Shown: piece after piece, positions 1-64,000 of the stretch | Layout of the letters: each line of letters opens with the position of its first letter | How positions within the stretch are numbered: position 1 is the stretch's first letter | Source of the DNA: a bacterium | GTDB lineage: Bacteria > Patescibacteriota > Patescibacteriia > UBA1558 > S5-K13 | Length of the DNA: 64,000 nt | Direction of reading: 5' to 3' | Assembly (NCBI GenBank): GCA_029555085.1 | Contig: JAKPTO010000026.1 | Location: 37,217-101,216, forward strand | The notes under the pieces: generated by a model | Database searches by the model: none | Told to the model about the DNA's origin: nothing | Seen by the model: only the letters and a program-made list of their open reading frames with translations | Made by a program: the position numbers and the translations under genes

Positions 1-1984
1 CAAGTCCTGTTTGATCTGTTAATGCCTTCATAATCTCAATGTCAATTTTTTTAAGTTTATCAATTGGCGCGTATGAGAAAAAATCAATTGAACCGATTAT
101 TTTATTTTCAGAATACATTGGAACAGCTATAGCTGATTTAGCATTTAATTCTTTTTGCATTTTATCAGCTTGATCTTTTGTTATTGCTGGTTTAAACACA
201 TCAAATACTGAACTACTTTTTTCTATATTACCAGAAGTCATTGCTTTTATAGCTAAATTATCTTTATTACTAAAGGATACACTATATTCATGGGGTTTTT
301 TTGGTAAAAATCCTACAACTTTTTTTATATCTTCATCAATTGTCATTGCTCCTATATACATAGCTTTTCCATCCTCGTCTATAAAATTAATTACACCAGC
401 CACAAATCCCATTTCTTTTTTTATACTGGTTGCTATAAATGAAGCAACCTCTTGAAAGTCTAAACTTCTTGTAATAACATTGCTAATTTTTTGTAGCGCT
501 GTTAAGTATTTATTTTTAGTTTCTAAATCTATATTTACTTGTCTCAAACTAAGAGTTGCTCGTTCAACTCTTTCTTGTAAATGAAGGTTAAGGTCTTGAA
601 TTTCATTATATAATTTTGCTTTTTCAAGTGCCATAGCAACTTGTGGTGTTAGAACTGATAATAAACCAATATCTTCTTCAGAAAAAGTATCTCCTGATAA
701 TTTCTTATCAATACAAAGCAATGCTGTTATTTGATTTTCAGAAACAATAGGAGCAATTAATCCTATTTTCATCTTATCTAATCTATCTACAATGGATAAT
801 AATCTTTGTTTTTCAAGGTCATTTTTTTGTTCTCTTGCTAATCTATCTAACTCTTCCACAACTATAATTTGTTTTTTTTCTTGTAAATAATTTATTATCT
901 CATCGTTTTTTGTAAAAAATATATCTCCTGATTCAAAACCCTTATACATTCCTGTTACAGTATTTTGATATAAAAAATTGACATCTCTACATTTTATAGA
1001 TTTTTCAAGCTCCTCGGACAAATCAATAAATAATTTTTTAAGTTCAATTTCTTTTGCTATTATAAATCCTAATTTTTTCAAAACATCCTGATAGTCAATT
1101 TTATCCTTAAAAAATATTTTATCAGTGATTCGCGCAAGAAAACGCTTTAATGGGTCGAATCCCAAAACTATAGCAAAAGAAACAAATACTGAAACAAATA
1201 TTTTAGAAAAACCCTCTGCTTCAAAAAATTGACCAGTAATAAATGTTATTGATGTAAAAGCAAAAGTCACGATACCAACAAGAAGAAAATATAGAATGCT
1301 TTTTGAAACAACAACGCGTATGTCCATAAGACGATACCTAGCTATAGCGTAACCAATTCCCAATATATAAAACATTGTACAAAAAGATCCAAAAGGGTAG
1401 ATATTTATTAATTGTGGAAAAAAATTAGTAACTCCGCCACCAAAACTAATTAATGCCGTTACTAAAACATATATTGCTTGTTGTTTTTTTAACCCACTTA
1501 ATTTTTTATAATTCCTTAAAAGGATATATATCGATAAAAAAACTAAAACACTAAAAAATAATGGAAAAATCGGATAAATAATTCCTGGATCTATCCAATG
1601 TCTAAAACCAAATTTGGGAGAAATCCCCAATTTAAATAACTTTGTAAAACTTAACAAAGATAATACGCACCCGAATGATAAAAAAATCCTAAAAACGATT
1701 TTATTAACTCCTTTATAAATATCTAATAAAACCAGCACAAACAAAAAGAAAAAAATCGGTATATATATAGCACTAAAATCTAAAAGATACTGACAAAATA
1801 ATGCAATATTATATTTTTCAAAAAAAACAACACCAAATAAACCAAAAGACCATACCGATGTTGAGAAACTAACACAGGACCAAGACACATTCAAAAGAGA
1901 TCTCTTGTTTTTTGAAATTACAAAAATACCAATAAATAAACCAAGTATAGATGTAATTAAAGACGATAATCCAAAAAATGACAT
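1..1984 (-). CDS. Membrane sensor protein, N-terminal ~660 aa: multi-TM domain followed by GAF-like domains and a coiled coil. The output domain lies beyond the window edge.
   Basis: Hand translation from the ATG at 1984-1982 (MSFFGLSSLITSILGLFIGIF...) stays open down to base 2. The first ~230 aa form 6-7 hydrophobic helices. Soluble segments that follow resemble GAF folds (...GLIAPIVSENQITALLCIDKK..., ...AVPMYSENKIIGSIDFFSY...). It is absent from the ORF track because its stop is off-window. Confidence 0.6.
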   Translation of the reverse strand, partial: MSFFGLSSLITSILGLFIGIFVISKNKRSLLNVSWSCVSFSTSVWSFGLFGVVFFEKYNIALFCQYLLDFSAIYIPIFFFLFVLVLLDIYKGVNKIVFRIFLSFGCVLSLLSFTKLFKLGISPKFGFRHWIDPGIIYPIFPLFFSVLVFLSIYILLRNYKKLSGLKKQQAIYVLVTALISFGGGVTNFFPQLINIYPFGSFCTMFYILGIGYAIARYRLMDIRVVVSKSILYFLLVGIVTFAFTSITFITGQFFEAEGFSKIFVSVFVSFAIVLGFDPLKRFLARITDKIFFKDKIDYQDVLKKLGFIIAKEIELKKLFIDLSEELEKSIKCRDVNFLYQNTVTGMYKGFESGDIFFTKNDEIINYLQEKKQIIVVEELDRLAREQKNDLEKQRLLSIVDRLDKMKIGLIAPIVSENQITALLCIDKKLSGDTFSEEDIGLLSVLTPQVAMALEKAKLYNEIQDLNLHLQERVERATLSLRQVNIDLETKNKYLTALQKISNVITRSLDFQEVASFIATSIKKEMGFVAGVINFIDEDGKAMYIGAMTIDEDIKKVVGFLPKKPHEYSVSFSNKDNLAIKAMTSGNIEKSSSVFDVFKPAITKDQADKMQKELNAKSAIAVPMYSENKIIGSIDFFSYAPIDKLKKIDIEIMKALTDQTGL

Positions 1985-1988
1985 ATTT

Positions 1989-2645
1989 TTAATTTAATAA
2001 AATTTTATTCAAATTTTTTTGACTAATAATTTTTTCCATATATTTATCTGGATTAACAATGAATGGATTTTCAACAATCGACAACAAATGTAAATCTGAT
2101 AAATGATCGCCATATGCATAGCTCCCACTTAAAGAAAGATTTTTTTCTTTTAAAAATTCAAGTACAGCTTGTTTTTTTTGAACCCCATAAATAACATTTC
2201 CTTCTATTGTTCCAGAATAAAATCCATTATTTTTTTGTAATTTTGTAGCTATGCAAAAATCCATTTCCAAAAAATCTGATATAATTTTAACAAGTGGATA
2301 GATAGATGCTGAAAGTAGAATAGTTATTGCGCCCCTTTCTTTGTGATAATTCAGTATATCAAAAATTTTTTTATAAATTCTTTTCTTAATTTCGGAATTA
2401 AAAAAATCTGTCAATATTTTTTCTAAAGCCACCTCGCTCCAGCCATTAAAAAATTTAAAAACTTTTTCTCTTATTTTTATAACATTTTGCACTAATCCTA
2501 ATTTATAAAAAATAAACCAAATTAATACATAACTATAAAGAAAAAACCCTATTTTCTTGTTTTTAAAAAGGTATTTAATTAAAAATTTTTGAGACTGTCC
2601 CTTTATAACAGTATCATCTAAATCAAAAAACACTACATAGCCCAT
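1989..2645 (-). CDS. HAD-IB family hydrolase/phosphatase
   Basis: 218-aa ORF with HAD motif I FFDLDDTV near the N-terminus and a C-terminal YGDHLSD (GDxxxD-like) motif. Confidence 0.75.
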   Translation of the reverse strand: MGYVVFFDLDDTVIKGQSQKFLIKYLFKNKKIGFFLYSYVLIWFIFYKLGLVQNVIKIREKVFKFFNGWSEVALEKILTDFFNSEIKKRIYKKIFDILNYHKERGAITILLSASIYPLVKIISDFLEMDFCIATKLQKNNGFYSGTIEGNVIYGVQKKQAVLEFLKEKNLSLSGSYAYGDHLSDLHLLSIVENPFIVNPDKYMEKIISQKNLNKILLN

Positions 2646-2652
2646 AAATTAT

Positions 2653-3237
2653 TTAAATTACTAAATTTAATATTTCACTCCTCAATCTCTCAGTTAAATC
2701 ATTTTCATCTAGATCGTTTAAAACAATTTTTTTTCCTATATTAATATCACATTTCTTTAACTTCGGATATTTATCAAATCTAGACATTATTTCAAACGCC
2801 CCTTTTATACCAACTGGTATTATTGGAACATTTACATTTTTAGCAATTCTAACAGCGCCATTATAAAACTTTCCGAGTTTACCATCACTAGATCTAGTGC
2901 CTTCAGGAAATATTCCAATTGCTCTACCTTGCTTTAAATATTCGATTGCTTTATTAAGTGATTCTGATTTATCCTTTGAATTTCTGTCAACTTTTATCTG
3001 CTTTGTAGATTTAACAAGCCAACTCCACTGCCATTTTTGAAAAAATACCTCCCCTGCTAAAAAATATATTCTTCTTGGGCAAACAGCTATAAGAGTAAGA
3101 AAATCAAAATAGCTTGAATGATTTGCACATATTACAAATGGTCCTTTTTTGGGAATATTTTCAATTCCCTTAACACTTCTTACCCAAACCAACCTAATTA
3201 ATGTTCCAATTGTATATTTTAAAATCCAGTAAATCAT
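2653..3237 (-). CDS. plsC: 1-acyl-sn-glycerol-3-phosphate acyltransferase (PlsC family)
   Basis: 194 aa with the H(X)4D acyltransferase motif NHSSYFD and the FPEGTRS motif. Confidence 0.85.
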   Translation of the reverse strand: MIYWILKYTIGTLIRLVWVRSVKGIENIPKKGPFVICANHSSYFDFLTLIAVCPRRIYFLAGEVFFQKWQWSWLVKSTKQIKVDRNSKDKSESLNKAIEYLKQGRAIGIFPEGTRSSDGKLGKFYNGAVRIAKNVNVPIIPVGIKGAFEIMSRFDKYPKLKKCDINIGKKIVLNDLDENDLTERLRSEILNLVI

Positions 3238-5064
3238 TTAATTATAAAAACTTCTTATTATTTTATTAAAATGCTCTATTATGGTTTCTCTTTTTATTTT
3301 TAAAGTTGGTGTAAGCTCATCATGTTTTTCATCAAATTGGCGTGACACAAGATAAAAATGAACAATCTGCTCGTACCTAGAAAAACCTTTTAATAAATTA
3401 TTAATCCTATCCCTATAAAAAATTTGTATTTTATCCAAATTTAAATAACTTTTTTCATTATCAACTGCTATATTATTCAAAGAGCAATATTTTTCTATTT
3501 CCTCAAAGTCCGGAACAATTAATGCTATTAGAAATTTTTCATTATTACCGATAACAATGGATTGATTTATATACTTATCATAATTCAACACTAATTCAAT
3601 ATTTCCAGGCACAACATTTTTCCCAGTTGATAAAACTATTACTTCTTTTTTTCTTCCGATTATATTTAAAAACCCATCTTTATCCAAAAATCCCAAATCC
3701 CCAGTATAAAACCATCCGTCAGTATCTATTACTTTTTCAGTTGATTCTTTATCATTATAATATTCCTTCATTACAGAGCTACCGCGAACTAAAATTTCTT
3801 TATCATTGTTTATTTTTACTTCTAAATTTTCCAACACAAATCCAACTGTTCCAAGTTTGTATTCATTCGTTTTATTTACAGAAATAATTGGCGAAGTTTC
3901 TGTGACCCCATATCCTTCTATTATTTTTATACCGACATCTTCAAAAAATCTAGCAATTCTTTTATCCAAACTTGATCCCCCTGATATTGCTAATCTTAAA
4001 TTCCCTCCAAATATATTTCTAATTTTTCTAAAAACAATCTTGTCTAAAATACCACATAAAATTAGTAAAAAAAAATTTATTTTTTTATTGTGTCTTTTAA
4101 GTGAGTTTAATTTGCTTTGATTTTTTATTGCAAAATAAAATAAATTATTTTTAAACTTTGAGTCACTTCTTAAATTATCATGAATTTTATCAAAAATTTT
4201 CTCAAAAATTCTAGGCACAGAAATAATTACCGTTGGCTTAGCTAGTTTTATATCATCAATAAGTGTTTTTGGGCTTCTGCTATAATATATTGAAACACCT
4301 GAAACTAACGGAAGAAATTGTCCCGCTACCCTCTCTAGTACATGTGACAGTGGTAAAAATGAAAAAAATATATCATTACTACATGTAGGCGTGTATTTTA
4401 AAACATTTTCTATATTGCTCAATATATTATAATTAGTAAGTACGGCGCCTTTTGGCATGTCAGTTGTTCCAGATGTGTATATTATTGTTGTAACAAGATT
4501 TTTATCGTTTATTGGTTCTATCTTTTTATTATTTTCAACTTTTAAAATATCATCAAAATATTTAACATTTTCTTTCTCAACTTTGTCAAAGGATATTATT
4601 TGTAAATCATCTATTAAATGCTCATCAATTCCATAAAAAACATTTAATAATTTGTCGTTTGATATAAAAATTATTTTGGGTTTTGTTTGTGAAATAATGT
4701 AGTCAATATATTTAGTTCCATAAGTTGTATGAATTGGAACTAAAATTAATCCCAAATAATTACAAGCTAAGTCAACAGTAGGCCACTCCCATCTGTTTTC
4801 AGAAAAAATTACAACCTTATCTCCTTTTTGTAATTTATTCTCAACGAAATAAGAAACTAATTTTAGAATATTTTCATTTAAACTTTTATAACTAATTTTT
4901 CTATAATTACCATTTTCTATGTATGCTAAAGCAGTATTACTTGGATATGTAATAACATTTTTTTTAAAATTAAGATATATGGTATTTTGATCCATTAATT
5001 TAGGTGATTTATATTTTAATTGTACCATAATTGGCCTAAAATAAAAAGAAAAAAACGAAGTCAA
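3238..5064 (-). CDS. Long-chain fatty acid-CoA ligase (AMP-binding enzyme)
   Basis: 608 aa with the AMP-binding signature IYTSGTTDMPKGAVLT, then GYGVTETS and YTGDLG motifs. Its stop abuts the plsC start. The start is uncertain (M1, M13 or M24). Confidence 0.85.
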   Translation of the reverse strand: MTSFFSFYFRPIMVQLKYKSPKLMDQNTIYLNFKKNVITYPSNTALAYIENGNYRKISYKSLNENILKLVSYFVENKLQKGDKVVIFSENRWEWPTVDLACNYLGLILVPIHTTYGTKYIDYIISQTKPKIIFISNDKLLNVFYGIDEHLIDDLQIISFDKVEKENVKYFDDILKVENNKKIEPINDKNLVTTIIYTSGTTDMPKGAVLTNYNILSNIENVLKYTPTCSNDIFFSFLPLSHVLERVAGQFLPLVSGVSIYYSRSPKTLIDDIKLAKPTVIISVPRIFEKIFDKIHDNLRSDSKFKNNLFYFAIKNQSKLNSLKRHNKKINFFLLILCGILDKIVFRKIRNIFGGNLRLAISGGSSLDKRIARFFEDVGIKIIEGYGVTETSPIISVNKTNEYKLGTVGFVLENLEVKINNDKEILVRGSSVMKEYYNDKESTEKVIDTDGWFYTGDLGFLDKDGFLNIIGRKKEVIVLSTGKNVVPGNIELVLNYDKYINQSIVIGNNEKFLIALIVPDFEEIEKYCSLNNIAVDNEKSYLNLDKIQIFYRDRINNLLKGFSRYEQIVHFYLVSRQFDEKHDELTPTLKIKRETIIEHFNKIIRSFYN

Positions 5065-5091
5065 AATAATGTCCCATTTTTATAAAAAATA

Positions 5092-5589
5092 TTATTCAAA
5101 CCATTGTATTGTATAGCCATTTGGCGCCTCTTTTGTAAAATCTCTATGAGGACAAACACCAAAACCAGTATTATCAAATTTCCTTTCAAATGAAACAATT
5201 TGAAATATTGCAAAAGATTTTTTACATCCGTATTCTCCTTCTTGGAATTTATGATATCTGTAATGAAAATTTTGATTATTTAAGGGATCCGACACATCGG
5301 ATAAAAAAAATTTCTCAATTAAATTTCTAAATAATGTTTTCCTGGCATCTATTGTTTCATAACTAACATCCCACTCATTTTGTGTTTGATTGTCTGGTAA
5401 CTGATCAAACTCTAACTTATATAATTCAATTGCTGTTCTTATTTGTTGCGCATTCTCCATTCTTATCGTGTCTCTAATTTTTTTTTGTTGACTTTTTGTA
5501 TACAATCCAATAATTATTGTTGAACAAAGAATAATTGAAACTAAAATTAAAATATTTAAAATAGATTTTGTGCCTTTCTCTGTTTCCAT
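5092..5589 (-). CDS. Hypothetical membrane-anchored protein with a pilin-like helical segment
   Basis: 165 aa with one N-terminal TM helix. The segment RDTIRMENAQQIRTAIELYKLEFDQLP resembles the pseudopilin alpha-1C region, but no G/FTLIE prepilin cleavage motif is present. Confidence 0.5.
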   Translation of the reverse strand: METEKGTKSILNILILVSIILCSTIIIGLYTKSQQKKIRDTIRMENAQQIRTAIELYKLEFDQLPDNQTQNEWDVSYETIDARKTLFRNLIEKFFLSDVSDPLNNQNFHYRYHKFQEGEYGCKKSFAIFQIVSFERKFDNTGFGVCPHRDFTKEAPNGYTIQWFE

Positions 5590-5637
5590 TAAATTTCCAA
5601 ATAAATACTTATATATAAATTATATAATTTTTTCAAT

Positions 5638-5667
5638 AAAAAAACCACCCTAAACTAAGTAGAGTGA
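5638..5667 (-). terminator. Rho-independent terminator downstream of rplY
   Basis: On the minus strand: CACTCTA-loop-TAGGGTG, a 7-bp stem with one G-U pair, followed by a T-run. Confidence 0.5.
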
Positions 5668-5678
5668 TTTTTATAAAA

Positions 5679-6341
5679 TTATTTTTGTGATTCTTCTTTT
5701 GTTTCCTCTGGTTCTTTGGTTTTTTCAGTTGTCTCTGGTGTTTCTGATTTTTCTTCTTCTACTGTCTCTGCCTTAGCTGGTTTCGCTATTACTATTGGTT
5801 GGTCTCCGTCAGTTAAAATTTCAACTCCGGACGGAACTTCTAAATCTGAAACTAAAATCATATCATTATAATTTTCAAGTTTAGATATATCTACTTCAAT
5901 TGATGAAATAATTTGACTTGCGAGACATTCAATTTCAATACGATCCATTGCTTTCACAAGAATCGCTCCTAGTTCTTTTACGGCTTTTGATTCGCCTGAA
6001 AAATTAATTGGGATTTCAACTGTCAATTTATTTTTTGCATCAAATCTATACAAATCAGCATGAATTATTGATCCAGTGATATGATCTTTGGCTATATCAT
6101 GTATAATTACTGGGATTTTTTTGTCTTCAAATTCTAAATTTAAAACCTGTGACTCACCCGTGGTATTAAAAATTTTCATAAACTCAGAATAAGAAACCTG
6201 CAAATTTAAATTTTCATGCTTTGGACCATAAACAACAACAGGTAAATACCCAGACGCTATGAGATTTTTCGCGCTTAAGCCACCAAAATTTTCTCTTTTT
6301 TGCGCTTTTAAGATTAATTCTGTCATTTTTTTAGCTTTCAA
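5679..6341 (-). CDS. rplY: 50S ribosomal protein L25 / general stress protein Ctc
   Basis: 220 aa. The N-terminus LKAQKRENFG...GYLPVVVYG is typical of L25/Ctc, and the C-terminal tail is acidic and Lys/Glu-rich. Confidence 0.9.
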   Translation of the reverse strand: MKAKKMTELILKAQKRENFGGLSAKNLIASGYLPVVVYGPKHENLNLQVSYSEFMKIFNTTGESQVLNLEFEDKKIPVIIHDIAKDHITGSIIHADLYRFDAKNKLTVEIPINFSGESKAVKELGAILVKAMDRIEIECLASQIISSIEVDISKLENYNDMILVSDLEVPSGVEILTDGDQPIVIAKPAKAETVEEEKSETPETTEKTKEPEETKEESQK

Positions 6342-6459
6342 GGTTTCGACTTTCAGCTTTCAATTAGCTAAAAACAAAACTCTAACTTAATTATTATAAT
6401 TATCTCATTATAAAACAAGACAAAATTTATGTCAATAATAAATTGTAAGTTAAAAAATT

Positions 6460-7560
6460 TTACAATACACCTTTTTCTATATTTTTCCTTATAATTCTCA
6501 TTAATTCCAAATAAAATTCTATATTATTTAAAGTTCCAAGTCTCATGGCTAAAGCATCTTCCACTTTAAACAAGTGATGTAAGTAAGATTTAGAATATAA
6601 TTTCAACTCATCAATATTTGAATTTTTATTTATAGCGGATTTATCTTTTTTGAATTCAGCATTTGTTATGTTTATAGTTTTATAAAATTTTCCTCTCAAA
6701 TTCTTATTTGTAAAATAATACAATCTTCCATGACGCGCTTCGCGTGTTGGAATTACACAATCAAACATATCTACTCCATTTTTAACAGCAGTTAAAATAT
6801 TATCAGGATAACCAACTCCCATTAAATATCTAGGACTTTTTTCTGGGAGCTTGTCTTTTAAAAATTTTAAAATTCCATACATTTCTTTATTTGTTTCACC
6901 AACAGCGAGTCCACCTATTGCATATCCATCAAATCCTATTTTCATAAGATCGTCTAAACTTTTTTTTCTTAAATCTTTATTTAGTGCTCCCTGAACAATG
7001 CCAAATAATAAATTTTTATTTTTAGGATCAAACTTTTTCTTGGACTCTTTACACTTTTTAGCCCAAATATTTGTTATATTAAGCGCTTTTTCTGTTGTTT
7101 GATAATCTGATTTTGAATCAATACACACATCTAATACCATTTGAATATCTGAATCCAAAACACTTTGAATTTTCATAACTTTTTCTGGAGTAAATAAATG
7201 ATTTGACCCGTCATAGGTTGATTTAAAATTAACACCTTCATTAGTAATTTTTCTAATTTTAGAAAGTGAAAAAACTTGAAAACCGCCAGAATCAGTAAGT
7301 ATTGGTTTTTTGTAATTTATAAAATTATTTAGAGATCCAAACTTTTTTATAACTTCTAATCCTGGTTTTAAATATAAATGATATGTATTTGCTAAAATTA
7401 TATCTGGATTTAATTTTTCTATGTCAGAAAAACTGAGCGACTTTATAACTCCACGAGTTGCTATTGGCATAAAAAATGGGGTATCTATTCTACCCAATTT
7501 TGTTTTTAAAATTCCAATTCTCGCACTGGATATTTTTGATTTTTTTAGTATTTTAAACAT
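6460..7560 (-). CDS. tgt: tRNA-guanine transglycosylase (queuine tRNA-ribosyltransferase)
   Basis: 366 aa with LTDSGGFQVFSL, GVGYP and MFDCVIPTR motifs. Confidence 0.93.
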   Translation of the reverse strand: MFKILKKSKISSARIGILKTKLGRIDTPFFMPIATRGVIKSLSFSDIEKLNPDIILANTYHLYLKPGLEVIKKFGSLNNFINYKKPILTDSGGFQVFSLSKIRKITNEGVNFKSTYDGSNHLFTPEKVMKIQSVLDSDIQMVLDVCIDSKSDYQTTEKALNITNIWAKKCKESKKKFDPKNKNLLFGIVQGALNKDLRKKSLDDLMKIGFDGYAIGGLAVGETNKEMYGILKFLKDKLPEKSPRYLMGVGYPDNILTAVKNGVDMFDCVIPTREARHGRLYYFTNKNLRGKFYKTINITNAEFKKDKSAINKNSNIDELKLYSKSYLHHLFKVEDALAMRLGTLNNIEFYLELMRIIRKNIEKGVL

Positions 7561-9555
7561 TTATAAATCAATTACTCTTTCTTTTCCGCTAGCTTTTTTA
7601 TCTCCTACTAATTCTGATGTTAAATAAGGAAAATCTTTACTAATTTTAGCTCCAGAAAATGAATCCATTCCGGAAATATTAGTTTGATTAATTAATGTAA
7701 CTATTTTATCTTTATGATTTTTTTCTGGTGTTAACAATATATTAAATTTCCCTGTATAATCTTTTGACTTTTCTAATGTTTTAATTTGCCAAACAACTTC
7801 TCGTGTTTCAGAATTATAAACCATATTTCCTTTTCCATAAACATTGGCCTCTCCCCAATCGACATTTGGAGGTAAAATTGTTTTCACATAAACATCATTT
7901 AAATCATTAGTTGGGGACTTTATCTGCCAAACAACTTCGTATGTTGTAGTTTCTCCGACAACTGGTGGAAGTGGACCAGAACCAACAGCAAGTCCGTTTT
8001 CATCGTAATATCTAACTTTTGATGACGCTTCTATTGGACTATTTAATTTATTAATTATTGTATTGGATAATACTTCTTTTTCCTCTGAAGATGCATTTTT
8101 ATATTTTAATTTTGCTTCTGATTTAACTAAATAATCTGTACTTCCTATATATTCATCATCAAATTGATGTAATTTAATTGAAATATTTATTTTTCCCTCT
8201 TGATTTTTTGCTAATTTTGCTAAAGATGGTATAGAATTTTTATCCCAAGTTATTGATAAATTATCTTCATTAAAATCTCCATTAAAATTATCTTGTAATG
8301 TTTCTTTGTCTAAATATTTTGAATCCAATTTTAAATTAATTACAATATTAGTTATTGCATCTTCTGAATTATTCTTATAATGTAATTCATATTTTAATTC
8401 ATCTCCCCAGTTCACAACTGCGTCAATTGGATTATTGTTTATGGAAATTTGCAAAGGAACATCAGAAGGAACAGACAATGTATCTTTTGAAACTTTTATA
8501 TATGGAATCCATTCTAAAACTAAATCGTTCTCTAAATTATGCTCAATACTATATAGAGATTTTATTTCAATTATGGCATTAAATGTTGATGTCGTATTAT
8601 TTGCTAAATCTAAAAATCCTGAGACCTTTATTTCACCGGAAGATTTTTTTTGCAAATCTCCCAAATTCCAAGTATTTTCTGATATTTGCTCTAGAGAATC
8701 GGCATTTACTTCGGATACAGAAAAACCACTTGGATATTCAAATCTAATTCTCGCATTTAATAAATTATTATCAGAAATATTTTTATATAAAATCTTATAA
8801 GCAACTCTATTGTTATTTCCAATCTCAGATGGCGAATCAATGCTCAATTCCATTAATGTTTTTTCTATTTTTATTGTGTGACTAACTTTTGTTTCAAAAT
8901 TTGAACTAAAATTTACGGGCTCATAAGCAATCGCGGATTCTATATTAAGCTCATCGTTGGTGTTTCCAATTACCTGAATATCTAAATTAATCTTTCCGTC
9001 TTCACCTGGATCCAAATCTCCTATTTTCCACAAATTAGCTCCTAAATTATCTGGTTCCTTACTTGAAGATACATAATAAACTCCTTCGGGATAATTTATG
9101 CGAAGTTCAACATTTTTCACTTTTACTTGTTCTTTATTTTCATATTTTATTGTGAGTCCAACTTTATGCCCAGAAATTACAGAATCTTCTCCGGAAATTT
9201 CTAACACCACGCCATTTCCACTTAGTGGCTTAAAATTATTAAAAAAATTCCAACCCAAATAACTTACAATAGCAACTGCTAAAAGAATAAAAATAATAAT
9301 CCATAATGATCTCATGCCTTTGTTTTTACCTTTATCAAATGTGGAAATGTTTTTTCTTCTACCCCAAATATTATAAATATCATCAGTGGAACCAACTTTA
9401 TCGTGATTGGGATTTTTTATACCTTTTAATTGCCTTTTAACAGGCATTCTTGGTTCCGCATAACTTTTACGGTTTCTTTTCTCTGAAGAAATTTTTTTTA
9501 TATTTACTCCATCGCCTAAATTTGGTTTTGATTTTGGATTCAATGTTTTTGACAT
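7561..9555 (-). CDS. Membrane-anchored surface protein with DUF11/CARDB-like repeat domains
   Basis: 664 aa. A basic N-terminus is followed by a TM helix (LWIIIFILLAVAIVSYL) and repeated beta-rich modules with IGDLxPGE-type motifs (WKIGDLDPGEDGKINLDIQVIG, WNLGDLQKKSSGEIKVSG). Confidence 0.6.
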   Translation of the reverse strand: MSKTLNPKSKPNLGDGVNIKKISSEKRNRKSYAEPRMPVKRQLKGIKNPNHDKVGSTDDIYNIWGRRKNISTFDKGKNKGMRSLWIIIFILLAVAIVSYLGWNFFNNFKPLSGNGVVLEISGEDSVISGHKVGLTIKYENKEQVKVKNVELRINYPEGVYYVSSSKEPDNLGANLWKIGDLDPGEDGKINLDIQVIGNTNDELNIESAIAYEPVNFSSNFETKVSHTIKIEKTLMELSIDSPSEIGNNNRVAYKILYKNISDNNLLNARIRFEYPSGFSVSEVNADSLEQISENTWNLGDLQKKSSGEIKVSGFLDLANNTTSTFNAIIEIKSLYSIEHNLENDLVLEWIPYIKVSKDTLSVPSDVPLQISINNNPIDAVVNWGDELKYELHYKNNSEDAITNIVINLKLDSKYLDKETLQDNFNGDFNEDNLSITWDKNSIPSLAKLAKNQEGKINISIKLHQFDDEYIGSTDYLVKSEAKLKYKNASSEEKEVLSNTIINKLNSPIEASSKVRYYDENGLAVGSGPLPPVVGETTTYEVVWQIKSPTNDLNDVYVKTILPPNVDWGEANVYGKGNMVYNSETREVVWQIKTLEKSKDYTGKFNILLTPEKNHKDKIVTLINQTNISGMDSFSGAKISKDFPYLTSELVGDKKASGKERVIDL

Positions 9556-9558
9556 TTT

Positions 9559-10182
9559 TTAAAAAGAATTTAATTTTTTTTCTAAAACTTTTTCAAAATA
9601 TGTTTTTATATAATTTAAAATTATCAATTTATCATAGTTTAATTTTAACACTAATTGTCTATTTTTTAAATATGTATTTTCAGTAAAAATATCAATAATT
9701 CTCATTTCTTTCTTATTTAAAGAGATTTTGTTTTTTTCATAAAATCCAAATTTCTTCATAATACACAATAAATAACATATTTCTAAATCTGACTCATTGT
9801 ATAAATTAGAATTTACATCTTTTAAAAACTCAACTGTATTTTTGTAAATATATTTTTCCTGCATATTTTCTGGCAAAAAATTAAGTAAAATTTCTGACAT
9901 TTTATTAAAAGACAAAAATGCTCTAAAATTTTTATTTACATCAAAAGAATTTATAACGCTAACCTGCGCTATTTTATTAATTGTCTTTCCTTGTGATAAC
10001 ATAAAAAGACATAAATTACCGGGCATTAAAAATCCAGATAACTTACTTTTTGGAGATGAAACTGATTTTGCAACAGCACTAATAAGTCCATTTTCAAAAG
10101 TAAAAATACGATAAAATTTATCTTCATCTTTAAAATTTTTCGCATACAGGATTATTCCTTGCGTTATATATTCACTATTCAT
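9559..10182 (-). CDS. recO: DNA repair protein RecO
   Basis: 207 aa. The N-terminal OB-fold region (TQGIILYAKNFKDEDKFYRIFTFENGLISAVAKS) is typical of RecO. Confidence 0.75.
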   Translation of the reverse strand: MNSEYITQGIILYAKNFKDEDKFYRIFTFENGLISAVAKSVSSPKSKLSGFLMPGNLCLFMLSQGKTINKIAQVSVINSFDVNKNFRAFLSFNKMSEILLNFLPENMQEKYIYKNTVEFLKDVNSNLYNESDLEICYLLCIMKKFGFYEKNKISLNKKEMRIIDIFTENTYLKNRQLVLKLNYDKLIILNYIKTYFEKVLEKKLNSF

Positions 10183-10192
10183 TTAGGCCCTA

Positions 10193-13072
10193 TTATTTTA
10201 AACTTATTTCAACTTCAAATTCATTTACCTTTACTTTTTTTTCAATAATTGGAGTATCAATTGATTCAAAAATAATATCTTTTGCTAAAACATCTTTCTT
10301 TAAAGATTGAATATTTTTCTTTATAGATTGAACAAAATTATTGTTCAATATTTTTAAACTAACTATAGCAGTATCTTTGATTGTCAAATTCGCTTGTTTT
10401 CTCAAGGCATTTATGTTTCTCACTAATTCTCGCAAATCTCCCTCGTTCTTTAATTCTTGTGTAATTTCAGTATTTAAATAAACCTCACCAATAGCTAAAT
10501 TTTTATCAAATTTGACCTCTTTTACATTTACTTCTTCTGATATTATATCTAAATACGCCTCTTGTAGTTCTCCGCCTTCTATATTATAAGAAGCAGAAGA
10601 AAGCACTTGCCTAACTTTTATTTGATTCTGGTCTCTCAAATTATGTAATTTCTCAACTATTTTACGAACCTTTTGCATTTCTGATAAAATTTTTAAATCG
10701 TCCTTGCTAAATTTATGTGTATCTCTCCAATTTAATAAATGCACGGATTCTTGATCTCCATAAACCTCTTTATAAATATGCTCCGCTGTGAAAGGAATAA
10801 ATGGAGAAATTGAAACAGCAAATTCCCTAAGAACAAAATTCAAAATTTTTGGAGCGAACTTGTCTTGGTTTTTAAATCTATCTCTCGATCTTCTTATGTA
10901 CCAAGTTGATAATTCCAAAATAAAATCTGAAATATGATCAATACATTTTTTAATATCATAAACCTCCAAACTTTCTGTAATATTATTTTGCAATTGCTTT
11001 ATTTCTAAAATAATCCATTTATCTAATAAATTGTCGCTTTCAATAAACTCTAAATCTGATTCGCTTTTATACATATTATAAAAAGATAAAATATTTGCTA
11101 ATGTTATAAAATATCTTCCATATATACTAGATAAATCTTTTTCAGAAAAACACAAATCGCCAGATTTTACAGCCTGAGATCCCAACAAATAAAAACGCAA
11201 TACATCAGCAGAATATTTCTGTATTATTTCAGTGGGCTCTGGATAATTTTTTAATCTTTTAGACATTTTCTTCCCGTCTTCTGCCAATACCATCCCATTT
11301 ACAACAACATTTTTAAATGCTGGTTTTTTGAATAATGCTGTCGCAAGCACCATAAGTGTATAAAACCAGCCCCTTGTTTGATCCTGACCCTCAGCTATAA
11401 AATCTGCTGGAAAATTTTTATCAAACCATTCTTTATTCTCAAATGGGTAATGTATTCCAGCGTATGGCATAGATCCGGATTCAAACCAACAATCTAAAAC
11501 ATCTGGGATTCTTTTTATTTTTTTAGAACATTTTTTACAATCAATTTCTATATCATCAATAAAATGCTTATGCAAATCATCTATTTTTTTACCACTTGCT
11601 TGTTCTAATTCCTCTTTTGAACCAAATACTACAATTTCTCCACAATCACATTTCCAAACAGGAATTGGTGCTCCCCAATACCTTTGACGAGATATTGACC
11701 AATCTCTTGCCCCTTCTAACCATTTGCCAAATCTTCCATCTTTAAAAGATTCTGGAATCCAATTTGTTTGTTTATTTGCATGAATTAAGTCTTTTTTAAT
11801 TTTTGTAACTTCGACAAACCATGATTTAGTTGCATAATTTAAAAGTGGACTATCGCATCTCCAACAATGAGGATAACTATGTTCATATTTTTCTTTAGAA
11901 AAAGCCAAATTTTTTGAATCAAGAAATTTTAAAATTTCTACATCCACTTTTTGATGATTGTCTTTTGGTTTTACATATTGACCAGCAAAATCTTTTACAT
12001 CACTTGTAAACTTTCCTTGAGAATCAACATGTTGTATAAATGGAAGTTTCATCTCTTTTCCCAAATTCATATCATCTTCACCATATGCTGGCGCAATATG
12101 AACAATTCCAGTTCCATCTTCAATTGTTACGAAATCCGCATTATAAATTTTATAAATATTTTCTTTATTTTTTAAATTTTTATCCACAAAATAATCAAAT
12201 AATGGTTTGTATGATTTACCAACAAGTTCCGCGCCTTTAAACTCCTTTATAATAGAAGGATTTACAAATTGATCTTTAAATACTTCATATCTGTCTTTTG
12301 CCAAAATATAAACATCATCTCCTGAGCTAATTTTTAAATAATGAATATGTTTCCCAACTGCCAAGGCAACATTACCTGGCAATGTCCATGGAGTTGTTGT
12401 CCACGCCAACACAAAAGTATTTGGCGAATCAACAAGTTCAAACTTAGCAGTTACTGAAATATCTTTTATGTCTTTATATCCCTGAGCTACTTCAAAATTT
12501 GATAATGTGGTTCCACAATGAGGACAAATATGCATGGATTTATAACCCTCATATATAAGTCCCTTTTTCCATAGTTCTTTAAAAACCCACCAAACAGATT
12601 CCATGTAGTTTACATCCATTGTTTTATAATCATCTTGCATATCAACCCACCTACCAATCATTGGAATAAACTTTCTCCACTCCCCAGCGTATTTCATAAC
12701 ACTTTTTCTACAATATTCATTAAAATCATGAACAGAATACTTTTCTTCTATTTCTTTTTTACCATTTAATCCCAATTCTGATTCAACTTCATTTTCAACT
12801 GGAAGTCCGTGACAATCCCAACCCCATTTTCTCCTAACATAATATCCCTGCATTGTTTTAAATCTAGGAATTACATCTTTTATAATAGACGCAACTATAT
12901 GACCATAATGAGGCAACCCATTTGCAAATGGCGGACCATCGTAAAAAGAAAAATCACCTTTTGTAGATTTTTTCAAAGATTTTTCGAAAATTTTATTTTC
13001 TTCCCAAAAATTTAAAATATCACGCTCTTTTTCGTATAAAGTAGATATTTTCTGATTATTATTTTTTTCCAT
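10193..13072 (-). CDS. ileS: Isoleucine-tRNA ligase (type 2-like)
   Basis: 959 aa with PPFANGLPHYGH (HIGH motif) and KMSKRLKNYP (KMSKS loop in the type-2 IleRS form). Confidence 0.93.
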   Translation of the reverse strand: MEKNNNQKISTLYEKERDILNFWEENKIFEKSLKKSTKGDFSFYDGPPFANGLPHYGHIVASIIKDVIPRFKTMQGYYVRRKWGWDCHGLPVENEVESELGLNGKKEIEEKYSVHDFNEYCRKSVMKYAGEWRKFIPMIGRWVDMQDDYKTMDVNYMESVWWVFKELWKKGLIYEGYKSMHICPHCGTTLSNFEVAQGYKDIKDISVTAKFELVDSPNTFVLAWTTTPWTLPGNVALAVGKHIHYLKISSGDDVYILAKDRYEVFKDQFVNPSIIKEFKGAELVGKSYKPLFDYFVDKNLKNKENIYKIYNADFVTIEDGTGIVHIAPAYGEDDMNLGKEMKLPFIQHVDSQGKFTSDVKDFAGQYVKPKDNHQKVDVEILKFLDSKNLAFSKEKYEHSYPHCWRCDSPLLNYATKSWFVEVTKIKKDLIHANKQTNWIPESFKDGRFGKWLEGARDWSISRQRYWGAPIPVWKCDCGEIVVFGSKEELEQASGKKIDDLHKHFIDDIEIDCKKCSKKIKRIPDVLDCWFESGSMPYAGIHYPFENKEWFDKNFPADFIAEGQDQTRGWFYTLMVLATALFKKPAFKNVVVNGMVLAEDGKKMSKRLKNYPEPTEIIQKYSADVLRFYLLGSQAVKSGDLCFSEKDLSSIYGRYFITLANILSFYNMYKSESDLEFIESDNLLDKWIILEIKQLQNNITESLEVYDIKKCIDHISDFILELSTWYIRRSRDRFKNQDKFAPKILNFVLREFAVSISPFIPFTAEHIYKEVYGDQESVHLLNWRDTHKFSKDDLKILSEMQKVRKIVEKLHNLRDQNQIKVRQVLSSASYNIEGGELQEAYLDIISEEVNVKEVKFDKNLAIGEVYLNTEITQELKNEGDLRELVRNINALRKQANLTIKDTAIVSLKILNNNFVQSIKKNIQSLKKDVLAKDIIFESIDTPIIEKKVKVNEFEVEISLK

Positions 13073-13303
13073 ATATTTTTATTCTATTCTAATAAAAAAT
13101 TAAATTTATACTTGTTTAATTTAACAACAAAATCACAATAAATCAAGACTAAAAAAACAACATTTTTATTAACTCCAGCGCTTTATTTTTTTTATTATGA
13201 CGACTTTTTCTGATAACTTTTGACTTATTATTTGTTTCAAAACCAAAACTTGATGATATTATTGTTTTTTTTCTTTTTGATTTCATAATATTTTAATTAA
13301 AAA

Positions 13304-13531
13304 TTATTGTTTATTTTTCAAATATGATTTTATTTCGGCAATTGTAAAACGTTTATTGGTTTGGAGCCGTTCTATTTCTTTTATTGTTTTTAATGCTTTA
13401 CTTTTTTCATATAAACGATACCCGCCTCTTGTAAAAGAATCGGGTTTTAATAAACCCTCCTTGGTATAAAAATGTATTGCCGATGGCAATCTATTTATAT
13501 GAGACGCGAGTTCTCCAATTTTTAGTAACAT
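13304..13531 (-). CDS. Small MerR-family HTH regulator
   Basis: 75 aa. IGELASHINRLPSAIHFYTKEGLLKP...GGYRLY matches the MerR N-terminal HTH pattern. There is no effector domain. Confidence 0.75.
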   Translation of the reverse strand: MLLKIGELASHINRLPSAIHFYTKEGLLKPDSFTRGGYRLYEKSKALKTIKEIERLQTNKRFTIAEIKSYLKNKQ

Positions 13532-13682
13532 TGTTATTTATTATTTTCATTAAGGTAGAATTAATCTTTGCTCTGCTCTACTACAATTATATATTAAAAA
13601 ATTAAAAGTGTAAAGTATGTATTATCACTTTATACTTTATGGTTATAAAAATAAAAAAACTTCTAAATTAAAAGTTAAAAAT

Positions 13683-13716
13683 AAAAAAATCTCCCTATTG
13701 AGCTAGGGAGATTTTG
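13683..13716 (-). terminator. Rho-independent terminator ending the giant-protein operon
   Basis: Perfect 9-bp stem ATCTCCCTA / TAGGGAGAT (13689-13697 and 13704-13712), flanked by an A-run and a T-run. On the minus strand it is followed by a T-run. Confidence 0.8.
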
Positions 13717-13727
13717 AAAAGCTAGTA

Positions 13728-14207
13728 TTATTTGTTTTGCTCTGCGATATACTGATTAATTGCTGTTACTACTTTTCCGTCTGTCTTTAATTCTTCTATA
13801 AAAATAACATGAGCTTTATTTATAGACATTTCATCTTTTGGTCCATGTAATTCATTTCCTAATTTTACTAAAGATAGTCCTTGTTGTTGCTGTGTTGAAT
13901 CAGCTGGTTGTAATGCTGTTGTTACTTGTAAGTAGTATATATTCCTTAAAGTAACTTCTTCGTTGGTATTTTTTACAACATTGCCAAAGTAAACCTGACC
14001 GTTTGATAAAAATACTGCTTGCCATTTACCATTAGATCCATCTTTATCAATACCTAGAATATTAAATTTTGTAAATCTAGATACTCCATAAAGACATACT
14101 AGTATAACAGCAATAACAATTACTACTGTCATTATCCATCTAAAAATGGATTTCTTTTCTACTGGTTCTGTTACTTTTGTTGTAACATTTTCCGTTTTTT
14201 TGTCCAT
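13728..14207 (-). CDS. Hypothetical single-pass membrane protein
   Basis: 159 aa with one TM helix (IMTVVIVIAVILVCLYGV). No recognisable domain. Confidence 0.55.
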   Translation of the reverse strand: MDKKTENVTTKVTEPVEKKSIFRWIMTVVIVIAVILVCLYGVSRFTKFNILGIDKDGSNGKWQAVFLSNGQVYFGNVVKNTNEEVTLRNIYYLQVTTALQPADSTQQQQGLSLVKLGNELHGPKDEMSINKAHVIFIEELKTDGKVVTAINQYIAEQNK

Positions 14208-14350
14208 ATTTTTGACCTTTCTTTATGATTATATTTAATTATTTTATAGAGATATTATAACACCTTTAAATAATTTTTTAAAGATGCTTTAACTACTATA
14301 TTTTTGGCTTATTTAAGCCATTTTATATATAAAATAATGTATAAATAAAT

Positions 14351-14773
14351 TTATTTGGTTTTTTCTACATACAAAGGAGCCACTCCTATTATCTTATCTG
14401 TGCTTGGTCTATATAAAATTACTTTCATGGATTTTGTATATATAAGCAAATTATCGCCATTTTCTGCATTCTCAAAAAAAGGATAATCTTTTAATTTTTC
14501 TTCATTTAAAACATTTGCAACCTGAGGAATTTCATCAGATGGCAATTCTATTAATCTTGAAACTCGTTTTATTATTTTTTCTGATCGTCCTCTATCTCCC
14601 ATATTTAGTTTGTAAGAATTTGATTTGATTTTTTTGTAAACAACTACAACGCCAAAACATATTCCAACAATTAAAATAATTATAATTATTATTTTAAATA
14701 ATTTTTTAAAATTAAAACTTTTCTTCTTTTTCTTTGAAAGTATTCTTAGATCTAGAACTCTATTTTTACTCAT
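14351..14773 (-). CDS. Hypothetical single-pass membrane protein
   Basis: 140 aa with a basic N-terminus and one TM helix (IIIIILIVGICFGVVVV). Confidence 0.55.
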   Translation of the reverse strand: MSKNRVLDLRILSKKKKKSFNFKKLFKIIIIIILIVGICFGVVVVYKKIKSNSYKLNMGDRGRSEKIIKRVSRLIELPSDEIPQVANVLNEEKLKDYPFFENAENGDNLLIYTKSMKVILYRPSTDKIIGVAPLYVEKTK

Positions 14774-14812
14774 GATGTTTATTTTCTAATTGGATTAGAT
14801 GTTTAATATAAT

Positions 14813-17800
14813 TTATTCTTCTATTGTCTCTATTGTGACTTCTGTTTCTGTTATTGTTGTTTCTGTTGTTTCCTCTGCCGAAGTTTCCTGTTCTGTGGTT
14901 GTATCTGTTTGAGTTGTGTCTATTGAGGTTTCCGTGGTTTGATTACCTGATGAGATATCATCCTCTATTGTAGTTTCTGTTGTGTCTTCTATTGGAGTTT
15001 CTTGTTCTGTGGTTGTTTCTGTTTGAGTTGTGTCTATTGAGGTTTCTGTGGTTTGATTACCTGATGAGATATTGTCCTCTGTTGTTGTTTCTGTTGTGTC
15101 TTCTATTGGAGTTTCTTCTATTAAACCCTGCTCTGTTGAAGATGAAATCAATTCTGATGTTCCATCGCTACTAAATATCATTCCCTTGTATGCTCCGAAT
15201 GAATGCCAGTCAAATATCACATCAGTTTCTTGAGTATTTTCTATCTTTATCACAAAACCATTCTTTGTAACTTCGTCTATATAATAACCGCCATTGATTA
15301 ATGCGCGTGGAGAAATCGTTATAACTGGATCATTTCTATATTCATGCTCAAACATGACTGCTGTACTTGTTGCGCCTGTTAAAATCTTTGCTTGACCAAC
15401 CGTATCACGACCTAAATCAACTAATCCCTCAACTTGCAATGCGCCAGACAATACCAAATCTTCTAATGCGTCAAGCGACATTCCAAATTGCGCTCTAATT
15501 TCATTAATTTGTTGCTGTTGTTCTTGTATTGCTGAAACCATTACTGGCGTAAATGATTCATAGTCAATTGATTTGTTTCCACTTTCATCAATATTTAAAA
15601 GTTCTGGCGCAATTTCTTCTACTTGAGTTGTTATAAATCCTAATTTATTAATTTGTGTTTCATTTTCTATCCATACGAAATTTACTGCTTCAATGTCTGT
15701 TAATTTATTAAGCGAAATTATTCCATCTAATTGATCTATTGTTGCATTTTCTACAATTTGTTCTGAAGATGGGACAGAATTATTTAATTGATTTCTTAAA
15801 TTAGTAATTTCATTATTCAATGAATCAAATCTTTGTTCTATGTTATATGAATCTATAATGCTTTGTATTTCTGAAATATTTTCATCTTTTGCTTCTAAGA
15901 CCTTAGTTGTCACCTCTTTTTCAATTTCATTCACTGTTACACTCTTATTGTTTCTTGAAATTAATACATTTATAGTTCCAAAATCTCCACTAAATGATTC
16001 AAGCGCAACTCCGACTGTTGAGTCGCCCTGATTTGCTTTCATTAAATATCCTTGTCTTGATGCACTTGTCAAAGAATCACCCGGATTAATATCTCCATTT
16101 TCATTTGAGACAAATGCTGGAATCTGACCTAAAAGCGCTACTAATTTATAATTTGGATTATTTTTGTATTCTTCTTTTGAATTTCCTATAAATCCAGGCT
16201 TGGTTGAAATAATTCCAATAATATTTGAATCACTTGATGTGGCGCACCTTGATATAGCATTGTTATTTGCAAAGTCAATACATACAACCTCTCCTGATGA
16301 AATATTTGTATTATTAGTATAAAAATATTCTGCATAGTCAGCTGCTGGTGTGTCATAACCAGTATCAGCTAAAACTAAGCCATCGGAGCTAACCGTAAAG
16401 ACATTATCCCCTTCCGAATTCTGCAAAACAAATCCCAATACTTTTTCCTTTCCAAGATTTTTTATCGTGGTTCGACCAATATAATCTACTGAAAAAAGAG
16501 TTTCTTCGTATTCCACCCTACTTTGTATCTCAAATAAATTAGCGGAAGGGTGAGCTGATGTATTTACTACTTTTAACACCGGAACATGCCCCAAGTCACT
16601 AACTATTGTAGCTGATTTAATTAATTCTATAGGTACATCCGCGATTATTTTAGATTGCGATAGTGTTAAAGGGGAAACATTATTGGTTTCATCTCTAAAT
16701 TCTAATGTCCCATATGCATATGAAGAAGAATGTGGTCTTATTGCCCAAGTAGATGTTCCTACGTGAATTTCTTCTGCCCAAAGATCAGTCCATCTATAAT
16801 CTGATGAACCAAGAGTATAGGTTAAATTTGACTCAGGAACAATATCTCGCATAGTTGATGTTCCTGTTACATTGAGTGTTCCAGCACCTGTATTTATTAC
16901 TAAATCTGTTCCGTTCCATAAAATATTTGCATCTTGATCTTCTCCGAGATAGAGAGCAGCATTATCTTCGTCTATATAAACATTACCTGTAGCAAAAGCT
17001 CGAAAATTAGCAAGATCTGCACGTGAATGACCTAACCATATCTTAGACGACGGTTGAGTGGCAAAAAAACTAGAGAGAGTATATATAAGACCATTAACTC
17101 TAAGAGCGCTACCAAAATATGAATGACCTTTTACATCTAAAGTTCCTTCTACATATAAATCATTATCATCAAGTTCAAGGGTACTAACTCCGCTATTTGA
17201 TATTGCATTATATGGTAACGCGCTTACTCCACCTATATTAAATACATTATTATTAGCAAATACTATATGACCACCTGTAGTATTTATTGTTAAATCTCCT
17301 GAAGAATCAGTTCCAAATGTTGTTGAAGTTGCAGAATTGTATCCTAGTGTCAATTGTGGTGAAGTTGAGTTTACTACATGAAGCGCGGATGACGGCGCTG
17401 TAATACCGATACCGACATTACCACCATTAAAATATGATGCACCCCTAGAATGCAGTAAAATAGTCGAGTCATTAGATGAATTTCTCATGGTAAGGGATGT
17501 ATTAGATCCGCTACGCAACAAAACTCCTCCTGAACTAGGCACAATATTTAACTGGCCAGACGCTCTAATTTCCTGATTTCCAGATGATGGGAAAAATGAT
17601 ATAGATCTAGTTTTAGTAGAATCATAAAAATAAACATCTCCAGTAACATCTAGAGTTGCTTGCGGATCATTTGTCCCAATTCCGACCCTTCCTGAATTAT
17701 AATAAATACCATTACCATATGCGTTTGGGGTCCACCGGGATGACACAATTGGCGATCCGTTTATAGAAAATCCGGCTGCATCTACTATTCCAGTTGAAGC

Positions 17801-20356
17801 AGTGATAGTTGCACGACCGCCGACTGATAAGTTATTCGTTAGTGTAGTGGCACCGTTTAAAGTTATAGTATCGTCACTATTTGCATATAAAATTCTTCCC
17901 CAATCACCATCACTGGCTCCATATTTTACAAACGCAGTTCCTCCACCCACGCCATAAGAACCCATTGGTGCGGTATAACCAGCAGCAAGATGTTCATCTG
18001 ATATAACAATATTCATTTCTCCTCCATAACCATCTACAACAAAACTTGCTATTGTATTAACATTACTATCAACTACTGTTAGCGCATACTGTGGTGTTGT
18101 GGTACCGATTCCGACGTTGCCTGATCCGACATTAACTGCTATGTTATTATAATGCATTATATCGTTGTAACCGCTAATATCTACAGCCTCATAAACTACC
18201 ATTGGTGCATCTCCCGCTAAATCATATATACCAAACTCATCGTTGCTAAACATTCCACCATTACCAATATAAAAACCTCCTTTGCTATAATCGCCACTTT
18301 CAAAACTAGCAATCATATCTGTACTTGAAACATGTAAACCGCTCAGAGGATCTGTCGTCCCTATCCCAACATTTCCTGAGTTATAGTAAATATCAGATCC
18401 ATTTGTAATCCACTGAGATGATACAATTGGCGAGCCATTTATAGAAAATCCGGCTGCATCTACTATTCCGGTTGAAGCGGTGATAGTTGCGCGACCGCCG
18501 ACTGATAGATCGCCTATAAACGAAGAAGCGCCTGATTGTAATATTTTTAATACTGTACCACCATAATAATAAGCATTCTCACTAGTATCATACACGGCTA
18601 TATAAGTATCATCACCCTTATTAATTAAACCTATTTCATCAGTTATGGCGCCAGAAACCAATGCTACTGGACCATATAAACCATTAGCAATTATCTCTGA
18701 TCCAAAATCAGCAATTCCCGTTAAAGCAGTAATAGTTACCTTGCCTCCTATTGATATATCTCCGGTAAAATTAGCTCCTGATAAAAGTGCATAAGAAGTT
18801 GAAGCAGCAGTCCACACAGGATCTAATTCTGTAATTAAACTTCCAAGTGGTGAACCATTCCAATAAAGATCTCCACCTAGATTATATAATGTATCTACTG
18901 TTACAGCTGGAGTTGAAGATGCGATATTCAAACCATTATTTGTTACTACTAATCCCATTGCGGTTGTTGTTGCAAACGAAGAACTTCCAGTTACTATTAA
19001 ACTAGCAGATGAATATAAATCTGATGATAAATTTACAGGACCGTCAAAAGTATTTATTCCCGTCCATGTATTATTATCAGATAAAGACACCCCTCCCCCA
19101 TTTTGAACTATCGTAGTTCCACCACCAATAAAATTATATACGCCCCCAGTAAAAGACCCGTCCTCCCCTTTATCTCCTTTGTCTCCTTTTTCGCCAGTAT
19201 CTCCTTTTGGTCCAGCATCTCCCTTGTCTCCTTTTTCACCTTTTACCAAAATTGTTTTTTGGATAACCTGCGTATCACCATTTGCTGTATGATAATTTTG
19301 AATTATTTGGGGTTGAACTTTGTCGGTAGCCCCGAGATAAATATTTTTTATCTCCTGCGTTTCAGCTGCATCTCTTATAAATCGAACAACGCTATCCCTA
19401 AGAACTAAATTTATTGATAAAACTTTATTCGCAAATTTTTTTGATATATTCTCAGAATAATCTCTATATTTATTTAAAGAAACAAGAGAATTAATTATTT
19501 TCTGTAAAAATGTTAGCTTAGATGAAATATTGACAGACACCTCGCTTGCGCCAAGTACTCTATGAGATGGGTTATTTTCTGTATAATAATTATCTTTTTT
19601 ATTTAAAAACGCTCTTGGGTTAAAATATGAAATCCTATCAACAACAGAATGAGCTAATTCTTTATAATTATTTTTATAGCGTTTTAATAAATTAAAATTA
19701 TTAAGTTGTGAATTTCTTAAAAATTTACCAAAATTTGTTAATTTATTTTTTATGTTTGAAAATTGATATTTGTAAGCATTGGAAAATTTCTCAGAAGAAA
19801 GTGATAAAATTCTTTCTACTTTATTTTGATTTTCTCCATAAGTACCGAGAGCAGAAGGAATAAAAAATCTCATTGTCAAAATTAATAAAAAACTTATAGC
19901 TAAAAAATTTGCCAATCCAATTAATTGATTCGGAGAATGTGGTTTTGGGGATCTAAACTTTGAAGATTTTAAATTAGAATATTTTTTAGACTTATCAAAT
20001 TTAAAAAATGTAAAAACTGACAATAAAAAATTTCTAAAAATGTTTACTATATGATAAAAAGTTTTTTTAAATTTTTCTTTATTAAAAAAATGAATTTCTG
20101 CTAAAAGTATGTCTGGTAAATTTGGTTTTCTATTAAGTGAAACATCTTCATACTGAATTTGAAAATTCATCTCACTATTCTTCTCTTCATACTCTTTCAA
20201 GTAGCTTTTTTTCGTAAACCATATTCCATCAATTTTCTCTGCTTTTAATTTTCCCTGCCTCGCGCGAAGAGATAAATATTCTTGTGAATATGAACAATAC
20301 TTTGTCGCCTGTGACAAAGTAATGTATGGTTCTATTTGTTGATTTTGTTCGTCCAT
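14813..20356 (-). CDS. Giant (1847 aa) membrane-anchored fibre protein: N-terminal excisionase/MerR-like HTH, TM helix, collagen-like GXY tract, tail-fibre-like repeats, S74 intramolecular-chaperone-like domain, H-type-lectin-like domain and a Thr/Glu-rich tandem-repeat tail
   Basis: - HTH-like: YITLSQATKYCSYSQEYLSLRARQGKLKAEKIDGIWFTKKSYL
- TM helix: LIGLANFLAISFLLILTMRFF
- Collagen-like tract: GEKGDKGDAGPKGDTGEKGDKGDKGEDG
- Internal repeat present twice: LSVGGRATITASTGIVDAAGFSINGSPIVSS
- S74-like: LGFITTQVEEIAPELL...IDYESFTPVMVSAIQEQQQQINEIRAQ. Confidence 0.8.
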   Translation of the reverse strand: MDEQNQQIEPYITLSQATKYCSYSQEYLSLRARQGKLKAEKIDGIWFTKKSYLKEYEEKNSEMNFQIQYEDVSLNRKPNLPDILLAEIHFFNKEKFKKTFYHIVNIFRNFLLSVFTFFKFDKSKKYSNLKSSKFRSPKPHSPNQLIGLANFLAISFLLILTMRFFIPSALGTYGENQNKVERILSLSSEKFSNAYKYQFSNIKNKLTNFGKFLRNSQLNNFNLLKRYKNNYKELAHSVVDRISYFNPRAFLNKKDNYYTENNPSHRVLGASEVSVNISSKLTFLQKIINSLVSLNKYRDYSENISKKFANKVLSINLVLRDSVVRFIRDAAETQEIKNIYLGATDKVQPQIIQNYHTANGDTQVIQKTILVKGEKGDKGDAGPKGDTGEKGDKGDKGEDGSFTGGVYNFIGGGTTIVQNGGGVSLSDNNTWTGINTFDGPVNLSSDLYSSASLIVTGSSSFATTTAMGLVVTNNGLNIASSTPAVTVDTLYNLGGDLYWNGSPLGSLITELDPVWTAASTSYALLSGANFTGDISIGGKVTITALTGIADFGSEIIANGLYGPVALVSGAITDEIGLINKGDDTYIAVYDTSENAYYYGGTVLKILQSGASSFIGDLSVGGRATITASTGIVDAAGFSINGSPIVSSQWITNGSDIYYNSGNVGIGTTDPLSGLHVSSTDMIASFESGDYSKGGFYIGNGGMFSNDEFGIYDLAGDAPMVVYEAVDISGYNDIMHYNNIAVNVGSGNVGIGTTTPQYALTVVDSNVNTIASFVVDGYGGEMNIVISDEHLAAGYTAPMGSYGVGGGTAFVKYGASDGDWGRILYANSDDTITLNGATTLTNNLSVGGRATITASTGIVDAAGFSINGSPIVSSRWTPNAYGNGIYYNSGRVGIGTNDPQATLDVTGDVYFYDSTKTRSISFFPSSGNQEIRASGQLNIVPSSGGVLLRSGSNTSLTMRNSSNDSTILLHSRGASYFNGGNVGIGITAPSSALHVVNSTSPQLTLGYNSATSTTFGTDSSGDLTINTTGGHIVFANNNVFNIGGVSALPYNAISNSGVSTLELDDNDLYVEGTLDVKGHSYFGSALRVNGLIYTLSSFFATQPSSKIWLGHSRADLANFRAFATGNVYIDEDNAALYLGEDQDANILWNGTDLVINTGAGTLNVTGTSTMRDIVPESNLTYTLGSSDYRWTDLWAEEIHVGTSTWAIRPHSSSYAYGTLEFRDETNNVSPLTLSQSKIIADVPIELIKSATIVSDLGHVPVLKVVNTSAHPSANLFEIQSRVEYEETLFSVDYIGRTTIKNLGKEKVLGFVLQNSEGDNVFTVSSDGLVLADTGYDTPAADYAEYFYTNNTNISSGEVVCIDFANNNAISRCATSSDSNIIGIISTKPGFIGNSKEEYKNNPNYKLVALLGQIPAFVSNENGDINPGDSLTSASRQGYLMKANQGDSTVGVALESFSGDFGTINVLISRNNKSVTVNEIEKEVTTKVLEAKDENISEIQSIIDSYNIEQRFDSLNNEITNLRNQLNNSVPSSEQIVENATIDQLDGIISLNKLTDIEAVNFVWIENETQINKLGFITTQVEEIAPELLNIDESGNKSIDYESFTPVMVSAIQEQQQQINEIRAQFGMSLDALEDLVLSGALQVEGLVDLGRDTVGQAKILTGATSTAVMFEHEYRNDPVITISPRALINGGYYIDEVTKNGFVIKIENTQETDVIFDWHSFGAYKGMIFSSDGTSELISSSTEQGLIEETPIEDTTETTTEDNISSGNQTTETSIDTTQTETTTEQETPIEDTTETTIEDDISSGNQTTETSIDTTQTDTTTEQETSAEETTETTITETEVTIETIEE
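14882..15109 (-). repeat. Two tandem 114-nt (38-aa) near-identical coding repeats at the 3' end of the giant gene
   Basis: Copies at 14882-14995 and 14996-15109 encode ETPIEDTTETT(T/I)ED(N/D)ISSGNQTTETSIDTTQT(E/D)TTTEQ. Confidence 0.85.
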
Positions 20357-20430
20357 ATTGACAAGCTTGTATGAAATTTTATTTTTGTTTTAGATTTCAT
20401 ATCTTCTATTATTATATATAATTATATATA

Positions 20431-20500
20431 ATTTACCCGATATATTCAATACTTTTTATCCGATATATTATTTTTTATACCCGATACGGTTTTTATCCCT
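20431..20500. promoter_or_regulatory. Three to four phased direct repeats TTT(A/T)(A/T)CCCGATA(T/C) in the divergent region between the giant gene and smpB
   Basis: ACCCGATAT at 20435, ATCCGATAT at 20458, ACCCGATAC at 20479 and a degenerate TTTATCCCTTTA at about 20493. Spacing is 21-23 nt. Confidence 0.4.
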
Positions 20501-20759
20501 TTATTTAAAGGACAAAAATCATATGGGATAAATTTTTATAAAATAAGACAAAGCATATAAATTTGACAAATTTTCAATAAAAAAATAATATTTTTCAAAA
20601 CCCAAATAAATTACCTATACAAATATTTATAGAAGTGGAAAACTATATAACCAATTTAGTTTAAAAATTAAATAAAATTACCTGAAAGTTAGAGTGCTTA
20701 CTTTATTATTTTTAACAAAGGCGCTATACTAAAATTATAAATATATCAAAAAATAATAT

Positions 20760-21218
20760 ATGGAAAAATTAATAATTTTGAATAAAAAAATTGACTACGA
20801 ATATGAAATCAAAGAAAAATTTGTAGCTGGATTAGTTTTGTTTGGCGATGAAGTTAAGTCAATAAAAAATTCTTCATTTGACATGAAAGATTCGTATATA
20901 AAAATTTCATCTGAGTCCGAAGTTCTTCTTCTCAATTTTAAAATTTCTCCATACAAAAAATCAAATTTAAACTTATTGAAACACAAACCCAATAGATCCA
21001 TAAAATTACTACTCAAAAAATCTGAAATTAAAAAATTAAATTCTCTTTTAAAAGAAAAATCCTACACTGCCATTCCTAAAAAAATTTTTGTAAAAAACAA
21101 TTTTATAAAAGTTGAAATTGCTGTTGTAAGGGGAAAGAAAAAATATGAAAAAAGAGAATTTATAAAAAATAAAGAAATTAAAAAAGATCTACAAAAAAAT
21201 TATAAACTTCATAGTTAA
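20760..21218 (+). CDS. smpB: SsrA-binding protein SmpB
   Basis: 152 aa. The sequence NKKIDYEYEIKEKFVAGLVLFGDEVKSIK and the basic C-terminal tail are typical of SmpB, and the gene lies next to tmRNA. Confidence 0.9.
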   Translation: MEKLIILNKKIDYEYEIKEKFVAGLVLFGDEVKSIKNSSFDMKDSYIKISSESEVLLLNFKISPYKKSNLNLLKHKPNRSIKLLLKKSEIKKLNSLLKEKSYTAIPKKIFVKNNFIKVEIAVVRGKKKYEKREFIKNKEIKKDLQKNYKLHS

Positions 21219-21450
21219 ATTTTTTAATAAAAAATTTTTAAAAACCATCTTGTACAAATTTTGTGTTCAATTTAAAATGTCTAAAATTATCAAAATTACA
21301 CCCTTAAAATTATCAAATTTCACATAAACAATCTTCTTTAAAATTTCTAAAATACTAAAAAATTATATAAATTAAAAATAAAATTTTTTATATTTTTATA
21401 AAAAATATCCACTCCTAAATAGTACATATAAAATTTATTACATTTGGCGA

Positions 21451-21479
21451 TTGACAGATGATAAAAATTGCTGTATACT
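21451..21479 (+). promoter_or_regulatory. Sigma70-type promoter for the tmRNA precursor
   Basis: TTGACA (21451-21456), a 17-nt spacer, then TATACT (21474-21479), about 40 nt upstream of the mature 5' GGGG. Confidence 0.6.
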
Positions 21480-21521
21480 AATCCTATAAATTATACGCAT
21501 AAAATTGTATAATTTTTTTAT

Positions 21522-21912
21522 GGGGATGTATCAATTTGATGCATAAAAAATTTGTTCTTTGGCAAGTCAAGTTTTGCGAAACTTGTAAAAAACGCTAAAT
21601 CATAAATGTCAAATCATTTATAGAAAAAGTTAAAGTTGCATTTAGTAATCCAGCTTTCAACTTTTCAATTGCTTAATCTTTTTTAAAAATTAAGCCATCC
21701 TCTATCTTCATACTCGATGGGGATTTACGAGGGTGTTATATTTTCGAGTTATACTATGGTAATTTCCATGTGCCATAGTGAAAACTTATGGAATATATAA
21801 ATAATATTTTTCTTATTTATAGTTATTTATAGAATTTTAAAAATAAGATAAACTTGTAGATAAAGAATGAATTGTTAGGCAGACAGGGGTTCAAATCCCC
21901 TCATCTCCACCA
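21522..21912 (+). ncRNA. ssrA: tmRNA (SsrA), standard one-piece form
   Basis: The 5' GGGGATG pairs with the 3' CATCTCC-ACCA, including a G3-U70 wobble (alanine identity element). The T-arm GGGGTTCAAATCCCC lies just before the acceptor 3' strand. A candidate tag ORF runs from GCA at 21638 to TAA at 21674-21676. Confidence 0.9.
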
Positions 21913-22026
21913 TAATTTATTATTACCCAAATCTTTGATATAATAAATATGGTTTAATAATTAACCAAAAAACATATAAACAAATTTTTAAACAATAGAA
22001 ATACTAATAATTCTAAAAAATATAGA

Positions 22027-22509
22027 ATTAATAACCAAATAAGTATAGACAAGGTGTTTGTGATAGGTTCTAATGGTGAAAAATTGGGAATCATGGACAC
22101 GCATTCCGCTATTACAAAAGCAAAAGAATCAGGACTTGATCTAGTTGAAGTTTCTCCAAATGCTAATCCTCCGGTATGTAAAATAGTTGATTTCGGACAA
22201 TTTCAATACAGTAGATCAAAAAAACAAAAAACCAACAAGCCAAAAAAGGTTGAAATAAAAGGAATAAGATTGTCTCTAACCATAGGAAAACATGATTTAG
22301 AGGTAAAAAGAAATCAGGCAAAAAAATTTCTATCACAAAAAGATAAGGTTCGTATAGAATTAATGTTAAGAGGTAGAGAAAGGCAGCATGTAAATAAAGC
22401 AAAAGATGTAGTAAATGAATTTTTATCGGAAATAATAGATGATATATCCATAGAACAAGATATGCGCTATATGTCTGGAAAACTATCAATGATTATAAAA
22501 TCTAAATAA
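22027..22509 (+). CDS. infC: Translation initiation factor IF-3, probably with a non-canonical start
   Basis: The track ORF starts at GTG 22054. The conserved IF-3 N-terminal block (YRINNQISIDKVFVIGSNGEKLGI) extends upstream in the same frame, which is open from 21961. That stretch has no ATG, GTG or TTG, only ATT (22027) and ATA (21976). Confidence 0.88.
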   Translation: MNNQISIDKVFVIGSNGEKLGIMDTHSAITKAKESGLDLVEVSPNANPPVCKIVDFGQFQYSRSKKQKTNKPKKVEIKGIRLSLTIGKHDLEVKRNQAKKFLSQKDKVRIELMLRGRERQHVNKAKDVVNEFLSEIIDDISIEQDMRYMSGKLSMIIKSK

Positions 22510-22595
22510 GTAAATTGAAAAAATATAAAGTTAAATACCTACAATAGAACAGGAAAATTATAAATATTGACATAAGCATTTTAAAACTAAAATAT

Positions 22596-22781
22596 ATGCC
22601 AAAATTAAAGACATACAAAACATTATCAAAACGAATAAGAATTACAAAAAACGGTAAAGTCATAAGAAGGAGTAAATCACAGGATCATTTTAATACTAGA
22701 GAAACTGGAAAGACAAAAAGAAATAAAAGGAAAGATGTAAAAGTCTCGGATGTTTATTCAAAAAACATAAGTAAATTATAA
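22596..22781 (+). CDS. rpmI: 50S ribosomal protein L35
   Basis: 61 aa starting MPKLKTYKTLSKRIRITKNGKVIRR. Confidence 0.93.
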   Translation: MPKLKTYKTLSKRIRITKNGKVIRRSKSQDHFNTRETGKTKRNKRKDVKVSDVYSKNISKL

Positions 22782-22823
22782 TACTTAAGCATTGTTTTAG
22801 TGCTTAATTAGGAAATAAATTAT

Positions 22824-23171
22824 ATGCCAAGAGTAAAAAGAGGTGTTACACATCTTAAAAAAAGAAAAAAAATATTGAAAAAAGCTAAGGGTTATAAATG
22901 GGGAAGAAAATCCACAATAAGAGCAGCAAAAACAGCTGTTAAAAAGGCCGGGCAACATGCGCTTCATGATAGAAGAAAGAAAAAGGGCGTTATGAGATCC
23001 TTGTGGACAACAAAACTCAACGCAGCGCTTAGAAAATATGAAATATCATATAGCAAATTTATAGACATGCTAAAAAAGCAGAACATAGAATTAGATAGAA
23101 AAATACTTGCTGAAATAGCAGAAAAAAATCCAGAAATATTTGAAAAAATAGTAAAATCTATTCAGAAATAA
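22824..23171 (+). CDS. rplT: 50S ribosomal protein L20
   Basis: 115 aa starting MPRVKRGVTHLKKRKKILKKAKGY, in the infC-rpmI-rplT order. Confidence 0.95.
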   Translation: MPRVKRGVTHLKKRKKILKKAKGYKWGRKSTIRAAKTAVKKAGQHALHDRRKKKGVMRSLWTTKLNAALRKYEISYSKFIDMLKKQNIELDRKILAEIAEKNPEIFEKIVKSIQK

Positions 23172-23195
23172 GAAAAACCTTTGGGTTTTTCTGTT

Positions 23196-23272
23196 GGAGC
23201 GGTAGTTCAGTTGGTTAGAACGCCTGCCTGTCACGCAGGAGGTCGAGGGTTCGAGTCCCTTCCGTTCCGCCA
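23196..23272 (+). tRNA. tRNA-Asp (GUC), CCA encoded
   Basis: Acceptor GGAGCGG / CCGTTCC, anticodon stem CCTGC / GCAGG with loop CTGTCAC (anticodon GTC), T-arm GAGGGTTCGAGTCCCTT, and 3' GCCA. Confidence 0.93.
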
Positions 23273-23442
23273 GAAAAATCTAAATATATAAAATAAATAC
23301 TCTATCAAATGTAGGGTTTTTATTTTTTACAAAAAGGGACGAGAAGTTTATCCCGCCGTATGGCGGGAAGTCCCTTCCGTTCCGCCAGAAGAATCTAAAT
23401 ATATAAAATAAATACTCTATCAAATGTAGGGTTTTTATTTTT
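23254..23442 (+). repeat. Direct duplication (74 nt, one mismatch, 115-nt period) of the tRNA-Asp 3' end plus 55 nt of downstream flank
   Basis: 23254-23327 matches 23369-23442, with a single mismatch at 23276/23391. The 41-nt spacer contains the hairpin TCCCGCC-GTAT-GGCGGGA (23351-23368). Confidence 0.85.
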
Positions 23443-23649
23443 ATACAGATATTGCAAAACACATACCTTTATTTGACTCAAAGCGTTAATATGTTAAAAT
23501 AAACAATTAAATATTAAATGTTATATTATTTATTGTGAGAATAAACCAATAACAAATACAAATATCTTTAAAATAAAAAAACCTGTTAAAAAAGCAATAG
23601 AATTGATATAATTTATAAATAAAATAATAAAATACTAAATAAAAACTAT

Positions 23650-25335
23650 ATGACAAAAAAGAAGAAAACAATATTTATAATATTCTCTATTATTATACTT
23701 ATAATAGTATCTAGTTTTATTTTTAAAAAACCAAACACGACTTATACTACTGAAAAAGTACAAAGAAAAGACCTAAAACAAACTGTTAGTGAAACTGGGA
23801 CTATTAAATCCTCTGACGAAATAGAACTAAATTTTCAAAATACTGGAAAAATAACAAAAATCCTTGTAAATGTTAATGATAAAGTAAAAGAAAATCAAAT
23901 CTTAGCAGAATTAGATCATAGAAGCTTAGATATATCTGCAAAAAATGCAATCGCAAGCTTAGATATAGCAAAAGCTAATTTAAATAAACTAGTATCTGGC
24001 GCAACCCAACATGAAATAAATACACAACAAATTGCTGTTAATAAAGCTGAAACAGAATACAAATCTGCTTTAAATGAATTAGAAGAAGCCAAGGCAAGTA
24101 TAATAAAAACCTCTAAACAAGCAGAAACAGATGCTCTAATTTCAATTGATACAAATATTTCAAAAGCGCAAATAGCTGTCGATAATATCAACACAATTTT
24201 AAATGATAATGATGCTCAATATCTCTTGGGTGTTAAAAATTCATCAATACTTTATCAGACAAAAAATTCCTACAATGATGCAAAACTACTAATTTCAAAT
24301 GCTAAATCCTCTATCAATACAGCAAAAAATACTAAAACTAGAAATGATATAAAGCTAGCCATAAATAAAACAATCGAAGCTTTGGATTCAACATTTAGCG
24401 CATTAACAAATTCTTATCAAATGCTTGAAGATTCAATTATTTCCTATCAATTCACACAAGCAAAGTTGGATTCCTATAAATCTATAATTAGCACTCAACA
24501 AATAACCATATCCAATGCTCTATCCTCTGTTAAAAATTCGTTAAATATATTAAACAACACAGAACTAAGTAGCGACGGACTAACTATTTCAGGAAGTCAA
24601 ACAATTGCAACAGCTCAATCGAGAGTTGATTCTTCTTACCAAGCTTTTCAATTAATAAAAGCTCAACTTGATGAATTAAAAGCTCCTGCAAGAAGTCAAG
24701 ATGTTATTTTATATCAAGCACAGGTAAGGCAAGCTGAGGCCAATCTAGAATCCATACAAAATCAAATTGAATACAATATAATAAGAGCGCCAATTAATGG
24801 AACAATAACTCAAATTGAATATAAAAAAGGAGAACAATTTTTAGCTACAAAACCAGCAATAAAAATGCTATCTGAAAATAAATTAGAAATAGAAGTCGAT
24901 ATTTCAGAGTCAGATATTACAAAAATAAAAATTAATGATCCAACTGAAATAACCCTAGACGCTCTAACATCTGAAGAAAAACTATACGGAAAAGTTTATA
25001 ATATAGACCCAGCTGAAACAACAATTCAAGATGTAATTTACTATAAAACCAAAATCAGCTTTGATATTCCAGAAGAATTAGTGGAGAATATAAAACCTGG
25101 AATGACAGCAAATGTAATAATTACAACAAAAAATAAAGCAAATGTGCTAGTTATTCCATCTCGCGCTGTTATAGAGAAAAATGGGGATGGAAAATTTGTA
25201 AAAATATTAGAAAATAAAAAAGAAAAGGAAGTATCTGTAAAAACAGGAATATATGGCGATGATGGAATGGTAGAAATTTTATCAGGACTAAAAGAAGGAC
25301 AAGGAATAATAACTTCAACAAACACAAAAAAATAA
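23650..25335 (+). CDS. HlyD/MacA-type membrane fusion (periplasmic adaptor) protein
   Basis: 561 aa with an N-terminal TM helix, a very long coiled-coil region, and the barrel-sandwich motif IRAPINGTITQIEYKKGEQ. Confidence 0.8.
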   Translation: MTKKKKTIFIIFSIIILIIVSSFIFKKPNTTYTTEKVQRKDLKQTVSETGTIKSSDEIELNFQNTGKITKILVNVNDKVKENQILAELDHRSLDISAKNAIASLDIAKANLNKLVSGATQHEINTQQIAVNKAETEYKSALNELEEAKASIIKTSKQAETDALISIDTNISKAQIAVDNINTILNDNDAQYLLGVKNSSILYQTKNSYNDAKLLISNAKSSINTAKNTKTRNDIKLAINKTIEALDSTFSALTNSYQMLEDSIISYQFTQAKLDSYKSIISTQQITISNALSSVKNSLNILNNTELSSDGLTISGSQTIATAQSRVDSSYQAFQLIKAQLDELKAPARSQDVILYQAQVRQAEANLESIQNQIEYNIIRAPINGTITQIEYKKGEQFLATKPAIKMLSENKLEIEVDISESDITKIKINDPTEITLDALTSEEKLYGKVYNIDPAETTIQDVIYYKTKISFDIPEELVENIKPGMTANVIITTKNKANVLVIPSRAVIEKNGDGKFVKILENKKEKEVSVKTGIYGDDGMVEILSGLKEGQGIITSTNTKK

Positions 25336-26048
25336 TGCTTATACAAATCAAAGATATAAAAAAAGAATATTCTAATGATGAAGTAGTAACTGAGATACTT
25401 CACGGATTATCTTTTGAAATTAAAAAAGGTGAATTTGTTTCCATTATGGGTCCATCTGGATCTGGTAAATCAACACTCATGCATATTTTAGGACTTCTGG
25501 ATAGACCTACAACTGGAACATATTTTTTTGAAAATCAAGATGTTTTAAAATTAACTGATGATGAATTGGCAAATTTGAGAAACAAAAAAATAGGATTTGT
25601 TTTTCAAGCTTTTCATTTACTACCAAAAACACAAGTAATAGATAATGTGATGCTTCCACTCATATACTCTGAAGAAAAAACAAATCACAATGAAAAAGCA
25701 AAACAAGTACTAGAAAGTGTTGGACTATCACACAGAATGTATCACTACACGAATCAAATTTCTGGTGGAGAAAAGCAAAGAGTCGCTATCGCAAGAGCTC
25801 TTGTAAACAATCCCGATGTTATTTTTGCTGATGAACCAACTGGAAACTTGGACTCAAAATCAGGAAAGCAAATTATGGAAATTCTACAAGATTTAAATGA
25901 CAAGGGCCATACCATTATTCTCGTAACTCATGAAACATACACCGCGGAACACGCTCATAGAATTATAAAAATTGTAGATGGACTCATAACTGAAGATTAT
26001 AAAGTTTCCAATAGGCGCTTAGCAAAAAACGAAAACGGCATAAAATAA
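25335..26048 (+). CDS. ABC transporter ATP-binding protein (MacB/LolD family)
   Basis: Walker A GPSGSGKST, signature ISGGEKQRVAIARAL, Walker B VIFADEPTGNLD. Confidence 0.93.
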   Translation: MLIQIKDIKKEYSNDEVVTEILHGLSFEIKKGEFVSIMGPSGSGKSTLMHILGLLDRPTTGTYFFENQDVLKLTDDELANLRNKKIGFVFQAFHLLPKTQVIDNVMLPLIYSEEKTNHNEKAKQVLESVGLSHRMYHYTNQISGGEKQRVAIARALVNNPDVIFADEPTGNLDSKSGKQIMEILQDLNDKGHTIILVTHETYTAEHAHRIIKIVDGLITEDYKVSNRRLAKNENGIK

Positions 26049-26049
26049 T

Positions 26050-27303
26050 ATGTTTAATTTTCTAAAACAATGCGCCAAACTAGCTATTAATTCACTTCTA
26101 GCTAATAAGACAAGAAGTTTTTTGACTATGCTTGGAATTATAATTGGGGTGTCTGCCGTTATAATTATTACTTCAATTGGAAGCGGTGCTCAAGATTTAA
26201 TTCTCTCTGAAATTAAAATACTTGGAACTGATACTATAAGCATTATGCCTGGCAAAGCAGAAGAAAATGGACCACCAGCTTCTGTCATGGGGATAATAAT
26301 TACAACCCTAACATACGAAGATGCAAAGGCGCTTCTCGAGAAAAAAAATTCTCAGCACATTATTAATGTTGCTGCTTACTCAAACACAAATGCGAATGTT
26401 TCCTGGGGTTCCCAGAGTTCAAACTTTGATATAATAGGAACAAATGTAGGTCACTTAACAATGAATAATTTTAATGTCGAAAGTGGGAGATTTTTTACAA
26501 TCGACGAGGAGAGTAATTTGGCAAAAATAGCAGTTTTGGGTAGTCAAGCGAAAGAAGATTTATTTGGGGATTCTGATGCTATAGGAGAAAAAATAAAAAT
26601 TAAAAAACAGGTCTTTGAGGTAATAGGGATACTAGAAGAAAAAGGAACAGTTGCTTTTCAAAATTATGATGACAAAATTTTTATTCCTATAAAAACAATG
26701 CAAAAATTAATTGTTTCCTCAGATGCTGTTGGGATTATAAGAGCAAAAGTAGACAACGAGAAAAATCTTCCTCTTGCTATAAAAGATGCTGAAACTACAC
26801 TTCGCGAAAGACATGATATAAGAGATAATTCTGGAGAGGATGATGATTTTACTGTTAGTAGTCCCGCAGAAGCACTTGAGGCGATTGAAACTGTTACGGG
26901 TGCTTTAAAATTTTTCTTAGCTGCGATGGGGGCAATTTCACTTATTGTGGGTGGAATTGGAATTATGAATATAATGCTTGTAAATGTCAGCGAACGCACA
27001 AATGAAATAGGTCTTAGAAAAGCAATCGGAGCAAAAAATAACAATATCTTAGTTCAATTTTTAATAGAATCAACAATAATAACACTTTCTGGTGGAATTA
27101 TAGGAATAATATTTGGGATACTTGTTTCTCTGCTTGTTAGTGTTATTGCTCAAGCACTAGATTATAATTGGGGATTCCATGTTTCAATGCTCTCAATAAT
27201 TATGGGAATTATTGTTTCAAGCTCTATAGGAATAATTTTTGGACTATACCCAGCGAAAAAAGCTAGTAAACTTGATCCAATAGAAGCATTAAGATATGAA
27301 TAA
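26050..27303 (+). CDS. ABC transporter permease (MacB-PCD plus FtsX domain)
   Basis: 417 aa with an N-terminal TM helix, a large extracytoplasmic domain, and a C-terminal FtsX bundle (GGIGIMNIMLVNVSERTNEIGLRKAIGA). Confidence 0.88.
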   Translation: MFNFLKQCAKLAINSLLANKTRSFLTMLGIIIGVSAVIIITSIGSGAQDLILSEIKILGTDTISIMPGKAEENGPPASVMGIIITTLTYEDAKALLEKKNSQHIINVAAYSNTNANVSWGSQSSNFDIIGTNVGHLTMNNFNVESGRFFTIDEESNLAKIAVLGSQAKEDLFGDSDAIGEKIKIKKQVFEVIGILEEKGTVAFQNYDDKIFIPIKTMQKLIVSSDAVGIIRAKVDNEKNLPLAIKDAETTLRERHDIRDNSGEDDDFTVSSPAEALEAIETVTGALKFFLAAMGAISLIVGGIGIMNIMLVNVSERTNEIGLRKAIGAKNNNILVQFLIESTIITLSGGIIGIIFGILVSLLVSVIAQALDYNWGFHVSMLSIIMGIIVSSSIGIIFGLYPAKKASKLDPIEALRYE

Positions 27304-28582
27304 TATGATAAGAATAAAAAATTCAATAAAACTCGCTATTAATTCAATGAAAACAAATAAGGGAAGAACTCTTCTTACTATTTTAGGTATGGTAATTGGT
27401 GTAATGAGTATTGTTGTGGTTTTTTCAGCTGGAGAGGGATTAAAGAAATTAATCATAAAACAAATTGAATCCTTCGGTACTGATATTATTGAAATTGAAA
27501 CAAGAATCCCTGTGGGGAAAAATAAAATGGGCAATGAATCACATGAATCAGCCATGAGTATGGCTCAAGGAGTTCGAATAACAACACTAACATTAAAAGA
27601 TGTAGAAGATATAAAAAAAATACCAAATATAGATGGCGGTTATGGTGCGTTAATGGGGCAAGAACTCGCAACCTATGGTAGTAAAAGAAAAAAAGCGTCT
27701 CTTTTTGGAGTTAGTGCTGATTTTATAAACATTGATAAAAGTGAAATAAATAAAGGTAGATTTTTTACCAATGCAGAAGATGAGTCGCTCACAAAGGTTG
27801 TAGTACTAGGCGCTGGAATAAAAGAAGATTTGTTTGGTGACTCAGATGCAATAGGAAATTATATAAATTTAGGAAAATCAAAATACAGAGTAATTGGAAT
27901 AATGAAAGAAAAAGGAGCTGCCATGGGAATGGACTTTAACAGATATATATATCTTCCCGTGCAAACTCTTCAAAAAAAAATCATGGGGATAGATTATTTA
28001 ATGTATACTATATATAAATTAAAAAACTCTGAAATCACAGATGAAACAGTAAAAGAAGTAAAAATTATCTTAAGAGAAAATCATGATATAAATAATCCCG
28101 ACGATATAGTGGGTGTAGATGATTTTACTGTTGTAACAATGGAAGAAATGATGAAAACCGTCAATAGTATTACAAAATATGTAACCGGCTTACTTCTTGC
28201 AATAGTAATAGTTTCTCTTGTGGTTGGTGGTGTGGGGATTATGAATATAATGTATGTAATAATAAGCGAAAGGACATTTGAAATTGGCCTTAGAAAAGCA
28301 CTAGGAGCAAAAAATAAAGATATTATGTGGCAATTTCTCATGGAAGCAATAATAATATCAATTCTAGGGGCAATTTTAGGTATTATTCTAGGTATTCTAC
28401 TATCACTACTTATAACTTTTGCTGCAAATGCTTATGGTCTTTCCTCGAGTTTTAAAATACCCATTTACGCTCTTTTCATATCTCTAATATTTGCGGTTTC
28501 CACTGGTCTTTTATTTGGTGTTTTTCCTGCAAAAAAAGCTGCGGAACTTAATCCAATAACAGCTCTTAGAAATAAAAATTAA
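27296..28582 (+). CDS. Second ABC transporter permease (MacB-PCD plus FtsX domain), paralogue of the previous gene
   Basis: 428 aa with the same architecture (GGVGIMNIMYVIISERTFEIGLRKALGA). It overlaps the previous gene by 8 nt. Confidence 0.88.
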   Translation: MNNMIRIKNSIKLAINSMKTNKGRTLLTILGMVIGVMSIVVVFSAGEGLKKLIIKQIESFGTDIIEIETRIPVGKNKMGNESHESAMSMAQGVRITTLTLKDVEDIKKIPNIDGGYGALMGQELATYGSKRKKASLFGVSADFINIDKSEINKGRFFTNAEDESLTKVVVLGAGIKEDLFGDSDAIGNYINLGKSKYRVIGIMKEKGAAMGMDFNRYIYLPVQTLQKKIMGIDYLMYTIYKLKNSEITDETVKEVKIILRENHDINNPDDIVGVDDFTVVTMEEMMKTVNSITKYVTGLLLAIVIVSLVVGGVGIMNIMYVIISERTFEIGLRKALGAKNKDIMWQFLMEAIIISILGAILGIILGILLSLLITFAANAYGLSSSFKIPIYALFISLIFAVSTGLLFGVFPAKKAAELNPITALRNKN

Positions 28583-28611
28583 CCTATGGGCAAGCTCGAA
28601 GGTTGAAAAAA

Positions 28612-29508
28612 TTATTTATACATTTCATCAACCCATTCACCAATTTTTACAACTGCATCTTCACTGTCACTTCTTTTATAAACCGACAAAACCGCAACAC
28701 AAATTTTCTTTTTCATGGGAGTTATATAACCAGCTGTAACATGAAATCTTGTTTCATTCAAAAAACCAGTTTTAGCTCCAAAATAATTCTGGGGATTATT
28801 TCTTAAATCATATACAGTGTGTTTTAAATTTATTTGTCTCCCCTCTCTTGTTGTGAAAGTATATTGTGGCTTGGAAGAATACTCGCTTATGTTTTCATTT
28901 GAAAATGCATGACATGTTACTATTGCCATGTCGCGAGCACTTGTTAAATTTTTCATTGACAATCCCGATGGATCGTCAATTAATGTTTTTGTAAGTCCCC
29001 ACTCGCTTGCAATTTTTCCCATATTTTCTAAAAATTGAGTTTTTGAAATTTCTGTAATTTTTGATAATTTATTTGCAGAATTATTTGCTGAAGCAATTAA
29101 AGTCGAAGCAAAAATATCTTTTATTTTTATTCTTTCTGTTGATTTTAATTTCAGAGTTACAAAAGAATCCCTTGGTCCAACATATTGCCTAAGATCTCCT
29201 TCGCTGTCTTGCCATGTTAAATTATAAGTTTTATTCCATAATGGAAAATGTTTTACAAACTCACTTGCGGTTATTAATTTCATCAAACTTGCGCTTGGCA
29301 TCTGACGCTCTTCTTGATGAAAATATAGCGGTTTCAAAGTTTCATATTCTATAACAGCTGCAGAAATATATGGAACATCTTTTCCGGTTTTCTCTTTATA
29401 CCAATTTGTAAAATCAACATAATTATCTTTTTTCTCTAAAGCAAAACAATTTGCAGGAATTGCAACTATTAAAATAAATAAAAAAATGATTAAAAATTTA
29501 TTTCGCAT
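28612..29508 (-). CDS. D-alanyl-D-alanine carboxypeptidase (serine peptidase S11 / PBP5-like)
   Basis: 298 aa with a signal/anchor sequence, SxxK (SASLMK), SxN (ASANNS) and KTG (AKTGFL) motifs. Confidence 0.85.
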   Translation of the reverse strand: MRNKFLIIFLFILIVAIPANCFALEKKDNYVDFTNWYKEKTGKDVPYISAAVIEYETLKPLYFHQEERQMPSASLMKLITASEFVKHFPLWNKTYNLTWQDSEGDLRQYVGPRDSFVTLKLKSTERIKIKDIFASTLIASANNSANKLSKITEISKTQFLENMGKIASEWGLTKTLIDDPSGLSMKNLTSARDMAIVTCHAFSNENISEYSSKPQYTFTTREGRQINLKHTVYDLRNNPQNYFGAKTGFLNETRFHVTAGYITPMKKKICVAVLSVYKRSDSEDAVVKIGEWVDEMYK

Positions 29509-29524
29509 AAAACAATTATATCAC
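29506..29524 (-). promoter_or_regulatory. Extended -10 promoter placed for a leaderless mRNA of the carboxypeptidase gene
   Basis: Minus strand reads GTGATATAAT-TGTTTT-ATG. This is a TGnTATAAT box with only 6 nt between the -10 element and the start codon. Confidence 0.45.
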
Positions 29525-29719
29525 AAAAATATTCTTTAGAAAATTATTATAAATCTTCACATCCTGAACCATTCCAAAATATCCACTGTATTTAAATTAT
29601 CCTCTCTTACAACTCACCCATTCAAAACAAAAATTAATCCTAAAAATAAAATTAATTTTTTCATATTATTTATTTTATTTACTTTTTATTATTATTTTTA
29701 ATATATTCCTCCAATACTT

Positions 29720-30016
29720 TTATATGCTCCCCCCTATCGCATAAACGAACATTTCACTTTGCTTCTTAACAACATATCGCATAAGCACAAATCCAAATCC
29801 ACTAGTAATGGTAATGGTCATATTAAGAAATTTCTTATTGTCAAAAATAAGAAAAGAAAATATTCCCCAAAATATTCCTAATTTAAAAATAAAAGAGAGG
29901 AAACGCGGAAACATTTTCATGAAAAATTGATAAATATTTAGAACAATCAATACTGGTTTTTCTATGGGCAGATATTTAAATATCTCTAAAAAATTATCTT
30001 TTTCAACTTGATTCAT
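29720..30016 (-). CDS. Small hypothetical multi-pass membrane protein
   Basis: 98 aa with 2-3 hydrophobic helices. No recognisable domain. Confidence 0.45.
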   Translation of the reverse strand: MNQVEKDNFLEIFKYLPIEKPVLIVLNIYQFFMKMFPRFLSFIFKLGIFWGIFSFLIFDNKKFLNMTITITSGFGFVLMRYVVKKQSEMFVYAIGGSI

Positions 30017-30111
30017 TTAAATTAGCTATATTATTTATTTGAATTATCTTGATTTAATTATATCAATAATTTTAAGAAAATACATTATCCTCTTGTCATG
30101 TTTCATAGTGG

Positions 30112-30148
30112 GGAAAATAAAAGCTCTCTGAAAATTTTTCAGAGAGCT
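30112..30148 (-). terminator. Rho-independent terminator downstream of the M23/CBM gene
   Basis: 13-bp inverted repeat AGCTCTCTGAAAA / TTTTCAGAGAGCT (30122-30134 and 30136-30148), followed on the minus strand by TTTATTTT. Confidence 0.75.
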
Positions 30149-30154
30149 CATGAA

Positions 30155-32746
30155 TTATTTACTAAAAACCAGTTTCTTGTCAAAAGAAAATCCGTTTACA
30201 TTTACCCGACAAATATAAACACCGCTTGAGCAAATTTTTCCTGAATCATCTTTTGAATCCCAGTTAATAGTTGCTGATTTGGATTTTGTGGGGACAAACT
30301 TTTTTACAAGTTGTCCTTTGATGTTATAAATCGAAATTTGAACTTCAGATGGTTCTTTTGTGTCTTCTATATCAAACATTAAGCTTACTGTGGAGTTAAA
30401 TGGATTTGGAAATATTTCAAATTTCTTTTTTAATAAATTCACTGTTTGACTTGGTGCGAGTATAAGTGACACATCATCAATCCAAACAGGAACATCTTGT
30501 TCTCCCAAATTCCATGAAATGCGTGCAATTCCAGAACTTGTGGCAGTAAAGCTCATTGTATAATTTTGCCAATCAGTTCCAGTGCTCACAACTTGCCATA
30601 GGCCAAAATTATTCCAGGGAGAATTTTCATTATATAACTCTACCTGGATTTGTCTTTGTGAGGTAGATTTCGCCCAGAAAGACAAAGTATAATTTTGACC
30701 CGATACAATGTTTAAATTCTGGTACAATTGAACCTCGAAGTGCAAACCATTTTGATTGGGATCAATAAATATTGAGTTATTCCCTGAATGGTAAATAGAA
30801 TTATCAATATAATAACTCGCTGTGGAATTGAGATCGCCAACCTCAAATGGTGCAAAATTTCCTGTTTCAAAACCAGGATTTATTATTAAATTATCTCCTT
30901 CTGTTTCCATATCAGATATTTTTTCAAAAACAACATTATCAAAATATTTACAACCAGCTGACTCGCCAATCATAAAATTCAAACGCGCTAATTGATCAGT
31001 TGTATTTGCTATAAAAATATACTGATATTTTTTCCAAGTTGAAGTGAGATTAATCTCTTTCCATAGACCATAATTATTCCATGGATCATTGTTGTTTTGT
31101 ATGCAAAATTTAATTCCCGATGCAGGATTGGATTTTGCCCAAAAAGAAACATTATATGACTCGCCTGATTCAATTTCAACAAGTTGCATAAGTTCTTCTT
31201 CGTAAAATAATCCGGAATCACCAATATTGATTTCTGCTTTAAAGTTTCCATCAACGCAATCACCGGATGTTATATCGAAACTTGCGCTATTTCTACTGTC
31301 ATTTAAAATCCAATAATTACAAATTCCAGAATCAAATCCACCGTCTTCGAAGTCACCACCCTGATAATCAACCATTCCACCACCAGCAAAATATTGAATA
31401 TTTTCTCCGGATTGAAATGAATTAACATCGCTATCGGAAACTTCTAAAACATTAGCAAAATTAAACCCATAGGTATTGAAGGTTGATTCGTCTATAATGA
31501 GACGACGCAATCCATTTTCTATATAATAACAAGCTGGACCTGGACCAGAAATTAATTTTCCATCCATGATTTTTTCATAGCTTACAAATGGCGCAATCTG
31601 ATAATAATTTAAAACATTTTGAGTAACTACTATATTAAAATTTGAATGATAATAGTTAATCATATAAACATTGTCAGAAAGCAATCTCAGAAGAATCTTT
31701 TGTCCAGTGTATGAAGAAGAAACTTCAATCCCTCGTTTAATAACATATCGTTCGTTCATGTTATTTACATTTTGCAATACTGTTCCGTATGGATAATCGC
31801 TTGAAGATGTAAGTTCAGATCCTTCCGCAAATTGAGATAAATATGAACTTGTTGTTGGAATCCAAACATCCGCAGAGTATCCTAATTGTTGCCAATTATT
31901 TACCCTTCGCTTCACAATTGTCGTAGAATTGTTTGACTGATAATCAAATACCCATCTCTGAGAATTCTCATCATAAACACAAGTTCCAACTTTTGGACTA
32001 ATATCAGGACCAATTGAAAATGAATTGAATTCTTCTTGACTAATTTCAACTGCATCAGACCAGTCAAATCCCCAAGTATAAAAAGGTGTCTCACTAGTAA
32101 ATCGTTGCATTTGCCTGTCACGAATCCAATAATAATTTGGAGTATTAGTTACATGAACCAATAAATCATCTGGTAGAATTCTTGGTTGTGAAACAACAAT
32201 GCCTGGGAGTGATGGCGGGTTTGATACGAAATAATGTTTATCTGGATTACAACCATTATTATATTGTTGTGTGTTGTTACTATACCAACCATAGGGATCA
32301 ATTGGTTCATTATTATAGTAAACACCAAAGTGAAGGTGAGGGTTGGTTGAATAACCAGTGTCACCCACCTTTCCTATAAATTGTCCTTGGTAAACAAATT
32401 CTCCGACAGAAACAGTTGCAGTATGGTAAAGCATGTGCGCGTATATTGTTTTGTAACCATTTCCATGGTCTATTTTCACATAATTACCATAATCCGTTCC
32501 TGTTCCATCTGGAATATCTCTTTGCACCGCAATAACCTGTCCACCATAAGCAGAAAGAATTCTTGTTCCCTCTACTGCGGAATAATCAATTCCGTAATTA
32601 TAGTTATAACTATAACTAGGTGGATATTGCCAACCAGATGAAATTATAAAATTTCCTTCAATGGGGAGTGTGAATATATGATCCACACCGAACAAATAAC
32701 CACAACACATTGTGATTATTACTAGAATTGTCATGAGAGTTTTCAT
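30155..32746 (-). CDS. Secreted M23 (LytM) metallopeptidase with two CBM4/9-like carbohydrate-binding modules and a T9SS-type (Por/FlgD-Ig-like) C-terminal sorting domain
   Basis: - Signal peptide: MKTLMTILVIITMCCGYLFG
- M23 motifs: GIDYSAVEGTRILSAYGGQV, KIDHGNGYKTIYAHM, NPHLHFGVY
- Two CBM-like modules: ...YNVSFWAKSNP... and NPGFETGNF...YTLSFWAKST...
- C-terminus: FEIFPNPFNSTVSL...ISIYNIKGQLVKKF...WDSKDDSGKICSSGVYICRV. Confidence 0.8.
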   Translation of the reverse strand: MKTLMTILVIITMCCGYLFGVDHIFTLPIEGNFIISSGWQYPPSYSYNYNYGIDYSAVEGTRILSAYGGQVIAVQRDIPDGTGTDYGNYVKIDHGNGYKTIYAHMLYHTATVSVGEFVYQGQFIGKVGDTGYSTNPHLHFGVYYNNEPIDPYGWYSNNTQQYNNGCNPDKHYFVSNPPSLPGIVVSQPRILPDDLLVHVTNTPNYYWIRDRQMQRFTSETPFYTWGFDWSDAVEISQEEFNSFSIGPDISPKVGTCVYDENSQRWVFDYQSNNSTTIVKRRVNNWQQLGYSADVWIPTTSSYLSQFAEGSELTSSSDYPYGTVLQNVNNMNERYVIKRGIEVSSSYTGQKILLRLLSDNVYMINYYHSNFNIVVTQNVLNYYQIAPFVSYEKIMDGKLISGPGPACYYIENGLRRLIIDESTFNTYGFNFANVLEVSDSDVNSFQSGENIQYFAGGGMVDYQGGDFEDGGFDSGICNYWILNDSRNSASFDITSGDCVDGNFKAEINIGDSGLFYEEELMQLVEIESGESYNVSFWAKSNPASGIKFCIQNNNDPWNNYGLWKEINLTSTWKKYQYIFIANTTDQLARLNFMIGESAGCKYFDNVVFEKISDMETEGDNLIINPGFETGNFAPFEVGDLNSTASYYIDNSIYHSGNNSIFIDPNQNGLHFEVQLYQNLNIVSGQNYTLSFWAKSTSQRQIQVELYNENSPWNNFGLWQVVSTGTDWQNYTMSFTATSSGIARISWNLGEQDVPVWIDDVSLILAPSQTVNLLKKKFEIFPNPFNSTVSLMFDIEDTKEPSEVQISIYNIKGQLVKKFVPTKSKSATINWDSKDDSGKICSSGVYICRVNVNGFSFDKKLVFSK

Positions 32747-32934
32747 TTTTACCTCCTATGAAAATTTCTCAATTTCTTTAAAAATGTTTCGAGAATAAAA
32801 AATCGCCAAAAAAATCTGATAAATCAAATTAAGTTTGGCGACCCTGATTTTGAAATTATAAAAACCCAAGTCTCTTGTTAAAATTTAACAAGAATTAATA
32901 AATCGCTTTTCCTCGCTTTTATTTAATTGTTAAT

Positions 32935-33480
32935 CTACTTATTTATTAAAAAATCTTTAAATATACCCAAACTACCCACTCTAAATAAACCTATATTTTC
33001 TACTGTTTCGCAACCAACCATCACTGGGGCATATTCGTCTCTACATGTGCTAGCTCTACAATTATCACCTGCATATTTATACTCTACAAACATATTTTGC
33101 TTTATTAGTTGCTCTGTTAATGCAAACGGGAAAACACTACTAACAGAATAAATACCTCTTGGAACCTCTAATCTGTAACCTTTTTTATTTCTATATTTAG
33201 AATTAATTACTTGATTAGGTGTGCAATAATAATTATTTGTTTCTATATTTTTCGCGCAAACCAAAGATCCATCTGGAACAATTTCTGATGGATAGCTTAA
33301 TTCTCCCTCAATTGCCCCCATACAATTTTCTGATTGTATTTTTGTTGCTTCTCTTTCATCTGAAATACTCTGTGTATTGTTTATAATATTTTCTTGATTT
33401 TTACTATCATAAATTACAATATATATAACAAGTGATATAAATAGTATTATTGAAATAATTATTAATATTTTTTTCCACAT
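32935..33480 (-). CDS. Hypothetical membrane-anchored / secreted Cys-containing protein
   Basis: 181 aa with an N-terminal TM helix (ILIIISIILFISLVIYIVIY) and an extracytoplasmic domain with several Cys residues. Confidence 0.5.
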   Translation of the reverse strand: MWKKILIIISIILFISLVIYIVIYDSKNQENIINNTQSISDEREATKIQSENCMGAIEGELSYPSEIVPDGSLVCAKNIETNNYYCTPNQVINSKYRNKKGYRLEVPRGIYSVSSVFPFALTEQLIKQNMFVEYKYAGDNCRASTCRDEYAPVMVGCETVENIGLFRVGSLGIFKDFLINK

Positions 33481-33575
33481 AAATTTATTTAATTTTATTA
33501 ATTATAAATTAAAAATACTTTTATAAATTAAAGATACTTCGATTTTTAAAAAATGTAAATACCAATTATTAACAT

Positions 33576-33608
33576 AAAAAAAGGCGTCGTATTACTACGA
33601 CGCCTTTT
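33576..33608 (-). terminator. Rho-independent terminator downstream of the 1707-aa gene
   Basis: Perfect stem AAAAGGCGTCGTA / TACGACGCCTTTT with loop TTAC. A T-run follows on the minus strand. Confidence 0.85.
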
Positions 33609-33634
33609 AGATTTTAATAAAAATAACCAAATTT

Positions 33635-36600
33635 TTATTTTTTATATAAAGTGGAAACAAATCTTTGCATTCTGTCATTCAATACATCTAAAGCAATTCT
33701 TGTACTTTCTGGTGCGTTTTTTGGTATGCTCTTTAATGTGAGTTCCCAAAATTTTATCTCAAAATTATTTAACTTACTACTACCTGTTCTTTCCAGCTTT
33801 ATATCGCTTAATAATTTAAATGCTTTATCGTGTACAATGTCTTTATTAGCACTCTCCGTAATTATTCTATATAATTCAGTACCTCGTTCTCGGCTATAAA
33901 AAAATGTTCCAACTGAACTAACATCTGATGTCTGTTTAATAATGGAACCATTTTCATCAAATACTTGTTTAAGTGTTCCGCTTCTTCCCGCCTCCTTAAA
34001 AGTAACGAGCTTTGTATAATCATCGAGCCATTTCTCTGTTATTGTTCCTGTATTTGTTTTTATAATTTCTATATTTGGCTCGGAAATCAATTCTTGAAAA
34101 TTATTCTCTGTAATTTGCTCTAAGCCGGGACTTTGTGGATCAAGATCTGCATAATATTCCCCATGGTCTTTTTGAATTTCCAACACCCGATTATTACCAA
34201 CATTCGTTTCAAATTTAACTGGAATATTGTCTTCAACATCTTTCAATGCCTCTTCCAACTCAGAAAATGTATTAACTCTTTTAACTCCTAGTATCTCTGT
34301 TTGATTTTGAGCTATAGGCACACGATCTAATATATCTTCGACAGGTGTCCGTCCTGATATACCTTTGGTAGGCACATGATCTGGCTCAATAGTCAAATTT
34401 TGAACTGAGGATACTTGGTCTGATATATCTTCTATATTTGACTCAGAAATCAATTCTTGAAAATTATTCTCTGTAATTTGCTCTAAACCAGGGAGATTAG
34501 GATTAAAGTCTGTGTAATATTCTCCATTGTCCTCTATAATCCGTACAACATTACCACCAATTTCTACATCAGCCGAAGCACCTGCCTCTTTAAACTGAAA
34601 TACTTCTTTCAAATCAGAAAAATCCCTAACCACTGGAACCTCTGATGTTTCTATAGGTACATTAGTCAATGTATCTGGGGTGACTTCTATACTTTCTGTA
34701 GGTACATGATCTAACATATCTTCAGTGGGTACATGATCTGGTTTAATAACTGGGATTTCTGTATTACCATTATTAAACTCATCTTGCAACCTCGCTATTT
34801 GAAAATTTAACTCCTCTCCAGTATTTTGCTGTTGTGAAAGTAATTCTCGAGTTGCATTTAGTTCCTCAGATATCTTCGCTTGTATATTGGATGGAATATT
34901 TGGATCATCTAGCATTTCTTCTAATCTGGTAATTGATAATTTTGACTTTATTATATCATCATTTAACTCAAAATATTTACTTTGTAGCTCTTCTATTTGC
35001 TCAGGATAATTTGACTTAACTATATCTTCTACGGGTAGCACTTCTCTTACATTTGTTGGTCTGACAATTTCTGAAACATTAGGACCATGTTTGGGCTTAA
35101 TGACGCCCATTACATTATCTACATAATGTTTGTAAAAACTTTCATAAGACTTGGGTTTGACAAAGGCAAAAACCTCGTTAGTTTCTGGATCAACGACAAC
35201 TCTTGCTCCCGGCGCAACAACATTTGCATCAAAATTTTTAAGAATCAATGGTTCGCCATTAGGTCCAGAAGTAACAAGTGTCATTTTTGAACCACGAGGC
35301 ATGCTTATACCCAAAGTTTCAGAAACACTAGAGCCCTTAGCTACTGGAACGCCTTGATCTGCCAACTCTTGAATACGTTGAGGGTTCAAACCCTTAATAT
35401 CTTGAAAATTAGATACATCTGATTTTTTTGGAGAAAAACTTTGTGATGCCTCATTTATATCATCCGCTCGACTTGTTGAGATAACCTGATCTTTTTTACC
35501 AAAAACAGAGTTCTTCAAATTCTCAAAAGACTTTCCTAATCTCTCCATTCTTGAAACTATATCAGCATAACTTACAAAATTATCTTTCATGTTTTCCAAT
35601 ACATTACCCTGAGTAAATGTTTTGGTAAAACATTGTACCATGTTATCCACACTTGCACCAGATGTTTGTATTCCTGATAAAGCTTGCGTTCCCATACCAA
35701 GAGCCATTAATAATTCCCCCCAAGCTCTCATCATGGTAGTTTTTTTATCAAAACCTTTTAATTTTCTAACATCACTATGTTTTTTTAATTTATCATTTTC
35801 TACATAAAAACTTGATTCATATCGTTTTCCAGATAATCCATAATATGTTTCTAAAAACATTGTTTTAAATGCATCTCCAAGATATTGATGTGCTTTCATT
35901 TTTTCGCCAACCTTATTCCAGGAATATTCCTTTTGATATTTCAATGCTGATTTATCTAATTTTCCACCAAATGCAAATATTCCATACATAGCACCTCGAA
36001 GTCCAGCCGCACCTATCCCGCCACCAAAAACCATAGCCGTATTAAGTGCATCTTTTACAAGTATACTTCCATTTACTGTTCCTTGTATATAATCTTGCAA
36101 AATATAATCTATTTTTTTTGACCTTTGTTTTCTTAAATCATTTTTTGATTCCAAATTCGTAAGTAGAACTTTGTTTAATCTATTTCTCATTGTCATCTGA
36201 TCATGATCAGAAATAATATACAATAACTTTTCTTTATCTGTTAATGAACCTTCGTTAAACTTTTTTTCTATTTCTTGTCTTTTTTCTTTTGGTAAATCAT
36301 AATAATTCTGAGATCTGGCATTCTTTATCATTTCATTATATTGCATTGCTTTTTCTTTTACATCATCTACAGAAATTTTTTCATTTTTTATAAAATTTTC
36401 TCTAATTTTATTATTCTCCATTGAAAGAGTTTTTATTTTACGCTCTAATTCTTCTCTTTCTGTTTCATCTTTTGTGTTTTTATATATCTCTACATATCTA
36501 GATATTGCAGCAACTCTTCTTTTGTAATTATCATCTTGGTAAAGCTTCTGAAATTTTTCCTTATTAGAAGAAATCAACTCTGCTAAATCGCTTGTTTTCT

Positions 36601-38758
36601 TTTCTGCCTCAACCCTATCTTTCTTTGTTTCACTTTTTTGATCAAAATATTTATACACATCTGTTCTCTTGCCAAGAGCAAAATTAATTTTTCCTCCACT
36701 TATTTTATCAAGTCCATGCGCAAGTCCAGCGCCAATCCAATCACCAATGGCTTTAACACCAAACATTGAACCGATAATATTATATATTCCCTTACCTGTT
36801 GCTGCGCATAAGGCCCTCTTTTCTTCTTTTTCTTCTGGTGTTTTTGGTTTCTTAAAAATCAAATCAAAAGTTTTCTTAACCCTATCCTTAAATTTAACTT
36901 TTATCTGTTCTTCTTTTAACTCTTCATTGATAATATGTTCTTCCGGCGTATTAGATTGAATTTCTTTTTCTGATTCAAAATTATTGTAAGTAGATGTCCA
37001 TTTTATTTCTTGTCCCCATTCTGGACTGGTATGGGTAGATGTCCATTTTGCTTCCTGTCTCTCTCCTTGACTCGTATTAGTTTCCCATTGTTGTTCTTGA
37101 TTAGTATTAGATATTGTCTCTGGTTTTATTTCTTTTATTCCAAGTACATTGCTTATATATGTATTTGTATTTTCAAGAAGACTTGGTGCTATTTTTGTCA
37201 CAAAATTTACAATAAAAGACTCATTACCCTCCCTACCCTCATCTTCTACTCTATCCTTAGCTTCTAAAAATTTTCTTACCTCAATAATCTGATTATCGCT
37301 TAGTCTACTCAACTTGTACTTTAAAATATCAACTCCGGTATTTTCTAATTCTAAATGTTTATTAAAAAATTTTTCCTCTGTTTTCGGCAAATCGTCTTCA
37401 AAGACTTGTTTTTCTTTAATAACCTCCTCTTCTGATTTTTCAAAATTCTCTGATTTTGAAGTCTCTTCTTTTTCTGATTTAATCTTTTCTTCTGAATTTC
37501 CTAACAACTCTTTAACTTTATCTCTTAAACCGTATGCTCTAGTAACGAAATTAATATGATAGCTTTCGTGTCTCACTTGATCAATTATCTGCTTCAATTC
37601 CTCTGGACTATATTTTTCTTTGGTACCATCTATTGTCCCAATTTCTTCTATGGCAGAAAATAATTCCTCAAAATTTTTAGCATTGCTAATTTTTGCTTTT
37701 TGATTTTCTAGTAACTCTACAACCTTATCTCTTAAACCGTATGTTCTAGTAACATAAGTATTGCGAAGATCTCCATTCCTTACTTGGTTAATGATCTGCT
37801 TCAATTCCTCTGGACTATATTTTTCTTTGGTACCATCTATTGTCCCAATTTCTTCTATGGCAGAAAATAATTCCTCAAAATTTTTAGCATTGCTAATTTT
37901 TGCTTTCCTATCTTCTTCTGTTTCTATTGTATTTTTTTTATTTTTCCCCTCAATTTCTTTTTTAGATTCACTTTCTCTCATCATTTCAATGAGTTTTTTT
38001 GCATGCATTTTAGCCCATTGAATTTGTCCTTCATTATTTTCATAATCTAAACCTGCTTCTGGGTTAGGATGATTATCTTTTTCCCTATTTTCTATATCAT
38101 GTTGTTTCCAACTCATAAGAATTTTATACGCAATAGCTGTTTCTAAATCATTTGTAGTATCTCTATACATGTCATAATGTTTGTAATAATCATTAAAAAT
38201 GCCTTTATAATCTATACCCGTTTCCATATCTGGATTTTCAAAAAAATTCTTATACACTTTTTCAACTTCAGATTCCATATATTTATAATCTTCTGGATTG
38301 TCTGGTAATTCTGTTTTTATAACTCTCTCTGGAACCTGATCTAAAACATTGAGATCTTTTTCTGATTCAAATTTTTCATCTATTTTTTCTTGTCCATCTT
38401 CGGGGATTTCTTTCGCATACTCGTCTGATGCTGATATAATTTCTTTTGCCCTTTTTATTCTCTTATTAATCTCAGGGACTAATTTTCTTAAATCTTCTAA
38501 ATAATTAAAAAAAAGAGAACGATCTTCATCAAATGTTTCTTGGTCACTCGATATAAGTATATATTGATCTGCACTAAATGATATATCCGACCTAATTTCT
38601 TCGAGTAATTCTTCACCCCTATTTAATATTTTCTCTAAAGCTTGTTTCTTAAATCTTATGAATCCATCTGGGTTATTATTATCTATAAATTCTCTGTATT
38701 GCTCATTCTTATCAACTAAATTTTTTAAATTCTCTGTAGGTTGTTTTATTTTATCCAT
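33635..38758 (-). CDS. Giant (1707 aa) orphan protein: acidic coiled-coil-rich N-terminal third, internal Gly-rich hydrophobic segments, and duplicated modules
   Basis: A single uninterrupted ORF with no signal peptide. Hydrophobic Gly-rich segments include ALCAATGKGIYNIIGSMFGVKAIGDWIGAGLAHGL and NTAMVFGGGIGAAGLRGAMYGIFAFGG. The 69-aa module KAKISNAKNFEELFSAIEEIGTIDGTKEKYSPEELKQII is duplicated, as is a ~121-aa-period module containing PGLEQITENNFQELISE. Confidence 0.8.
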   Translation of the reverse strand: MDKIKQPTENLKNLVDKNEQYREFIDNNNPDGFIRFKKQALEKILNRGEELLEEIRSDISFSADQYILISSDQETFDEDRSLFFNYLEDLRKLVPEINKRIKRAKEIISASDEYAKEIPEDGQEKIDEKFESEKDLNVLDQVPERVIKTELPDNPEDYKYMESEVEKVYKNFFENPDMETGIDYKGIFNDYYKHYDMYRDTTNDLETAIAYKILMSWKQHDIENREKDNHPNPEAGLDYENNEGQIQWAKMHAKKLIEMMRESESKKEIEGKNKKNTIETEEDRKAKISNAKNFEELFSAIEEIGTIDGTKEKYSPEELKQIINQVRNGDLRNTYVTRTYGLRDKVVELLENQKAKISNAKNFEELFSAIEEIGTIDGTKEKYSPEELKQIIDQVRHESYHINFVTRAYGLRDKVKELLGNSEEKIKSEKEETSKSENFEKSEEEVIKEKQVFEDDLPKTEEKFFNKHLELENTGVDILKYKLSRLSDNQIIEVRKFLEAKDRVEDEGREGNESFIVNFVTKIAPSLLENTNTYISNVLGIKEIKPETISNTNQEQQWETNTSQGERQEAKWTSTHTSPEWGQEIKWTSTYNNFESEKEIQSNTPEEHIINEELKEEQIKVKFKDRVKKTFDLIFKKPKTPEEKEEKRALCAATGKGIYNIIGSMFGVKAIGDWIGAGLAHGLDKISGGKINFALGKRTDVYKYFDQKSETKKDRVEAEKKTSDLAELISSNKEKFQKLYQDDNYKRRVAAISRYVEIYKNTKDETEREELERKIKTLSMENNKIRENFIKNEKISVDDVKEKAMQYNEMIKNARSQNYYDLPKEKRQEIEKKFNEGSLTDKEKLLYIISDHDQMTMRNRLNKVLLTNLESKNDLRKQRSKKIDYILQDYIQGTVNGSILVKDALNTAMVFGGGIGAAGLRGAMYGIFAFGGKLDKSALKYQKEYSWNKVGEKMKAHQYLGDAFKTMFLETYYGLSGKRYESSFYVENDKLKKHSDVRKLKGFDKKTTMMRAWGELLMALGMGTQALSGIQTSGASVDNMVQCFTKTFTQGNVLENMKDNFVSYADIVSRMERLGKSFENLKNSVFGKKDQVISTSRADDINEASQSFSPKKSDVSNFQDIKGLNPQRIQELADQGVPVAKGSSVSETLGISMPRGSKMTLVTSGPNGEPLILKNFDANVVAPGARVVVDPETNEVFAFVKPKSYESFYKHYVDNVMGVIKPKHGPNVSEIVRPTNVREVLPVEDIVKSNYPEQIEELQSKYFELNDDIIKSKLSITRLEEMLDDPNIPSNIQAKISEELNATRELLSQQQNTGEELNFQIARLQDEFNNGNTEIPVIKPDHVPTEDMLDHVPTESIEVTPDTLTNVPIETSEVPVVRDFSDLKEVFQFKEAGASADVEIGGNVVRIIEDNGEYYTDFNPNLPGLEQITENNFQELISESNIEDISDQVSSVQNLTIEPDHVPTKGISGRTPVEDILDRVPIAQNQTEILGVKRVNTFSELEEALKDVEDNIPVKFETNVGNNRVLEIQKDHGEYYADLDPQSPGLEQITENNFQELISEPNIEIIKTNTGTITEKWLDDYTKLVTFKEAGRSGTLKQVFDENGSIIKQTSDVSSVGTFFYSRERGTELYRIITESANKDIVHDKAFKLLSDIKLERTGSSKLNNFEIKFWELTLKSIPKNAPESTRIALDVLNDRMQRFVSTLYKK
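37587..37906 (-). repeat. Intragenic direct repeat: 113 nt perfectly identical, 207-nt period
   Basis: 37587-37699 is identical to 37794-37906 by base-by-base comparison. The flanks are diverged but related (CTTATCTCTTAAACCGTATG...). Confidence 0.9.
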
Positions 38759-38775
38759 ATTTTTGTAATTAAATT

Positions 38776-38964
38776 TTATTTATTTAAAAATTTCTTTCTA
38801 ATATTTTCTAATTTTTTCTGAGTCATCAATGTTTCTATTTTTTTTACAATATCGTTTCTTTTTTTTGAAATAATAGATAATTCCGCCATTATAATATTTA
38901 ATTCTTTATCAACTTCCTCTATAAGATCCTTATAATTCTTTATTTTTGTTTTTATTTCTTCCAT
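38776..38964 (-). CDS. Small coiled-coil protein (hypothetical)
   Basis: 62 aa, heptad-like and Lys/Glu-rich, immediately upstream of the 1707-aa gene. Confidence 0.4.
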   Translation of the reverse strand: MEEIKTKIKNYKDLIEEVDKELNIIMAELSIISKKRNDIVKKIETLMTQKKLENIRKKFLNK

Positions 38965-38974
38965 GTATTTATAT

Positions 38975-39292
38975 TTATTTTTTACTCCTTTTAAAAATAG
39001 AATCTAGTTCTGTTATTGTTTTTTCATCAATTTTTTTCTCTTTCTCGGCATATTCAATTGCCAATTGTTCTAATTTATTTTCCAATTCAATATTTAATAA
39101 GTCTAATTGCTCAGATGCAAATTTATTCTCAAGCGTCATTGCTACTTCTGCTACCTTTTCCGGAGGGAGATTATTTAATATCTCTATAAATAATTCCTTT
39201 GCATCATCGGATATATTCATAGAAGCTAACAAAAAACCCAGCTTTTTACCAAAACCGCCTATCAATTCTTGGTCATTTATTTTTTTGCTCAT
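38975..39292 (-). CDS. Hypothetical small acidic helical protein
   Basis: 105 aa with no TM helix and no recognisable motif. Confidence 0.45.
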   Translation of the reverse strand: MSKKINDQELIGGFGKKLGFLLASMNISDDAKELFIEILNNLPPEKVAEVAMTLENKFASEQLDLLNIELENKLEQLAIEYAEKEKKIDEKTITELDSIFKRSKK

Positions 39293-39296
39293 ATTG

Positions 39297-40073
39297 TTAT
39301 TTTAATAATAAATTATACAATTTTTTATATTTTTTGTCAATAAATAAAAAATAACTCGCAAATAATATAAAAATTAAAGCCATTATTTGCGGAAATCTAA
39401 TTCCGAAAATATGAAGTGTTGTATCAATTCTTAAAAATTCCATAAAAAACCTAATAATTCCATAACCAAAAACATACAACAAAAATATTCTTCCTTCTTT
39501 GTAATGTCTCTTAAATACTCTCATTAGTATAAAAAATAAAATTAAATTTAAAATAAATTCATATGCAAATATGGGATGATGATGAAACCCTGTTTTTTGT
39601 ATATATATTGCCCATGGCACATTTGAAACTTTTCCATACAATTCTGAGTTAAAAAAATTACCCCATCTCCCAATTGCTTGCCCAAGTGGAACAACAAGAG
39701 CAAAAATATCTAAATATTTTAGCGAATTCAATTTATGCTTTTTACAATAAAAATAAACAGTTAATATTCCAGCTATTATTGCTCCTTGAATTGCTATACC
39801 GCCACGCCAAATTCTAAAAATCTCCCAAAAATTATACTTATAATATTTAAAATCGAAAAACAATACTGAGTAAATTCTAGCCCCAATTATTCCAAAAATT
39901 ATAATATAAAAATATAAATTTTCTAAATGATTTTTATCAATTTCACTGCCCCTGGATAATCTTTCTATTAAATACATACACAATAAAATACCAAAAACTA
40001 CTATAATTCCGTAAAAATATACATTGATTAACCCAAGGCGCAGTAATATTGGATGTGGATTTGCATTTATCAT
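39297..40073 (-). CDS. lgt: Prolipoprotein diacylglyceryl transferase
   Basis: 258 aa, polytopic, with the Lgt signature GRWGNFFNSELYG. Confidence 0.9.
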   Translation of the reverse strand: MINANPHPILLRLGLINVYFYGIIVVFGILLCMYLIERLSRGSEIDKNHLENLYFYIIIFGIIGARIYSVLFFDFKYYKYNFWEIFRIWRGGIAIQGAIIAGILTVYFYCKKHKLNSLKYLDIFALVVPLGQAIGRWGNFFNSELYGKVSNVPWAIYIQKTGFHHHPIFAYEFILNLILFFILMRVFKRHYKEGRIFLLYVFGYGIIRFFMEFLRIDTTLHIFGIRFPQIMALIFILFASYFLFIDKKYKKLYNLLLK

Positions 40074-40783
40074 TGATTTGTTGTATTTTTAATTGCTTCT
40101 AAAATTTGTTCCCAAATTTGTTTATTTATAACACCCTGAAATAACTCCCCGTTTACAAAAAATGTTGGCGCTCCATTTACACCCGCTTTCAAGCCCAATT
40201 GAACATCAGAATAAATAAGGGATTCATATTTTTTCGAAAGATAACAGTCTTTAAATTTATTAACATCAAGATGAATATCCTTTGCAAACTGCATAAATGC
40301 AGATTCTCCTAAAATTCTCTGATTTTCAAATAATTTATCGTGCATTTCCCAAAACTTTCCTTGTTCATTTGCACAGCTTGATGCTAATGCGGGAGTTATA
40401 TCATCCGATATTGGAAAATATCTGTATATTAATTTTACACTATCTTTATTATCATTGACAAAATTTTTTAAATCTACATATGCAGACAAGCAGTATGGAC
40501 AATTAAAATCTGAAAACTCAACTATCGTCATGATTGGAGATGAGGCCCCTCTCTGAGGAGAAGTTTTAGATTCCAACTCTTCTCTTTTAACTTTTTCTTT
40601 TGGGGTATTTGATGTGTTGCTATATGCAGAATAAAGAGTTAAGTCACTATTATGCATAATAATTGAACCGTCTTCTATTGCTTTTTTATAATCAAATACT
40701 TTTTTGACAAATAAAATAGCTACTGTCAAAAAAAAGATTAAAAAAACCCCTAAGAATATATGCCATTTTTTAATTTTAATCAT
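40070..40783 (-). CDS. DsbA-family thiol:disulfide oxidoreductase (membrane anchored)
   Basis: 237 aa with an N-terminal TM helix and the thioredoxin active site FNCPYC. It forms an ATGA stop/start overlap with lgt. Confidence 0.85.
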   Translation of the reverse strand: MIKIKKWHIFLGVFLIFFLTVAILFVKKVFDYKKAIEDGSIIMHNSDLTLYSAYSNTSNTPKEKVKREELESKTSPQRGASSPIMTIVEFSDFNCPYCLSAYVDLKNFVNDNKDSVKLIYRYFPISDDITPALASSCANEQGKFWEMHDKLFENQRILGESAFMQFAKDIHLDVNKFKDCYLSKKYESLIYSDVQLGLKAGVNGAPTFFVNGELFQGVINKQIWEQILEAIKNTTNQ

Positions 40784-40789
40784 ATGATT

Positions 40790-42214
40790 TTATTTATTTA
40801 TAAAATTTTTTTCTAAATTCCATGCTAATTTCAAAACATTTTCCTCGTCCATATATTTTCCCATAATTTGTAATCCTATTGGCAAGTCATTTGATTTTAG
40901 AGGTATTGAAATTGCTGGAATATCCGCGATACTTGCTGAAACTGTAAATATATCAGAAAAATACATTTTTAGTGGATCTTTTAATTTTTCTCCGATTTTA
41001 AAAGCTTTCGTTGGTGTGGTTGGAGTAATAATAAAATCTACATTTTTAAAAATTTCGTTCAATTTATTTTTTATATCGCCTTGAACTAACATTGCTCTAT
41101 TATAATAAGCTTCTTTATATCCACTTGATAAAACATAATTTCCTATTAAAATTCTTCTTTTAACTTCATCTCCCATACCCATTGTTCTATTTTTTTTGTA
41201 TGCATCGTCTAAAGAATCATACACCTTGGAATCAAAACCATATCTAAACCCATCATATTTCGCTAGATTTGAGGAACTTTCCGCTGGCTGAATTATACAG
41301 TAGGCAGCAAGAGCTTCATCAATAAAAGACATGTTTATTTCTTTTATTTTTATTTTTGCTCCCCTTAAATCTTTAATTAATTTGTCAAAAGACTCTAATA
41401 TGTTTTTATCTGTTACAAAATTATCAAAATTTTTTGGTATTCCTATTGTTATATTTTTTATTTTTGATTTTATATTACGAATATTAACTTTTTTAGTATT
41501 TAAATTTGTTGCATCATCGTCGTCTTTACCAACAATTACATTAAATAAGATTGCACAATCAAGAGAAGAATTAGCAATTGGTCCTATTTGATCAAATGAG
41601 GAGGCAAGTGAAATAAGTCCATTTCTTGAAATTCTTCCATAGCTTGGTTTTAATCCACAAACTCCGCAAAAACTAGCCGGCTGTCTTATGGAACCGCTAG
41701 TATCACTTCCTAAAGCAACAGCACAATGACCAGAGGCAACTGAAACAGCGCTACCACCAGACGAACCACCAGAAACTCTTTTTCTATCATGAGGATTTAA
41801 TACAGGACCAAAAAATGATGTCTCATTCGATGATCCCATTGCAAACTCATCCATATTTGTTTTACCAAGAATAATAACACCACTTTGTTTTAATTTTTTA
41901 ATAACATATGCATCGTACGAAGCCACATAATTAGACAACATTTTTGAACCAGCAGTTGTCTTGTGATCCTTAACTAAAATATTATCTTTTATGGCTATCG
42001 GAACTCCTTCTAATAATTCTAGTTTTTTACCGCTTTTAATTTTTTCATCAATTTTTTGTGCTTGTTCTATTGAATCATTCTCAAAAATAGTAATAAAATC
42101 ATTCAAATTATCTGACTTAATTTTTTTTATACAATCTTTTATCAAATCAACACAAGAGATTATTTTATTGTTTAACTCTCTATTAATTTTCTCTATTGTA
42201 AAATTATTATTCAT
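40790..42214 (-). CDS. gatA: Glutamyl/aspartyl-tRNA amidotransferase subunit A
   Basis: 474 aa with the amidase signature GGSSGGSAVSVASG and the Ser-cisSer-Lys context. Confidence 0.93.
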   Translation of the reverse strand: MNNNFTIEKINRELNNKIISCVDLIKDCIKKIKSDNLNDFITIFENDSIEQAQKIDEKIKSGKKLELLEGVPIAIKDNILVKDHKTTAGSKMLSNYVASYDAYVIKKLKQSGVIILGKTNMDEFAMGSSNETSFFGPVLNPHDRKRVSGGSSGGSAVSVASGHCAVALGSDTSGSIRQPASFCGVCGLKPSYGRISRNGLISLASSFDQIGPIANSSLDCAILFNVIVGKDDDDATNLNTKKVNIRNIKSKIKNITIGIPKNFDNFVTDKNILESFDKLIKDLRGAKIKIKEINMSFIDEALAAYCIIQPAESSSNLAKYDGFRYGFDSKVYDSLDDAYKKNRTMGMGDEVKRRILIGNYVLSSGYKEAYYNRAMLVQGDIKNKLNEIFKNVDFIITPTTPTKAFKIGEKLKDPLKMYFSDIFTVSASIADIPAISIPLKSNDLPIGLQIMGKYMDEENVLKLAWNLEKNFINK

Positions 42215-42218
42215 AGAT

Positions 42219-42491
42219 TTACAAAACCTTCTTTACTCTTAGTAAATTATCCTTTTTGTCAGCAAATTGTGATATAAGTAAATCGCTTTGGGATGTTTTA
42301 ATTTTATCTTTTCTTAAATTTGTATATTTACTATTATTGGATTTTATTTTTTCTGAGATTGGATACTGCTGAACTTTTTTTACATAATTTAAAATATTGT
42401 TAATATCTTTCAATAAAGTACTTTCCTCTTTTTTAGAAAGTTGTATTTTTGAAAACTCAGCAAGTTTTAAAATTTCTTTTTTCGTTAACAT
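42219..42491 (-). CDS. gatC: Glutamyl/aspartyl-tRNA amidotransferase subunit C
   Basis: 90 aa directly upstream of gatA. The N-terminus (LTKKEILKLAEFSKIQLSKKE) is typical of GatC. Confidence 0.8.
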   Translation of the reverse strand: MLTKKEILKLAEFSKIQLSKKEESTLLKDINNILNYVKKVQQYPISEKIKSNNSKYTNLRKDKIKTSQSDLLISQFADKKDNLLRVKKVL

Positions 42492-42495
42492 GTTT

Positions 42496-44511
<2,016 letters not shown>

Positions 44512-45348
44512 CTAATTAAAATCTTTTAACAAAGATTCTTCAGAAAATATAACATAATCAAATAACCCAGATAAAGGATCTTCTCTTCTTAAACTAACAG
44601 ACAATGCTTGTCTATTAGCATTTTCTATATCTCCTCCGGGATATTGACCAATTGTTTTTATTACATATATATTTTTAAACTTCAGAGAATTATTATCTCC
44701 ATCAAATGCTTGAATTTTTAAATCATGAATATCACAAAATAAAGCTTTGACTCTAAATTGATAAATCTTATTTGGATCTAAACTAGAACCGCCAATTTCA
44801 GTTATTGAATCACTTGACTCGTTTAGTAAAGATTTATAAACATGTTGCGATTCGCCCCCCGCGCTCCAAACAATACTTCCTCCGGACTTCCATTCATTTA
44901 CTGTAAGTTCTATCCAAGAACTATTTGGCGACTCTTCGGTGGAACAATTATCCTCCCAAGAAATTGAAAGATAAGATAGATTACTCGCCTCCCCTAAATC
45001 CTCTAAATTGTAAAGGTCGAATTGAAAAAATTGATTTTTTTTGAGACCTATATTTATACTTTGAATATCGTCATCTACTGTTCTAATTATGGAACTATCA
45101 AAGCCATTAAAAAAATAACTGTCGGTATTTAATTTTTCTGGAATTATGTTTTTTTGCCTTAAATAGTATATTGCTTGTTCATTGCCTGATTCTGCAGCAT
45201 AAAAAGCAATATTTGCATTATCAACGCTTTTAGATTGCTTAATTTGCCTTAAAGAGAATCTTGATACATAAAGAACACTTACCAAAATAGAAGTCATAAT
45301 TAAAAACGCTAATAAAAGAGCTGATCCATTTTTAACTTTAATTGTCAT
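44512..45348 (-). CDS. PilX-like type IV minor pilin
   Basis: 278 aa. The N-terminus KNGSALLLAFLIMTSILVSV resembles the PilX N-terminal domain. Confidence 0.6.
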   Translation of the reverse strand: MTIKVKNGSALLLAFLIMTSILVSVLYVSRFSLRQIKQSKSVDNANIAFYAAESGNEQAIYYLRQKNIIPEKLNTDSYFFNGFDSSIIRTVDDDIQSINIGLKKNQFFQFDLYNLEDLGEASNLSYLSISWEDNCSTEESPNSSWIELTVNEWKSGGSIVWSAGGESQHVYKSLLNESSDSITEIGGSSLDPNKIYQFRVKALFCDIHDLKIQAFDGDNNSLKFKNIYVIKTIGQYPGGDIENANRQALSVSLRREDPLSGLFDYVIFSEESLLKDFN

Positions 45349-45350
45349 AA

Positions 45351-45911
45351 TTATTTTATATAATTTCTTGCACTTACTGTTGTTTGTAATAAAATTTCTG
45401 CACCATCTCTATTATCAACAAATGTCATAACAATTGTTACAAGTGTTTGCTTGTTTAAATCCCCAGCAAGCTTTTCTGTTGATATAGTTGGGCTAATATA
45501 AAAATACATATCTTTCACGCTAACACTATTTCCAGTTACATCACTCCAACCAGAATCATTATATTTAACTTGCAGAAAAGTATTGTTTTTTCCTCCAACT
45601 AATTTTACTTGTTTTCGAAAAAAAATCTTATTACCGGAATTATCTTCTAGAGCCAACTCTGTTATTGGGTTTTTTACTGTAAAATCTGGATAATAAGAAT
45701 AATCAACATTACCCAATCTTACTTCTCTAGATATATAATCCATTGCGAACCTCATCTCATTTTGTACCCTTTGCATTGCTATAATCTTTGTATTTGCCTT
45801 CATTGTTAATATGTACACACCAATACAAATCGTTGAAACAATACTAAAAATAGCAGTCGCGACAATCATTTCAAGTAATGTAAATCCTGGTTTTTTATAT
45901 ATTTTTTCCAT
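45351..45911 (-). CDS. Type IV pilin/pseudopilin with prepilin-type N-terminal cleavage/methylation motif
   Basis: 186 aa with KKPG-FTLLEMIVATAIFSIV. Confidence 0.8.
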   Translation of the reverse strand: MEKIYKKPGFTLLEMIVATAIFSIVSTICIGVYILTMKANTKIIAMQRVQNEMRFAMDYISREVRLGNVDYSYYPDFTVKNPITELALEDNSGNKIFFRKQVKLVGGKNNTFLQVKYNDSGWSDVTGNSVSVKDMYFYISPTISTEKLAGDLNKQTLVTIVMTFVDNRDGAEILLQTTVSARNYIK

Positions 45912-45922
45912 AAATTAAAATA

Positions 45923-46582
45923 CTATTTCCAATTATATATCCTTTCTTGTATCTGGGTTGTTTTGATCGAACCTCCATCGTTCCAACCAACTAAAGAAGT
46001 TACCTGTAGGCCTATAAAATTTGTAGGATCTTCGCATTCTGATTCTGGTGATGTATTAATTATTTCATCTTCCCATTCATCATTATAACAAATCGCATCT
46101 ATATATATTATTCTATAAAAATTAGCATCCGACAATTGATAAGAATCTAATCCCTCCATAGAATCTTTATGAACATATATTTTTTGATTTGGCGATTCTT
46201 CTGGCCAAGCTAAGAACAATTTACATTGTCCAGTCTCAAGACATTTATCCCAAGGTATGCTAATGTATTCTAAAATATATCCATCTTGATCTTCCCTGGG
46301 ATACTTATTATCTAATATAAATGTTCTTGAATCTCCATCAATTGCTAAATCCGGTAATAATCCACTGCTCCACGCTAATCCATCAATCCAATTTGAATCT
46401 CTTATATTTCTAACAACTTCCACTCCTTCTCTGGCTAAGTTCGTGGCTTTAAGCATATTATGATTGAAACGCTCAACCCTAAGATTCGCCACAACTAAAT
46501 TCATAATAGATAAAATACCTACCACTGCTATATAAATAGCTATTACTACCTCCAATATTCCCTGTGCTTTACTTTTTTTCAT
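45923..46582 (-). CDS. Type IV minor pilin-like protein (variant leader)
   Basis: 219 aa with KAQG-ILEVVIAIYIAVVGIL. Confidence 0.6.
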   Translation of the reverse strand: MKKSKAQGILEVVIAIYIAVVGILSIMNLVVANLRVERFNHNMLKATNLAREGVEVVRNIRDSNWIDGLAWSSGLLPDLAIDGDSRTFILDNKYPREDQDGYILEYISIPWDKCLETGQCKLFLAWPEESPNQKIYVHKDSMEGLDSYQLSDANFYRIIYIDAICYNDEWEDEIINTSPESECEDPTNFIGLQVTSLVGWNDGGSIKTTQIQERIYNWK

Positions 46583-46584
46583 AT

Positions 46585-47166
46585 TTAATTATTTAAAAAT
46601 TCAGACCATGTTTTACCAGAACCTGGAGTAATGTTTATTACCCATTTCCCCGGTGCCTTAGTACTGCCTAAAAATATCTGACAAGACAAAACATTTTCAT
46701 CTTTATTTTCATCTATAATAATAGACATTAAACCTTTTGGCATTGAAAAATTAATATCTAATGATTCTAATTCTTTTTCTTCGTATCCAAGTTCTGATTC
46801 ATCTTTAATTTTACACCGTAACTGATCAAAATAAAACTGACTTTCTAAAATATTTTCTGAATAAATTAAATTTTCATTATAAAAACCATAAACACCAATA
46901 TCTGCGTAAATATTATATGAATATGAACCATTTACATCCTTTAAAAAAATTATTCCATAACCATTAATAGGTACTGTATTTTGAATTTTTTGACCTGTTA
47001 GTGAAAGATTTTTTGTAAATCCTATTGAATCTTCTATGTCATAAGCTGTTAAACGAAATTCATTTATTCTTCTTGTATATCCATAATCAAGAATAACAAC
47101 ACTTAAGAGAATTACAAATATACCAATCGCAACTACAACCTCTATTATTGTAAAAGCTTTTTTCAT
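46585..47166 (-). CDS. Type IV pilin/pseudopilin (Ala at position -1)
   Basis: 193 aa with MKKA-FTIIEVVVAIGIFVILL. Confidence 0.7.
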   Translation of the reverse strand: MKKAFTIIEVVVAIGIFVILLSVVILDYGYTRRINEFRLTAYDIEDSIGFTKNLSLTGQKIQNTVPINGYGIIFLKDVNGSYSYNIYADIGVYGFYNENLIYSENILESQFYFDQLRCKIKDESELGYEEKELESLDINFSMPKGLMSIIIDENKDENVLSCQIFLGSTKAPGKWVINITPGSGKTWSEFLNN

Positions 47167-47960
47167 ATAATTAATAAATTAATATACCAATTCAATAATT
47201 GCTCTCCGAAAAGAAAAGAAATAAACATTGCAAAAGAAATAAATGGTCCAAGAGGAATTTTTAATTTAGTTTTTTCTTTTTTAGATTTAGATAATAAAAG
47301 AAAAATACCAATTATTGCTCCGGAAAAGTAAGTAATCAATAACGCCACAATTGTAATTTTAAATCCCAAAAGCGCACCCATAAAAACCCCGAGCAATATG
47401 TCTCCACTACCAAGCCATTTTCCTTTTGAAATAACATATTGTATACCAAAAAAAATTACTCCGAGAACAATCCCATAAAAAATATTTAAAATATTATTTT
47501 TCATTATTAAATTAAAAATAATAGATAAAACTATCCCCAAATAAACTATAAAATCCACTATTAAATAGTATTTCAAATCATAAATAAATATAAAAGACAA
47601 AATAAATACAAGTATTAAATAAAATATAAAGCTAATAATTAATTGACCATGAAGCCAAAGTCCAGAAACAAAGAAAAACCAATATCCGAATGAAAATAAA
47701 ATTCCTAGAATTACCTCAACAAAAAAATTCTCAAATTGAATCTTTGATTTACAATATCTACATTTCCCAAGTAAAACAATGTAAGAAAAAACTGGAATTA
47801 AATCTAAAATCCCCAATGTTTTTTTACAATTAAGACAATACGATCTATTAAGTATTGATTTTTCTTCATTTATTCGATAAATCAAGCAATCTAAAAAACT
47901 ACCAAAAACAGCCCCTAAAATAAAAAATAGTATATAGAACATACCATTATTATAGCACAA
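47163..47960 (-). CDS. pilD: Prepilin peptidase (A24 family, PilD)
   Basis: 265 aa, polytopic, with the N-terminal CLNC...CRYC zinc motif and GSGDILLG. It forms an ATGA overlap with the downstream pilin gene. Confidence 0.88.
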   Translation of the reverse strand: MCYNNGMFYILFFILGAVFGSFLDCLIYRINEEKSILNRSYCLNCKKTLGILDLIPVFSYIVLLGKCRYCKSKIQFENFFVEVILGILFSFGYWFFFVSGLWLHGQLIISFIFYLILVFILSFIFIYDLKYYLIVDFIVYLGIVLSIIFNLIMKNNILNIFYGIVLGVIFFGIQYVISKGKWLGSGDILLGVFMGALLGFKITIVALLITYFSGAIIGIFLLLSKSKKEKTKLKIPLGPFISFAMFISFLFGEQLLNWYINLLII

Positions 47961-47996
47961 AATCTCGGATTATAATATTTATATTTTCATCCAAAA

Positions 47997-48614
47997 TTAC
48001 TTCAAAATTGTACCTGTTTTTATATACCAGATATAAATATCTAACTCTCCCTGACTCATATCCAATTTTTTGCATATTTTATGCATTTTTTTCTCTATTT
48101 CAATATATCTCTTTGGTGTTAATGTTTTATATTCAGCTATTATTCCGTTATCAATCAAACTACTAATAATATGCCTATCTAAAATAGCATAATCAAAAAA
48201 ACCAACATTTCTTAAAAAATGCGACGATTCCTTCATCCCAAGACCTTTTATATTTTTCAAAAGCCACATTCTTTTATCATTTTCTTCTAATAAAATATCT
48301 TTGATGTTTTTATACTTTCTTGCCAAAACAATACGATTCGCGCGTTGAGGCCAAAATCTATGACCTGATTTTTTCAAAAATCTTGCTAATTTTTCTTCAT
48401 TCCAATTTAAAAAACCATTCGGAGTTAATTTTTTTTGAATTTCAATTGACTCTTTTGCTTTCCAATTTGAAGTTAATAAACAATAACAAAGTTCAAAAAA
48501 CCATTCATTGTTTGATTTTTTGTTTAAAATTAAAAAATCTTTTAATCTTCTATCAATTTTATTTTTGATTTTTGATTTTCTTATTTCTTGAATTTTGTTT
48601 ATTAATTTTTTCAT
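47997..48614 (-). CDS. ogg: Archaeal-type 8-oxoguanine DNA glycosylase / N-glycosylase-DNA lyase (Ogg2-like)
   Basis: Motifs FFELCYCLLTSNWKA and GLGMKESSHFLRNVGFFDYAILDRHI. The start is more likely M25 (48614) than the ORF-track start at 48686. Confidence 0.8.
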   Translation of the reverse strand: MKKLINKIQEIRKSKIKNKIDRRLKDFLILNKKSNNEWFFELCYCLLTSNWKAKESIEIQKKLTPNGFLNWNEEKLARFLKKSGHRFWPQRANRIVLARKYKNIKDILLEENDKRMWLLKNIKGLGMKESSHFLRNVGFFDYAILDRHIISSLIDNGIIAEYKTLTPKRYIEIEKKMHKICKKLDMSQGELDIYIWYIKTGTILK

Positions 48615-49269
48615 AATGTAAACAATAATTTTTAATTTTACAAATATTACATTTTGGACCAATTGGCCTACAAATATTTTGACCAAACAATACTAATACA
48701 AAATTTATTTTTTTCCAGTACAACTTATCTAAATTTTTTCTTAAAAACATTTCGGTTTCATACGGAGTCCTTGTGTTTAAATATCCAATTCTATTTAATA
48801 TTCTATGAACATGCGTATCCACACAAATTGCTGGTTTTTTTAAAACTGTAGAAATATATAAATTTGCTGTTTTTCTCCCAATTCCTGGAAGTTTTATAAG
48901 TTCATCGATAGTTTCCGGAATTTTAGAATTGAAATCCTTATTTAAAACAAAACATAATTTTTTTAAATTTTTTGCTTTTGTTTTATAAAAACCAACTGGA
49001 TAAATCAATTTTTGTATTTGTAGATTTGTTAATTTTTGCAAATCTTTACAGTTGCTTACTTTTTCAAATAATCTTAATGATGACTCAAGAGTTGTTTTGT
49101 CTTTTGTTCGTGACGATAAAATTATTGAAATTAAAATCTGAAAATTGTTAAATTTTTTAGAATACAAAAAATCAACAGCAGGAAGTTCAAATTCACTAAC
49201 CTGCTGTGACAATAAATCAAGTATTTTTTCTATTTTTACTTTGATTTCCATAATCCATGAAGATTGCAA
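48559..49269 (-). CDS. nth: Endonuclease III
   Basis: HhH-GPD motif LPGIGRKTANL and a 4Fe-4S cluster loop C-X6-C-X2-C-X5-C (CRPIGPKCNICKIKNYC). Confidence 0.9.
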   Translation of the reverse strand: MQSSWIMEIKVKIEKILDLLSQQVSEFELPAVDFLYSKKFNNFQILISIILSSRTKDKTTLESSLRLFEKVSNCKDLQKLTNLQIQKLIYPVGFYKTKAKNLKKLCFVLNKDFNSKIPETIDELIKLPGIGRKTANLYISTVLKKPAICVDTHVHRILNRIGYLNTRTPYETEMFLRKNLDKLYWKKINFVLVLFGQNICRPIGPKCNICKIKNYCLHYEKINKQNSRNKKIKNQK

Positions 49270-49637
49270 TATGCTCTAACCGTAACAATATTTGCTTTAG
49301 CGTAGAAGTCTGCTTCTGGTTTATCTCCTGGATTTAAAAATTTCTTCCCAGACTTTCCATCATCAGTATTAATTTCAATCCACTCTATAAAATGAGATTC
49401 TTCCATTGGATGTTCAGTTGATCCAACCTTAACTTTGTAACCAAATTCTGTTTTTTCTATAATTGGAACATGTTTTTCATTACCCTGATCTTGTGATTTT
49501 TCTCCTTCTAATCTCATAGCCGTCCCACAACAAACAAGTGATTCTGCTCCAATGTTTAAAACCTCAATAACATTGCCACAAATATCACATTTATAAATCT
49601 GTTTTTTCTTTGTCATAATATTTAAATTAATAATCAA
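49236..49637 (-). CDS. dfx: Desulfoferrodoxin (class I superoxide reductase)
   Basis: 133 aa with the N-terminal desulforedoxin motif YKCDICGNVIEV...CCG, and EKHVPII in the SOR domain. Confidence 0.9.
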   Translation of the reverse strand: MIINLNIMTKKKQIYKCDICGNVIEVLNIGAESLVCCGTAMRLEGEKSQDQGNEKHVPIIEKTEFGYKVKVGSTEHPMEESHFIEWIEINTDDGKSGKKFLNPGDKPEADFYAKANIVTVRAYCNLHGLWKSK

Positions 49638-49692
49638 TTATAAAATTTTAAATACTAAGTAACCAAAATGGAAATTTGATTATTAGTTGTTG

Positions 49693-50262
49693 TTACTTGG
49701 ACATTGTTTCAAAATATGCTTTTGGGTGTTTACATGCTGGACATTCTTCTGGGGCATTTTCTGATTCATGAACATAACCACAATTTCTACAAACCCAATA
49801 AACTTTTTCTGATCTTACAAAAGTAGTATTGTTTTCTAAATGTTCTAAAAATTTCTTATACTTTTCTTCATGATGTCGTTCTGCCTCGGCAATACTCCTA
49901 AGTCTAATTGCAATATCTTTTAAACCCTCGCGTTCTGCTATATCAGCAAATTCTGGATACATTGATGTATGTTCATAATTTTCTCCAGCAATTGCTGCTT
50001 TTAAATTCGCAATTGTATCACCTAAAACAGTAGGACATTCTGAATCAACTTTTATAGCTTCTCCACTATTTTGAGTTAATTCGTTTATAAGTTTCATTAG
50101 AACTTTTGCATGTTCTTTTTCTTGATCTGCTGTTAGTGTAAAGTTAGCTGAAATCTCTTCAAATCCCTCTTTTTTAGCAACAGAAGCATAATAAGTATAT
50201 CTATTTCTAGCTTGTGATTCACCTATAAAAGCTTTTGCTAAATTTTTAATTGTTTCTTGCAT
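49693..50262 (-). CDS. rbr: Rubrerythrin
   Basis: 189 aa with diiron four-helix motifs (E...EXXH twice) and a C-terminal rubredoxin-like CRNCG...CPACKHP. Confidence 0.93.
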   Translation of the reverse strand: MQETIKNLAKAFIGESQARNRYTYYASVAKKEGFEEISANFTLTADQEKEHAKVLMKLINELTQNSGEAIKVDSECPTVLGDTIANLKAAIAGENYEHTSMYPEFADIAEREGLKDIAIRLRSIAEAERHHEEKYKKFLEHLENNTTFVRSEKVYWVCRNCGYVHESENAPEECPACKHPKAYFETMSK

Positions 50263-50339
50263 AATTTTTTAATTAATTATTAATATTTTAAGTATATCAA
50301 ATTCAAACAGCATTATAAAGCGTTGTTAATAGCGTATAA

Positions 50340-51554
50340 TTATTGATAATATTTATTTCTATTATAGTTAAATTCAAAAGATTTATTAAAATCAGATACT
50401 AATGATGGAATATTTGAAACCATAATTGACTCATCGTTTCTAAAAAATCCCCCAGAACTCCAATTATTTGTTCCAAAAAGAGCTATTTTATCATCAAAAA
50501 TCATTAGATGATGGTGTAAAAAAGAATTTAAATTTTGTTCATTAAATATTTGTTTTAATTCTTTATTTCTATTTTCATCAGTCAAAATTTCTAAATTATC
50601 TAAATGATTTTGCTTTTTCTTTTTTATCATAAAATTAAATACGGAACCATCTACTGAAAAATTATAATCATCTGTTAAAATTTTTACACTAATCTTTTTT
50701 GATGCTAATAATAAATCTTCTGCAATATCTCTATCTGTCATAAGCCAAATCATGGATTTTATGTTGTCCTTTGAATTCTCAATCAGATTCAACATTCTAT
50801 CCTTGATACCAGTATTTATTCTTTGTGGAGTAAACCAAATTTCTAAAAATCCTTCTGGATATTTTATAAGAGCAGCGAATGGATTATATTCTTTTGATAA
50901 TTTATCTCTTCCGCGTAAACCAGAAAATATTCTATCAAATTCCTCTCCATATATTTCAATAATTTCTGGCCTGTCAGTTTCTAAAATAAAACTCGGATCA
51001 TATTTATCTTGAATATAAGTAAAATTATAAGAACTAAAGAGTAATTTCTGGGTCTCCTCGCCTCTATCAATTATTATAAATTTATGATGCATGTATTCTG
51101 ATTTTTGAGTATTAATGTTCCTAGACAAAATATCTTTTCTTGTAATATTATCTCGCTTTTCTGAAAACAATCTATTATTTATATCTCTATGCACATCACT
51201 AAAAACTAATTTTATATTCACTCCTCTGTCTGATGCTTTATAAATTGCATCTCTTATCCTTTCGTCGTTCATAGAATAAATAGCCACTTCAATGGTTTTT
51301 TGTGCAGAATTTATAGAATCAATAACAATTTTTGACAAAATGTTTTGTCCAAATTCATCATTAAAATGTAAACTCCCTGAAAATGGTTCTGTGATTTCTA
51401 TGATTTTCGCAGGCCTAAATTCTACTATTCTTCTCTTCGAAAAAGATGTAAAAAATAAGTATATAAAAATTCCCATTGTAATTAATAAAAGAATTGGAAT
51501 TGCCCAAAAAATAAATGTCTTATGTGATTTTTCTAATTTCATCACCCAGCTCAT
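50340..51554 (-). CDS. Membrane-anchored phospholipase D-family protein (two PLD repeats, the second with a variant HKD motif). Third gene of the RT operon.
   Basis: 404 aa with a TM helix (FIFWAIPILLLITMGIFIYLFF). The first motif is canonical: HHKFIIID...FSSYN. The second is HHHLMIFDDKIALFGTNNWS, with Lys replaced by His at the x-K position. It overlaps the upstream gene by 35 nt, or 23 nt if M5 is the start. Confidence 0.75.
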   Translation of the reverse strand: MSWVMKLEKSHKTFIFWAIPILLLITMGIFIYLFFTSFSKRRIVEFRPAKIIEITEPFSGSLHFNDEFGQNILSKIVIDSINSAQKTIEVAIYSMNDERIRDAIYKASDRGVNIKLVFSDVHRDINNRLFSEKRDNITRKDILSRNINTQKSEYMHHKFIIIDRGEETQKLLFSSYNFTYIQDKYDPSFILETDRPEIIEIYGEEFDRIFSGLRGRDKLSKEYNPFAALIKYPEGFLEIWFTPQRINTGIKDRMLNLIENSKDNIKSMIWLMTDRDIAEDLLLASKKISVKILTDDYNFSVDGSVFNFMIKKKKQNHLDNLEILTDENRNKELKQIFNEQNLNSFLHHHLMIFDDKIALFGTNNWSSGGFFRNDESIMVSNIPSLVSDFNKSFEFNYNRNKYYQ

Positions 51555-53235
51555 ATTTTTGCTGATAAGTTAAATAATTATTATTTTCTTTTGAAAATAC
51601 TATAATAATAGAATCTTCAAGTTTTTCACTTAATATTTCTATTATTTTTATAATATCATTATAATTCAAATCAATCCAAATATTGTCAATAATAATAAGT
51701 TGTTTTTTATTAACTATGCAATGGAGCGCTTGAAGAGCAAAGCATGAAACATTATTATTAAAAGCCAACACACAAGAAGAATTAACATTATTTATAGAAG
51801 ATATTTTTGATGCAATAAATTGATTTTCAGATATTACCTTGATCACATTTTCAATTTCAGAAGAATTAATTTGTTCTTTATCTTTCCCTAAAATAAACTC
51901 CATCAAACTTTTTTCTGAAAATATTTTAGGATCGAAAAAATATGCGCCACAGAATAATTTTTGCCATATTGGATAATCATATCTTTTATTGTCTATTTTC
52001 ACCTTCATTGCCTTGGGATTATAAATACGCATTCCTGCAAAAATTTTAGCCAAACTTGTTTTTCCTGAAAAATTCTCTCCAAAAAATAAAATTCTTTCTG
52101 ATTTTTTAAAATGAAAATCTAGATTTCTGAAATATTTACCATCTTTAAATAATTTTGTTTTTTTTGCGTGAAACAATATTTCATTATGAATTTTTAAAGT
52201 ATTTTTTCTACGCAAAACTGCTCCTTTTTGCAATACTGTTAAAAACAAACCCAATCTTGCTGGAAAAAAATATAAACCAACTCTTAGCGCTTGATTAAGT
52301 GTTCTTGGAAAATAGAACATTAAAAATAAAAATAAAAATCTATTATCTCTACCAAGTAAATTTATAAAAGAAAAAAACTCATTTGTAAAAAAATTGCTTA
52401 AAATTACAATTATCAAAACTATCACAAATACAATTTTTGCGCTTATTCCAATCCAAAGATTTCTTCTAATGCGAAAAAAAGAATCTATATTAACAAGACG
52501 ATCAAACTTTTGTAGCACACTATCTTCATTATTAAAATTTTTATTAAAATATTTTTCTGATAAGCTAATATCGATATGTTTTATTATTTGTGAATAAAAA
52601 GTGACTTCTTGCGAAATATATTTTTTTGCAACATAATAAGCTATTATTCCTATAAGAATAGAAAGTGCCACGAAAAAAACGAAAACAATAAATAAATTTA
52701 ATCCTATTAAATATGCAATGAGCATTGCCACAGAAAAATATATGAACCATCTAATTATTCCAAAAAAAACAATTGATACACCCATTGAAACAAGCGATAA
52801 TTGATAAGAAATTTTTGCTATTAACCTACCCTGCCTTTCGTTGTTCATTGTTTCAACGGGTCTATCAATAAATGATTTAAATATTCTGCGCCTAATATCA
52901 TTTGCAAATAATACCACAATAGTTTTTTCTTGTTTTATAGAAAAAAATGAACTTATGATAAACAACAATATAAAAATAGCAAAAAATTGCCAAAAAAATG
53001 GGTCTAAAATACTATTTAGCTGAGATAATTTATTTCTACTAAATACAATAAGAAACGCTTCTATTACACAGGAAACAAAAATTAAAAGAACAAGACGCAA
53101 AATATAAAATTTATATTTTTTAAAAAAATCTCGTAAATACCCGTAATGTAAAAACGATAATTTTATATCTTTGTATTTATTCCTTGTTTTTCTAATTTCT
53201 TTTATTAATCTAATTTGTTCTTTTATTTCTTTCAT
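51520..53235 (-). CDS. ABC-exporter-like protein (type I 6-TM domain fused to a degenerate nucleotide-binding domain). Second gene of the RT operon.
   Basis: 571 aa. The TMD resembles ABC exporters (ANDIRRRIFKSFIDRPVETMNNERQGRLIAKISYQL). In the NBD, Walker A is retained (GENFSGKTS). The LSGGQ signature is replaced (NNVSCFALQALHCI). Walker B is LIIIDNIW (catalytic Glu replaced by Asn). There is no H-loop His. It overlaps the RT gene by 26 nt. Confidence 0.7.
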   Translation of the reverse strand: MKEIKEQIRLIKEIRKTRNKYKDIKLSFLHYGYLRDFFKKYKFYILRLVLLIFVSCVIEAFLIVFSRNKLSQLNSILDPFFWQFFAIFILLFIISSFFSIKQEKTIVVLFANDIRRRIFKSFIDRPVETMNNERQGRLIAKISYQLSLVSMGVSIVFFGIIRWFIYFSVAMLIAYLIGLNLFIVFVFFVALSILIGIIAYYVAKKYISQEVTFYSQIIKHIDISLSEKYFNKNFNNEDSVLQKFDRLVNIDSFFRIRRNLWIGISAKIVFVIVLIIVILSNFFTNEFFSFINLLGRDNRFLFLFLMFYFPRTLNQALRVGLYFFPARLGLFLTVLQKGAVLRRKNTLKIHNEILFHAKKTKLFKDGKYFRNLDFHFKKSERILFFGENFSGKTSLAKIFAGMRIYNPKAMKVKIDNKRYDYPIWQKLFCGAYFFDPKIFSEKSLMEFILGKDKEQINSSEIENVIKVISENQFIASKISSINNVNSSCVLAFNNNVSCFALQALHCIVNKKQLIIIDNIWIDLNYNDIIKIIEILSEKLEDSIIIVFSKENNNYLTYQQKYELGDEIRKIT

Positions 53236-54427
53236 AATGAAAGTCTAAATAAAAATTATATAATGATTTTATTTTTAAATATTCTATCTCTTTTCTTAAC
53301 AACCTTCTGTTGCGTGGTGAATATTTACCAAATATAAAATCTGTTAAAATACGGAAAAAATCTTCTGATAATTTTTTTATTTGTTCTGAGTTATTGATTT
53401 GTGGTTTATCTTTTATAATTTTTTGAAATTGGTAGTTAAAATTTTTTTCTGGATGTCCCATAATCCTTCTCAGTAAATACTTTTTTTTACTTAAATTATA
53501 ATTTTTATATTTTAAAATACTTTTCCAACCAGCAATAATACGCTTAATATATGATTTTTCTAAACTAATAATTCCTGAATTAAAGCAGTAGCCTAAAAAA
53601 GAAAAATTTTCTTTTGCATCACCAATAAATAATTTGCTATTATTTATTGTTAAATTTCTAATATTCAAATCTTTGATAATTTCTAATTTTAATTTATTTA
53701 GCTTGTCTATGTTATTATCAAAAATACCTATATCATCTCCTATTCTTATATAAAATGAACATTGTTTTTGATATTTATGATCAAGGTCTGTTAAATATAA
53801 ATTATTAAAAAGTGCTATTAGTGGAACACCCTGGACAAGACCTATATCAGGTGCTTCTATCTTACCATTTTTATATATTTTATTAAAAATAAATAATTTT
53901 AATAAATCTAATATTTTTCTATCTTCAAAAATGTTTTCCAGTTGTGAGTATAAAACATTCTTATCAATCAAGTCAGAATAGTTTTCCAAATCTAACACTA
54001 ATGCTTTGTCTGTAGAAAAATTTTTCCTATATCTATGGCAAAAATTTTTTGCTGCAAAATATGGTGGCTTGCCCGGCCTATATGAAAACAATCTTTTTGA
54101 AAAAACTTTTTCAAATTCTGGTAATAAAACTCTATAAATTGCCTGTGCTTTTATACGATCTTTTATATTATAAATAAAAATATCCCTGAATTTCTCGGGA
54201 TTATTTTTTTTAGGAATTGAAACAATAAGTGCTGGCTCAATTTCCCTATTTTCAACTAATTCTTTTTGACAAATATCTATAAGCTCCTTTGAATTTAAAT
54301 CTCTGTCTTGTATTGAAATATTATCCAAACCGTGATATCTAAAACTTTTACTATCTATAGAAAATTTTTCCACTATATCTAAATAAGCAGATCGAATATT
54401 ATCATAAGATACAATTTTATTAAACAT
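53210..54427 (-). CDS. Stand-alone reverse transcriptase, with no endonuclease or recognisable maturase extension
   Basis: 405 aa with RT motifs in order:
- SIPKKNNPEKFRDIFIYNIKDRIKAQAIYRVL (motifs 1-2)
- SYRPGKPPYFAAKNF (motif 2a/3 region)
- LVLDLENYSDLID (motif A)
- GLVQGVPLIALFNNLYLTDLD (motif B)
- FYIRIGDDIGIF (YxDD-type motif C)
- LTINNSKLFI...FSFLGYCF (motifs 6-7)
A ~110-aa helical tail follows. Confidence 0.85.
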   Translation of the reverse strand: MFNKIVSYDNIRSAYLDIVEKFSIDSKSFRYHGLDNISIQDRDLNSKELIDICQKELVENREIEPALIVSIPKKNNPEKFRDIFIYNIKDRIKAQAIYRVLLPEFEKVFSKRLFSYRPGKPPYFAAKNFCHRYRKNFSTDKALVLDLENYSDLIDKNVLYSQLENIFEDRKILDLLKLFIFNKIYKNGKIEAPDIGLVQGVPLIALFNNLYLTDLDHKYQKQCSFYIRIGDDIGIFDNNIDKLNKLKLEIIKDLNIRNLTINNSKLFIGDAKENFSFLGYCFNSGIISLEKSYIKRIIAGWKSILKYKNYNLSKKKYLLRRIMGHPEKNFNYQFQKIIKDKPQINNSEQIKKLSEDFFRILTDFIFGKYSPRNRRLLRKEIEYLKIKSLYNFYLDFHYERNKRTN

Positions 54428-54430
54428 ATT

Positions 54431-54624
54431 TTTAAAAATCGTCCTCAGGATATATAATAAAAATACTATATATTAATAAATCTAATGAAGACCCCCGTCC
54501 ACAAACTGGTTACAACCGTTTCCATTTTAATTAATTCGATATTAACGAATATAAAAAATTAAAACTAAAACGATTATTAATATCTCCTAAAATAGGAGTT
54601 TTGAGGATGATTTTTAAAAGTACA
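54431..54624 (-). ncRNA. Candidate structured non-coding RNA / leader immediately upstream of the RT gene (retron msr-msd-like or DRT-type ncRNA)
   Basis: A 17-nt inverted repeat with one mismatch (54431-54447 against 54602-54618) encloses about 154 nt. Inside are local hairpins CTCCT/AGGAG (54584-54598), ATTCG/CGAAT (54534-54550) and AAAC(T)GG/CCGTTT (54501-54521). A locally GC-rich core GAAGACCCCCGTCC stands out in an otherwise AT-rich intergenic region. The 3' arm ends 4 nt before the RT ATG. Confidence 0.4.
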
Positions 54625-54630
54625 TAATAT

Positions 54631-54660
54631 ATTATAGCATGTCAATAAAGCGTATGTAAA
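54631..54660 (-). promoter_or_regulatory. Sigma70-type promoter with extended -10, driving the RT leader and operon
   Basis: Minus strand: TTTACA (54660-54655), an 18-nt spacer, then TGcTATAAT (-10 at 54636-54631). The predicted TSS is near 54624. Confidence 0.5.
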
Positions 54661-54679
54661 GAATAAATATATAATTTTG

Positions 54680-54697
54680 TGATATAATTAATCTATG
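54680..54697 (+). promoter_or_regulatory. Extended -10 promoter placed for a leaderless recG mRNA
   Basis: TGaTATAAT (54680-54688) lies 6 nt upstream of the recG ATG (54695). No SD is present. Confidence 0.45.
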
Positions 54698-56758
54698 AAT
54701 CTAGATACAACACTTGATAAAATCTACGGAATAGGTCCAACAATCTATAAAAAATTACAAAAAATCGGATTAAATACAATATCTGATGCTATTTTTTATT
54801 ATCCATTTAGATATGAAGATTTTTCCCATTTAAAACAAATAAATGAGCTTGTAAATGAAGAATCTGCCACTATAAAAGGAAAAATCATACTTTTAAACAA
54901 TAAGAGATCTCCTAGAAAAAAAATGAATATCACTGAAATGCTTTTAGGAGATGATTCCGGACAAATTCAGATAATTTGGTTTAATCAACCATATATTAAA
55001 AATATATTACAAATTGGAGATGAGATATTTGTTTCAGGTGTTGTAAAAAAATCACTTTTGGGATTATCACTTATAAATCCAAATTATGAAAAAACTAATA
55101 GAGACACATCACACACTGCAAGAATTATTCCTATATATCCATCAACAGAGCATTTATCACAGAAACAACTTAGATACATAATAAAACAATCCTTGTCTTG
55201 TATAAATGAATTACATGAAAGGTTACCAAGTCAAATTATTAAAAAAGAAAATTTAATAGAAATAAAAGAGGCAATAAAACAAATTCACTTTCCAGATAAT
55301 TATAAAAAATTAGATCTTGCAAAAAAAAGATTATCATTTGATGAAATATTTTTATTATCATGTTTATCAAAATTTATTAAAAAACAAAATATTGAATTAA
55401 GCGCTCCTCAAATTAATTTCAAGGAAAAACAGATAAAAGATTTAGTAAAAAAAATTCCATTTAAATTAACAGAAGATCAAAGAAAGGCAACCTGGCAAAT
55501 TCTAAAAGATATTAGCCACAAAATTCCAATGAATAGACTTCTTGAAGGCGATGTAGGAAGTGGAAAGACAATTGTTTCTTTTATCTGCGCTTACAATGTA
55601 ATCTTGAACAAATATCAAGCAATTTTAATGTCTCCTACTCAGATTTTAACAAAACAACACTTTGAAAATGCTGTAAAATTTTTCAAGGACTATGATATTA
55701 ATATTTTACTTTTTACAAACTCTGACAGATTATTATTTAATGGAAAAAAACAATTAGCACAAAAATTAACAAAAAAAGAAATTAATAAGTTTGTCAAAAA
55801 ATCTGATTTTATAATAGGAACTCATTCTTTAATTCAGCAAAATGTAGAATTCAAAAATATTGGGCTCATAATAATTGACGAGCAACACAGATTCGGAGTT
55901 AAGCAGCGTCAAGAATTAACAAAAAAATCAGATATTAGTCCACACTTTTTATCAATGACTGCAACTCCAATTCCAAGATCTCTAGCGCTTACAATTTATG
56001 GAGATTTAGATATTTCAAAAATTTTACAAAAACCAGCAAACAGAAAAAAAATTATTACAAAATTTGTATATTCTCGCAACAGAACAAAAGCTTATGAATT
56101 TATTTATAACCAGATCCAAAACGGCAGACAAGTTTTTGTTGTGTGTCCACTTATAAATGAATCGGATAAATTAGGAGTAAAATCCGTAATGAGTGAATAT
56201 GAAAAATTAAGCAACGACATTTTTCCAAATTTAAAAATAGAATATTTACATGGAAAAATGAAAGAAACAGAAAAGCAAAAAATTCTAAAAAGTTTTTCTG
56301 ACAATGAAACAAAAATTTTAGTATCAACTTCTGTTATTGAGGTTGGAATTGATTTTCCAAATGTAACAATAATGATAATTGAAGGTGCTGATAGATTTGG
56401 ATTGGCATCACTCCATCAATTTCGAGGTCGTGTTGGTCGCGGAGAACATCAATCATTTTGCTTTTTATTTTCTGAATCAAACTCAGAAAAATCCCGTAAA
56501 CGTTTAGAAATATTAACAAAAACAGATAATGGATTTGAACTCGCAGAATATGATTTAAAATTTCGTGGAAGTGGAGATTTGTATGGAATAAAACAATCAG
56601 GATTTATGAATGGAGTGAAAATTGCAGATTTATCAGATTTAGAATTAATCAAAAAATGCAATATTTGGGCTCAATATATTTTTGAAAAAGGTCTTGAAAA
56701 ATTCCCTCAAATAAAAAAAGAGATAGAATTACTATCTTCTGATATTCACTTGGAATAA
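54695..56758 (+). CDS. recG: ATP-dependent DNA helicase RecG
   Basis: 687 aa with an N-terminal wedge/OB region, helicase motifs GDVGSGKT and DEQHRFG, and HQFRGRVGRG. Confidence 0.95.
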   Translation: MNLDTTLDKIYGIGPTIYKKLQKIGLNTISDAIFYYPFRYEDFSHLKQINELVNEESATIKGKIILLNNKRSPRKKMNITEMLLGDDSGQIQIIWFNQPYIKNILQIGDEIFVSGVVKKSLLGLSLINPNYEKTNRDTSHTARIIPIYPSTEHLSQKQLRYIIKQSLSCINELHERLPSQIIKKENLIEIKEAIKQIHFPDNYKKLDLAKKRLSFDEIFLLSCLSKFIKKQNIELSAPQINFKEKQIKDLVKKIPFKLTEDQRKATWQILKDISHKIPMNRLLEGDVGSGKTIVSFICAYNVILNKYQAILMSPTQILTKQHFENAVKFFKDYDINILLFTNSDRLLFNGKKQLAQKLTKKEINKFVKKSDFIIGTHSLIQQNVEFKNIGLIIIDEQHRFGVKQRQELTKKSDISPHFLSMTATPIPRSLALTIYGDLDISKILQKPANRKKIITKFVYSRNRTKAYEFIYNQIQNGRQVFVVCPLINESDKLGVKSVMSEYEKLSNDIFPNLKIEYLHGKMKETEKQKILKSFSDNETKILVSTSVIEVGIDFPNVTIMIIEGADRFGLASLHQFRGRVGRGEHQSFCFLFSESNSEKSRKRLEILTKTDNGFELAEYDLKFRGSGDLYGIKQSGFMNGVKIADLSDLELIKKCNIWAQYIFEKGLEKFPQIKKEIELLSSDIHLE

Positions 56759-56793
56759 ATTAAGAATATAAAATAAGCTAAACAATTCAAAAC

Positions 56794-58131
56794 TTAAATT
56801 AAAAACTTTTTAAGTTCTTTTATATTTTTGATACAATTCAAATTAATTCCTTTTACATCAACTGCTTTTTCAAAACTTGGAATAATTATATTTTTAAATC
56901 CTAAATTCACTGCTTCTTTTATTCTCTCTTTTGTTTTTGGTATTTGTCTAATTTCTCCATTGAGTCCTACTTCACCAAAAAATACTGAATTTTCCATAAT
57001 TTTTTTATTTTCATATGATGAATAAATTGCCACCGCAACCGCTAAATCAAGCGCGCGGTCCGAAACTTTGAAGCCACCAGTTAAATTAATATAAACATCA
57101 TATAAATTTAATTTTAAATCTAATTTTGATTGAAGTACTGCTATAAGTAATTCTAATCTTTTCTGATCATAACCAGATACGGTTCTTTTTGGATAACCAA
57201 AATTTGTTTTTGATACAAGTGCTTGAAGTTCTAACATTAAAACCTGATTTCCTTCTATAATAGAAGTAATTGCCGTGCCTGAACTTTCTGGATTAATTGA
57301 TGACAAATAAATTTTTGATGGATTTATCACTTCTTTAAATCCTGATTTTGTCATCTCTAAAATTACCGACTCATCAGTTGCTCCAAATCTATTTTTAACA
57401 GATTTCAAAATTCTAAATCTATGCAATCTATCACCTTCAAGACTCAGTACGCAATCAACTAAATGTTCCATTGTTTTAGGTCCCGCTAAATCACCTGATT
57501 TATTTACATGACTTATGATGAGAGTTGCAATATTAAATTTTCTTGCAATTTCCATAATTTTTACAGTACAAGCCCTTACTTGCGCGACTCCACCTGGATC
57601 GCTTTCAATCTCACTCGTGTAAAGTGTTTGAATTGAATCTATAATTAAAAAATCTGGTTTGATTTTTAATATTCCAGCTAGAATTATTTCTATATTATTT
57701 TCTGCCAAAAACTTTACTACTTTACTATCAACTTCCAATCTATCAAAACGAGATTTTACTGAACTTGCACTCTCTTCTCCTGAAACATATAAAGTATTTA
57801 AACTCTTGTTTATAATTTGAGAAATAATTGTAGATTTTCCAATCCCCGGCTCACCACCAAGTAAAACCAAAGAAGAAGGAACTAATCCTCCTCCGACTAC
57901 TTTATCAAAATAAGTTAATCCTGTTTTTATTTTTTTAACTTGTTCATTTTTTATTTTTGACAAATCTATGAAATCAACTTTTAAATCTTTTAAATTTTCT
58001 GTTTTGTCTTTTCTTTCGTCTTCGATAAATGTTTCTTTTTCTAATGTTCCCCAAGCACCACACTCAATACACTTTCCAGCCCATTTCGGAAATTGTGCTC
58101 CACATTTTGAACATGAATATATTGTTTTCAT
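56794..58131 (-). CDS. radA: DNA repair protein RadA/Sms
   Basis: 445 aa with the Zn finger CSKCGAQFPKWAGKCIECGAW, Walker A GGEPGIGKST, the KNRFG motif and a Lon-like C-terminal domain. Confidence 0.95.
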   Translation of the reverse strand: MKTIYSCSKCGAQFPKWAGKCIECGAWGTLEKETFIEDERKDKTENLKDLKVDFIDLSKIKNEQVKKIKTGLTYFDKVVGGGLVPSSLVLLGGEPGIGKSTIISQIINKSLNTLYVSGEESASSVKSRFDRLEVDSKVVKFLAENNIEIILAGILKIKPDFLIIDSIQTLYTSEIESDPGGVAQVRACTVKIMEIARKFNIATLIISHVNKSGDLAGPKTMEHLVDCVLSLEGDRLHRFRILKSVKNRFGATDESVILEMTKSGFKEVINPSKIYLSSINPESSGTAITSIIEGNQVLMLELQALVSKTNFGYPKRTVSGYDQKRLELLIAVLQSKLDLKLNLYDVYINLTGGFKVSDRALDLAVAVAIYSSYENKKIMENSVFFGEVGLNGEIRQIPKTKERIKEAVNLGFKNIIIPSFEKAVDVKGINLNCIKNIKELKKFLI

Positions 58132-58157
58132 TTAATTATATTAGTTTTATATTTATA

Positions 58158-59570
58158 TTATCTACCGATTCCCTTTCTTGCTATATTCTCAAATCCTAAT
58201 TCTTTGCATTTATTATAACGAGCTAATTTTAAATTACCAGTAGAAATAGCCCACTGACTCGTTGTGCCTCCAGCATATCTTCTAAAACAAAGTTCCAAGT
58301 TACCATCTTTACAATACTGATGTTTCCATCCTAAAACAAAAGCTTCTAAATTAGAATCAATAGTTAATAATGAATCAAAACTAAAACACTTATTTTGATA
58401 TATAAAACCATTATTATTATTACATAAAATATCTTGTTTAGAATGGTAAGTAATTTGACCCAAACCCAATCCAAATGTATAACCTTTTTTATTTATATAG
58501 TTTTTCCAATTAGAAATAGAGACCCCTGGAATATTTTTATCATAAACATACTTAGAGCAATTAGGATTATTACACAACTCTCTTTTATTGCTATTAATTT
58601 TTCCTGCCAACCAATCCTTGCAACAAGAAGGATAAAGATTACATATATGTGCCCTGCGAGCAATAATATCACAAGCCGTGTCTCTAGTAACAGCCGAGTC
58701 ATTGCCAAATGCTCTTGGGTCTCCTCCTGATTCTTGATGAATTACAGCATAATAAATACACTCATCTATATTGTTCCACTTAGCAGACTTTTGAATACCA
58801 ACAATTACTTCCTCAGAAAAAATATGACTATCACCAACAGATTTTATATTAGACCCAGATCCAATATAAGAACCACTACTAGCTAATTCATATCTATCAA
58901 CTTCAATAGGTATAATCTTCTCCACCTTTATTGGTACTATATTCAACAAGGCTGGATTTATTGTTTGGAGTATCAAAACAGAAGAAACGCATAAAACAAA
59001 CCCTATTAAAGCATTTTGTAGTCTTGATTTAGCTTCCCCTATTTTACTCTGATTTCCTCCTGCTAATACCCACTGAAAACCAGCCAATATTATTGCTAAA
59101 ACAGCCACGATTCCTGATAAATATATTAAATATCTAAAAAGTACTACTAAAAAATCTCCAATCAAAGCACCGCTTACCTCTACTTCACTTCTAAAACCTG
59201 GTATTCCGACTTCTGGAGTAAATGATATAGATTTTGGTTCCCCAGGAGTTTCATCTACGCCTTCATTTGAATTATTTTGACAATCAGAAGCCCATTGTTT
59301 AATAGCCTCCTGTTTATAGTGATTACGAAATTCAATATCATGCACAACTTCAGCTGGAAATCCAGCTGCCGTATTCTGCAACTCCCTATCCATCCAAGTC
59401 GTATACAAACCCTGATAATCAACGCTAGATTTATTTAAATCAGTGGCCGGACAATAACTCGGCCTTAAGTATTTTAAATTGGGATCATCCGGTAACTGTG
59501 CCTCTACGCCTCTAAAAAAAAACAGAAACGCTACACTAAAAATAAATAAATATCTCCTTATCTTATTCAT
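58158..59570 (-). CDS. Secreted fusion protein: T4SS-pilin-like two-TM module plus C-terminal lytic transglycosylase (SLT/VirB1-like) domain
   Basis: 470 aa with signal peptide MNKIRRYLFIFSVAFLFFFRGVEA. The pilin-like hairpin is LFRYLIYLSGIVAVLAIILAGFQWVLAGGNQSKIGEAKSRLQNALIGFVLCVSSVLIL. The SLT catalytic region is YYAVIHQESGGDPRAFG, followed by GLGLGQIT. Confidence 0.65.
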   Translation of the reverse strand: MNKIRRYLFIFSVAFLFFFRGVEAQLPDDPNLKYLRPSYCPATDLNKSSVDYQGLYTTWMDRELQNTAAGFPAEVVHDIEFRNHYKQEAIKQWASDCQNNSNEGVDETPGEPKSISFTPEVGIPGFRSEVEVSGALIGDFLVVLFRYLIYLSGIVAVLAIILAGFQWVLAGGNQSKIGEAKSRLQNALIGFVLCVSSVLILQTINPALLNIVPIKVEKIIPIEVDRYELASSGSYIGSGSNIKSVGDSHIFSEEVIVGIQKSAKWNNIDECIYYAVIHQESGGDPRAFGNDSAVTRDTACDIIARRAHICNLYPSCCKDWLAGKINSNKRELCNNPNCSKYVYDKNIPGVSISNWKNYINKKGYTFGLGLGQITYHSKQDILCNNNNGFIYQNKCFSFDSLLTIDSNLEAFVLGWKHQYCKDGNLELCFRRYAGGTTSQWAISTGNLKLARYNKCKELGFENIARKGIGR

Positions 59571-59574
59571 ATTT

Positions 59575-60237
59575 TCATTTGATAATTGATTTTATAATAT
59601 TTTCCAAATTTTCTTGAGTTATCTCACCTTCAAATTTTTGTTGATTTATAAAAATTGTTGGAATTTGCTCTACTTTAAGCACATATGCCTCCACTATATT
59701 ATTATCTATATCTTCCAAGTACTTCTGCGAAGAATAACATGATACAAATTTATTTGTATCCATTTTTAATTTTTCTGAAATTCTTTTATATAAATCTAAA
59801 GAAAATTTTTCATCGGTATTTAGTAACTCATTATTATATTCCCAATATTTATCCTGCTCAAGAGAACAACGAGCCGCTAGAGCTGAACCCTTTGAAAAAA
59901 TATTTGTAGAAAGTGGCAAATCTTTCCAAACCAAATTAACATCTTTTGGATATTTTTTTATTATTTCATCTATAATATTCAAAATATTTTTTGTTTCACT
60001 TGTTTCATAATCAGTAAATAAATAAATACTAACCTGTGTATTCCTCTCTCCTTTAATTGGATCATTTATAAATGATGATAATAAATATTTTTCTTGGGTC
60101 GTGGTTTCCACAATTTGCTTTTCATTTTTAATTTTTATAATCTTATAAAAATTAAACAAATTATAAAATAAAAAACTAAGACCTATTAGAATAAAAATCA
60201 TTACAATAATTGAAATTATTTTGTCTTGCTTGTTCAT
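59575..60237 (-). CDS. DsbA-like thioredoxin-fold protein lacking the CxxC active site
   Basis: 220 aa with an N-terminal TM helix. It aligns by eye with the DsbA at 40070-40783, with FTDYETSET in place of FSDFNCPYC. The other Cys pair is conserved (AARCSLEQDKYWEY / FVSCYSSQKY against ASSCANEQGKFWEM / FKDCYLSKKY). Confidence 0.6.
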   Translation of the reverse strand: MNKQDKIISIIVMIFILIGLSFLFYNLFNFYKIIKIKNEKQIVETTTQEKYLLSSFINDPIKGERNTQVSIYLFTDYETSETKNILNIIDEIIKKYPKDVNLVWKDLPLSTNIFSKGSALAARCSLEQDKYWEYNNELLNTDEKFSLDLYKRISEKLKMDTNKFVSCYSSQKYLEDIDNNIVEAYVLKVEQIPTIFINQQKFEGEITQENLENIIKSIIK

Positions 60238-60265
60238 TTTTTTATCAAATATTGAATATTAAATT

Positions 60266-61501
60266 TTATTTCAAATCAATACTATATAGATACCCAGTAG
60301 ATGAATCTATATAATACATCTGTGAATCATTCTGATTCGTATATATCTTATCTATTGAAATTCTATTATTATTTACCATTGGCTGGGCAATTATTTGCTG
60401 ATTTCCTGTTGATATATTTATTTTATAAATAGAATAAGGAATTCCACTTGCTAAACCCGGATTAAGCCCAGCTCCTCTTGGCATAGAATCTGGCACAGCA
60501 CAATAAACAACATCATTATTTGATTGACTAAAAGAACATTTATTTATCCAGGTATTTATTCCCATAGATACCTTCCCATAACCCAAATCGTCTCCCTGAC
60601 CATTTGCAAACCACAAAGTTGGCTTAAAATCGCTTCTCTGTGATGTAACATTATATAGAAGTTTATCGCCTTGCGTATTCCACATACCATCAAAATTAAA
60701 ACCATCAACAACCAATGATCTTAAATTTTTATCATCTTCATTGATAAAATATATTTCCTGTCTTTCTAAATCATATTGTTTTCTAAAGGTTGCCATCACC
60801 TCGCCATTTGGGCTCCAAATATTTTTTATATTCCTTGCCTGATCAGCTATCGGCCTTATAAATTTGAAATTACTCGCGTCTGAATTAGAAGTGACTAAAT
60901 AATTCTGATCTTCATAATCACCCATCCATTTATAAGACAATTTATCACCTGTTTCAGAAAAAGCAAAGTCTTGAGTTTCTTGTGGAAATCTTGCTATAAA
61001 TTCTTCTCTTTCAAAATCATACAATACTTTTGTATTATCTGGATATTCTAAAATTGCTTGATTTTTTGTGGGTGAAAAAGTTGCATTAGTTACAGAATAA
61101 AATTTCCTATCAGATAATTTAGAAATAGTACCATCCCCTGAAACCTTGAAAAAACTCTGATTCAAATTATCATAATACACAACTCCATTATTTACTGCGC
61201 TATAAGTGTTTATGCTTGCTATATTTTTACCAACAACTTCTTGAGAATTTGTTACTAGCTCTTCATCTGTTCCCATAATTTCTGGTTTAGTTGTGATAAT
61301 TGTCTCGCCTCCAGTATCTATTATCTGCGGACCACCAATACCAACATCTGGAAACCCTACATCACTAGGCGTGGTATCAATTGGTGAAGAAATTGGTTCT
61401 TGCTTTCTTGCAAAAAATGTAAAATAAATAAGAAAAGCCATTCCGATACTAACCGCTAAAAAAAGTAATATTAAAATTATTTTTTTTGTATTTTCAGGCA
61501 T
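60266..61501 (-). CDS. Membrane-anchored beta-propeller (TolB/PD40-like) protein
   Basis: 411 aa with an N-terminal TM helix. Repeated strands with the WSPNG signature (IWSPNGEVMATF, GDKLLYNV, GDKLSYKW) are typical of PD40-like blades. Confidence 0.5.
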   Translation of the reverse strand: MPENTKKIILILLFLAVSIGMAFLIYFTFFARKQEPISSPIDTTPSDVGFPDVGIGGPQIIDTGGETIITTKPEIMGTDEELVTNSQEVVGKNIASINTYSAVNNGVVYYDNLNQSFFKVSGDGTISKLSDRKFYSVTNATFSPTKNQAILEYPDNTKVLYDFEREEFIARFPQETQDFAFSETGDKLSYKWMGDYEDQNYLVTSNSDASNFKFIRPIADQARNIKNIWSPNGEVMATFRKQYDLERQEIYFINEDDKNLRSLVVDGFNFDGMWNTQGDKLLYNVTSQRSDFKPTLWFANGQGDDLGYGKVSMGINTWINKCSFSQSNNDVVYCAVPDSMPRGAGLNPGLASGIPYSIYKINISTGNQQIIAQPMVNNNRISIDKIYTNQNDSQMYYIDSSTGYLYSIDLK

Positions 61502-61619
61502 TGTAATTTTATTATTTTATAAAATATTTAAATTAATTTTTTATAATTTATCATCAATCGCCACCAAATATTGATAAAAAATACTATCCATTCTTTCACA
61601 GTTAAACTTTTCAACGTTT

Positions 61620-62513
61620 CTAAGTAACCCCTAGTAAATCCCCTATTGCAGACTTTAGTAAGTCTAATAAATCTTTTATAGCATCGATAGGATCTGTTAA
61701 AATATACCCTATTAAAAATAATAGTAAAAATATAATTGTCAAAAGTGCTATAATTATAGCTCCTATAAGAACAAAAGCTATCATTGCTCCATGGTTCATT
61801 TTATCCTTACCTTCTAATATTTCTTTTGTCGCTAGGGCTGGATTTGTTATAGAAACAAAATGACAAAATAACTGACTACCCATTATATATTTACCTATAA
61901 AATGAAATGCCAAATAAAACCATGTTAAACCATAACTATCGATTAAATGTTCATAAGAAAACTTATAGGCGGCAAAAGATGCTAACTTTAATTTGTTTTT
62001 AGCTTTTGTTTTAGCATCAGCTGCCTTTTTCTTAATATTAGCAATTCCCTGTCCTAATTTACTATTTCTTAATTTCTCTTTTTGTCTTTCTAAAAATCTT
62101 GCCTTTTGTTTTGCCTGTTCAAGAGCTGCTTTTGGATTTTCATCTGGATCAATGGTTTGAGAAATTTCTGAATTATCATTCTGAGCATTGACATTATCTG
62201 AATTATCTTGATTTGTATCTGATTGCCTGTAGTCTGGTTGTTGATTTATTGCACCAATGGTACTTAAAGGTAAATCGCTATTGCTTGGCCTAACTAATCC
62301 ACTCTCACCCTCTCTTTTCGCAGTCTCCCTACCCTGTCTTAACTGTGAAATAGGCCCCCTTAAATCTTCTGGGGTCGACGCCTCTTCCAAAAATTCTGTT
62401 CCATATTTTATAGAGGATTTAACTCCCCCAGTAATACCACCAACTTCATTTCTAACTGCACCAGCAACAGTTTTAAAGCGTCTCCCAATAGTTGATGATG
62501 CTTTACTTGGCAT
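61620..62513 (-). CDS. Hypothetical membrane protein of the T4SS-like locus (disordered N-terminal half, 2-3 C-terminal TM helices)
   Basis: 297 aa. The N-terminal ~170 aa are polar, Lys-rich and low complexity. The C-terminus has helices YGLTWFYLAFHFIGKYIMG and AMIAFVLIGAIIIALLTIIFLLLFLIGYIL. Confidence 0.5.
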   Translation of the reverse strand: MPSKASSTIGRRFKTVAGAVRNEVGGITGGVKSSIKYGTEFLEEASTPEDLRGPISQLRQGRETAKREGESGLVRPSNSDLPLSTIGAINQQPDYRQSDTNQDNSDNVNAQNDNSEISQTIDPDENPKAALEQAKQKARFLERQKEKLRNSKLGQGIANIKKKAADAKTKAKNKLKLASFAAYKFSYEHLIDSYGLTWFYLAFHFIGKYIMGSQLFCHFVSITNPALATKEILEGKDKMNHGAMIAFVLIGAIIIALLTIIFLLLFLIGYILTDPIDAIKDLLDLLKSAIGDLLGVT

Positions 62514-62517
62514 AATA

Positions 62518-63081
62518 TTATTTCCATGAAACAGAATCTACTAACCATTTATCATTTACAAAAACTAATGACAAATCTGCTTTTTTATAAAAAGTTGCTT
62601 CTTCTCCGTTTTTCGATTCTATTTGCTGTAATTGAAGAGAAACAAGCGCCGAATTATTATCTAACTCTAAAATCGTTGCATTTATAAGTTTAGTAGTTAT
62701 TCCATAATAATTTTTATTATCTGAAAAATTAGCATTACTTGATATATAATTTTTTGCCTGACTATACATATGATCAGTTATCATTGGAGAAATAAGTTCA
62801 TAAAAATCTTCTGTTTGATTTGACCACGATCCATAGCGTTCTATAAAATTTCTCGCAGTTTCGATTACTAATGAATTTTCATCAATTTTTGCATTAGATT
62901 CAAATTCTAATGAGTTAAATTCTTCTTTTTTAGGTTCTTCCATAACCTGCTGTGGCGGAATCTGATCCTCTGGTTTTATAATTTCCTGTTTTGGTTTTTT
63001 AAAAAATATAATTAAAAAAGTCAGCAATATAATTATTATTAAAATAACCAAGATAATTATTTGTTTTTTATTTATTTGCAT
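62518..63081 (-). CDS. Membrane-anchored protein with NTF2-like (VirB8/TcpC-like) ectodomain (tentative)
   Basis: 187 aa with an N-terminal TM helix. The ~120-aa C-terminal domain ends in ...SLVFVNDKWLVDSVSWK. The size, topology and position next to VirB4 resemble VirB8-type components. Confidence 0.4.
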   Translation of the reverse strand: MQINKKQIIILVILIIIILLTFLIIFFKKPKQEIIKPEDQIPPQQVMEEPKKEEFNSLEFESNAKIDENSLVIETARNFIERYGSWSNQTEDFYELISPMITDHMYSQAKNYISSNANFSDNKNYYGITTKLINATILELDNNSALVSLQLQQIESKNGEEATFYKKADLSLVFVNDKWLVDSVSWK

Positions 63082-63113
63082 ACAATTTTATTTCAATTAA
63101 TTATTATATTAAA

Positions 63114-64000
63114 TTAATTTTGAATCCTATTTAATTGTTCAAATTCTTTTTTTGCGGCTTCTATTTCAAGTAATTGTCTTGGATCTGATGTGATTAGTTG
63201 ATCCTCTGTGTACGATGCTTCAATTTGAATAGCAACATGTTTATTTCCAGCAAAAAATATTCCCTGACCAACTTTTCCTTGTAATAATAAATATTTTTCT
63301 TCCTGGGTTAATAAAAATGTTTTTTGTATTAACTCAATAGCCGCTGGAGATTGTTTTAATAATAATTGCAAAGCCGAATTTGTAACTATTGCTTGTCCAT
63401 ACGGAGAAATCAAGAAATCATTCACATCCTGAGTTATAGTTGTCACTCCTAAATAATATTTTCTACATCTTTTGACAAGTGAAAAAATAAACTTAGCGCT
63501 ATCTTCGTGTTGCATTAACCACCAAGCCTCATCAATAATTAATATTCTTTTTTTCATACTTGACCGAACTATATTCCATATATAATTTATTATTGTATAA
63601 ATTGCTATAGGACGAAGTTCATCTTCTAAATCTCTAACACTGAAAACCACTAACTGATTTGATATATTAACATTGGTTGGGCTATTAAATAATCCGGAAA
63701 ATGTTCCTTCTGTATATTTTTTAATTCTCTGAGCTAAATTTTCTCCCCCCTGAATTCCTTCTAAAACTTCCTCAAAATCTTTCATAAGTGGAGATTCTAT
63801 ATTGTCTATATCACTGTCTTCAGTTATATCTTTTTTTGCGTATGTTTCTACTAATGCTCTATCAACAATTGAATCTTCCAGATGCGTCAAATCTCCAACC
63901 ATTAATCTAGTCAATCCCTTTAGAGTTATAACTGCGCTTCTTATTATATCACCAATTCTCATTTCCTTTGTAAGTCCACGCGGTAAATCAAATGGATTTA
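63114..64000 (-). CDS. VirB4/TrbE/TraC-like type IV secretion ATPase, C-terminal part (the ORF continues beyond the window)
   Basis: Walker B ILIIDEAWWLM, then GVTTITQDVNDFL and NSALQLLLKQS motifs. Hand translation upstream of the track's first Met (...NPFDLPRGLTKEMRIG...) shows the frame stays open to base 64000. Confidence 0.85.
   Translation of the reverse strand, partial: NPFDLPRGLTKEMRIGDIIRSAVITLKGLTRLMVGDLTHLEDSIVDRALVETYAKKDITEDSDIDNIESPLMKDFEEVLEGIQGGENLAQRIKKYTEGTFSGLFNSPTNVNISNQLVVFSVRDLEDELRPIAIYTIINYIWNIVRSSMKKRILIIDEAWWLMQHEDSAKFIFSLVKRCRKYYLGVTTITQDVNDFLISPYGQAIVTNSALQLLLKQSPAAIELIQKTFLLTQEEKYLLLQGKVGQGIFFAGNKHVAIQIEASYTEDQLITSDPRQLLEIEAAKKEFEQLNRIQN

Follow-up and report, generated by a model that had tools for sequence, protein, structure and literature searches.

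The tRNA-Asp locus and its tandem array

The window, a 64,000-nt stretch of DNA, comes from an organism of ~28% GC that belongs to the Patescibacteria and lies near Falkowbacteria. Around the array described below, the gene order is smpB, tmRNA, infC, rpmI, rplT, tRNA-Asp and a MacAB-like MFP/ABC/FtsX operon. The tRNA-Asp(GTC) gene (23196–23272, plus strand) is intact, encodes its CCA and begins 24 nt 3′ of rplT; it was called by ARAGORN and matches the Rfam tRNA model with 71.7 bits. From within its T-loop onwards the sequence is repeated in two 74-nt direct copies (23254–23327 and 23369–23442), spaced 115 nt from start to start and differing solely at one position, which is A at 23276 and G at 23391. 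The repeat starts at A58 of the tRNA and covers its last 19 nt, CCA included, followed by 55 nt of trailer. A near-identical repeat of 74 nt within 64 kb is far beyond chance. The initial annotation had described this repeat of a 19-nt tRNA-Asp tail and 55 nt of flank, with its 115-nt period and single mismatch, and we confirmed its coordinates exactly; the 41-nt spacer with the GC hairpin TCCCGCC-GTAT-GGCGGGA that it placed between the copies likewise lies where it had been reported, at 23328–23368.

All parts of the array are on the plus strand. The first tail copy (23254–23272, AGTCCCTTCCGTTCCGCCA, tRNA nucleotides A58–A76) belongs to the functional tRNA, and the trailer behind it (23273–23327) consists of an A-rich run, a terminator-like hairpin (23299–23317, ACTCTAT-CAAAT-GTAGGGT) and a T-tract. 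This trailer folds at −10.3 kcal/mol (z −3.65), and over its first ~25 nt it can be aligned with the native trailer behind the tRNA in relatives. The 41-nt spacer, hereafter module M (23328–23368), is built in the order TACAAA, AAGGGAC (23334–23340, the 5′ strand of a helix that we call P1), GAGAAG (23341–23346), TTTA and a hairpin that we call P2, which is formed by TCCCGCC (23351–23357), a GTAT loop (23358–23361) and GGCGGGA (23362–23368). Directly behind it, the second tail copy (23369–23387) duplicates tRNA nucleotides A58–A76 and supplies the 3′ strand of P1, GTCCCTT (23370–23376). The second trailer (23388–23442), with its terminator-like hairpin at 23414–23432, differs from the first only by the G at 23391.

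To the right, 30 unique nucleotides (23443–23472) separate the array from a promoter-like site (TTGACT-16-TAAAAT, 23473–23500) that is kept in relatives. In the alignment these 30 nt have no counterpart in the relatives, whose terminator abuts TTGACT, and they may be a remnant of the ancestral terminator region. The promoter-like site is 3′ of the array and outside the element, and so marks the right-hand limit of the array. Within the unit itself we found no promoter-like site and each unit is preceded by a terminator, so that transcription of a unit would depend on read-through.

The array is lineage-specific and variable in copy number

The rplT-tRNA-Asp neighbourhood is kept in four related species (L011, L012, L013 and L015), with an identical tRNA-Asp sequence in L011 and L012. 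Neither the spacer nor the duplicate is present in any of the four, each of which has a single tRNA and one terminator; the array is therefore lineage-specific and not conserved in all relatives. The comparison of occupied and empty sites that the initial annotation had proposed thus does return empty sites in sister species, although what it reveals is not an ordinary integration site. A covariance model of the unit found no further copy in the window or in 35 related loci, and model R1, against which module M of the window scores 69.9 bits, found no second copy across the 296 kb of sequence examined. In L011–L013 the MFP gene is separated from the tRNA-Asp terminator/promoter by a small ORF of ~150 codons; in the window (23500–23640) this ORF is deleted and short remnants are left.

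We then compared contigs encoding exactly the same L20 or MFP protein, taken from independent JGI/ENA metagenomes, mostly of anaerobic digesters. The array is present in at least 14 contigs of these independent assemblies, which rules out the assembly artefact that had been considered for the window. Two tails, the window-like state, are seen in L001, L003, L005–L007, L067, L068 and L070, whereas L002, L004, L008 and L069 have three tails, that is, one more identical 115-nt unit; five contigs (L008–L010, L071 and L072) start or end within the array. Three tails is a lower bound, as short-read assemblies do not fix the true maximum. Contigs whose flanking proteins are identical included no empty allele. 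The array is a real variable-number tandem array, with one or at least two extra units in the window species: its units stand head to tail, and the same species shows two or at least three tails.

The spacer recurs behind other tRNA genes in Bacteroidota

Metagenome contigs were scanned with a loop-tolerant pattern of the spacer in which 22 of 39 core positions were fixed. The scan returned three contigs from other organisms (L046, L047 and L048) that share the core GGGAC GAGAAGTTTAT CCCGCC-N4-GGCGGG AA GTCCC with the window. In L046 and L047, assigned to Bacteroidota by the protein anchor Tpx, the core carries a CAGA loop and lies 3′ of tRNA-Leu(TAG); in L048 it carries a GCAG loop and lies 3′ of tRNA-Lys(TTT). 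In all three contigs the core is directly followed by a copy of the tail of the contig's own tRNA from A58. L048 (contig Ga0207681_10003543) is chimeric, with a junction at ~9115 where ~9.1 kb of 64–69% GC, actinobacterial-type DNA containing a truncated LigA is joined to an AT-rich, Chitinophagaceae-like segment with the SDR N-terminus, tRNA-Lys and the M unit. Its neighbour context was taken from the AT-rich end only, which the SDR fragment, used as anchor, places near Chitinophagaceae.

The same Tpx protein is encoded on two further contigs with M behind tRNA-Leu(TAG), L052 and L053. L052 has three extra units at a 103-nt period (4 tails) and L053 has one (2 tails); the units of L052 are distinguishable by SNPs and are thus real copies. 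No unit is present in L055–L061, with 84–86% Tpx identity, where tRNA-Leu is followed by its native terminator only. In all three lineages with M, sister species at 84–88% protein identity are without the element.

Eleven columns of M are neither fixed by the pattern nor derived from the tRNA, and conservation is informative at these alone, being partly by construction elsewhere owing to the 22 fixed positions. Seven of the eleven do not vary, and the remaining four coincide exactly with the hairpin loop (1/330). The three M lineages known were all reached through the 22-position pattern, which misses diverged copies such as that of L053, with CCCACC for CCCGCC. Judged by these alignments, the spacer is a conserved putative hairpin module that is present at three tRNAs in two phyla. 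The statement in the initial annotation that nothing is inserted at the locus has therefore to be revised, since the 41-nt spacer is itself the inserted, conserved element. Nor does the array consist of local sequence only, as would a plain VNTR, because the M core is common to the Bacteroidota loci and absent in the sister species.

Several possible sources of M were considered and rejected. Local and global alignments of the spacer as a degraded 5′ part of tRNA-Asp were no better than those of shuffled sequences, and no match that beat shuffles was found to tmRNA, 1.5 kb upstream, or elsewhere in the window. Pattern scans of IMG/VR viral contigs gave only two chance matches to M, within coding DNA encoding DEKFIP, and BLAST against phages and plasmids gave chance-level matches only. 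The literal M motif was not found in the literature.

An empty site defines the insert

L066 shares the synteny of L048 and carries an empty tRNA-Lys site. Behind the second tail of L048 the sequence is homologous to the native terminator of L066, whereas the terminator beside the intact tRNA of L048 is foreign. By this comparison, the insert in L048 comprises ~73 nt of foreign DNA (terminator, spacer and M) together with a 17-nt direct repeat of the tRNA tail; the tRNA end has been restored, and the native fragment and flank have been displaced. L053 contains two different terminators, ~80% alike by eye, which suggests that the insert has displaced the native flank there as it has in L048. 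The two trailers of the window are 99% identical, and in both the window and L052 the trailers have been homogenised, leaving their origins unassignable.

The unit is predicted to fold as an acceptor/T-arm-like helix

The consensus fold comprises the outer helix P1 and the inner hairpin P2. In P1 a 5′ strand ending in GGGAC pairs with tRNA nucleotides 59–65, and with nucleotides up to 70 in other hosts. The length of the helix is host-specific, at 7 bp in both the window and L048 and 12 bp in L052, with compensatory changes at three pairs. P2 (UCCCGCC/GGCGGGA) is invariant in the consensus and its loop varies freely; the folding z-score of the unit is −5.3. The 5′ strand of P1 is the Watson–Crick complement of the tail and not a copy of the 5′ strand of the tRNA T-stem. 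The informative positions are G49>A in the window and U50>A in L052, where the strand matches the tail even though the T-stem of the tRNA has G.U (window) or U.U (L052).

In the window an alternative register is also available, in which GGGACG(A)GAAG (23336–23346) is paired with CTTCCGTTCC (23374–23383), a partner strand also written CUUCCGUUCC, and a GCCA tail is left. This register reaches −27.3 kcal/mol against −22.1 kcal/mol for the family-conserved one, whose P1 in the window is limited to 7 bp, with 11 nt left unpaired; the register that looks more like a minihelix is particular to tRNA-Asp. The unit is predicted to fold as an acceptor/T-arm-like helix closed by a GC hairpin, with the NCCA tail free. 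The tRNA-like minihelix raised as a possibility in the initial annotation thus gains support, the helix between spacer and tail being the one structural feature common to all related units and to the RtT model discussed below. Uncompensated helix breaks are found in resident copies (P2 G>A in L053, P1 G>T in unit 2 of L052) and argue against a maintained host function.

The layout matches that of the RtT repeats of E. coli

Behind tyrT of E. coli lie 178-bp repeats that were already known in the 1970s, and their 171-nt rtT/RttR RNA has been known since 1991; to our knowledge, neither the repeats nor the RNA have an accepted origin or mode of action. E. coli K-12 has six copies of the 19-nt tRNA-Tyr tail that starts at A58: the genes tyrT and tyrV account for two, a unit lying between these genes for a third, and three units spaced 178 nt apart for the rest. 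A tail of 22 nt is confined to the two genes. In every unit GGGGAAGGAT, which is complementary to tRNA nucleotides 59–68, is directly followed by GAGAAG, or by GAGAAC in the unit between tyrT and tyrV. In the Rfam RtT consensus (RF00391) the same outer helix is joined by GAGAA, a GC hairpin on the inside and a CCACCA tail left free, and the E. coli units score 133–137 bits against this model (gathering threshold 45 bits). A stable RNA, rttR corresponds to one repeat unit and is released from the tyrT transcript (PMC3318445; bioRxiv 10.1101/2024.07.17.603846). This processed product is said to modulate the stringent response (bioRxiv 10.1101/2024.07.17.603846, citing Bosl and Kersten 1991), and its mode of action was still called unknown in 2024 (bioRxiv 10.1101/2024.07.17.603846). 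The same preprint reports that the mobilome coverage of tyrT-rttR in E. coli is elevated under stress.

The units of the window share this layout. In both systems, tandem units lie directly 3′ of a tRNA gene on the same strand, and every unit ends in a tail of the last 19 nt that starts exactly at A58. GAGAA stands two nucleotides after the T-stem 5′ strand, an internal GC hairpin has a 4-nt loop, and a 5′ strand complementary to the tRNA (nucleotides 59–68 in E. coli) forms an outer helix with the tRNA-derived 3′ strand, leaving a free NCCA tail. In contrast, the interior of the E. coli units is ~95 nt long against 29 nt in M, with no detectable sequence homology; the host tRNA is Tyr instead of Asp, Leu or Lys, in another phylum; and RtT is stably present in enterobacteria whereas M is patchy. 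The M units, unlike those of E. coli, each carry their own intrinsic terminator and are without a tpr-like ORF. RF00391 has no match in the window between 23150 and 23660 even at E≤10, nor in L046–L048, L034 or L037, and homology to RtT thus rests on the layout and the GAGAA pentamer.

Downstream tail copies were sought for 51 tRNAs in the sequences examined, and two more cases emerged, L034 and L037, both at tRNA-Gly(GCC) of other Patescibacteria. The L037 unit (964–1041) reads GCGCGGUA-GUGGG-UU-GAGAAAC..., continues with a GGGGC-UUCC-GCCCC hairpin and then with the tRNA from T54, and forms a 13-bp outer helix that includes G.U and U.G wobbles. The L034 unit (~250–420), 171 nt long, has an outer helix of 9 bp and is succeeded by the tail from A58; the decayed remnant of an L037-type unit lies 3′ of it. 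Both have the outer-helix layout of M and RtT with different interiors. GAGAA two nucleotides after the T-stem 5′ strand is present in RtT, M and the L037 type and not in the L034 unit. Nucleotides 57 and 58 flank the left boundary in all but one of the six unit types (so in the window, L052, L048, E. coli and L034), the exception being the L037 unit, which begins at T54. Besides tRNA, no Rfam family matches the units of the window, L046–L048 or L034/L037.

Sequence homology between L034 and RtT was considered and is only marginal, as the one 18-nt match was equalled in 11 of 1000 shuffles. RtT was also sought on mobile DNA; it is absent from phages, and the matches in the plasmid database are non-mobilizable records, several of them chromosome-sized. 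The tpr ORF of E. coli K-12 (L049, 1286000–1288200, minus strand) appears to start at the AUG of GGAUGAGAAG; its likely Shine–Dalgarno sequence would be the P1 5′ strand, and its first codons the conserved GAGAAG. A conserved tpr-like peptide in M was rejected, since the M units do not keep the frame, their loop changes are non-synonymous and all that the window offers is a 12-codon ORF that starts in the loop.

Origin and propagation of the array

In the reading that we favour, and hold with moderate confidence, the locus contains a small tRNA-tail element that resembles RtT, has been acquired sporadically and was amplified by unequal recombination; it is probably expressed, and trimmed, as a passenger on the tRNA transcript. 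The unit is non-coding and consists of the ~41-nt M, the last 19 nt of the tRNA from A58 and the trailer with its terminator, arranged in a short tandem array. It is a minimal, cross-phylum variant of the enigmatic RtT-type repeats, and neither an ordinary att scar nor a trivial duplication. The founding event would have placed M at the tRNA 3′ end, with nucleotide 58 onward restored or duplicated, and the island-like geometry supports targeted insertion at the T-loop. This was not a simple duplication, because the 189-nt A-B-A arrangement is not two 115-nt units and B is foreign. Copy number would then change by unequal homologous recombination or slippage between the 74-nt repeats, a step supported by the copy-number polymorphism.

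The units would be co-transcribed with the tRNA through terminator read-through, and their mimicry of the tRNA acceptor/T helix and trailer could expose them to trimming by RNase P, RNase Z or exonucleases and to the CCA-adding enzyme. By analogy with E. coli rtT RNA, the trimmed product would be a hairpin RNA of ~55–60 nt. Resident copies decay, hence the constraint on M probably reflects needs of spread or processing and not a host function. A partial parallel is offered by mascRNA of the MALAT1 transcript, a member of the mascRNA-menRNA family (Rfam RF01684), where a tRNA-mimicking helix within a longer transcript is likewise expected to recruit RNase P, RNase Z and the CCA-adding enzyme. 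That system differs in being eukaryotic, in forming a complete cloverleaf, and in having neither a tandem arrangement nor a copy of a neighbouring tRNA tail; for M, processing of this kind is only predicted.

The initial annotation had called the repeat att-like, and the geometry bears this out, given the restored tRNA end and the displaced native fragment and flank in L048 relative to L066. The units could accordingly be CIME-like miniature att-flanked remnants or non-autonomous derivatives of a tRNA-integrating island, with a tyrosine integrase acting in trans to recombine an attP-like site (M beside the tRNA tail) with the T-loop region, and with tandem units arising from repeated integrations or unequal crossovers. 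We regard this as unlikely. It would account for the intact tRNA gene followed in the same orientation by a displaced, direct 3′ fragment, the signature of Islander islands (PMC4383910), for a boundary within the T-loop region, which is a recognised crossover subsite, for the distal native flank and the foreign terminator beside the tRNA in L048, for the patchy, lineage-specific distribution and for a constrained M amid decaying resident copies. However, the Islander criteria for tDNA islands include a tyrosine integrase, one per unit in tandem arrays (PMC4383910), whereas the interval here is 41 nt with no integrase or other coding sequence between the repeats, the tandem M units have no integrase of their own, and a Pfam scan of the window ORFs of at least 140 aa found no integrase or transposase. 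The 'island', of 41–73 nt and without cargo, would have had to be trimmed to that same size (~41–73 nt) three times over, once per independent lineage. Between the T-loop TTCGAGT and the M junction GGGAAGT only AGT is shared, with no evident 6–8-bp identical overlap flanked by inverted core sites, and each host tRNA has a P1 5′ strand that matches it. The duplication found in the window and L052 passes through the native-type terminator, well beyond the tRNA, and M is absent from the viral contigs, phages and plasmids examined. With gene and integrase missing and the duplication running past the tRNA, the initial annotation was right to doubt an ordinary occupied or empty integration site.

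Insertion templated by RNA is a still weaker candidate: a chimeric transcript of M and the tRNA 3′ part (nucleotide 58/59 to the end) would be reverse-transcribed and inserted at a matching site, with snap-back synthesis making the complementary P1 5′ strand. This would fit the fixed left boundary at 57|58 together with a right boundary that varies among RNA 3′ ends (in the window and L052 where the terminator T-tract ends, in L048 at tRNA end +1), a P1 that is Watson–Crick paired to the tail where the tRNA has G.U or U.U, and a P1 length that varies from 7 to 12 bp; the window also encodes a free-standing, group-II-intron-like reverse transcriptase (53210–54427). Yet nothing ties this enzyme to the array, from which it lies 30 kb away in a defence-like neighbourhood, no reverse transcriptase is known near the Bacteroidota or E. 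coli units, and the units of E. coli K-12 weaken the idea unless retron or other reverse transcriptases are invoked. The L037 unit begins at T54 and not at A58, with wobble pairs. In an A-B-A arrangement the end of the first A is the insertion point by definition, so that only the coincidence with the terminator is informative, and we know of no bacterial retroelement that works in this way. We find it harder again to credit a host-beneficial small RNA gene, an RtT-like regulator or tRNA-end decoy under selection and vertically inherited, for which sister species without the unit in all three lineages, unstable copy number, helix-breaking mutations in resident copies and the mere decayed remnant of an L037-type unit in L034 are all awkward. 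The invariant non-loop positions of M beside a free loop, the P1 of L037 kept through G.U and U.G wobbles that are relevant only in RNA, and the stability and supposed regulatory role of E. coli rtT RNA would be expected of such a gene.

An assembly artefact, or a plain local product of tandem duplication or slippage with random filler, is barely credible as an account of the whole locus. Head-to-tail copies are 99% identical and copy number differs between assemblies, as such an origin would have it, but the 'filler' occurs at other tRNAs in another phylum, the A-B-A arrangement falls short of two full 115-nt units, no fewer than 14 independent assemblies show the array and the units of L052 differ by SNPs. 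The tandem duplication that the initial annotation counted among the likelier origins is thus refuted, in its simple form, for the founding event, and slippage or unequal crossover is retained for the later change in copy number.

Implications of a probable minimal tRNA-tail element

The locus shows that the RtT layout exists in a far smaller form, with a 29-nt interior, in Patescibacteria and Bacteroidota and on different tRNAs, and M is gained and lost between close relatives while its core is identical across phyla. A curiosity of E. coli thereby becomes a comparative problem with a minimal model, a hairpin of ~55–60 nt, and the shared features, namely the A58 boundary, the helix with nucleotides 59–65 or more and GAGAA, become concretely testable. 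There is also a practical side: at tRNA loci such units interrupt short-read assemblies, they look like att sites to island-finding pipelines and they may be mis-called as tRNA pseudogenes.

A broader and doubtful proposition, which we put forward as speculation, is that the M units, RtT and the tRNA-Gly units of L034 and L037 form a previously unrecognised class of miniature (~90–180 bp), gene-less mobile elements that parasitise tRNA genes. Its members would insert at nucleotide 57/58, copy or restore the tail, ride the tRNA promoter and the end-processing enzymes, multiply in tandem and cross phyla, and they may spread through an RNA or small-circle intermediate. If this were true, the class would be a bacterial counterpart of SINE- or retrozyme-like passengers.

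Other features of the window

Upstream of the array by 1.3–2.4 kb lie the tmRNA gene (21522–21912, Rfam 91 bits) and smpB (20760–21218); ARAGORN did not call the tmRNA of the window, though it called the orthologues in relatives. On the minus strand, M (23336–23374) reads CTTCCCGCC-N4-GGCGGGATAAAC and resembles type I-E CRISPR repeats (GTTCCCCGC-GCCA-GCGGGGATAAACCG). In register just 16 of 27 nt agree by eye, and the 4-nt-loop hairpin and ATAAAC are in common. A CRISPR array was rejected, as the segments between the hairpins are identical copies of tail and trailer and not unique spacers. Viral contigs scanned for GTTTATCCCGCC-N4-GGCGGGAA gave nothing.

The reverse transcriptase at 53210–54427 (minus strand) is a free-standing, group-II-intron-like protein of 405 aa that matches RVT_1 (3e-13) and the PADLOC models RT and RT_UG26, and reaches 125 bits against a cutoff of 300 for group_II_RT_mat. 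Its neighbours are a weak ABC-like protein and a double PLD/NucT-like nuclease (51520–53235 and 50340–51554), with which it may form a defence module. Involvement of a DGR was rejected, no TR/VR-type repeats being found near the reverse transcriptase.

Two giant ORFs on the minus strand (14813–20356 and 33635–38758), of 1847 and 1707 aa, have no Pfam match, and the former sits in a stretch of higher GC (33–37% against ~28%). At 58158–63962 and 45351–47960 lie genes that look like parts of a type IV secretion system (T4SS pilin, TraG P-loop), and a pseudopilin/prepilin-peptidase cluster; type IV secretion-like and pseudopilin genes are typical of the cell surface and DNA-uptake machinery of Patescibacteria.

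What the first reader, a model, noticed from the sequence alone, without database searches (positions are those of the whole stretch)
30155..32760. M23 peptidoglycan hydrolase with CBM modules and a T9SS-type C-terminal sorting domain in a genome context that looks OM-less; likely horizontally acquired
**Seen in sequence.** The C-terminal ~85 aa (FPNPFNSTVSL...IYNIKGQLVKKF...SGVYICRV...) match the Por/T9SS type A (FlgD-Ig-like) sorting-domain pattern. The gene has a perfect AGGAGG 5 nt upstream of its ATG (32752-32757). None of the other start regions I inspected (ileS, rbr, recG, dac, macA, both giant genes) has an SD. The region is visibly less AT-rich, with five spurious ORFs of at least 60 aa in other frames within this one gene. 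Strong terminators and orphan genes flank it.

**Established knowledge.** T9SS CTDs direct export across the outer membrane in Bacteroidota and allied phyla.

**Inference.** The gene may have been acquired from a T9SS-bearing lineage, possibly the host, and be used as a cell-wall-attacking enzyme. Alternatively, the CTD may have been repurposed.
Basis: partly seen in the sequence, partly recalled or inferred. Interest (0 to 1): 0.68.

Follow-up and report, generated by a model that had tools for sequence, protein, structure and literature searches.

The report
Patescibacterial wall hydrolase with T9SS-type tail
This is a real, secreted cell-wall-cutting enzyme inherited vertically within a lineage of ultra-small Patescibacteria, and it keeps a C-terminal "type IX secretion" tail although such bacteria are thought to have no outer membrane or type IX system, so the tail probably has another job.

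Summary
The ORF (30155-32746, minus strand, 863 aa) is real. Its parts are a signal peptide, an M23 peptidase, EccB/PlyCB-like repeats, two CBM_4_9 modules and a canonical T9SS type-A CTD. The CTD passes the curated HMM cut-offs, and its AF2 model best matches solved PorU, RemA and PorZ CTDs. It is the only SD-led gene start among 44 ORFs and is conserved in all orthologues.

Recent horizontal acquisition is refuted. About 22 full-length orthologues (45-80% identity) occupy the same syntenic slot (LigA-GatCA-DsbA-Lgt-giant gene-orphan-M23-S11-MacB-L20/L35/IF3-SmpB) in Patescibacteria genomes. The small GC/GC3 excess recurs in every orthologue and tracks each genome's own composition. IleS places the genome in Patescibacteria.

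The [CBM_4_9]n-CTD cassette is typical of FCB-group T9SS cargo, so an ancient domain acquisition is plausible. The CTD is under purifying selection, and similar tails occur in other Patescibacteria, including a complete 1.08-Mb genome.

The best reading is a highly translated extracellular murein endopeptidase whose CTD now serves as a binding or anchoring module. In this protein the first Zn-ligand His is Asn (N50), so its activity is uncertain. T9SS absence could not be tested genome-wide.

The parts
30155..32746 (-). CDS, 863 aa: signal peptide, M23, EccB/PlyCB-like repeats, 2x CBM_4_9, T9SS type-A CTD
   Evidence: The exact protein is found on at least 21 contigs.
32751..32757 (-). Shine-Dalgarno AGGAGGT, 4 nt (AGGAGG: 5 nt) upstream of the ATG. 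It is the only SD-led gene start in the window, and the GGAGG core is conserved upstream of all orthologues.
32687..32746 (-). N-terminal Sec-type signal peptide (residues 1-20, MKTLMTILVIITMCCGYLFG). The Cys residues are not conserved, so it is probably not a lipobox. The mature N-terminus begins at the conserved (D)DHxFTLP.
   Evidence: Hydropathy, and this is the only hydrophobic segment. Family alignment. No SignalP run.
32279..32683 (-). M23 (LytM-type) metallopeptidase domain, residues 22-156. D54, H104, H137 and H139 are conserved.
   Evidence: Pfam 93 bits. PDB M23 matches such as Csd3 4rny at E 1.5e-19.
32597..32599 (-). Codon for N50, where canonical M23 enzymes have the first Zn-ligand His of HxxxD. 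Asn occurs only in this protein and its two closest relatives (P0002, P0003); the other 19 aligned orthologues have His.
31382..32278 (-). Conserved middle region (residues 157-455) with no Pfam hit. The AF2 model shows repeated beta/alpha modules resembling EccB repeat domains and the cell-wall-binding domains of phage endolysins. It is a putative peptidoglycan-binding region.
30911..31381 (-). CBM_4_9 module 1 (about residues 456-612; approximate boundaries)
   Evidence: Pfam reports two CBM_4_9 stretches. Family alignment.
30497..30910 (-). CBM_4_9 module 2 (about residues 613-750; best Pfam stretch 619-738)
30158..30418 (-). T9SS type-A (Por_Secre_tail / FlgD-Ig-like) C-terminal domain, residues 777-863. 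Invariant positions in the family are PNPF, IxN..G, W, GxY, K858 and the terminal K863.
   Evidence: HMMs above cut-off. AF2 pLDDT 89.9, beta sandwich. Foldseek top hits are PorU, RemA, PorZ, mirolase and NucA CTDs. Purifying selection.
30121..30149 (-). Intrinsic terminator-like hairpin (13-bp stem) plus T-run, immediately after the stop codon
32935..33480 (-). Upstream 181-aa membrane-anchored, Cys-rich protein of unknown function. It is a conserved neighbour in L004, L006 and L008. It is not homologous to the small ORFs upstream of other patescibacterial CTD genes.
28612..29508 (-). Downstream S11 D-Ala-D-Ala carboxypeptidase, a syntenic neighbour in most orthologous loci (peptidoglycan-maturation context)

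Best explanation
Shown. The gene encodes a Sec-exported, multi-domain murein endopeptidase that is vertically inherited in a Komeilibacteria-related lineage of Patescibacteria. It is a monocistronic-looking unit with its own conserved SD in a genome that otherwise hardly uses SD, and it has a strong terminator. It lies in a fixed chromosomal slot beside a DD-carboxypeptidase.

Inferred mechanism. After Sec export and signal-peptide cleavage, the M23 domain cuts peptide cross-links of peptidoglycan. The EccB/PlyCB-like repeats and the two CBM_4_9 modules target the enzyme to wall or surface glycans. This 'catalytic domain plus targeting modules' design is the one used by lysostaphin, zoocin A and phage endolysins. 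I therefore slightly favour a foreign (host or neighbour) cell wall as substrate over the cell's own wall.

Origin and role of the tail. The C-terminal [CBM_4_9]2-CTD cassette is of the kind carried by T9SS cargo in FCB-group bacteria. It was most likely fused to an M23 enzyme before this clade diversified. Patescibacteria are thought to lack an outer membrane and a T9SS, so the CTD cannot act here as an outer-membrane export signal. It is retained under purifying selection, most likely as a stable Ig-like beta sandwich used for surface retention or ligand binding.

Caveat. In this genome and its two nearest relatives the first Zn ligand is Asn (N50), so catalysis may be weakened.
For: Architecture and thresholds. 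M23 homology to solved enzymes.

Vertical descent: 22-member family with the same architecture. Strict synteny in independent assemblies down to 45% identity, including a 952-kb contig. IleS identities of 65-72% to the same genomes, against 46% for this protein.

Lineage: all named IleS hits are Patescibacteria. Window content is typical for the phylum (T4P, T4SS pilin, TraG/VirB4-like ATPase) and has no OM, LPS or T9SS genes.

Composition: the offset is shared by all orthologues.

CTD: fold matches PorU, RemA and PorZ CTDs. It has 12 invariant motif positions and dN/dS of about 0.1-0.5.

Cassette: found on GH5, glucoamylase and KSB1 proteins and in other Patescibacteria, including the complete genome CP060223.1.

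Middle region: similar to EccB and endolysin CBDs.

Literature: T9SS is restricted to FCB phyla (PMC11285876). Patescibacteria are proposed to lack an OM (PMC12102498).
Against: Absence of T9SS and OM genes was shown only for 64 kb plus about 20-kb flanks of related genomes, not for a whole genome.

A CTD that keeps every canonical motif is what one would expect if a recognition machinery still existed.

No binding, localisation or activity data exist.

N50 replaces a Zn ligand, so the 'hydrolase' may be impaired in this organism.

Synteny with an S11 carboxypeptidase fits a housekeeping autolysin as well as a host-directed one.

Structural matches of the middle region are weak (Z no higher than 6.8, global TM 0.17).

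dS is near saturation, so the dN/dS values are rough.
Confidence: 0.6

Rival explanations
1. Recent horizontal acquisition of the whole gene from a T9SS-bearing lineage, possibly the host.
For: The CTD profile scores Cloacimonadota and other FCB tails as highly as it scores family members. The gene has the highest GC3 of 44 ORFs and the only SD.
Against: Orthologues sit at the same syntenic site in at least 9 genomes that diverge to 45% identity. The GC offset is shared by all orthologues and tracks each genome's own GC. The SD is conserved in all of them. No non-patescibacterial full-length homologue was found. There are no viral copies.
Confidence: 0.04
2. The CTD is still a true sorting signal. 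On this view the clade possesses an unrecognised CTD-dependent sorting or attachment pathway, such as a PorU-like sortase acting on the wall or S-layer, or a cryptic outer layer.
For: All canonical CTD motifs and the terminal Lys are invariant across the family, and the CTD is under purifying selection. CTD-bearing proteins recur in several patescibacterial lineages, including a closed genome.
Against: No second CTD protein and no T9SS-like gene is present in the window or in the flanks of the 9 related genomes. There is no conserved partner gene next to CTD genes. The literature reports T9SS genes only in FCB phyla.
Confidence: 0.1
3. Host-cargo mimicry. The epibiont displays a T9SS-type CTD to dock onto surface-exposed T9SS components (PorV, SprA, or the PorU-PorZ attachment complex) of an FCB host, bringing a lytic enzyme to the host envelope.
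For: The CTD closely resembles those of Cloacimonadota and other FCB bacteria. The enzyme plus targeting-module design resembles exolysins. Patescibacteria are largely episymbionts that are proposed to damage host envelopes (PMC11665869).
Against: This is purely inferential. CTD similarity may only reflect closeness to the family consensus, because outsiders (30-44% identity) are as close to the window CTD as its own distant orthologues (26-35%). The host is unknown. T9SS recognises CTDs from the periplasmic side.
Confidence: 0.06
4. Housekeeping autolysin. The enzyme remodels the bacterium's own peptidoglycan (growth or division) together with the adjacent S11 carboxypeptidase, and the extra modules only keep it on the cell's own wall.
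For: The gene is universally present at a fixed locus next to a DD-carboxypeptidase in most genomes. Reduced genomes still need at least one endopeptidase. The middle region resembles wall-binding modules.
Against: It has an unusually large, multi-module, exolysin-like architecture with two CBM_4_9 modules. It evolves faster than housekeeping genes (46% against 65-72% for IleS). The S11 neighbour is absent in L002. A Zn-ligand loss in one subclade would be surprising for an essential enzyme.
Confidence: 0.25
5. In this particular genome the M23 domain is catalytically dead (N50), and the protein acts only as a binding protein or adhesin, or as a hydrolase activator like EnvC, NlpD or B. subtilis SpoIIQ.
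For: N50 aligns with the Zn-binding His in three solved M23 structures and in 19 of 22 family members.
Against: The other four catalytic or ligand residues (D54, H104, H137, H139) remain invariant, whereas known degenerate LytM factors usually lose several. M23 dN/dS is about 0.15 against close relatives. Asn can ligate Zn.
Confidence: 0.15
6. Assembly or binning artefact: a chimeric contig joining an FCB gene to a patescibacterial backbone.
For: None beyond the unexpected domain.
Against: The exact protein occurs on at least 21 contigs from different sources. The same gene order was recovered in independent assemblies from ENA, JGI, NCBI and Logan.
Confidence: 0.01

Closest known systems
T9SS cargo proteins with type-A CTD (TIGR04183 / PF18962), e.g. 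P. gingivalis RgpB, PorU and PorZ, F. johnsoniae RemA, and FCB-group glycoside hydrolases ending in [CBM]n-CTD
   Same: It has an N-terminal signal peptide. The CTD lies at the extreme C-terminus and scores above the curated cut-offs. It has the same beta-sandwich fold and the same motifs (PNPF, GxY, terminal K). The same CBM_4_9-CTD cassette is found on GH5, glucoamylase and KSB1 proteins.
   Different: The host lineage is Patescibacteria, which is proposed to be monoderm and lies outside the phyla known to carry a T9SS. No T9SS genes and no other CTD proteins are present in the available sequence. The catalytic head is a murein endopeptidase rather than a protease or glycosidase for external substrates.
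Secreted M23 bacteriolysins with targeting domains (lysostaphin M23+SH3b, zoocin A, LytM) and M23 murein endopeptidases (MepM, ShyA, Csd3)
   Same: It shares the M23 fold, with an HxH motif and a catalytic His, and it is a secreted enzyme with a catalytic domain followed by wall-targeting modules.
   Different: The first Zn-ligand His is replaced by Asn in this protein. The targeting part is much larger (EccB/PlyCB-like repeats plus 2 CBM_4_9 plus CTD). There is no SH3b or LysM domain.
EccB (ESX / type VII secretion) repeat domains and PlyCB / Lys170 / LysIME-EF1 endolysin cell-wall-binding domains
Other patescibacterial CTD proteins: Kuenenbacteria P0037 (M23+CBM96+fn3+CTD), P0388 (M23+PEGA+fn3+CBM+BACON+CTD), Nomurabacteria P0516 (CBM_4_9+FlgD_ig)
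   Same: They belong to the same phylum, have the same kind of tail, are often M23-headed, and L022 also has an SD.
   Different: They have different middle modules and different genomic neighbourhoods, and share only 30% identity or less. They are not orthologues.

Membership tests
T9SS cargo (type-A CTD) | C-terminal domain matching TIGR04183 / PF18962 above the curated threshold, at the extreme C-terminus | tested here: met
   PF18962 scores 34.7 bits (GA 27) over residues 778-860 of 863. TIGR04183 scores 37.4 bits (cut-off 23).
T9SS cargo (type-A CTD) | Ig-like beta-sandwich fold like solved CTDs | tested here: met
   AF2 pLDDT 89.9, seven strands. Foldseek top hits are the CTDs of PorU 6za2, RemA 8gl6_D, PorZ 5m11, mirolase 8qb1 and NucA 8glk_D.
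T9SS cargo (type-A CTD) | N-terminal Sec signal peptide | tested here: met
   There is a single hydrophobic N-terminal segment (residues 1-20), conserved in type across the family. Judged by inspection only; no SignalP run.
T9SS cargo (type-A CTD) | The organism encodes the T9SS core (PorK/L/M/N, SprA/Sov, PorV, PorU) and has an outer membrane | not testable with these tools
   Whole genomes could not be fetched. None of these genes is present in the 64-kb window or in flanks of about 20 kb in 9 related genomes. The literature reports T9SS genes as absent outside FCB phyla, and an OM is proposed to be absent in Patescibacteria.
T9SS cargo (type-A CTD) | CTD cleaved by PorU, with cargo attached to A-LPS or released | not testable with these tools
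   Needs proteomics or biochemistry.
Peptidase M23 (LytM-type metalloendopeptidase) | PF01551 domain above the gathering score | tested here: met
   93.3 bits (GA 28.7). PDB M23 hits down to E 1.5e-19.
Peptidase M23 (LytM-type metalloendopeptidase) | HxxxD zinc-binding motif | tested here: not met
   D54 is present, but the His position is N50 (NYGID). The same is true in P0002 and P0003, while the other 19 of 22 aligned family members have His.
Peptidase M23 (LytM-type metalloendopeptidase) | HxH motif and the additional catalytic His | tested here: met
   H137-L-H139 and H104 are invariant in the family.
CBM_4_9 carbohydrate-binding module | PF02018 above the gathering score | tested here: met
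   87.4 bits (GA 25.9), two stretches. Ligand specificity is not testable.
EccB / PlyCB-like wall-binding repeats | Structural similarity of the repeat unit | tested here: inconclusive
Recently transferred gene / genomic island | Atypical composition relative to the host genome | tested here: not met
   z_GC 1.55 and z_GC3 2.3 in the window. A similar mild offset (z 0.6-2.7) occurs in all 9 genomes and follows each genome's own GC.
Recently transferred gene / genomic island | Patchy presence at the locus among relatives, with flanking mobility genes | tested here: not met
   The gene is present at the same syntenic site in all related loci retrieved. No integrase or transposase is adjacent, and there is no viral copy.

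The most novel reading that the evidence does not exclude
A canonical T9SS type-A sorting domain is kept under purifying selection on secreted cell-wall hydrolases in several lineages of Patescibacteria, which are thought to have neither an outer membrane nor a T9SS. That would mean the CTD has a second, T9SS-independent biological role. One option is an unknown CTD-dependent surface-attachment pathway in these monoderm ultra-small bacteria. The other is mimicry of host (FCB) T9SS cargo, used to dock a lytic enzyme on the host envelope.
Probability: 0.15. Interest if true: 0.75.

Novelty: new variant of a known kind. Interest (0 to 1): 0.42.

Why it matters
T9SS CTDs are treated as diagnostic of type IX secretion in FCB bacteria. 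A conserved, selected CTD on an abundant-looking secreted murein hydrolase of Patescibacteria shows that a CTD hit does not by itself imply a T9SS. It also offers a concrete, testable handle on two open questions: how episymbiotic ultra-small bacteria display or deliver wall-degrading enzymes, and whether CTD beta sandwiches have functions beyond export. More practically, the finding corrects an HGT call. The gene is a stable, lineage-typical component and could serve as a marker for this clade.

Tried and rejected
1. Recent HGT: rejected by synteny and by the compositional offset shared across orthologues.

2. A second CTD protein nearby: a family-specific CTD HMM run against all stop-to-stop ORFs of the window and 17 loci hit only the orthologues.

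3. A conserved 'partner' gene for the CTD. The ORFs of about 200 aa upstream of CTD genes looked like a pattern but fall into unrelated groups (window/L004/L006/L008; L020/L022; L002 and L021 each different).

4. Phage origin: no relative in viral contigs.

5. Donor identification from the CTD alone: Cloacimonadota tails score highest, but outsiders are as similar to the window CTD as its own distant orthologues are. The signal may therefore just be closeness to the consensus.

6. Internal sequence repeats in the middle region: self-BLAST found none. Two segments (residues ~219-249 and ~420-450) share 12 of 31 residues by eye and have the same predicted E-E-E-H-E-H pattern.

7. DGR next to the reverse transcriptase at 53210-54427: no template/variable repeats.

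8. Literature: seven searches found no paper discussing T9SS-type CTDs in CPR/Patescibacteria.

9. The AFDB50 fold library was unavailable.

10. MAG titles reading 'uncultured Gammaproteobacteria' for several orthologue-bearing genomes were disregarded as placeholder labels. IleS, synteny and other MAG labels all point to Patescibacteria.
Full report
**Observation**

The ORF at 30155..32746 on the minus strand encodes 863 aa. Pfam finds Peptidase_M23 (residues 49-151, 93 bits), two CBM_4_9 stretches (87 bits) and Por_Secre_tail (residues 778-860, 34.7 bits against a gathering score of 27). NCBIfam TIGR04183 'T9SS type A sorting domain' scores 37.4 bits against a cut-off of 23.

AGGAGG lies at 32752-32757, 5 nt before the ATG, exactly as reported. 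Among the 44 ORFs of at least 150 aa it is the only start with more than a 4-5-nt partial SD. A scan that did not depend on start-codon choice showed that every other SD-plus-start combination lies inside a long ORF.

The five nested off-frame ORFs exist. Their density (1.93/kb) is only marginally above other genes (1.75, 1.56).

The gene is GC-richer than average, but it is not an outlier. Its GC is 0.338 against 0.284 +/- 0.035, and its GC3 is 0.233 against 0.178 +/- 0.024. One giant gene has GC 0.342, and some 1-kb bins reach 0.39.

A 13-bp-stem terminator follows the stop codon at 30121-30149. The upstream terminator lies beyond the 181-aa ORF.

**Lineage and inheritance**

The exact protein occurs on at least 21 contigs. 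A database search returns about 22 full-length homologues at 45-80% identity, all with the M23+CBM+CTD architecture. After these, scores drop abruptly to M23-only matches.

Six homologue contexts were fetched by protein identity and nine by a genome-collection scan. All show the same gene order: LigA, GatC, GatA, DsbA, Lgt, a small ORF, a giant ORF (1478-1935 aa), an ORF of about 200 aa, this gene, usually an S11 DD-carboxypeptidase, two MacB permeases, ABC ATPase, MFP, L20, L35, IF3, SmpB. L002, which lies on a 952-kb contig, has no giant ORF at this position and no S11 neighbour.

The window's IleS has only Patescibacteria among its named top-120 hits: Komeilibacteria, Portnoybacteria, Falkowbacteria and 'Patescibacteria group'. 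It is 65-72% identical to the IleS of genomes whose M23 orthologue is 46% identical. That is the pattern expected for vertical descent of a faster-evolving surface protein.

The rest of the window is typical of the phylum: type IV pilins and prepilin peptidase, a T4SS-pilin protein, a TraG/VirB4-like ATPase, rubrerythrin, RadA and RecG. It contains no outer-membrane, LPS or T9SS gene.

The mild GC/GC3 excess recurs in all nine genomes examined (z 0.6-2.7) and follows each genome's own base composition. The GGAGG core upstream of the start is conserved in every orthologue. No relative exists in the viral collection.

**Anatomy**

- **N-terminus.** Residues 1-20 form the only hydrophobic segment. 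The mature protein starts at the family-invariant (D)DHxFTLP.
- **M23 domain.** It aligns with solved M23 enzymes (Csd3, TagE and others). D54, H104, H137 and H139 are invariant. The first Zn-ligand His of HxxxD is Asn (N50) in this protein and in its two closest relatives only.
- **CBM_4_9 modules.** Two follow the middle region.
- **CTD (residues 777-863).** It models at pLDDT 89.9 as a seven-strand sandwich. Its best solved matches are the CTDs of PorU, RemA (bound in the T9SS translocon), PorZ, mirolase and NucA, followed by FlgD. Twelve positions are invariant in the family: PNPF, IxN..G, W, GxY, K858 and the terminal K863. dN/dS is about 0.1-0.5, though dS is near saturation.

**Origin of the tail**

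A profile of the family's CTDs scores tails from Cloacimonadota, Calditrichaeota and 'FCB group' bacteria at 100-108 bits. That is as high as the family's own members score (98-121 bits).

An exhaustive phmmer search with residues 455-863 finds end-to-end matches at the C-termini of a GH5 cellulase, a glucoamylase, a CARDB protein, a LamG protein and a KSB1 BACON/CBM60 protein. These are classic FCB T9SS cargo architectures.

The same search also hits other Patescibacteria proteins:
- a distant 873-aa M23+CBM+CTD protein;
- a 1223-aa M23+PEGA+fn3+CBM+BACON+CTD protein in a patescibacterial neighbourhood (FtsW, L25, pilin, PrmC, RF1);
- a 470-aa CBM+FlgD_ig protein on the complete 1.08-Mb chromosome CP060223.1 of a Ca. 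Nomurabacteria bacterium.

A Kuenenbacteria M23+CBM96+fn3+CTD protein was seen earlier.

So the [CBM]n-CTD cassette is an FCB-type module that has been joined to M23 heads in several patescibacterial lineages. An ancient capture is plausible. The donor cannot be named from an 85-residue domain, because its nearest outsiders (30-44% identity) are no further from the window CTD than its own distant orthologues (26-35%).

**Mechanism**

[quoted passage not shown] It also states that Patescibacteria are proposed to lack an outer membrane (PMC12102498). I found no paper describing T9SS-type CTDs in CPR/Patescibacteria.

Given this, the CTD cannot be doing its canonical job here unless the clade hides a recognition system. 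Within the sequence I could reach there is no second CTD protein, no T9SS gene, and no conserved partner next to CTD genes.

I therefore favour (0.6) an exapted Ig-like module for surface retention or ligand binding, sitting on a Sec-secreted, SD-boosted murein endopeptidase. The head-plus-targeting design and the fast evolution lean towards a foreign (host or neighbour) wall as substrate. The fixed position beside a DD-carboxypeptidase keeps a housekeeping autolysin role alive (0.25). The N50 substitution means activity in this particular organism needs testing. A hidden sorting pathway (0.1) or host-cargo mimicry (0.06) would be the interesting outcomes.

The reduced use of SD in parts of the CPR is documented: the anti-SD motif was detected in only 48% of Parcubacteria (PMC9297842). 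That makes the conserved SD on this one gene a noteworthy sign of special translational demand.

**Verdict**

The observations are confirmed.

The feature is a new variant of known kinds, a T9SS-type tail on an M23 wall hydrolase in a phylum where that tail should have no machinery. It is annotated automatically in databases but, as far as I could find, not discussed in the literature.

The decisive missing test is a whole-genome search for T9SS and OM genes and a per-genome CTD census, which these tools could not perform.

Noticed in passing
window 32597-32599 (codon N50 of the M23 gene): The first Zn-ligand His of the M23 HxxxD motif is Asn in this protein and its two closest relatives (P0002, P0003). 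The other 19 aligned orthologues keep His. This may mean weakened catalysis in one young subclade.
   Followed up: partly
whole window; SD at 32751-32757: The genome is essentially SD-less: 43 of 44 ORF starts have A/T-rich leaders with no SD. This single gene carries a perfect SD whose GGAGG core is conserved in all orthologues. The 16S rRNA is not in the window, so the anti-SD could not be checked.
   Followed up: partly
window 33635-38758 (-) and 14813-20356 (-): There are two giant ORFs (1707 and 1847 aa) with no significant Pfam domain, apart from a weak collagen-like stretch in the second. The first occupies a conserved syntenic slot two genes upstream of the M23 gene, but its length varies from 1478 to 1935 aa between genomes.
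   Followed up: partly
window 32935-33480 (-): A 181-aa membrane-anchored, Cys-rich protein of unknown function lies immediately upstream. It is conserved (34-53% identity) in L004, L006 and L008. It is replaced by an unrelated ORF in L002, and it is unrelated to the small ORFs upstream of other patescibacterial CTD genes.
   Followed up: yes
window 53210-54427 (-): This is a reverse-transcriptase ORF (RVT_1). It scores 125 bits against the group II intron RT/maturase model, well below the 300-bit cut-off. It overlaps the end of an ABC-transporter ORF (51520-53235). No DGR-type template/variable repeats were found within 7 kb.
   Followed up: partly
window 21522-21912 (+), 20760-21218 (+), 23196-23269 (+): tmRNA (91 bits) lies next to SmpB, and there is one tRNA. 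The SmpB/tmRNA-IF3-L35-L20 block is part of the conserved synteny.
   Followed up: no
window 58158-59570 (-) and 63114-63962 (-): A 470-aa protein carries a T4SS_pilin domain, and a TraG/VirB4-like P-loop ORF lies near the window end (63114-63962). These are probably part of the monoderm-type T4SS described for Patescibacteria.
   Followed up: no
L009, L012, L013, L015, L016, L017 (record titles): Several MAGs carrying the orthologue are titled 'uncultured Gammaproteobacteria bacterium' (binchicken / SRP co-assemblies). Their synteny, IleS relatives and other MAG labels indicate Patescibacteria, so these look like placeholder or wrong taxonomic labels in the public records.
   Followed up: partly
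window 47997-48686 (-) and 48559-49269 (-): The longest-ORF calls for Ogg-like and Nth-like DNA glycosylases overlap by 128 nt. The true start of the downstream gene is probably an internal codon.
   Followed up: no
L011 and L019 (MAG GCA_028703545.1): The orthologue in this MAG is split across two contigs: L011 ends at residue ~820, and L019 starts with the 118-aa CTD fragment. PGAP therefore named the fragment alone 'T9SS type A sorting domain-containing protein [Patescibacteria group bacterium]'.
   Followed up: yes

Follow-up and report, generated by a model that had tools for sequence, protein, structure and literature searches.

CPR/Patescibacteria genomes are full of large unannotated genes, and to our knowledge almost nothing is known about how these bacteria attach to, sense or manipulate their hosts. 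[quoted passage not shown] A T4SS that lacks a relaxase is widespread among Patescibacteria, and its co-option for other functions has been suggested (PMC12102498). The HopA1 family (PF17914) includes a T3SS effector as well as the LanY phospho-Ser/Thr lyases (PMC9486802). In this work, we analyzed a giant gene within a 64-kb window (the whole stretch of DNA under study) of the chromosome of a low-GC Patescibacteria (CPR) bacterium, and compared its locus and product with these systems.

A three-gene transcription unit at a fixed chromosomal locus

The giant protein of 1707 aa is encoded by an ORF at 33635..38758 (-) with an ATG start. An earlier note on this DNA had placed it at 33635-38964; the length of the ORF stands, but the end coordinate does not, since 38964 also covers a separate ORF of 62 aa. 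A protein of identical length (P0055), which differs in one residue, is present on 18 contigs (up to 192 kb) and under three NCBI protein accessions, and both repeat copies within the gene are spanned in register by fragments from other contigs. The 1707-aa protein is not an assembly artefact, because independent assemblies recover the same product; the assembly concatenation considered in the earlier note was thus not borne out. It is extremely improbable that we deal with a chimera or a decaying pseudogene instead of a functional gene. It is true that short-read assemblers can be misled by exact repeats, that the orthologue P0003 (locus L005) is split, its C-terminus being a separate 180-aa ORF, and that one contig holds the gene as three frame-shifted pieces (P0057-P0059). 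However, a 5.1-kb uninterrupted ORF at 28% GC is very unlikely to arise by chance, the diverged halves of both repeat units and their junction are unique sequence, the core of the protein is kept across deep divergence, and the promoter and terminator are conserved, all this in addition to the recurrence of the product on 18 contigs.

The promoter, two small genes (sp105 and sp62), the giant gene and the terminator constitute a self-contained three-gene transcription unit (Table 1), which includes the two small helical ORFs and the strong terminator pointed out in the earlier note. Two perfect consensus promoters were observed in the 64 kb vs. 0.05 expected, and none of 100 shuffles reached two; sites scoring 10-12 out of 12 occupy the same place in six of the seven orthologous loci. 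GC-rich hairpins with T tracts also follow the giant gene in L001, L005, L018, L021, L022 and L023. The sp105 family is found in all five loci with a type-A giant (type A and type B being the two alternative core types) and in none of the three type-B loci. The second small gene, sp62, is kept in six closer loci, and in two distant loci its C-terminal motif KL.N[IL]RK.[FL] is fused to the end of the sp105 homologue. Neither sp105 nor sp62 matched Pfam, PHROG, NCBIfam or PADLOC entries or any known chaperone family.

Table 1. Features of the three-gene unit and of the giant protein (coordinates within the window)
Feature	Residues	Position	Strand	Remarks
Sigma-70 consensus promoter TTGACA-17-TATAAT		39312..39340	(-)	12/12; 19 nt upstream of the sp105 start codon; within the 3′ end of lgt
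sp105	105 aa	38975..39292	(-)	First gene; acidic, helical, without signal peptide or TM segment
sp62	62 aa	38776..38964	(-)	Second gene; basic coiled-coil protein
QIQWAKMHA domain	139-269	37952..38344	(-)	Alignments A2, A3; loci L008-L012, L016; domain map
ITRTYGLRxKV module, copy 1	281-349 (69 aa)	37712..37918	(-)	Holds exact-repeat copy 37794-37906
ITRTYGLRxKV module, copy 2	350-418 (69 aa)	37505..37711	(-)	Holds exact-repeat copy 37587-37699
Type-A conserved core, ~590 aa	630-1225	35084..36871	(-)	Mostly helical; alignment A6
Gly-zipper segment 1	649-683	36710..36814	(-)	Invariant K and D inside; basic downstream flank
Gly-zipper segment 2	897-932	35963..36070	(-)	Invariant K-D..N-T-A and R
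Gly/Ala-rich segment 3	1012-1036	35651..35725	(-)	Candidate N-in/C-out crossing
Alpha/beta block	1117-1215	35114..35410	(-)	Motif KGSSVSETL...KMTL.T...G.P; alignment A7; AF2 pLDDT about 60-79 in both models
Predicted antiparallel coiled-coil hairpin	~1251-1330	34769..35008	(-)	AF2 helices 152-184, 191-231, model m1be74de2adae, pLDDT 69-90
Beta module, copy 1	1380-1440	34439..34621	(-)	Motif V.IGG..V.v.kdG.EYY.D....GLE.IT; alignment A8
Beta module, copy 2	1498-1561	34076..34267	(-)	Offset 363 nt from copy 1
Intrinsic terminator		33579..33608	(-)	13-bp stem, 6 GC pairs, 4-nt loop, T tract; 27 nt past the stop codon

The exhaustive scan of 1.84 billion proteins revealed 11 relatives, all of them large; the six of type A among them had escaped the first full-length search of the index. 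The giant is therefore not the orphan that the earlier note had supposed; it belongs to a very small CPR-specific family whose members are always encoded downstream of ligA-gatC-gatA-dsbA(-lgt), and the distribution of homologues, which the note had proposed to examine, is confined to CPR and to one locus. The gene order LigA-GatC-GatA-DsbA-...-small ORF(s)-giant is seen in all eight loci examined, the window included; in the window and in L018, L019/L020, L021 and L022, the giant directly follows an ORF of the sp105 family downstream of ligA-gatC-gatA-dsbA. In searches of Pfam, NCBIfam, PADLOC and PHROGs, neither the giant together with seven core sequences nor the neighbouring protein p181 produced a match, and PDB sequence profiles for five conserved elements (A1, A3, A6, A7 and A8) gave chance-level matches alone. 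The earlier note had seen no recognized motif in the C-terminal half; no part of the giant matches Pfam, NCBIfam, PHROGs, PADLOC or PDB sequences, and the gene is indeed real, giant and unannotatable.

The upstream neighbours encode Lgt, DsbA, GatA/C and LigA, and the downstream ones a Cys-rich anchored protein, an M23 peptidase with CBM domains, a DD-carboxypeptidase and MacB. Given these housekeeping flanks and the lack of tblastn matches in 50,697 phage records and 72,556 plasmids, the locus is chromosomal and not mobile; a plasmid or conjugative origin was rejected, as nothing matched in the 72,556 plasmids. The gene order had suggested a phage tail module, where the giant would be a tape-measure protein and the small ORFs its two assembly chaperones, or else another mobile-element gene within a prophage: there is a superficial likeness, as a very long coiled-coil protein with hydrophobic, Gly-rich stretches comes after two small ORFs and before the M23 peptidase. 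Such an origin is hardly credible, since synteny of the locus extends to genomes with a LigA of only 43% identity, genes for capsid, terminase or integrase are absent nearby, and the giant and its core match neither PHROGs nor phage records; the matches of the M23 peptidase to tape-measure families of PHROGs cover the M23 domain only. The chromosomal context and the blank phage searches effectively refute a phage tail module.

Exchanged ends and recently homogenized repeats

When the window is compared with its closest relatives, the flanking genes are 62-86% identical, and the giant is alignable only in parts, with 41-44% identity. The giant is a mosaic of the domains listed in Table 1. Both of its termini have been replaced wholesale between lineages, and P0050, P0051 and P0053 are minimal members with almost no N-terminal “cargo”. 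In the positional orthologue P0002, a HopA1 domain (PF17914, aa 510-623, E 1.8e-11, 44.7 bits vs. a cut-off of 22.7) occupies the place of the second ITRTYGLR module of the window protein. The latter has no PF17914 match above the gathering score and is not a member of the HopA1 family.

The perfect 113-nt duplication described in the earlier note was confirmed: 37587-37699 is identical to 37794-37906 over exactly 113 nt, and not one base further on either side. This run sits within a 207-nt (69-aa) tandem duplication, and all 30 mismatches between the two 207-nt units fall outside it (P ~ 5e-11 under a uniform spread). The second pair, about 363 nt apart according to the note, was also found, at 34061-34177 and 34424-34540, with an offset of 363 nt and 80% identity. 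The idea of a recent duplication or gene conversion is thus upheld, the internal duplications having been recently homogenized. The N-terminal and distal C-terminal regions undergo cassette exchange, and tandem duplication with gene conversion reshapes them; the exact 113-nt repeat is one product of this. A reverse transcriptase (RT) gene at 53210-54427 lies 15 kb from the giant; a window-wide direct-repeat scan linked no RT-proximal sequence to the giant, and the giant as a target of a diversity-generating retroelement was rejected: there is no TR/VR pair, and its repeats are intragenic, one of them being exact.

The N-terminus of the giant is hydrophilic; therefore, there is no signal peptide, just as the earlier note had said. 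Residues 1-640 have a net charge of -39, so the acidic character ascribed to this part is correct, but it is not merely a coiled coil, as two definable domains that recur in CPR lie inside. In other Patescibacteria, the QIQWAKMHA domain either makes up the C-terminal tail, on the cytoplasmic side, of membrane proteins with a single pass, or stands by itself as a protein of 174 aa; in L008-L011 it follows a TM helix and a RRRR/KKKK stop-transfer sequence. The indexed homology search with the QIQWAKMHA profile returned just three short proteins, a sign that the word index misses most relatives. The ITRTYGLR module occurs in 37 small stand-alone CPR proteins, 13 of which were retrieved and have no obvious N-terminal signal sequence; when the neighbourhoods of these stand-alone genes were compared, nothing consistent emerged.

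At the other end, the region common to both core types starts just past the last Gly-rich segment. The alpha/beta block is found with both core types, in 11 of the 11 members, and the modules are duplicated and shuffled among family members. Structure prediction, likewise proposed in the earlier note, was run with AF2 on aa 1100-1707 (three sequences, mean pLDDT 51.5) and on core aa 630-1230 (seven sequences, mean pLDDT 49.7, mostly helical at low confidence). Across both models, only the helical hairpins, the alpha/beta block and the beta modules reach about 60-90. The Foldseek search of the PDB with the C-terminal model gave a best E of 0.08 and TM-scores of at most 0.13, which are not interpretable.

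The conserved core and its possible relation to the membrane

The window giant belongs to the family defined by the type-A core and the alpha/beta block. Its core aligns end to end, at 31-48% identity, with P0046, P0047 and P0050-P0053, and persists in relatives where LigA is just 43-44% identical; the ~590-aa helical core and the alpha/beta block are ancient and vertically inherited. Invariant across the type-A core (core numbering) are K40/D44, K273-D274..N277-T278-A279 and R292.

A classical TM helix is a segment of about 19 residues with a Kyte-Doolittle mean above ~1.6, or with dG near or below 0-3. By this measure, no segment of the giant qualifies: the 19-residue means are about 1.1-1.2 (highest 1.22), and the Hessa-type summed dG, a crude scale and not a dedicated predictor, is at least +6 (lowest +6.0) vs. 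-6.2 for the signal anchor of p181. What the earlier note had called Gly-zipper-like membrane segments are indeed Gly-zipper-like, but they lie below the classical TM threshold and contain invariant K, D, N, T and R. Type-B orthologues have a segment with a dG of +1.4 to +2.9, which is similar to the +2.9 of the L010 TM helix, a genuine one that served as control. In all seven type-A members, the 20 aa upstream of segment 3 contain 5-8 K+R and the 20 aa downstream 1-2; the last segment of three of the four type-B members has the same asymmetry, that of P0003 not being captured. This pattern is consistent with the positive-inside rule and an N-in/C-out orientation.

We tentatively favour, while rating it slightly short of an even chance, a resident, membrane-associated, envelope-spanning protein with its N-terminus inside and its variable C-terminus exposed, the function being a proposal. 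The acidic N-terminal ~640 aa would remain in the cytoplasm and dock to cytoplasmic partners, because there is no signal peptide and because the QIQWAKMHA domain and the ITRTYGLR modules are found in cytoplasmic settings elsewhere. The first two Gly-zipper segments may be interfacial or re-entrant hairpins flanked by cytoplasmic coiled coils, which sp105 would bind or stabilize; such a partnership is suggested because sp105 co-varies with the type-A core. The last Gly/Ala-rich segment would cross the membrane from N-in to C-out; this placement is proposed because of the charge asymmetry, the dG of the type-B segment and the shared region that begins just after. The C-terminal ~670 aa would then form a variable wall-binding or host-binding array outside, in which the alpha/beta block, a coiled-coil stalk, Pro/Thr/acidic linkers and the duplicated beta modules are displayed; an exposed and fast-changing C-terminus is suggested because the giant diverges beyond its flanking genes, its modules are shuffled and its downstream neighbours are envelope proteins. 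In this way, the giant may couple an intracellular partner to the surface of the episymbiont cell.

Several observations speak against such an envelope protein. Its segments have the dG values given above, by which insertion is not predicted, they contain invariant residues that are charged or polar, and the AF2 pLDDT at the Gly-rich segments is below 50. The C-terminal region contains no Cys pairs and no recognizable extracellular domain, and its model has no significant fold match. Synteny in compact CPR genomes is weak functional evidence, and P0002 has a HopA1 lyase-like domain in what should be its cytoplasmic part, which suits a delivered effector better than a resident tether.

The weak hydrophobicity also agrees with a purely cytoplasmic or peripheral-membrane scaffold with nothing exposed, in which the Gly-rich segments pack helices through GxxxG motifs, or bind the membrane as amphipathic helices, within a large coiled-coil protein that serves, e.g., cell shape, division or anchoring of the pilus machinery. 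A scaffold of this kind we consider unlikely. It agrees with the mostly helical or coiled-coil structure, the sub-threshold segments with invariant charges, the ancient, vertically inherited, single-copy gene, the cytoplasmic relatives of every identifiable domain and the presence of only 2 Cys in 1707 aa. On the other hand, a housekeeping scaffold would not usually have its terminal modules replaced wholesale and duplicated, nor diverge so far beyond its neighbouring genes; the asymmetric charges around the last segment recur in both core types, type-B orthologues have a plausibly inserting segment, and the C-terminal Pro/Thr/acidic linkers resemble extracellular spacers.

The main rival to the envelope-spanning protein, possible rather than likely, is a secreted, chaperone-assisted effector or translocator that inserts into membranes, along the lines of the effector or toxin that the earlier note had put forward speculatively. 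Here, sp105 and sp62 would be cytoplasmic chaperones masking the marginally hydrophobic Gly-zipper segments, and the whole protein would be exported by a non-Sec route, e.g., through the relaxase-less T4SS common in Patescibacteria; the Gly-zipper core would enter the host membrane carrying N-terminal cargo cassettes, while the C-terminal modules would bind. The lack of a signal peptide, a segment hydrophobicity below the insertion threshold as in T3SS/T4SS TMD effectors, the small helical ORFs directly upstream in one operon with sp105 co-varying with the core type, the HopA1 domain of P0002, the wide spread of the relaxase-less T4SS in Patescibacteria and the swapping of termini as cassettes all argue for this. 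However, the 64-kb window has genes for type IV pilin and prepilin peptidase, whereas VirB4/VirD4 and T3SS genes are absent, and apart from these type IV pilus components, no secretion-system gene was found there. Moreover, the core is ancient, single-copy and bound to one locus, which is not typical of accessory effectors; in other CPR genomes, the QIQWAKMHA domain and the ITRTYGLR module are found in resident, cytoplasmic settings, the minimal members nearly lack the “cargo”, and sp105 and sp62 match no chaperone family.

If the protein were delivered, one could go further, to what we regard as quite improbable: that the sp105-sp62-giant operon encodes an unrecognized chaperone-assisted, self-inserting delivery protein of episymbiotic CPR, AB-toxin-like but acting between bacteria. 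The ancient Gly-zipper core would be a conduit or anchor in the membrane of the host cell, and the C-terminal beta modules would bind the host surface; the exchangeable N-terminal cassettes (QIQWAKMHA and ITRTYGLR in the giant, a phospho-lyase domain of the HopA1 type in the sister lineage) would act inside the host.

Comparison with known systems

What was one unannotated giant gene is now a three-gene operon with a recognizable promoter and terminator, where the small partner sp105 is present with one core type and absent with the other. To this are added five delimited domain families described in no database, of which two are widespread in CPR, either as proteins on their own or as the cytoplasmic tail of a membrane protein, together with a fixed chromosomal locus where the ends of a giant protein are swapped and duplicated. 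If the core crosses the membrane or inserts into that of the host, it would be a lineage-specific piece of the episymbiont-host interface; if the core is no such device, there still remain two new widespread CPR domains and a case of gene conversion inside a coding repeat.

The T3SS/T4SS effectors with TMD and chaperones (e.g., SseF/SscB; Krampen et al. 2018, PMC6110835) resemble the giant in lacking a signal peptide, in having sub-threshold hydrophobic segments and small helical proteins upstream in the operon, and in being large and rich in coiled coils, and an orthologue bears a HopA1 domain. They differ in that the giant gene is ancient, present in one copy at a fixed locus and part of the core genes of its lineage, that the 64-kb window has no T3SS/T4SS genes, that neither its sequence nor its fold is like effector, translocator or chaperone families, and that its host would be a bacterium or an archaeon, not a eukaryote. 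With the HopA1/LanY family (PF17914), the link is a domain in P0002 that is absent from the window protein.

Tape-measure proteins with gpG/gpGT-type chaperones share the arrangement of two small ORFs before a very long helical protein that has Gly-rich hydrophobic segments inside, with a peptidoglycan hydrolase nearby; in contrast to them, the giant shows no homology to phage genes and has none around it, its context is housekeeping and syntenic, and its two small ORFs lack the frameshift arrangement. Like the giant modular surface proteins of CPR/Patescibacteria and other episymbionts, it is very large and unannotated, with internal repeats and fast-evolving ends, and its gene sits next to envelope and pilus genes of a reduced genome. 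Unlike them, it starts with neither a signal peptide nor an anchor, the domains of its N-terminal part are of the cytoplasmic type, its core is conserved, and it keeps a fixed locus and co-varying small partners.

From AB-type toxins, the giant differs in that it has no homology to their domains and no protease or glucosyltransferase domain, and in that minimal family members do without N-terminal cassettes. The likeness to these toxins (large clostridial toxins and MARTX, which we presume to be made without a signal peptide as well) is architectural only: variable N-terminal cassettes, a conserved helical centre with marginally hydrophobic segments and repeated C-terminal modules of the binding type are features that we take them to share with the giant.

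Reading frame, repeats and transcription unit

An intact reading frame at 33635..38758 (-) encodes the giant protein of 1707 aa. The gene had earlier been drawn as 33635-38964, an extent whose upper end also takes in the separate 62-aa ORF. Both small ORFs thought to lie upstream (sp105 and sp62, of 105 and 62 aa) were found there. The 113-nt repeat described in the earlier note is indeed perfect (37587-37699 = 37794-37906), with the identity ending exactly at either edge, and is embedded in a tandem duplication of 207 nt (69 aa). The two units differ at 30 positions, every one of them beyond the exact run (P~5e-11 under a uniform spread), and 11 of the 15 codon differences in the diverged portion of the units are non-synonymous. 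This points to gene conversion that has partly homogenised the units, or to a partial duplication of very recent date, rather than to a single old duplication. The second repeat pair was also recovered: 34061-34177 and 34424-34540 are offset by 363 nt, are 80% identical and encode two beta modules of ~60 aa each.

The suspicion that the ORF could be an assembly concatenation did not hold. P0055, a protein of equal length that differs by a single substitution, occurs on 18 contigs, the longest of 192 kb, and has three NCBI protein accessions (HNZ86101.1, HOG37959.1 and HQI03018.1); fragments in other assemblies cross both repeat copies in register. The results show that the giant gene is real and that its repeats are genuine and partly homogenised; an artefact is effectively excluded. 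On one contig, the window protein is broken into three frame-shifted pieces (P0057-P0059).

The window has a GC content of ~28%, and the chromosomal genes around the giant are ordinary and lie on the same strand. Perfect TTGACA-17-TATAAT sites occur twice in the 64 kb vs. 0.05 expected, and no shuffle attains two; one of them lies at the giant's locus (see the table). The strong terminator expected at the end of the gene was found at 33608-33579 (a stem of 13 bp, 6 of them GC, and a T tract). The promoter and the terminator thus delimit a unit, sp105-sp62-giant, which they bracket. Near-consensus promoters (10-12/12) at the equivalent position and GC-rich terminator hairpins behind the giant gene were each found in six of the seven related loci. 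The T9SS-type Por_Secre_tail sorting domain on the neighbouring M23 peptidase is odd in a CPR bacterium.

Features of the window and of the 1707-aa giant protein
Feature	Position	Remarks
Upstream neighbours		type IV pilins, prepilin peptidase, LigA, GatC, GatA, DsbA-like protein, Lgt
Promoter TTGACA-17-TATAAT, perfect	39340-39312 (-)	immediately before the 105-aa ORF
QIQWAKMHA domain	aa 139-269
69-aa module, two copies	aa 281-349 and 350-418
Type-A core	aa 630-1225	conserved end to end, 31-48% identity, six other representatives
Small alpha/beta block	aa 1117-1215	common to all 11 members
Coiled-coil hairpin	aa ~1251-1330	best-predicted part of the AF2 model
Two beta modules	aa 1380-1440 and 1498-1561	also in P0002, P0003, P0047, P0049
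Downstream neighbours		Cys-rich membrane-anchored 181-aa protein, M23 peptidase, DD-carboxypeptidase, MacB-type transporters
181-aa Cys-rich protein (p181)	32935-33480 (-)	N-terminally anchored; kept in closer loci
863-aa M23 peptidase	30155-32746 (-)	two CBM4_9 and a C-terminal Por_Secre_tail domain; kept in closer loci
Second perfect TTGACA-17-TATAAT site	6407-6435 (-)	upstream of ORF 5679-6341
1847-aa ORF	14813-20356 (-)	no Pfam match
tmRNA gene	21522-21912 (+)
tRNA-Asp	23196-23272 (+)
74-nt direct repeat	23254-23327 and 23369-23442	99% identity; begins with the tRNA-Asp 3′ end
PLD/DrmC-like nuclease	50340-51554 (-)	adjoins the reverse-transcriptase gene
ABC-type protein	51520-53235	adjoins the reverse-transcriptase gene
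Reverse transcriptase	53210-54427 (-)	RVT_1 match

The second giant ORF (1847 aa) is unrelated in sequence to the 1707-aa protein. Its N-terminus is HTH-like and its C-terminus is repetitive, acidic and rich in Thr/Glu; it also has a hydrophobic segment, a G-x-y run resembling collagen (aa ~372-400), which NCBIfam Scl matches weakly, and 'GNVGIGTT.P' repeats of a tail-fibre-like kind. Within its DNA, 17713-17829 is repeated at 18391-18507 (87%), and 14852-15079 holds two 114-nt units in tandem (89%). The 74-nt repeat that follows tRNA-Asp looks like an att-site-type duplication or an integration scar. The reverse transcriptase is group-II-intron-like, yet falls far under the NCBIfam cut-off, and also matches the PADLOC RT and DRT (UG26, UG17) models; together with the adjoining ABC-type protein and nuclease it could form a defence-associated cluster. 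No TR/VR repeat was found within the window.

Domain anatomy of the giant

No model of Pfam, NCBIfam, PHROGs or PADLOC matched the giant, and its five profiled elements had no relative among PDB sequences. The protein is a mosaic built entirely of undescribed domains and belongs to no described family, the membership tests against known families having failed or been incomplete. In L008-L011, the QIQWAKMHA domain makes up the C-terminal end of Patescibacteria proteins of 560-750 aa, in which a signal peptide and an ectodomain precede a TM helix with RRRR/KKKK behind it; this layout places the domain in the cytoplasm. A stand-alone version of 174 aa exists as well. The ectodomain of the longer proteins (e.g., L008 596-2830) bears an '(I/V)TGF(A/S)SPEG...EN..LA..RA' motif which, judged by eye, recalls OmpA-like peptidoglycan-binding domains, with no match in Pfam. 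A further ~60-aa segment is common to L008 and the giant (aa ~487-545).

The 69-aa module, with the signature F.EL..(x)..G.I.GS..YS.eeL...I..Vr.G....ITRTyGLR.KV.ELL, occurs in four copies in P0004, in one copy each in P0002 and P0005, and as 37 stand-alone proteins of 63-130 aa. P0004 (L003 8001-11093; 1030 aa, on a 1.3-Mb contig) carries its four modules in tandem, ahead of a C-terminal domain of ~340 aa for which Pfam gave no match; its gene is directly preceded by a 106-aa ORF in a genomic context unlike that of the giant. One stand-alone subfamily (L026 5001-5288; P0029/P0032/P0036) has an extra 'SF(Y/N)GKSD.(Y/F)G' insert, and one such copy is located on a 405-kb contig with many small unannotated genes as well as ClpP, NT5C and nucleoside deoxyribosyltransferase, a gene content that looks phage-like and is possibly that of a huge phage. 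Immediately downstream of a further stand-alone copy, P0023 (Falkowbacteria), a 972-aa LTD/PKD surface protein is encoded. The type-A core of the giant is mostly helical, with three Gly-zipper-type segments, and the C-terminal ~140 aa have no definable counterpart.

Distribution and evolution of the family

The giant is not the orphan that the earlier note took it for. An indexed search returned four relatives besides the protein itself. When 1.84 billion representatives were scanned exhaustively by HMMER with aa 1000-1707 as a query, no more than 11 proteins reached E<=1e-3, and every one of them is large (404 to 2142 aa). In every retrieved family locus (the window, L001, L005, L018, L019/L020, L021, L022 and L023) the gene occupies the same position, in the order ligA-gatC-gatA-dsbA(-lgt), small ORF(s), giant; the statements on synteny, like those on co-variation, refer to these eight loci only. 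Patescibacteria MAGs, Komeilibacteria and Sungiibacteriota among them, are the source of the relatives of the N-terminal domain, and one stand-alone 69-aa module protein carries a Falkowbacteria annotation. Taken together, these data show that the family is locus-fixed and CPR-specific. Phage and plasmid collections searched with the giant gave no match; a phage tape measure is likewise effectively excluded.

In comparison with the closest genomes, the flanking genes are 62-86% identical, while the giant is alignable only in parts, at 41-44%. Its middle exists in two alternative forms, type A (the window, P0046, P0047, P0050-P0053) and type B (P0002, P0003, P0048, P0049). P0047 is carried by the MAG GCA_019248445.1. 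Type B is found in the three LigA-closest genomes (81-82%) and type A is still present where LigA identity is only 43-44%; type A is therefore ancestral and vertically inherited, and was replaced in the sister clade. The N-terminal extension is nearly absent in distant members, so the first ~630 aa of the window protein are a lineage-specific accretion. Among the three proteins having this N-terminus, the 69-aa module is present in 2, 1 and 0 copies, and P0002 bears a HopA1 (PF17914) domain in place of the second module. The core is ancient, and the termini are cassette-like. Within L005 8001-13092, the orthologue P0003 (1479 aa) is apparently split: the ORF that comes next (180 aa, L005 12550-13092) has its homologue in the very last part of P0002, which means that the frame is shifted, that it stops early or that the sequence contains an error.

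The sp105 family is found upstream of the giant in 5/5 type-A loci and 0/3 type-B loci, and sp62 in six closer loci. The co-variation of sp105 with the core type is the strongest hint that sp105 may physically partner the type-A core.

Gly-rich segments and the possible placement of the protein

Simple scales gave no transmembrane call for the giant: its maximum Kyte-Doolittle 19-residue mean is 1.22, and its lowest summed Hessa-type dG is +6.0, compared with -6.2 in the anchor of p181 and +2.9 in a helix of L010 that is certain from its context to be TM. The Gly-rich segments hold invariant K, D, N, T and R, and their AF2 pLDDT is <50. Two AF2 runs on shallow alignments reached mean pLDDT values of 51.5 and 49.7, Foldseek found nothing significant in the PDB, and the predicted structure appears uninformative past secondary structure. 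A purely cytoplasmic or peripheral scaffold is, in our estimation, improbable. A membrane role is kept alive by the type-B orthologues, where one segment has a dG of +1.4 to +2.9, by the basic downstream flanks of segments 1 and 2, as expected of a cytoplasm-to-cytoplasm hairpin, and by the last segment, which has 5-8 K+R before and 1-2 after it in 7/7 type-A and 3/4 type-B members (that of P0003 was not captured in the count). The positive-inside rule predicts such an asymmetry for an N-in/C-out crossing, and the sequence common to both core types begins directly after this segment. The topology argument consists of crude scales and charge counts.

Several points favour a secreted effector or translocator, chaperone-assisted and inserting into membranes: the sub-threshold hydrophobicity and the small operonic proteins, both described for the TMD effectors of T3SS/T4SS (PMC6110835), the HopA1 domain carried by the orthologue P0002 (PMC9486802), and the T4SS without a relaxase that are widespread in Patescibacteria (PMC12102498). 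However, the gene is old and fixed at its locus, and its N-terminal domains have a cytoplasmic pedigree; we consider an effector unlikely, if less so than a scaffold. Our tentative preference is for a resident membrane-associated protein: the N-terminus of the giant would lie in the cytoplasm, sp105 would partner the cytoplasmic or interfacial core, and the C-terminal ~670 aa would be exposed outside as a variable binding array.

We class the giant as a putative large mosaic protein of the envelope or host interface. Its anatomy is unusually well delimited and open to testing, and CPR 'dark matter' that is widespread accounts for two of its domains. In its presumed function it would most resemble either the modular giant surface proteins of episymbionts or the TMD effectors with chaperones.

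Follow-up and report, generated by a model that had tools for sequence, protein, structure and literature searches.

The described systems closest to the locus analysed here are the retrons, the DRT systems, and the group-II-like (G2L) and CRISPR-associated reverse transcriptases (RTs). DRT10 combines a non-coding RNA (ncRNA) with an RT and a membrane (SLATT) effector (PMC12632851), and G2L4 is a precedent for a group-II-like RT with a role outside defence (PMC12337344). On the minus strand of the window (the whole stretch of 64,000 nucleotides of Patescibacteria DNA that was analysed) three overlapping ORFs, encoding an RT, an ABC-like protein and a PLD protein, lie downstream of a promoter-like site and a structured RNA. 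The module resembles the retron and DRT immune systems in layout and is a member of none of them. Rfam, PADLOC, NCBIfam and the searchable literature yielded no description of it, in agreement with the preliminary description, which had regarded the pairing of RT, ABC-like protein and PLD as a candidate undescribed system.

The RT (53210-54427, minus strand, as are all features below; 405 amino acids) is group-II-intron-like, with RT0-7 and thumb and without an endonuclease domain. It contains motif A (DLENYSD, 53992-53972), motif B (QGVPL, 53833-53819) and motif C (RIGDD, 53746-53732; R[VIL]GDD in the family). Neither the Asp of motif A nor the motif C GDD varies across the family, and alignment shows the polymerase catalytic residues to be intact. 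The earlier claim that all canonical motifs are present holds for RIGDD and the other motifs and fails at the aromatic "steric gate" position, which is occupied by Ser. Compared with PDB sequences the RT profile matched GsI-IIC RT (3.9e-31), Cas6-RT-Cas1 (4.6e-26), G2L4 (2e-8) and retron Ec86 (2.6e-5). Among the PADLOC models, those of the group-II-like type matched at 1e-31 to 1e-39 and those of retrons at about 1e-5; CRISPR-RT models also matched, whereas UG26 and UG17 matched the RT core only (107 and 86 bits, versus 132 for the generic group-II-like model). Of the retron motifs, NAxxH occurs in 0 and VTG in 1 of 119 family members. By these comparisons its closest counterparts are the RTs of group IIC introns and CRISPR-associated RTs rather than those of retrons; the nearest models are group-II-like and no retron or DRT type was assigned. 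Since Rfam gave no intron ribozyme either, the view that the locus is neither a retron nor a group II intron was borne out.

The G2L (e.g. G2L4) and CRISPR-associated RTs have a similar RT domain (group IIC/Cas1-fused RT) and likewise lack intron RNA and endonuclease. Unlike them, the module has a dedicated pseudoknotted ncRNA, two obligatory membrane partners, R[VIL]GDD in place of YADD or YIDD, and Ser for the steric-gate aromatic, and its RT profile scores G2L4 only weakly. The reviews consulted describe no G2L group with ABC-like or PLD neighbours. The class 2 UG/Abi defence RTs with ncRNAs, namely DRT2, DRT9 and DRT10 (UG17 + SLATT), share with the module the layout of ncRNA, RT and membrane protein and a structured RNA with a conserved single-stranded stretch right after a stable stem-loop; the UG26/UG17 matches of the RT also link the two. 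However, these matches cover only the RT core and stay below the generic group-II-like score, the effectors are an ABC-like protein and an ecto-PLD instead of SLATT, and the RNA has no Rfam counterpart. Retrons, too, have an RNA upstream of the RT, closed by a long terminal helix (a1/a2), in which a variable hairpin part comes after a conserved part, and their operon likewise includes accessory genes. In contrast to retrons, the module lacks NAxxH/VTG and scores at 1e-5 on retron models, and its RNA has a pseudoknot and no conserved branching G. The retron survey consulted makes no mention of an ABC-type + PLD pairing. We know of no retron type with an ABC transmembrane-plus-NBD protein and PLD effectors.

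Layout and distribution of the module

The ORF call reproduced exactly the three minus-strand ORFs reported before and their overlaps: the RT gene overlaps the ABC-like gene (51520-53235, 571 amino acids) by 26 nt (53210-53235), which in turn overlaps the PLD gene (50340-51554, 404 amino acids, or 400 from the other start at 51542) by 35 nt (51520-51554). The overlaps are kept in related loci. Pfam matches were RVT_1 in the RT, ABC_membrane and ABC_tran in the ABC-like protein and two PLDc_2 domains in the PLD protein. The presumed promoter (54660-54631; TTTACA, 18-nt spacer, TG-extended TATAAT) lies directly before the RNA where a promoter had been proposed, has 11 of 12 sigma-70-like matches and is the top site of a 5.4-kb scan. 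The first RNA helix arm begins about 12 nt past the -10 hexamer, and sequence inspection revealed a -10-like TATAAT a few nt before this arm in several related loci as well. The analysis supports the reading of the locus as a stand-alone bacterial RT that has a structured RNA of its own upstream and two membrane-protein genes probably co-transcribed and translationally coupled with it. The GC content of the three genes (21-27%) is close to that of the flanks (22-31%), therefore they do not form a compositional island.

The trio, suspected earlier to be one unit, is intact in all of about 55 related Patescibacteria loci. Wherever a locus is long enough to show it, the ABC-like and PLD genes are found downstream of the RT, at RT identities as low as 36%; when the most divergent ABC-like or PLD proteins were used as queries the matches again adjoined an RT. 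All 69 matches of the ABC-like protein were family-length and high-scoring (weakest 6e-67), as were the 133 matches of the PLD protein (weakest among the matches listed 8e-49). The identity matrices of the three proteins correlate with r = 0.90-0.93 (Mantel p ≤ 0.001). The three proteins are shown to be strictly linked and co-diversifying; with the RNA they make up a module of four co-evolving components that, within the sampling, is confined to Patescibacteria.

At least three genomes, 0.6-1 Mb in size, carry two divergent copies of the module; the paralogues of a single genome share only about 48% identity. The contexts differ between subclades, and within subclades synteny is kept. In a relative with an 88% identical RecG a different gene occupies the site, and neither RNA nor RT is found there. 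The single match in viral collections shares its context with a cellular locus (L006) and is probably a misfiled cellular contig. The preliminary description saw a defence islet, which was not upheld: no known defence gene lies beside the module in any locus examined, the contexts are housekeeping, and integrases or transposases are not consistently near. A defence role thus stands here as an analogy and not as a result.

It is possible, if unlikely, that the locus is a lineage-specific housekeeping module for envelope or DNA-uptake functions in auxotrophic episymbionts, in which nucleic acid or lipid from outside the cell would be processed or scavenged by the ecto-nuclease together with the ABC-like protein. 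The RT would then work on DNA, like G2L4 in repair, under regulation by the RNA. The neighbours are often type IV pilus, competence or recombination genes (prepilin peptidase, pseudopilin, RecG and RadA in the window; pilins, T2SSE/F, PilM, DprA with a ComM-like gene, and SSB at other loci), and the top PLD matches include NucT, a PLD nuclease associated with transformation. Native composition, synteny within subclades and the G2L4 precedent of a non-defence RT point the same way. However, such neighbours are probably about as frequent as expected by chance in small genomes, and two divergent copies in genomes of this size, together with the absence from the site in a close relative, speak for an accessory module. 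Moreover, the RT has a dedicated template-like RNA, whereas G2L4, poorly matched by the RT profile, has none.

The structured RNA upstream of the RT

The ncRNA (54430-54619, 190 nt) ends 2 nt short of the RT start codon. Its closing helix P1 (54619-54602 with 54447-54430; TTTTAAAAATCATCCTCA / TGAGGACGATTTTTAAAA) encloses an A-rich junction (AAAAC, 54602-54598), P2 (54598-54584), the constant long hairpin P3 (54578-54514), the variable hairpin P4 (54500-54489), a conserved single-stranded motif (54488-54474) and P5 (54473-54450); ATATTA (54583-54578) forms a pseudoknot with TAATAT in the apical loop of P3 (54544-54539). The fold has -53.9 kcal/mol (z = -6.4), none of 200 shuffles folded as well, and P1 is kept with compensatory changes in about 50 loci, which substantiates the non-coding region of about 190 nt with a long-range helix noticed at first. 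A covariance model scored the RNA at 128 bits (E = 1e-27); 89% of cells were paired versus 38-45% in slid controls, and covariation was seen for 43 of 45 pairs. The pseudoknot, absent from the model, is 97% paired and all six of its pairs covary. Rfam searches gave no family match, intron ribozymes included, even at E ≤ 1. By these criteria of folding and covariation the RNA is real and a new family.

In the 0.72 Mb searched the RNA was found only beside module RTs, never other genes; at one locus (L013) it lies about 2 kb upstream of the RT, with two pilin-like paralogues between. Six loci carry two or three tandem RNAs, which share 87-100% identity in the scaffold and have unrelated P4 inserts; P4 is shown to be a modular hypervariable cassette. 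At another locus (L019) the RT reading frame after one RNA copy stops after only two codons and a terminator hairpin comes next, with no downstream gene; this copy is therefore a stand-alone RNA gene.

The 3' arm of P1 is rich in purines, resembles an SD sequence (GAGGA, GGGGA) and lies 0-30 nt from the start codon, and its 5' partner AUCAUCCUCA is anti-SD-like; part of the RNA conservation could therefore reflect translational control. That the RNA serves in cis-regulation alone, be it as a riboswitch or as a site at which the RT would bind for autoregulation, in the manner of DIVa of group II introns, and is neither template nor trans-acting partner, is nonetheless quite unlikely. Riboswitches also occur in tandem, but the orphan copy has its own terminator, unrelated P4 cassettes sit in identical scaffolds, P1 covaries to non-SD sequences such as TTAAGAGC, and the RNA is confined to positions upstream of module RTs (L013 excepted as to distance).

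The ABC-like and PLD proteins

The ABC-like protein is an exporter-like half-transporter. It has a basic helix at the N-terminus and six transmembrane helices, and its nucleotide-binding domain is degenerate. Its AF2 model (pLDDT 81.7) matched PglK and MsbA full-length in Foldseek, and the exporter fold is closest to PglK, MsbA and PCAT1. With the type IV (MsbA/PglK/PCAT) ABC exporters it shares this fold of six helices and nucleotide-binding domain, Walker A (GENFSGKT, 52080-52057) and the Walker B Asp (IIIDN, 51696-51682), which the family retains. Unlike these exporters, the family lacks the Q-loop Gln, the LSGGQ signature, the H-loop His and the catalytic Glu, the last replaced by Asn here and in at least 90% of members. 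What had been called a full ABC exporter is one by fold, but with an ATPase site degenerate family-wide. Because catalytic Glu, signature and H-loop are missing at both sites of the presumed homodimer, both would be dead, which makes ATP-driven pumping unlikely. We know of no role of a hydrolysis-dead ABC dimer in any RT system.

The PLD protein is a membrane-anchored (transmembrane helix 51512-51450), two-lobed PLD-superfamily enzyme of the Nuc/Zucchini/NucT type, with HKD motif 1 (HHKFIIID, 51089-51066) and a variant motif 2 (HHHLMIFD, 50516-50493), in which His replaces Lys; this H-x-H-x4-D is invariant in the family. The AF2 model has a pLDDT of 94. Nuc, NucT and Zucchini (MitoPLD) nucleases and PLD3/PLD4 are the closest sequence and structure matches; by sequence the protein is nearest to Nuc, Zucchini and NucT and not to lipid enzymes, and DrmC models of PADLOC match as well. 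A transmembrane helix at the N-terminus also anchors Zucchini and PLD3/4, and PLD3/4 are two-lobed and face away from the cytoplasm; the module PLD has two lobes, too, and is predicted to be non-cytoplasmic. It differs from Nuc/NucT/Zucchini in fusing two Nuc-like lobes in one chain, in its second motif and in its gene always standing behind an RT. The family-wide charge bias predicts an N-in, C-out topology with the catalytic domain outside the cell, therefore the protein would not be a usual cytoplasmic DNA-degrading effector, and it fits poorly with the usual nuclease logic of abortive infection. The membrane PLD put forward as effector is thus indeed membrane-anchored, but nearest to nucleases and with a predicted ecto-domain.

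The topology (cytoplasmic RT, exporter fold, outward Nuc-type nuclease), the strict coupling of the three genes and an RNA with a hypervariable, array-forming cassette would also suit nucleic-acid export: the RT would copy P4, the nascent product would leave via the ABC-like channel, trimmed or released by the ecto-nuclease, and once outside, as oligonucleotide or eDNA, it would act on the host bacterium, competitors or the cell surface. We regard this as distinctly improbable, as pumping is hardly compatible with two degenerate nucleotide-binding sites and the cargo lacks a precedent; to our knowledge no ABC exporter carries nucleic acids.

Possible function of the module

A known class of retroelement (degenerate group II intron, retron or DGR) is very improbable in spite of the RT closest to group IIC intron RTs and the upstream RNA with retron-like closing helix, as no intron domains were found and the upstream stretch has only 190 nt, NAxxH and VTG are practically missing, a conserved G is absent after the 5' arm, where the junction reads AAAAC, the loci contain no TR/VR-like repeats, and the low identity of within-genome paralogues argues against recent retromobility.

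The best explanation, which we hold tentatively and by analogy, is a new accessory module of RT and ncRNA that serves in conflict or defence, most likely against phages or MGEs, with its output at the membrane or cell surface. The RNA appears to be a partner and not a leader only, because it is RT-exclusive, covaries including the pseudoknot, and has tandem P4 variants and an orphan copy; an accessory character is suggested by the two divergent copies, the varied contexts and the absence in the relative with 88% identical RecG; the invariant motif A Asp and GDD suggest an active polymerase. By analogy with retrons and DRT2/9/10, the transcript would start at the RNA. The RT would bind the conserved scaffold (P1, P2, pseudoknot, P3 and single-stranded motif) and copy a portion of it into a small nucleic-acid product, the P4/P5 side by the conserved motif being the most plausible template. 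The complex of RT, RNA and product might dock on the ABC-like dimer from the cytoplasm, at the degenerate nucleotide-binding domains and the basic N-terminal helix. A change in the complex, e.g. upon attack by phage or foreign DNA, would then be signalled via the transmembrane domains to the membrane/PLD pair, with the output at the membrane or cell surface and not in the cytoplasm.

Several observations do not sit easily with a conflict function: the synteny within subclades, the native composition and the lack of consistent defence or mobile genes, as well as the outward PLD, the hydrolysis-dead ABC dimer and the SD-like P1 3' arm. On the side of a conflict function are the precedent of DRT10, the PADLOC matches of the RT to DRT and CRISPR-RT models and those of the PLD protein to DrmC.

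Locus organization and the reverse transcriptase

The coding part of the module consists of three minus-strand genes with overlapping ends: the reverse transcriptase (RT) gene (53210-54427; 405 aa; Pfam RVT_1), the gene of the ABC-like protein (51520-53235; 571 aa; ABC_membrane and ABC_tran) and the PLD gene (50340-51554; 404 aa; two PLDc_2 stretches). ORF calls and overlaps (26 nt and 35 nt) agreed exactly with those of the preliminary description. Just upstream of the non-coding stretch (54430-54619), where a promoter had been proposed, lies TTTACA-18-TG-TATAAT (54660-54631, minus strand), the strongest promoter-like site in the region, and the long-range helix said to bound this stretch was recovered in folding, where it closes the structured part. 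The stretch folds with -53.9 kcal/mol (z = -6.4), far better than shuffled sequences. GC content is 21-31% across the module and its flanks, and there is no step at the module borders. As read from translations, one flank encodes rubrerythrin, desulfoferrodoxin, two base-excision enzymes, prepilin peptidase and pseudopilin, and the other RecG and RadA; the rubrerythrin homologue was confirmed by Pfam. The only matches reaching the Rfam gathering score in the 64 kb were a tmRNA gene (21522-21912) and a tRNA gene (23196-23269).

The RT had been proposed as retron- or DRT-like, with profile-HMM placement and PADLOC as checks. It was found nearest to group II-type RTs, without a ribozyme. The best PADLOC models were the generic group-II-type (132 bits), UG26 (107), Cas1-fused RT (101) and UG17 (86), all limited to the RT core. 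The UG26 and UG17 matches, which score below the generic model, cover profile positions 39-288 of 398 and 25-309 of 429, respectively, and retron models gave only 8e-6 to 3e-5. The single NCBIfam match was TIGR04416 (group II RT/maturase; 125 bits, below the 300-bit cut-off). When the family profile was ranked against all PDB sequences, the top places were taken by the GsI-IIC RT (3.9e-31), other group IIC RTs (about 1e-28) and Cas6-RT-Cas1 (4.6e-26), followed lower down by LtrA (1e-15), DRT2 (3e-11), G2L4 (2e-8) and retron Ec86 (2.6e-5). An exhaustive profile search returned about 50 family representatives, and the next neighbours outside the family were double-RT fusions that carry maturase domains, together with 'TOTE' (RT-TPR-primase) fusions. 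By similarity, as gauged from HMM scores, the enzyme belongs with the domesticated group-II-like RTs; as in G2L RTs, its nearest relatives are group II intron RTs and intron RNA is lacking. Membership in a UG/Abi group is unlikely, and the reviews of G2L and UG/Abi RTs that were consulted describe no group with ABC-like and PLD neighbours.

Three known kinds of RT system were rejected. The motifs NAxxH (region X) and VTG (region Y) are characteristic of retron RTs (retron survey). They had not been evident in the window, and this held family-wide: NAxxH occurs in 0/119 and VTG in 1/119 family RTs. Retron msr-msd RNAs have terminal inverted repeats and a branching G; the family RNA has the terminal helix, but the junction after its 5′ arm is A-rich (AAAAC, ACAAC) and contains no conserved branching G. 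Together with the weak retron-model scores, these features speak against a retron. A mobile group II intron, whose RT ORF sits inside ribozyme domains I-VI, is excluded by the lack of any match to Rfam intron models at E <= 1 and of flanking room: there are only 190 nt upstream and the next gene overlaps the 3′ end of the RT gene, which bears out the earlier statement that there is no space for intron ribozyme domains. A DGR was dismissed, as the loci contained no template/variable repeat, and the called neighbours and recurrent flank clusters showed no Avd-like gene.

The active site of the family has two unusual elements. Motif C is R[VIL]GDD, not YADD, in all 119 family RTs; in the window it reads R-I-G-D-D (53732-53746), and motif A lies at 53972-53992. 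The second element is the position aligned with F143 of the GsI-IIC RT, described as an aromatic residue conserved in all RTs, which stacks on the dNTP sugar to exclude rNTPs and supports non-templated addition (PMC8363836). Here about 88% of the members have Ser and the others Thr or Ala; the nearest outside relatives have F or Y, or T or A. From these two elements, motif C and Ser at the steric-gate position, we infer relaxed dNTP/rNTP sugar discrimination, and non-templated addition would be weak.

The upstream RNA and its exchangeable cassette

The RNA architecture of the window recurs in all upstream regions of the family. A closing helix is present at every locus; it comprises 12-30 bp, spans 170-300 nt and ends 0-30 nt before the start codon. 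The parts and their order, defined from alignments of the upstream regions, are the closing helix P1, an A-rich junction (AAAAC), the small hairpin P2, six bases whose pairing with the P3 apical loop makes a pseudoknot, the long hairpin P3 of constant length (56-62 nt), the hypervariable P4 (28-140 nt) with its one to four GC-rich hairpins, a conserved single-stranded motif, which reads CUCAUUGGAUUUAAU or a variant of it, the hairpin P5 and the 3′ arm of P1.

When 31 RNAs were aligned with MAFFT, 85% of the cells were paired, compared with 35-48% when the partners were slid, and compensatory changes were seen in 37 of the 46 pairs; none of 500 shuffles reached the observed values. A covariance model, built without the pseudoknot, located the RNA immediately before the RT in nearly every locus (in the window with 128 bits, E = 1e-27). 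In the 51-sequence alignment derived from this model 89% of the cells were paired and 43/45 pairs covaried. The pseudoknot, whose pairing is an independent test because it was absent from the model, was 97% paired in the same alignment, with covariation in all six pairs and at least eight variants, including ATATTA:TAATAT, ATGCCG:CGGCAT, ATATCA:TGATAT, GCATTA:TAATGC and GTGTTA:TAACAC. Rfam was searched with the region, with the window as a whole and with five related loci, and yielded no match to the RNA, only tRNAs, tmRNA and spurious hairpins. The RNA is a new structured RNA family. As regards a DRT2-like 'neo' ORF, this AT-rich RNA looks by eye stop-rich on both strands. A-B-A′ template-repeat patterns as in DRT10, e.g. 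ATTAGATTTATTA in the window, were indistinguishable from chance in AT-rich sequence.

Six loci carry two or three tandem copies of the RNA before a single RT gene (L019:5515-5745, L023:5621-5998, L039:5604-5989, L046:925-1509, L064:5394-5976 and L010:6146-6952). Within a locus the scaffolds are 87-100% identical and the P4 inserts are without similarity; P4 thus has the behaviour of a cassette that can be exchanged. The first of the L019 copies directly follows a tRNA gene (5417-5500); after it come two RT codons, a stop codon and a terminator hairpin of its own, which makes it a stand-alone RNA gene. In another locus, L013, the RNA (3806-3982) is separated from the RT start (6001) by two paralogous pilin-like genes (4070-5065 and 5093-5992) with class III prepilin N-termini, one of them annotated N_methyl. 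A third pilin-like paralogue (2794-3798) lies just upstream of the RNA in this locus. The layout of L013 reflects either a rearrangement at a family of pilin genes or an effect of the assembly there.

The tandem copies, the swapping of P4, the orphan RNA of L019 and the split in L013 favour an RNA that acts as a partner molecule over one that is only a translational leader. RT translation could in addition be controlled by the purine-rich 3′ arm of P1 near the start codon; that the RNA is a leader and nothing else is quite unlikely. Apart from the tandem copies, no segment of the RNA has a second occurrence in the loci, and a DGR-like target is therefore lacking. Spacer-like matches of the P4 cassettes to viruses were also rejected: of three exact-word scans of IMG/VR with P4 words two were empty, and the third gave five matches to a GC-rich 19-mer palindrome, of which the one locus inspected was 73% GC with a match that did not extend, as expected of chance.

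The ABC-like and PLD proteins in a conserved trio

The preliminary description had called the second protein a full ABC exporter. As to the fold, this stands. The AF2 model (pLDDT 81.7) matched PglK, MsbA, TM287/288 and PCAT1 in Foldseek with probability 1.00 over about 570-595 columns, the profile detected the nucleotide-binding domain of PCAT1 and the transmembrane domain of MsbA, and the full-length protein accordingly has the type IV transmembrane fold and nucleotide-binding domain of an exporter. Most of the catalytic motif set is lost family-wide. Across the 47-51 members compared, only Walker A, whose Lys is invariant, and the Asp of Walker B are retained; at least 90% have Asn for the catalytic Glu, and none of the Q-loop Gln, the LSGGQ signature and the H-loop His remains. 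In a homodimer neither site would be active, and the simplest reading of these motifs is nucleotide binding without turnover, in a protein that may act as a switch or gate rather than as a pump.

The AF2 model of the PLD (pLDDT 94) shows a two-lobed HKD fold and a long N-terminal helix. Its structural neighbours are a bacterial PLD, PLD3/PLD4 and vaccinia F13, and the fold alone does not discriminate between lipid and nuclease types. The sequence neighbours are Zucchini/MitoPLD, NucT and Nuc, all of the nuclease branch; the value for cardiolipin synthase, only 0.022, is negligible. A lipid-acting PLD of the cardiolipin or phosphatidylserine synthase type was therefore rejected, the best sequence matches being nucleases. 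Motif 1 (H156, K158, D163) is canonical and invariant, and motif 2 is an invariant H347-x-H349-x4-D354 in which His replaces Lys. These motifs make the protein a member of the HKD superfamily, probably with catalytic activity. Lys and Arg are more numerous on the N-terminal than on the C-terminal side of the single transmembrane helix in 103 of 114 PLDs (means 5.1 vs 2.2), and by the positive-inside rule the catalytic domain is predicted to lie outside the membrane. This topology rests on the family-wide count; a first reading from the window protein by itself was ambiguous (4 vs 4 K/R).

More than 120 close relatives of the RT (E <= 1e-86), all of about 400-420 aa, were found in the database, and the named ones are all from Patescibacteria (Falkowbacteria, Magasanikbacteria, Parcubacteria, Paceibacteria). 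Six of six neighbourhoods with 40-60% RT identity, unlike in genomic context, encoded, with overlapping ends, the RT, a second protein (about 570 aa) and a PLD (about 400 aa). A scan of one genome per species added 53 loci, and in tblastn the RT was followed by both partner genes, ABC-like and PLD, wherever a locus had enough sequence, gaps occurring only at contig ends. Searches with the ABC-like protein (69 clusters, weakest match 6e-67) and the PLD (133 clusters, weakest 8e-49 among the matches listed) returned only high-scoring matches of family length, and the three most divergent of these that were checked each lay directly behind an RT. The pairwise-identity matrices of the three proteins are correlated (r = 0.90-0.93, Mantel p <= 0.001).

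Two outcomes had been named that would speak against such a system, namely ABC-like and PLD genes occurring together without an RT and a trio not conserved as a unit. Neither was encountered: neither protein was found without an RT in the protein searches, and the trio was intact in the neighbourhoods and in the tblastn loci. A housekeeping flippase and lipid synthase merely standing beside an RT was rejected on the same absence of RT-less occurrences in these searches and on the nuclease type of the PLD. Judged from these comparisons, the trio is an obligate, co-evolving unit. Many module-bearing TPA assemblies (L012-L014, L021, L024 and others) are titled 'uncultured Gammaproteobacteria'. 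The titles look wrong; some of the records are single contigs of 0.5 Mb, and the module proteins they encode closely resemble those of named Patescibacteria.

Genomic context and possible function

Several observations count for an accessory role of the module. At least three genomes have two divergent copies, one pair on a single 568-kb contig, and the contexts differ between subclades. In L069 (1-3779), the sole close relative recovered (RecG 88% identical), neither the RT nor the RNA is present upstream of recG, where a gene for a signal-peptide-bearing, secreted protein stands in place of the module. On the same contig, recG and radA are separated by an inserted gene for an Asp/Glu-racemase-like protein. 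The view of the locus as a small defence islet did not hold: among the flanking genes of about 50 loci there were no known defence genes, and no defence genes, integrases or transposases recurred. The neighbours are stable within subclades, which counts against a classical defence island. A phage-encoded origin was dismissed, as L068 (IMGVR_UViG_3300001866_000229), the only IMG/VR contig carrying the RT, has the same two giant upstream ORFs as the cellular locus L006 and is probably a Patescibacteria fragment misfiled as viral.

The anatomy of the module is secure, and it is a genuine, conserved and, to our knowledge, undescribed RT-ncRNA-effector system. DRT10, which comprises an ncRNA, an RT and a membrane protein (PMC12632851), DRT2/9 and the retrons are the closest working analogues by base rate and layout (RT, dedicated structured RNA, co-evolving non-polymerase partners). 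Because of this resemblance, above all to DRT10, we tentatively favour a unit of RT and RNA that senses or synthesizes and has its output at the membrane, and which may serve in conflict with phages or other foreign DNA. An outward-facing nuclease and a dead ABC fold do not fit the standard logic of abortive infection, and for this reason rival readings are kept.

One of these, a lineage-specific function in the envelope or in DNA uptake, is unlikely. Genes of type IV pili, of competence and of recombination are found repeatedly in the vicinity of the module (window 46585-47960; L001, L003, L008, L010, L013, L018, L045, L067), among them genes for pseudopilin, prepilin peptidase, pilins, T2SSE/F, PilM, DprA, ComM-like protein, SSB, RecG and RadA; the apparent enrichment may be due to chance, as a rough expectation for genomes of about 800 genes is of the same order. 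That the RT product is exported through the ABC-like channel is distinctly improbable, the motifs being those of a protein that would not hydrolyse. More of a long shot is a device by which episymbiotic bacteria synthesize and display or secrete nucleic acid. Ser in place of the aromatic steric gate and the RdRp-like GDD would give an RT of relaxed sugar selectivity, which would copy the exchangeable P4 cassette into RNA, DNA or a mixed polymer. The product would thread through, or gate, the hydrolysis-dead ABC channel and be processed at the cell surface by the outward-facing Zucchini/Nuc-type nuclease, and tandem scaffold-cassette arrays would encode several payloads.

If real, the system would be the first group-II-intron-like RT, as far as we found, with its own conserved template-like ncRNA and dedicated effectors, and would carry the design principle of retrons and DRTs to a third RT lineage and to Patescibacteria, where DGR RTs were thought to dominate. 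Its RNA would be a new structured family with a well-supported pseudoknot and a modular hypervariable cassette, sometimes in arrays. A natural RT without the aromatic steric gate would bear on sugar selectivity and non-templated addition, and maybe on enzyme engineering. The hydrolysis-dead exporter fold and the outward-facing nuclease hint at trans-membrane signalling or transport, a coupling for which we know of no precedent among RT systems. With several individually unusual parts, the module is worth experimental follow-up.

Some subgroups have further genes next to the trio. In twelve loci of a distant RT subgroup (L006:11218-11829 and 11 others) a membrane protein of about 197 aa, absent from the window, is encoded directly after the PLD, often followed by cupredoxin-like proteins; in L056 (3260-3850) it is encoded upstream. 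It had no significant Pfam match, only sub-threshold ones, one of them to an N-terminal TM domain, and may represent a fourth component of the module in that subgroup or no more than synteny of the lineage. In the window's own subgroup six loci have a gene for an ECF-type sigma-70 factor downstream of the PLD, either directly after it (L014:10140-10712, L049:10222-10824) or as the second ORF (L020:6781-7368, L022:10566-11156, L031:11607-12194, L034:8936-9523). A conserved 250-aa protein also adjoins the module, encoded after the sigma gene in L014 and L049 and upstream of the RT in L022.
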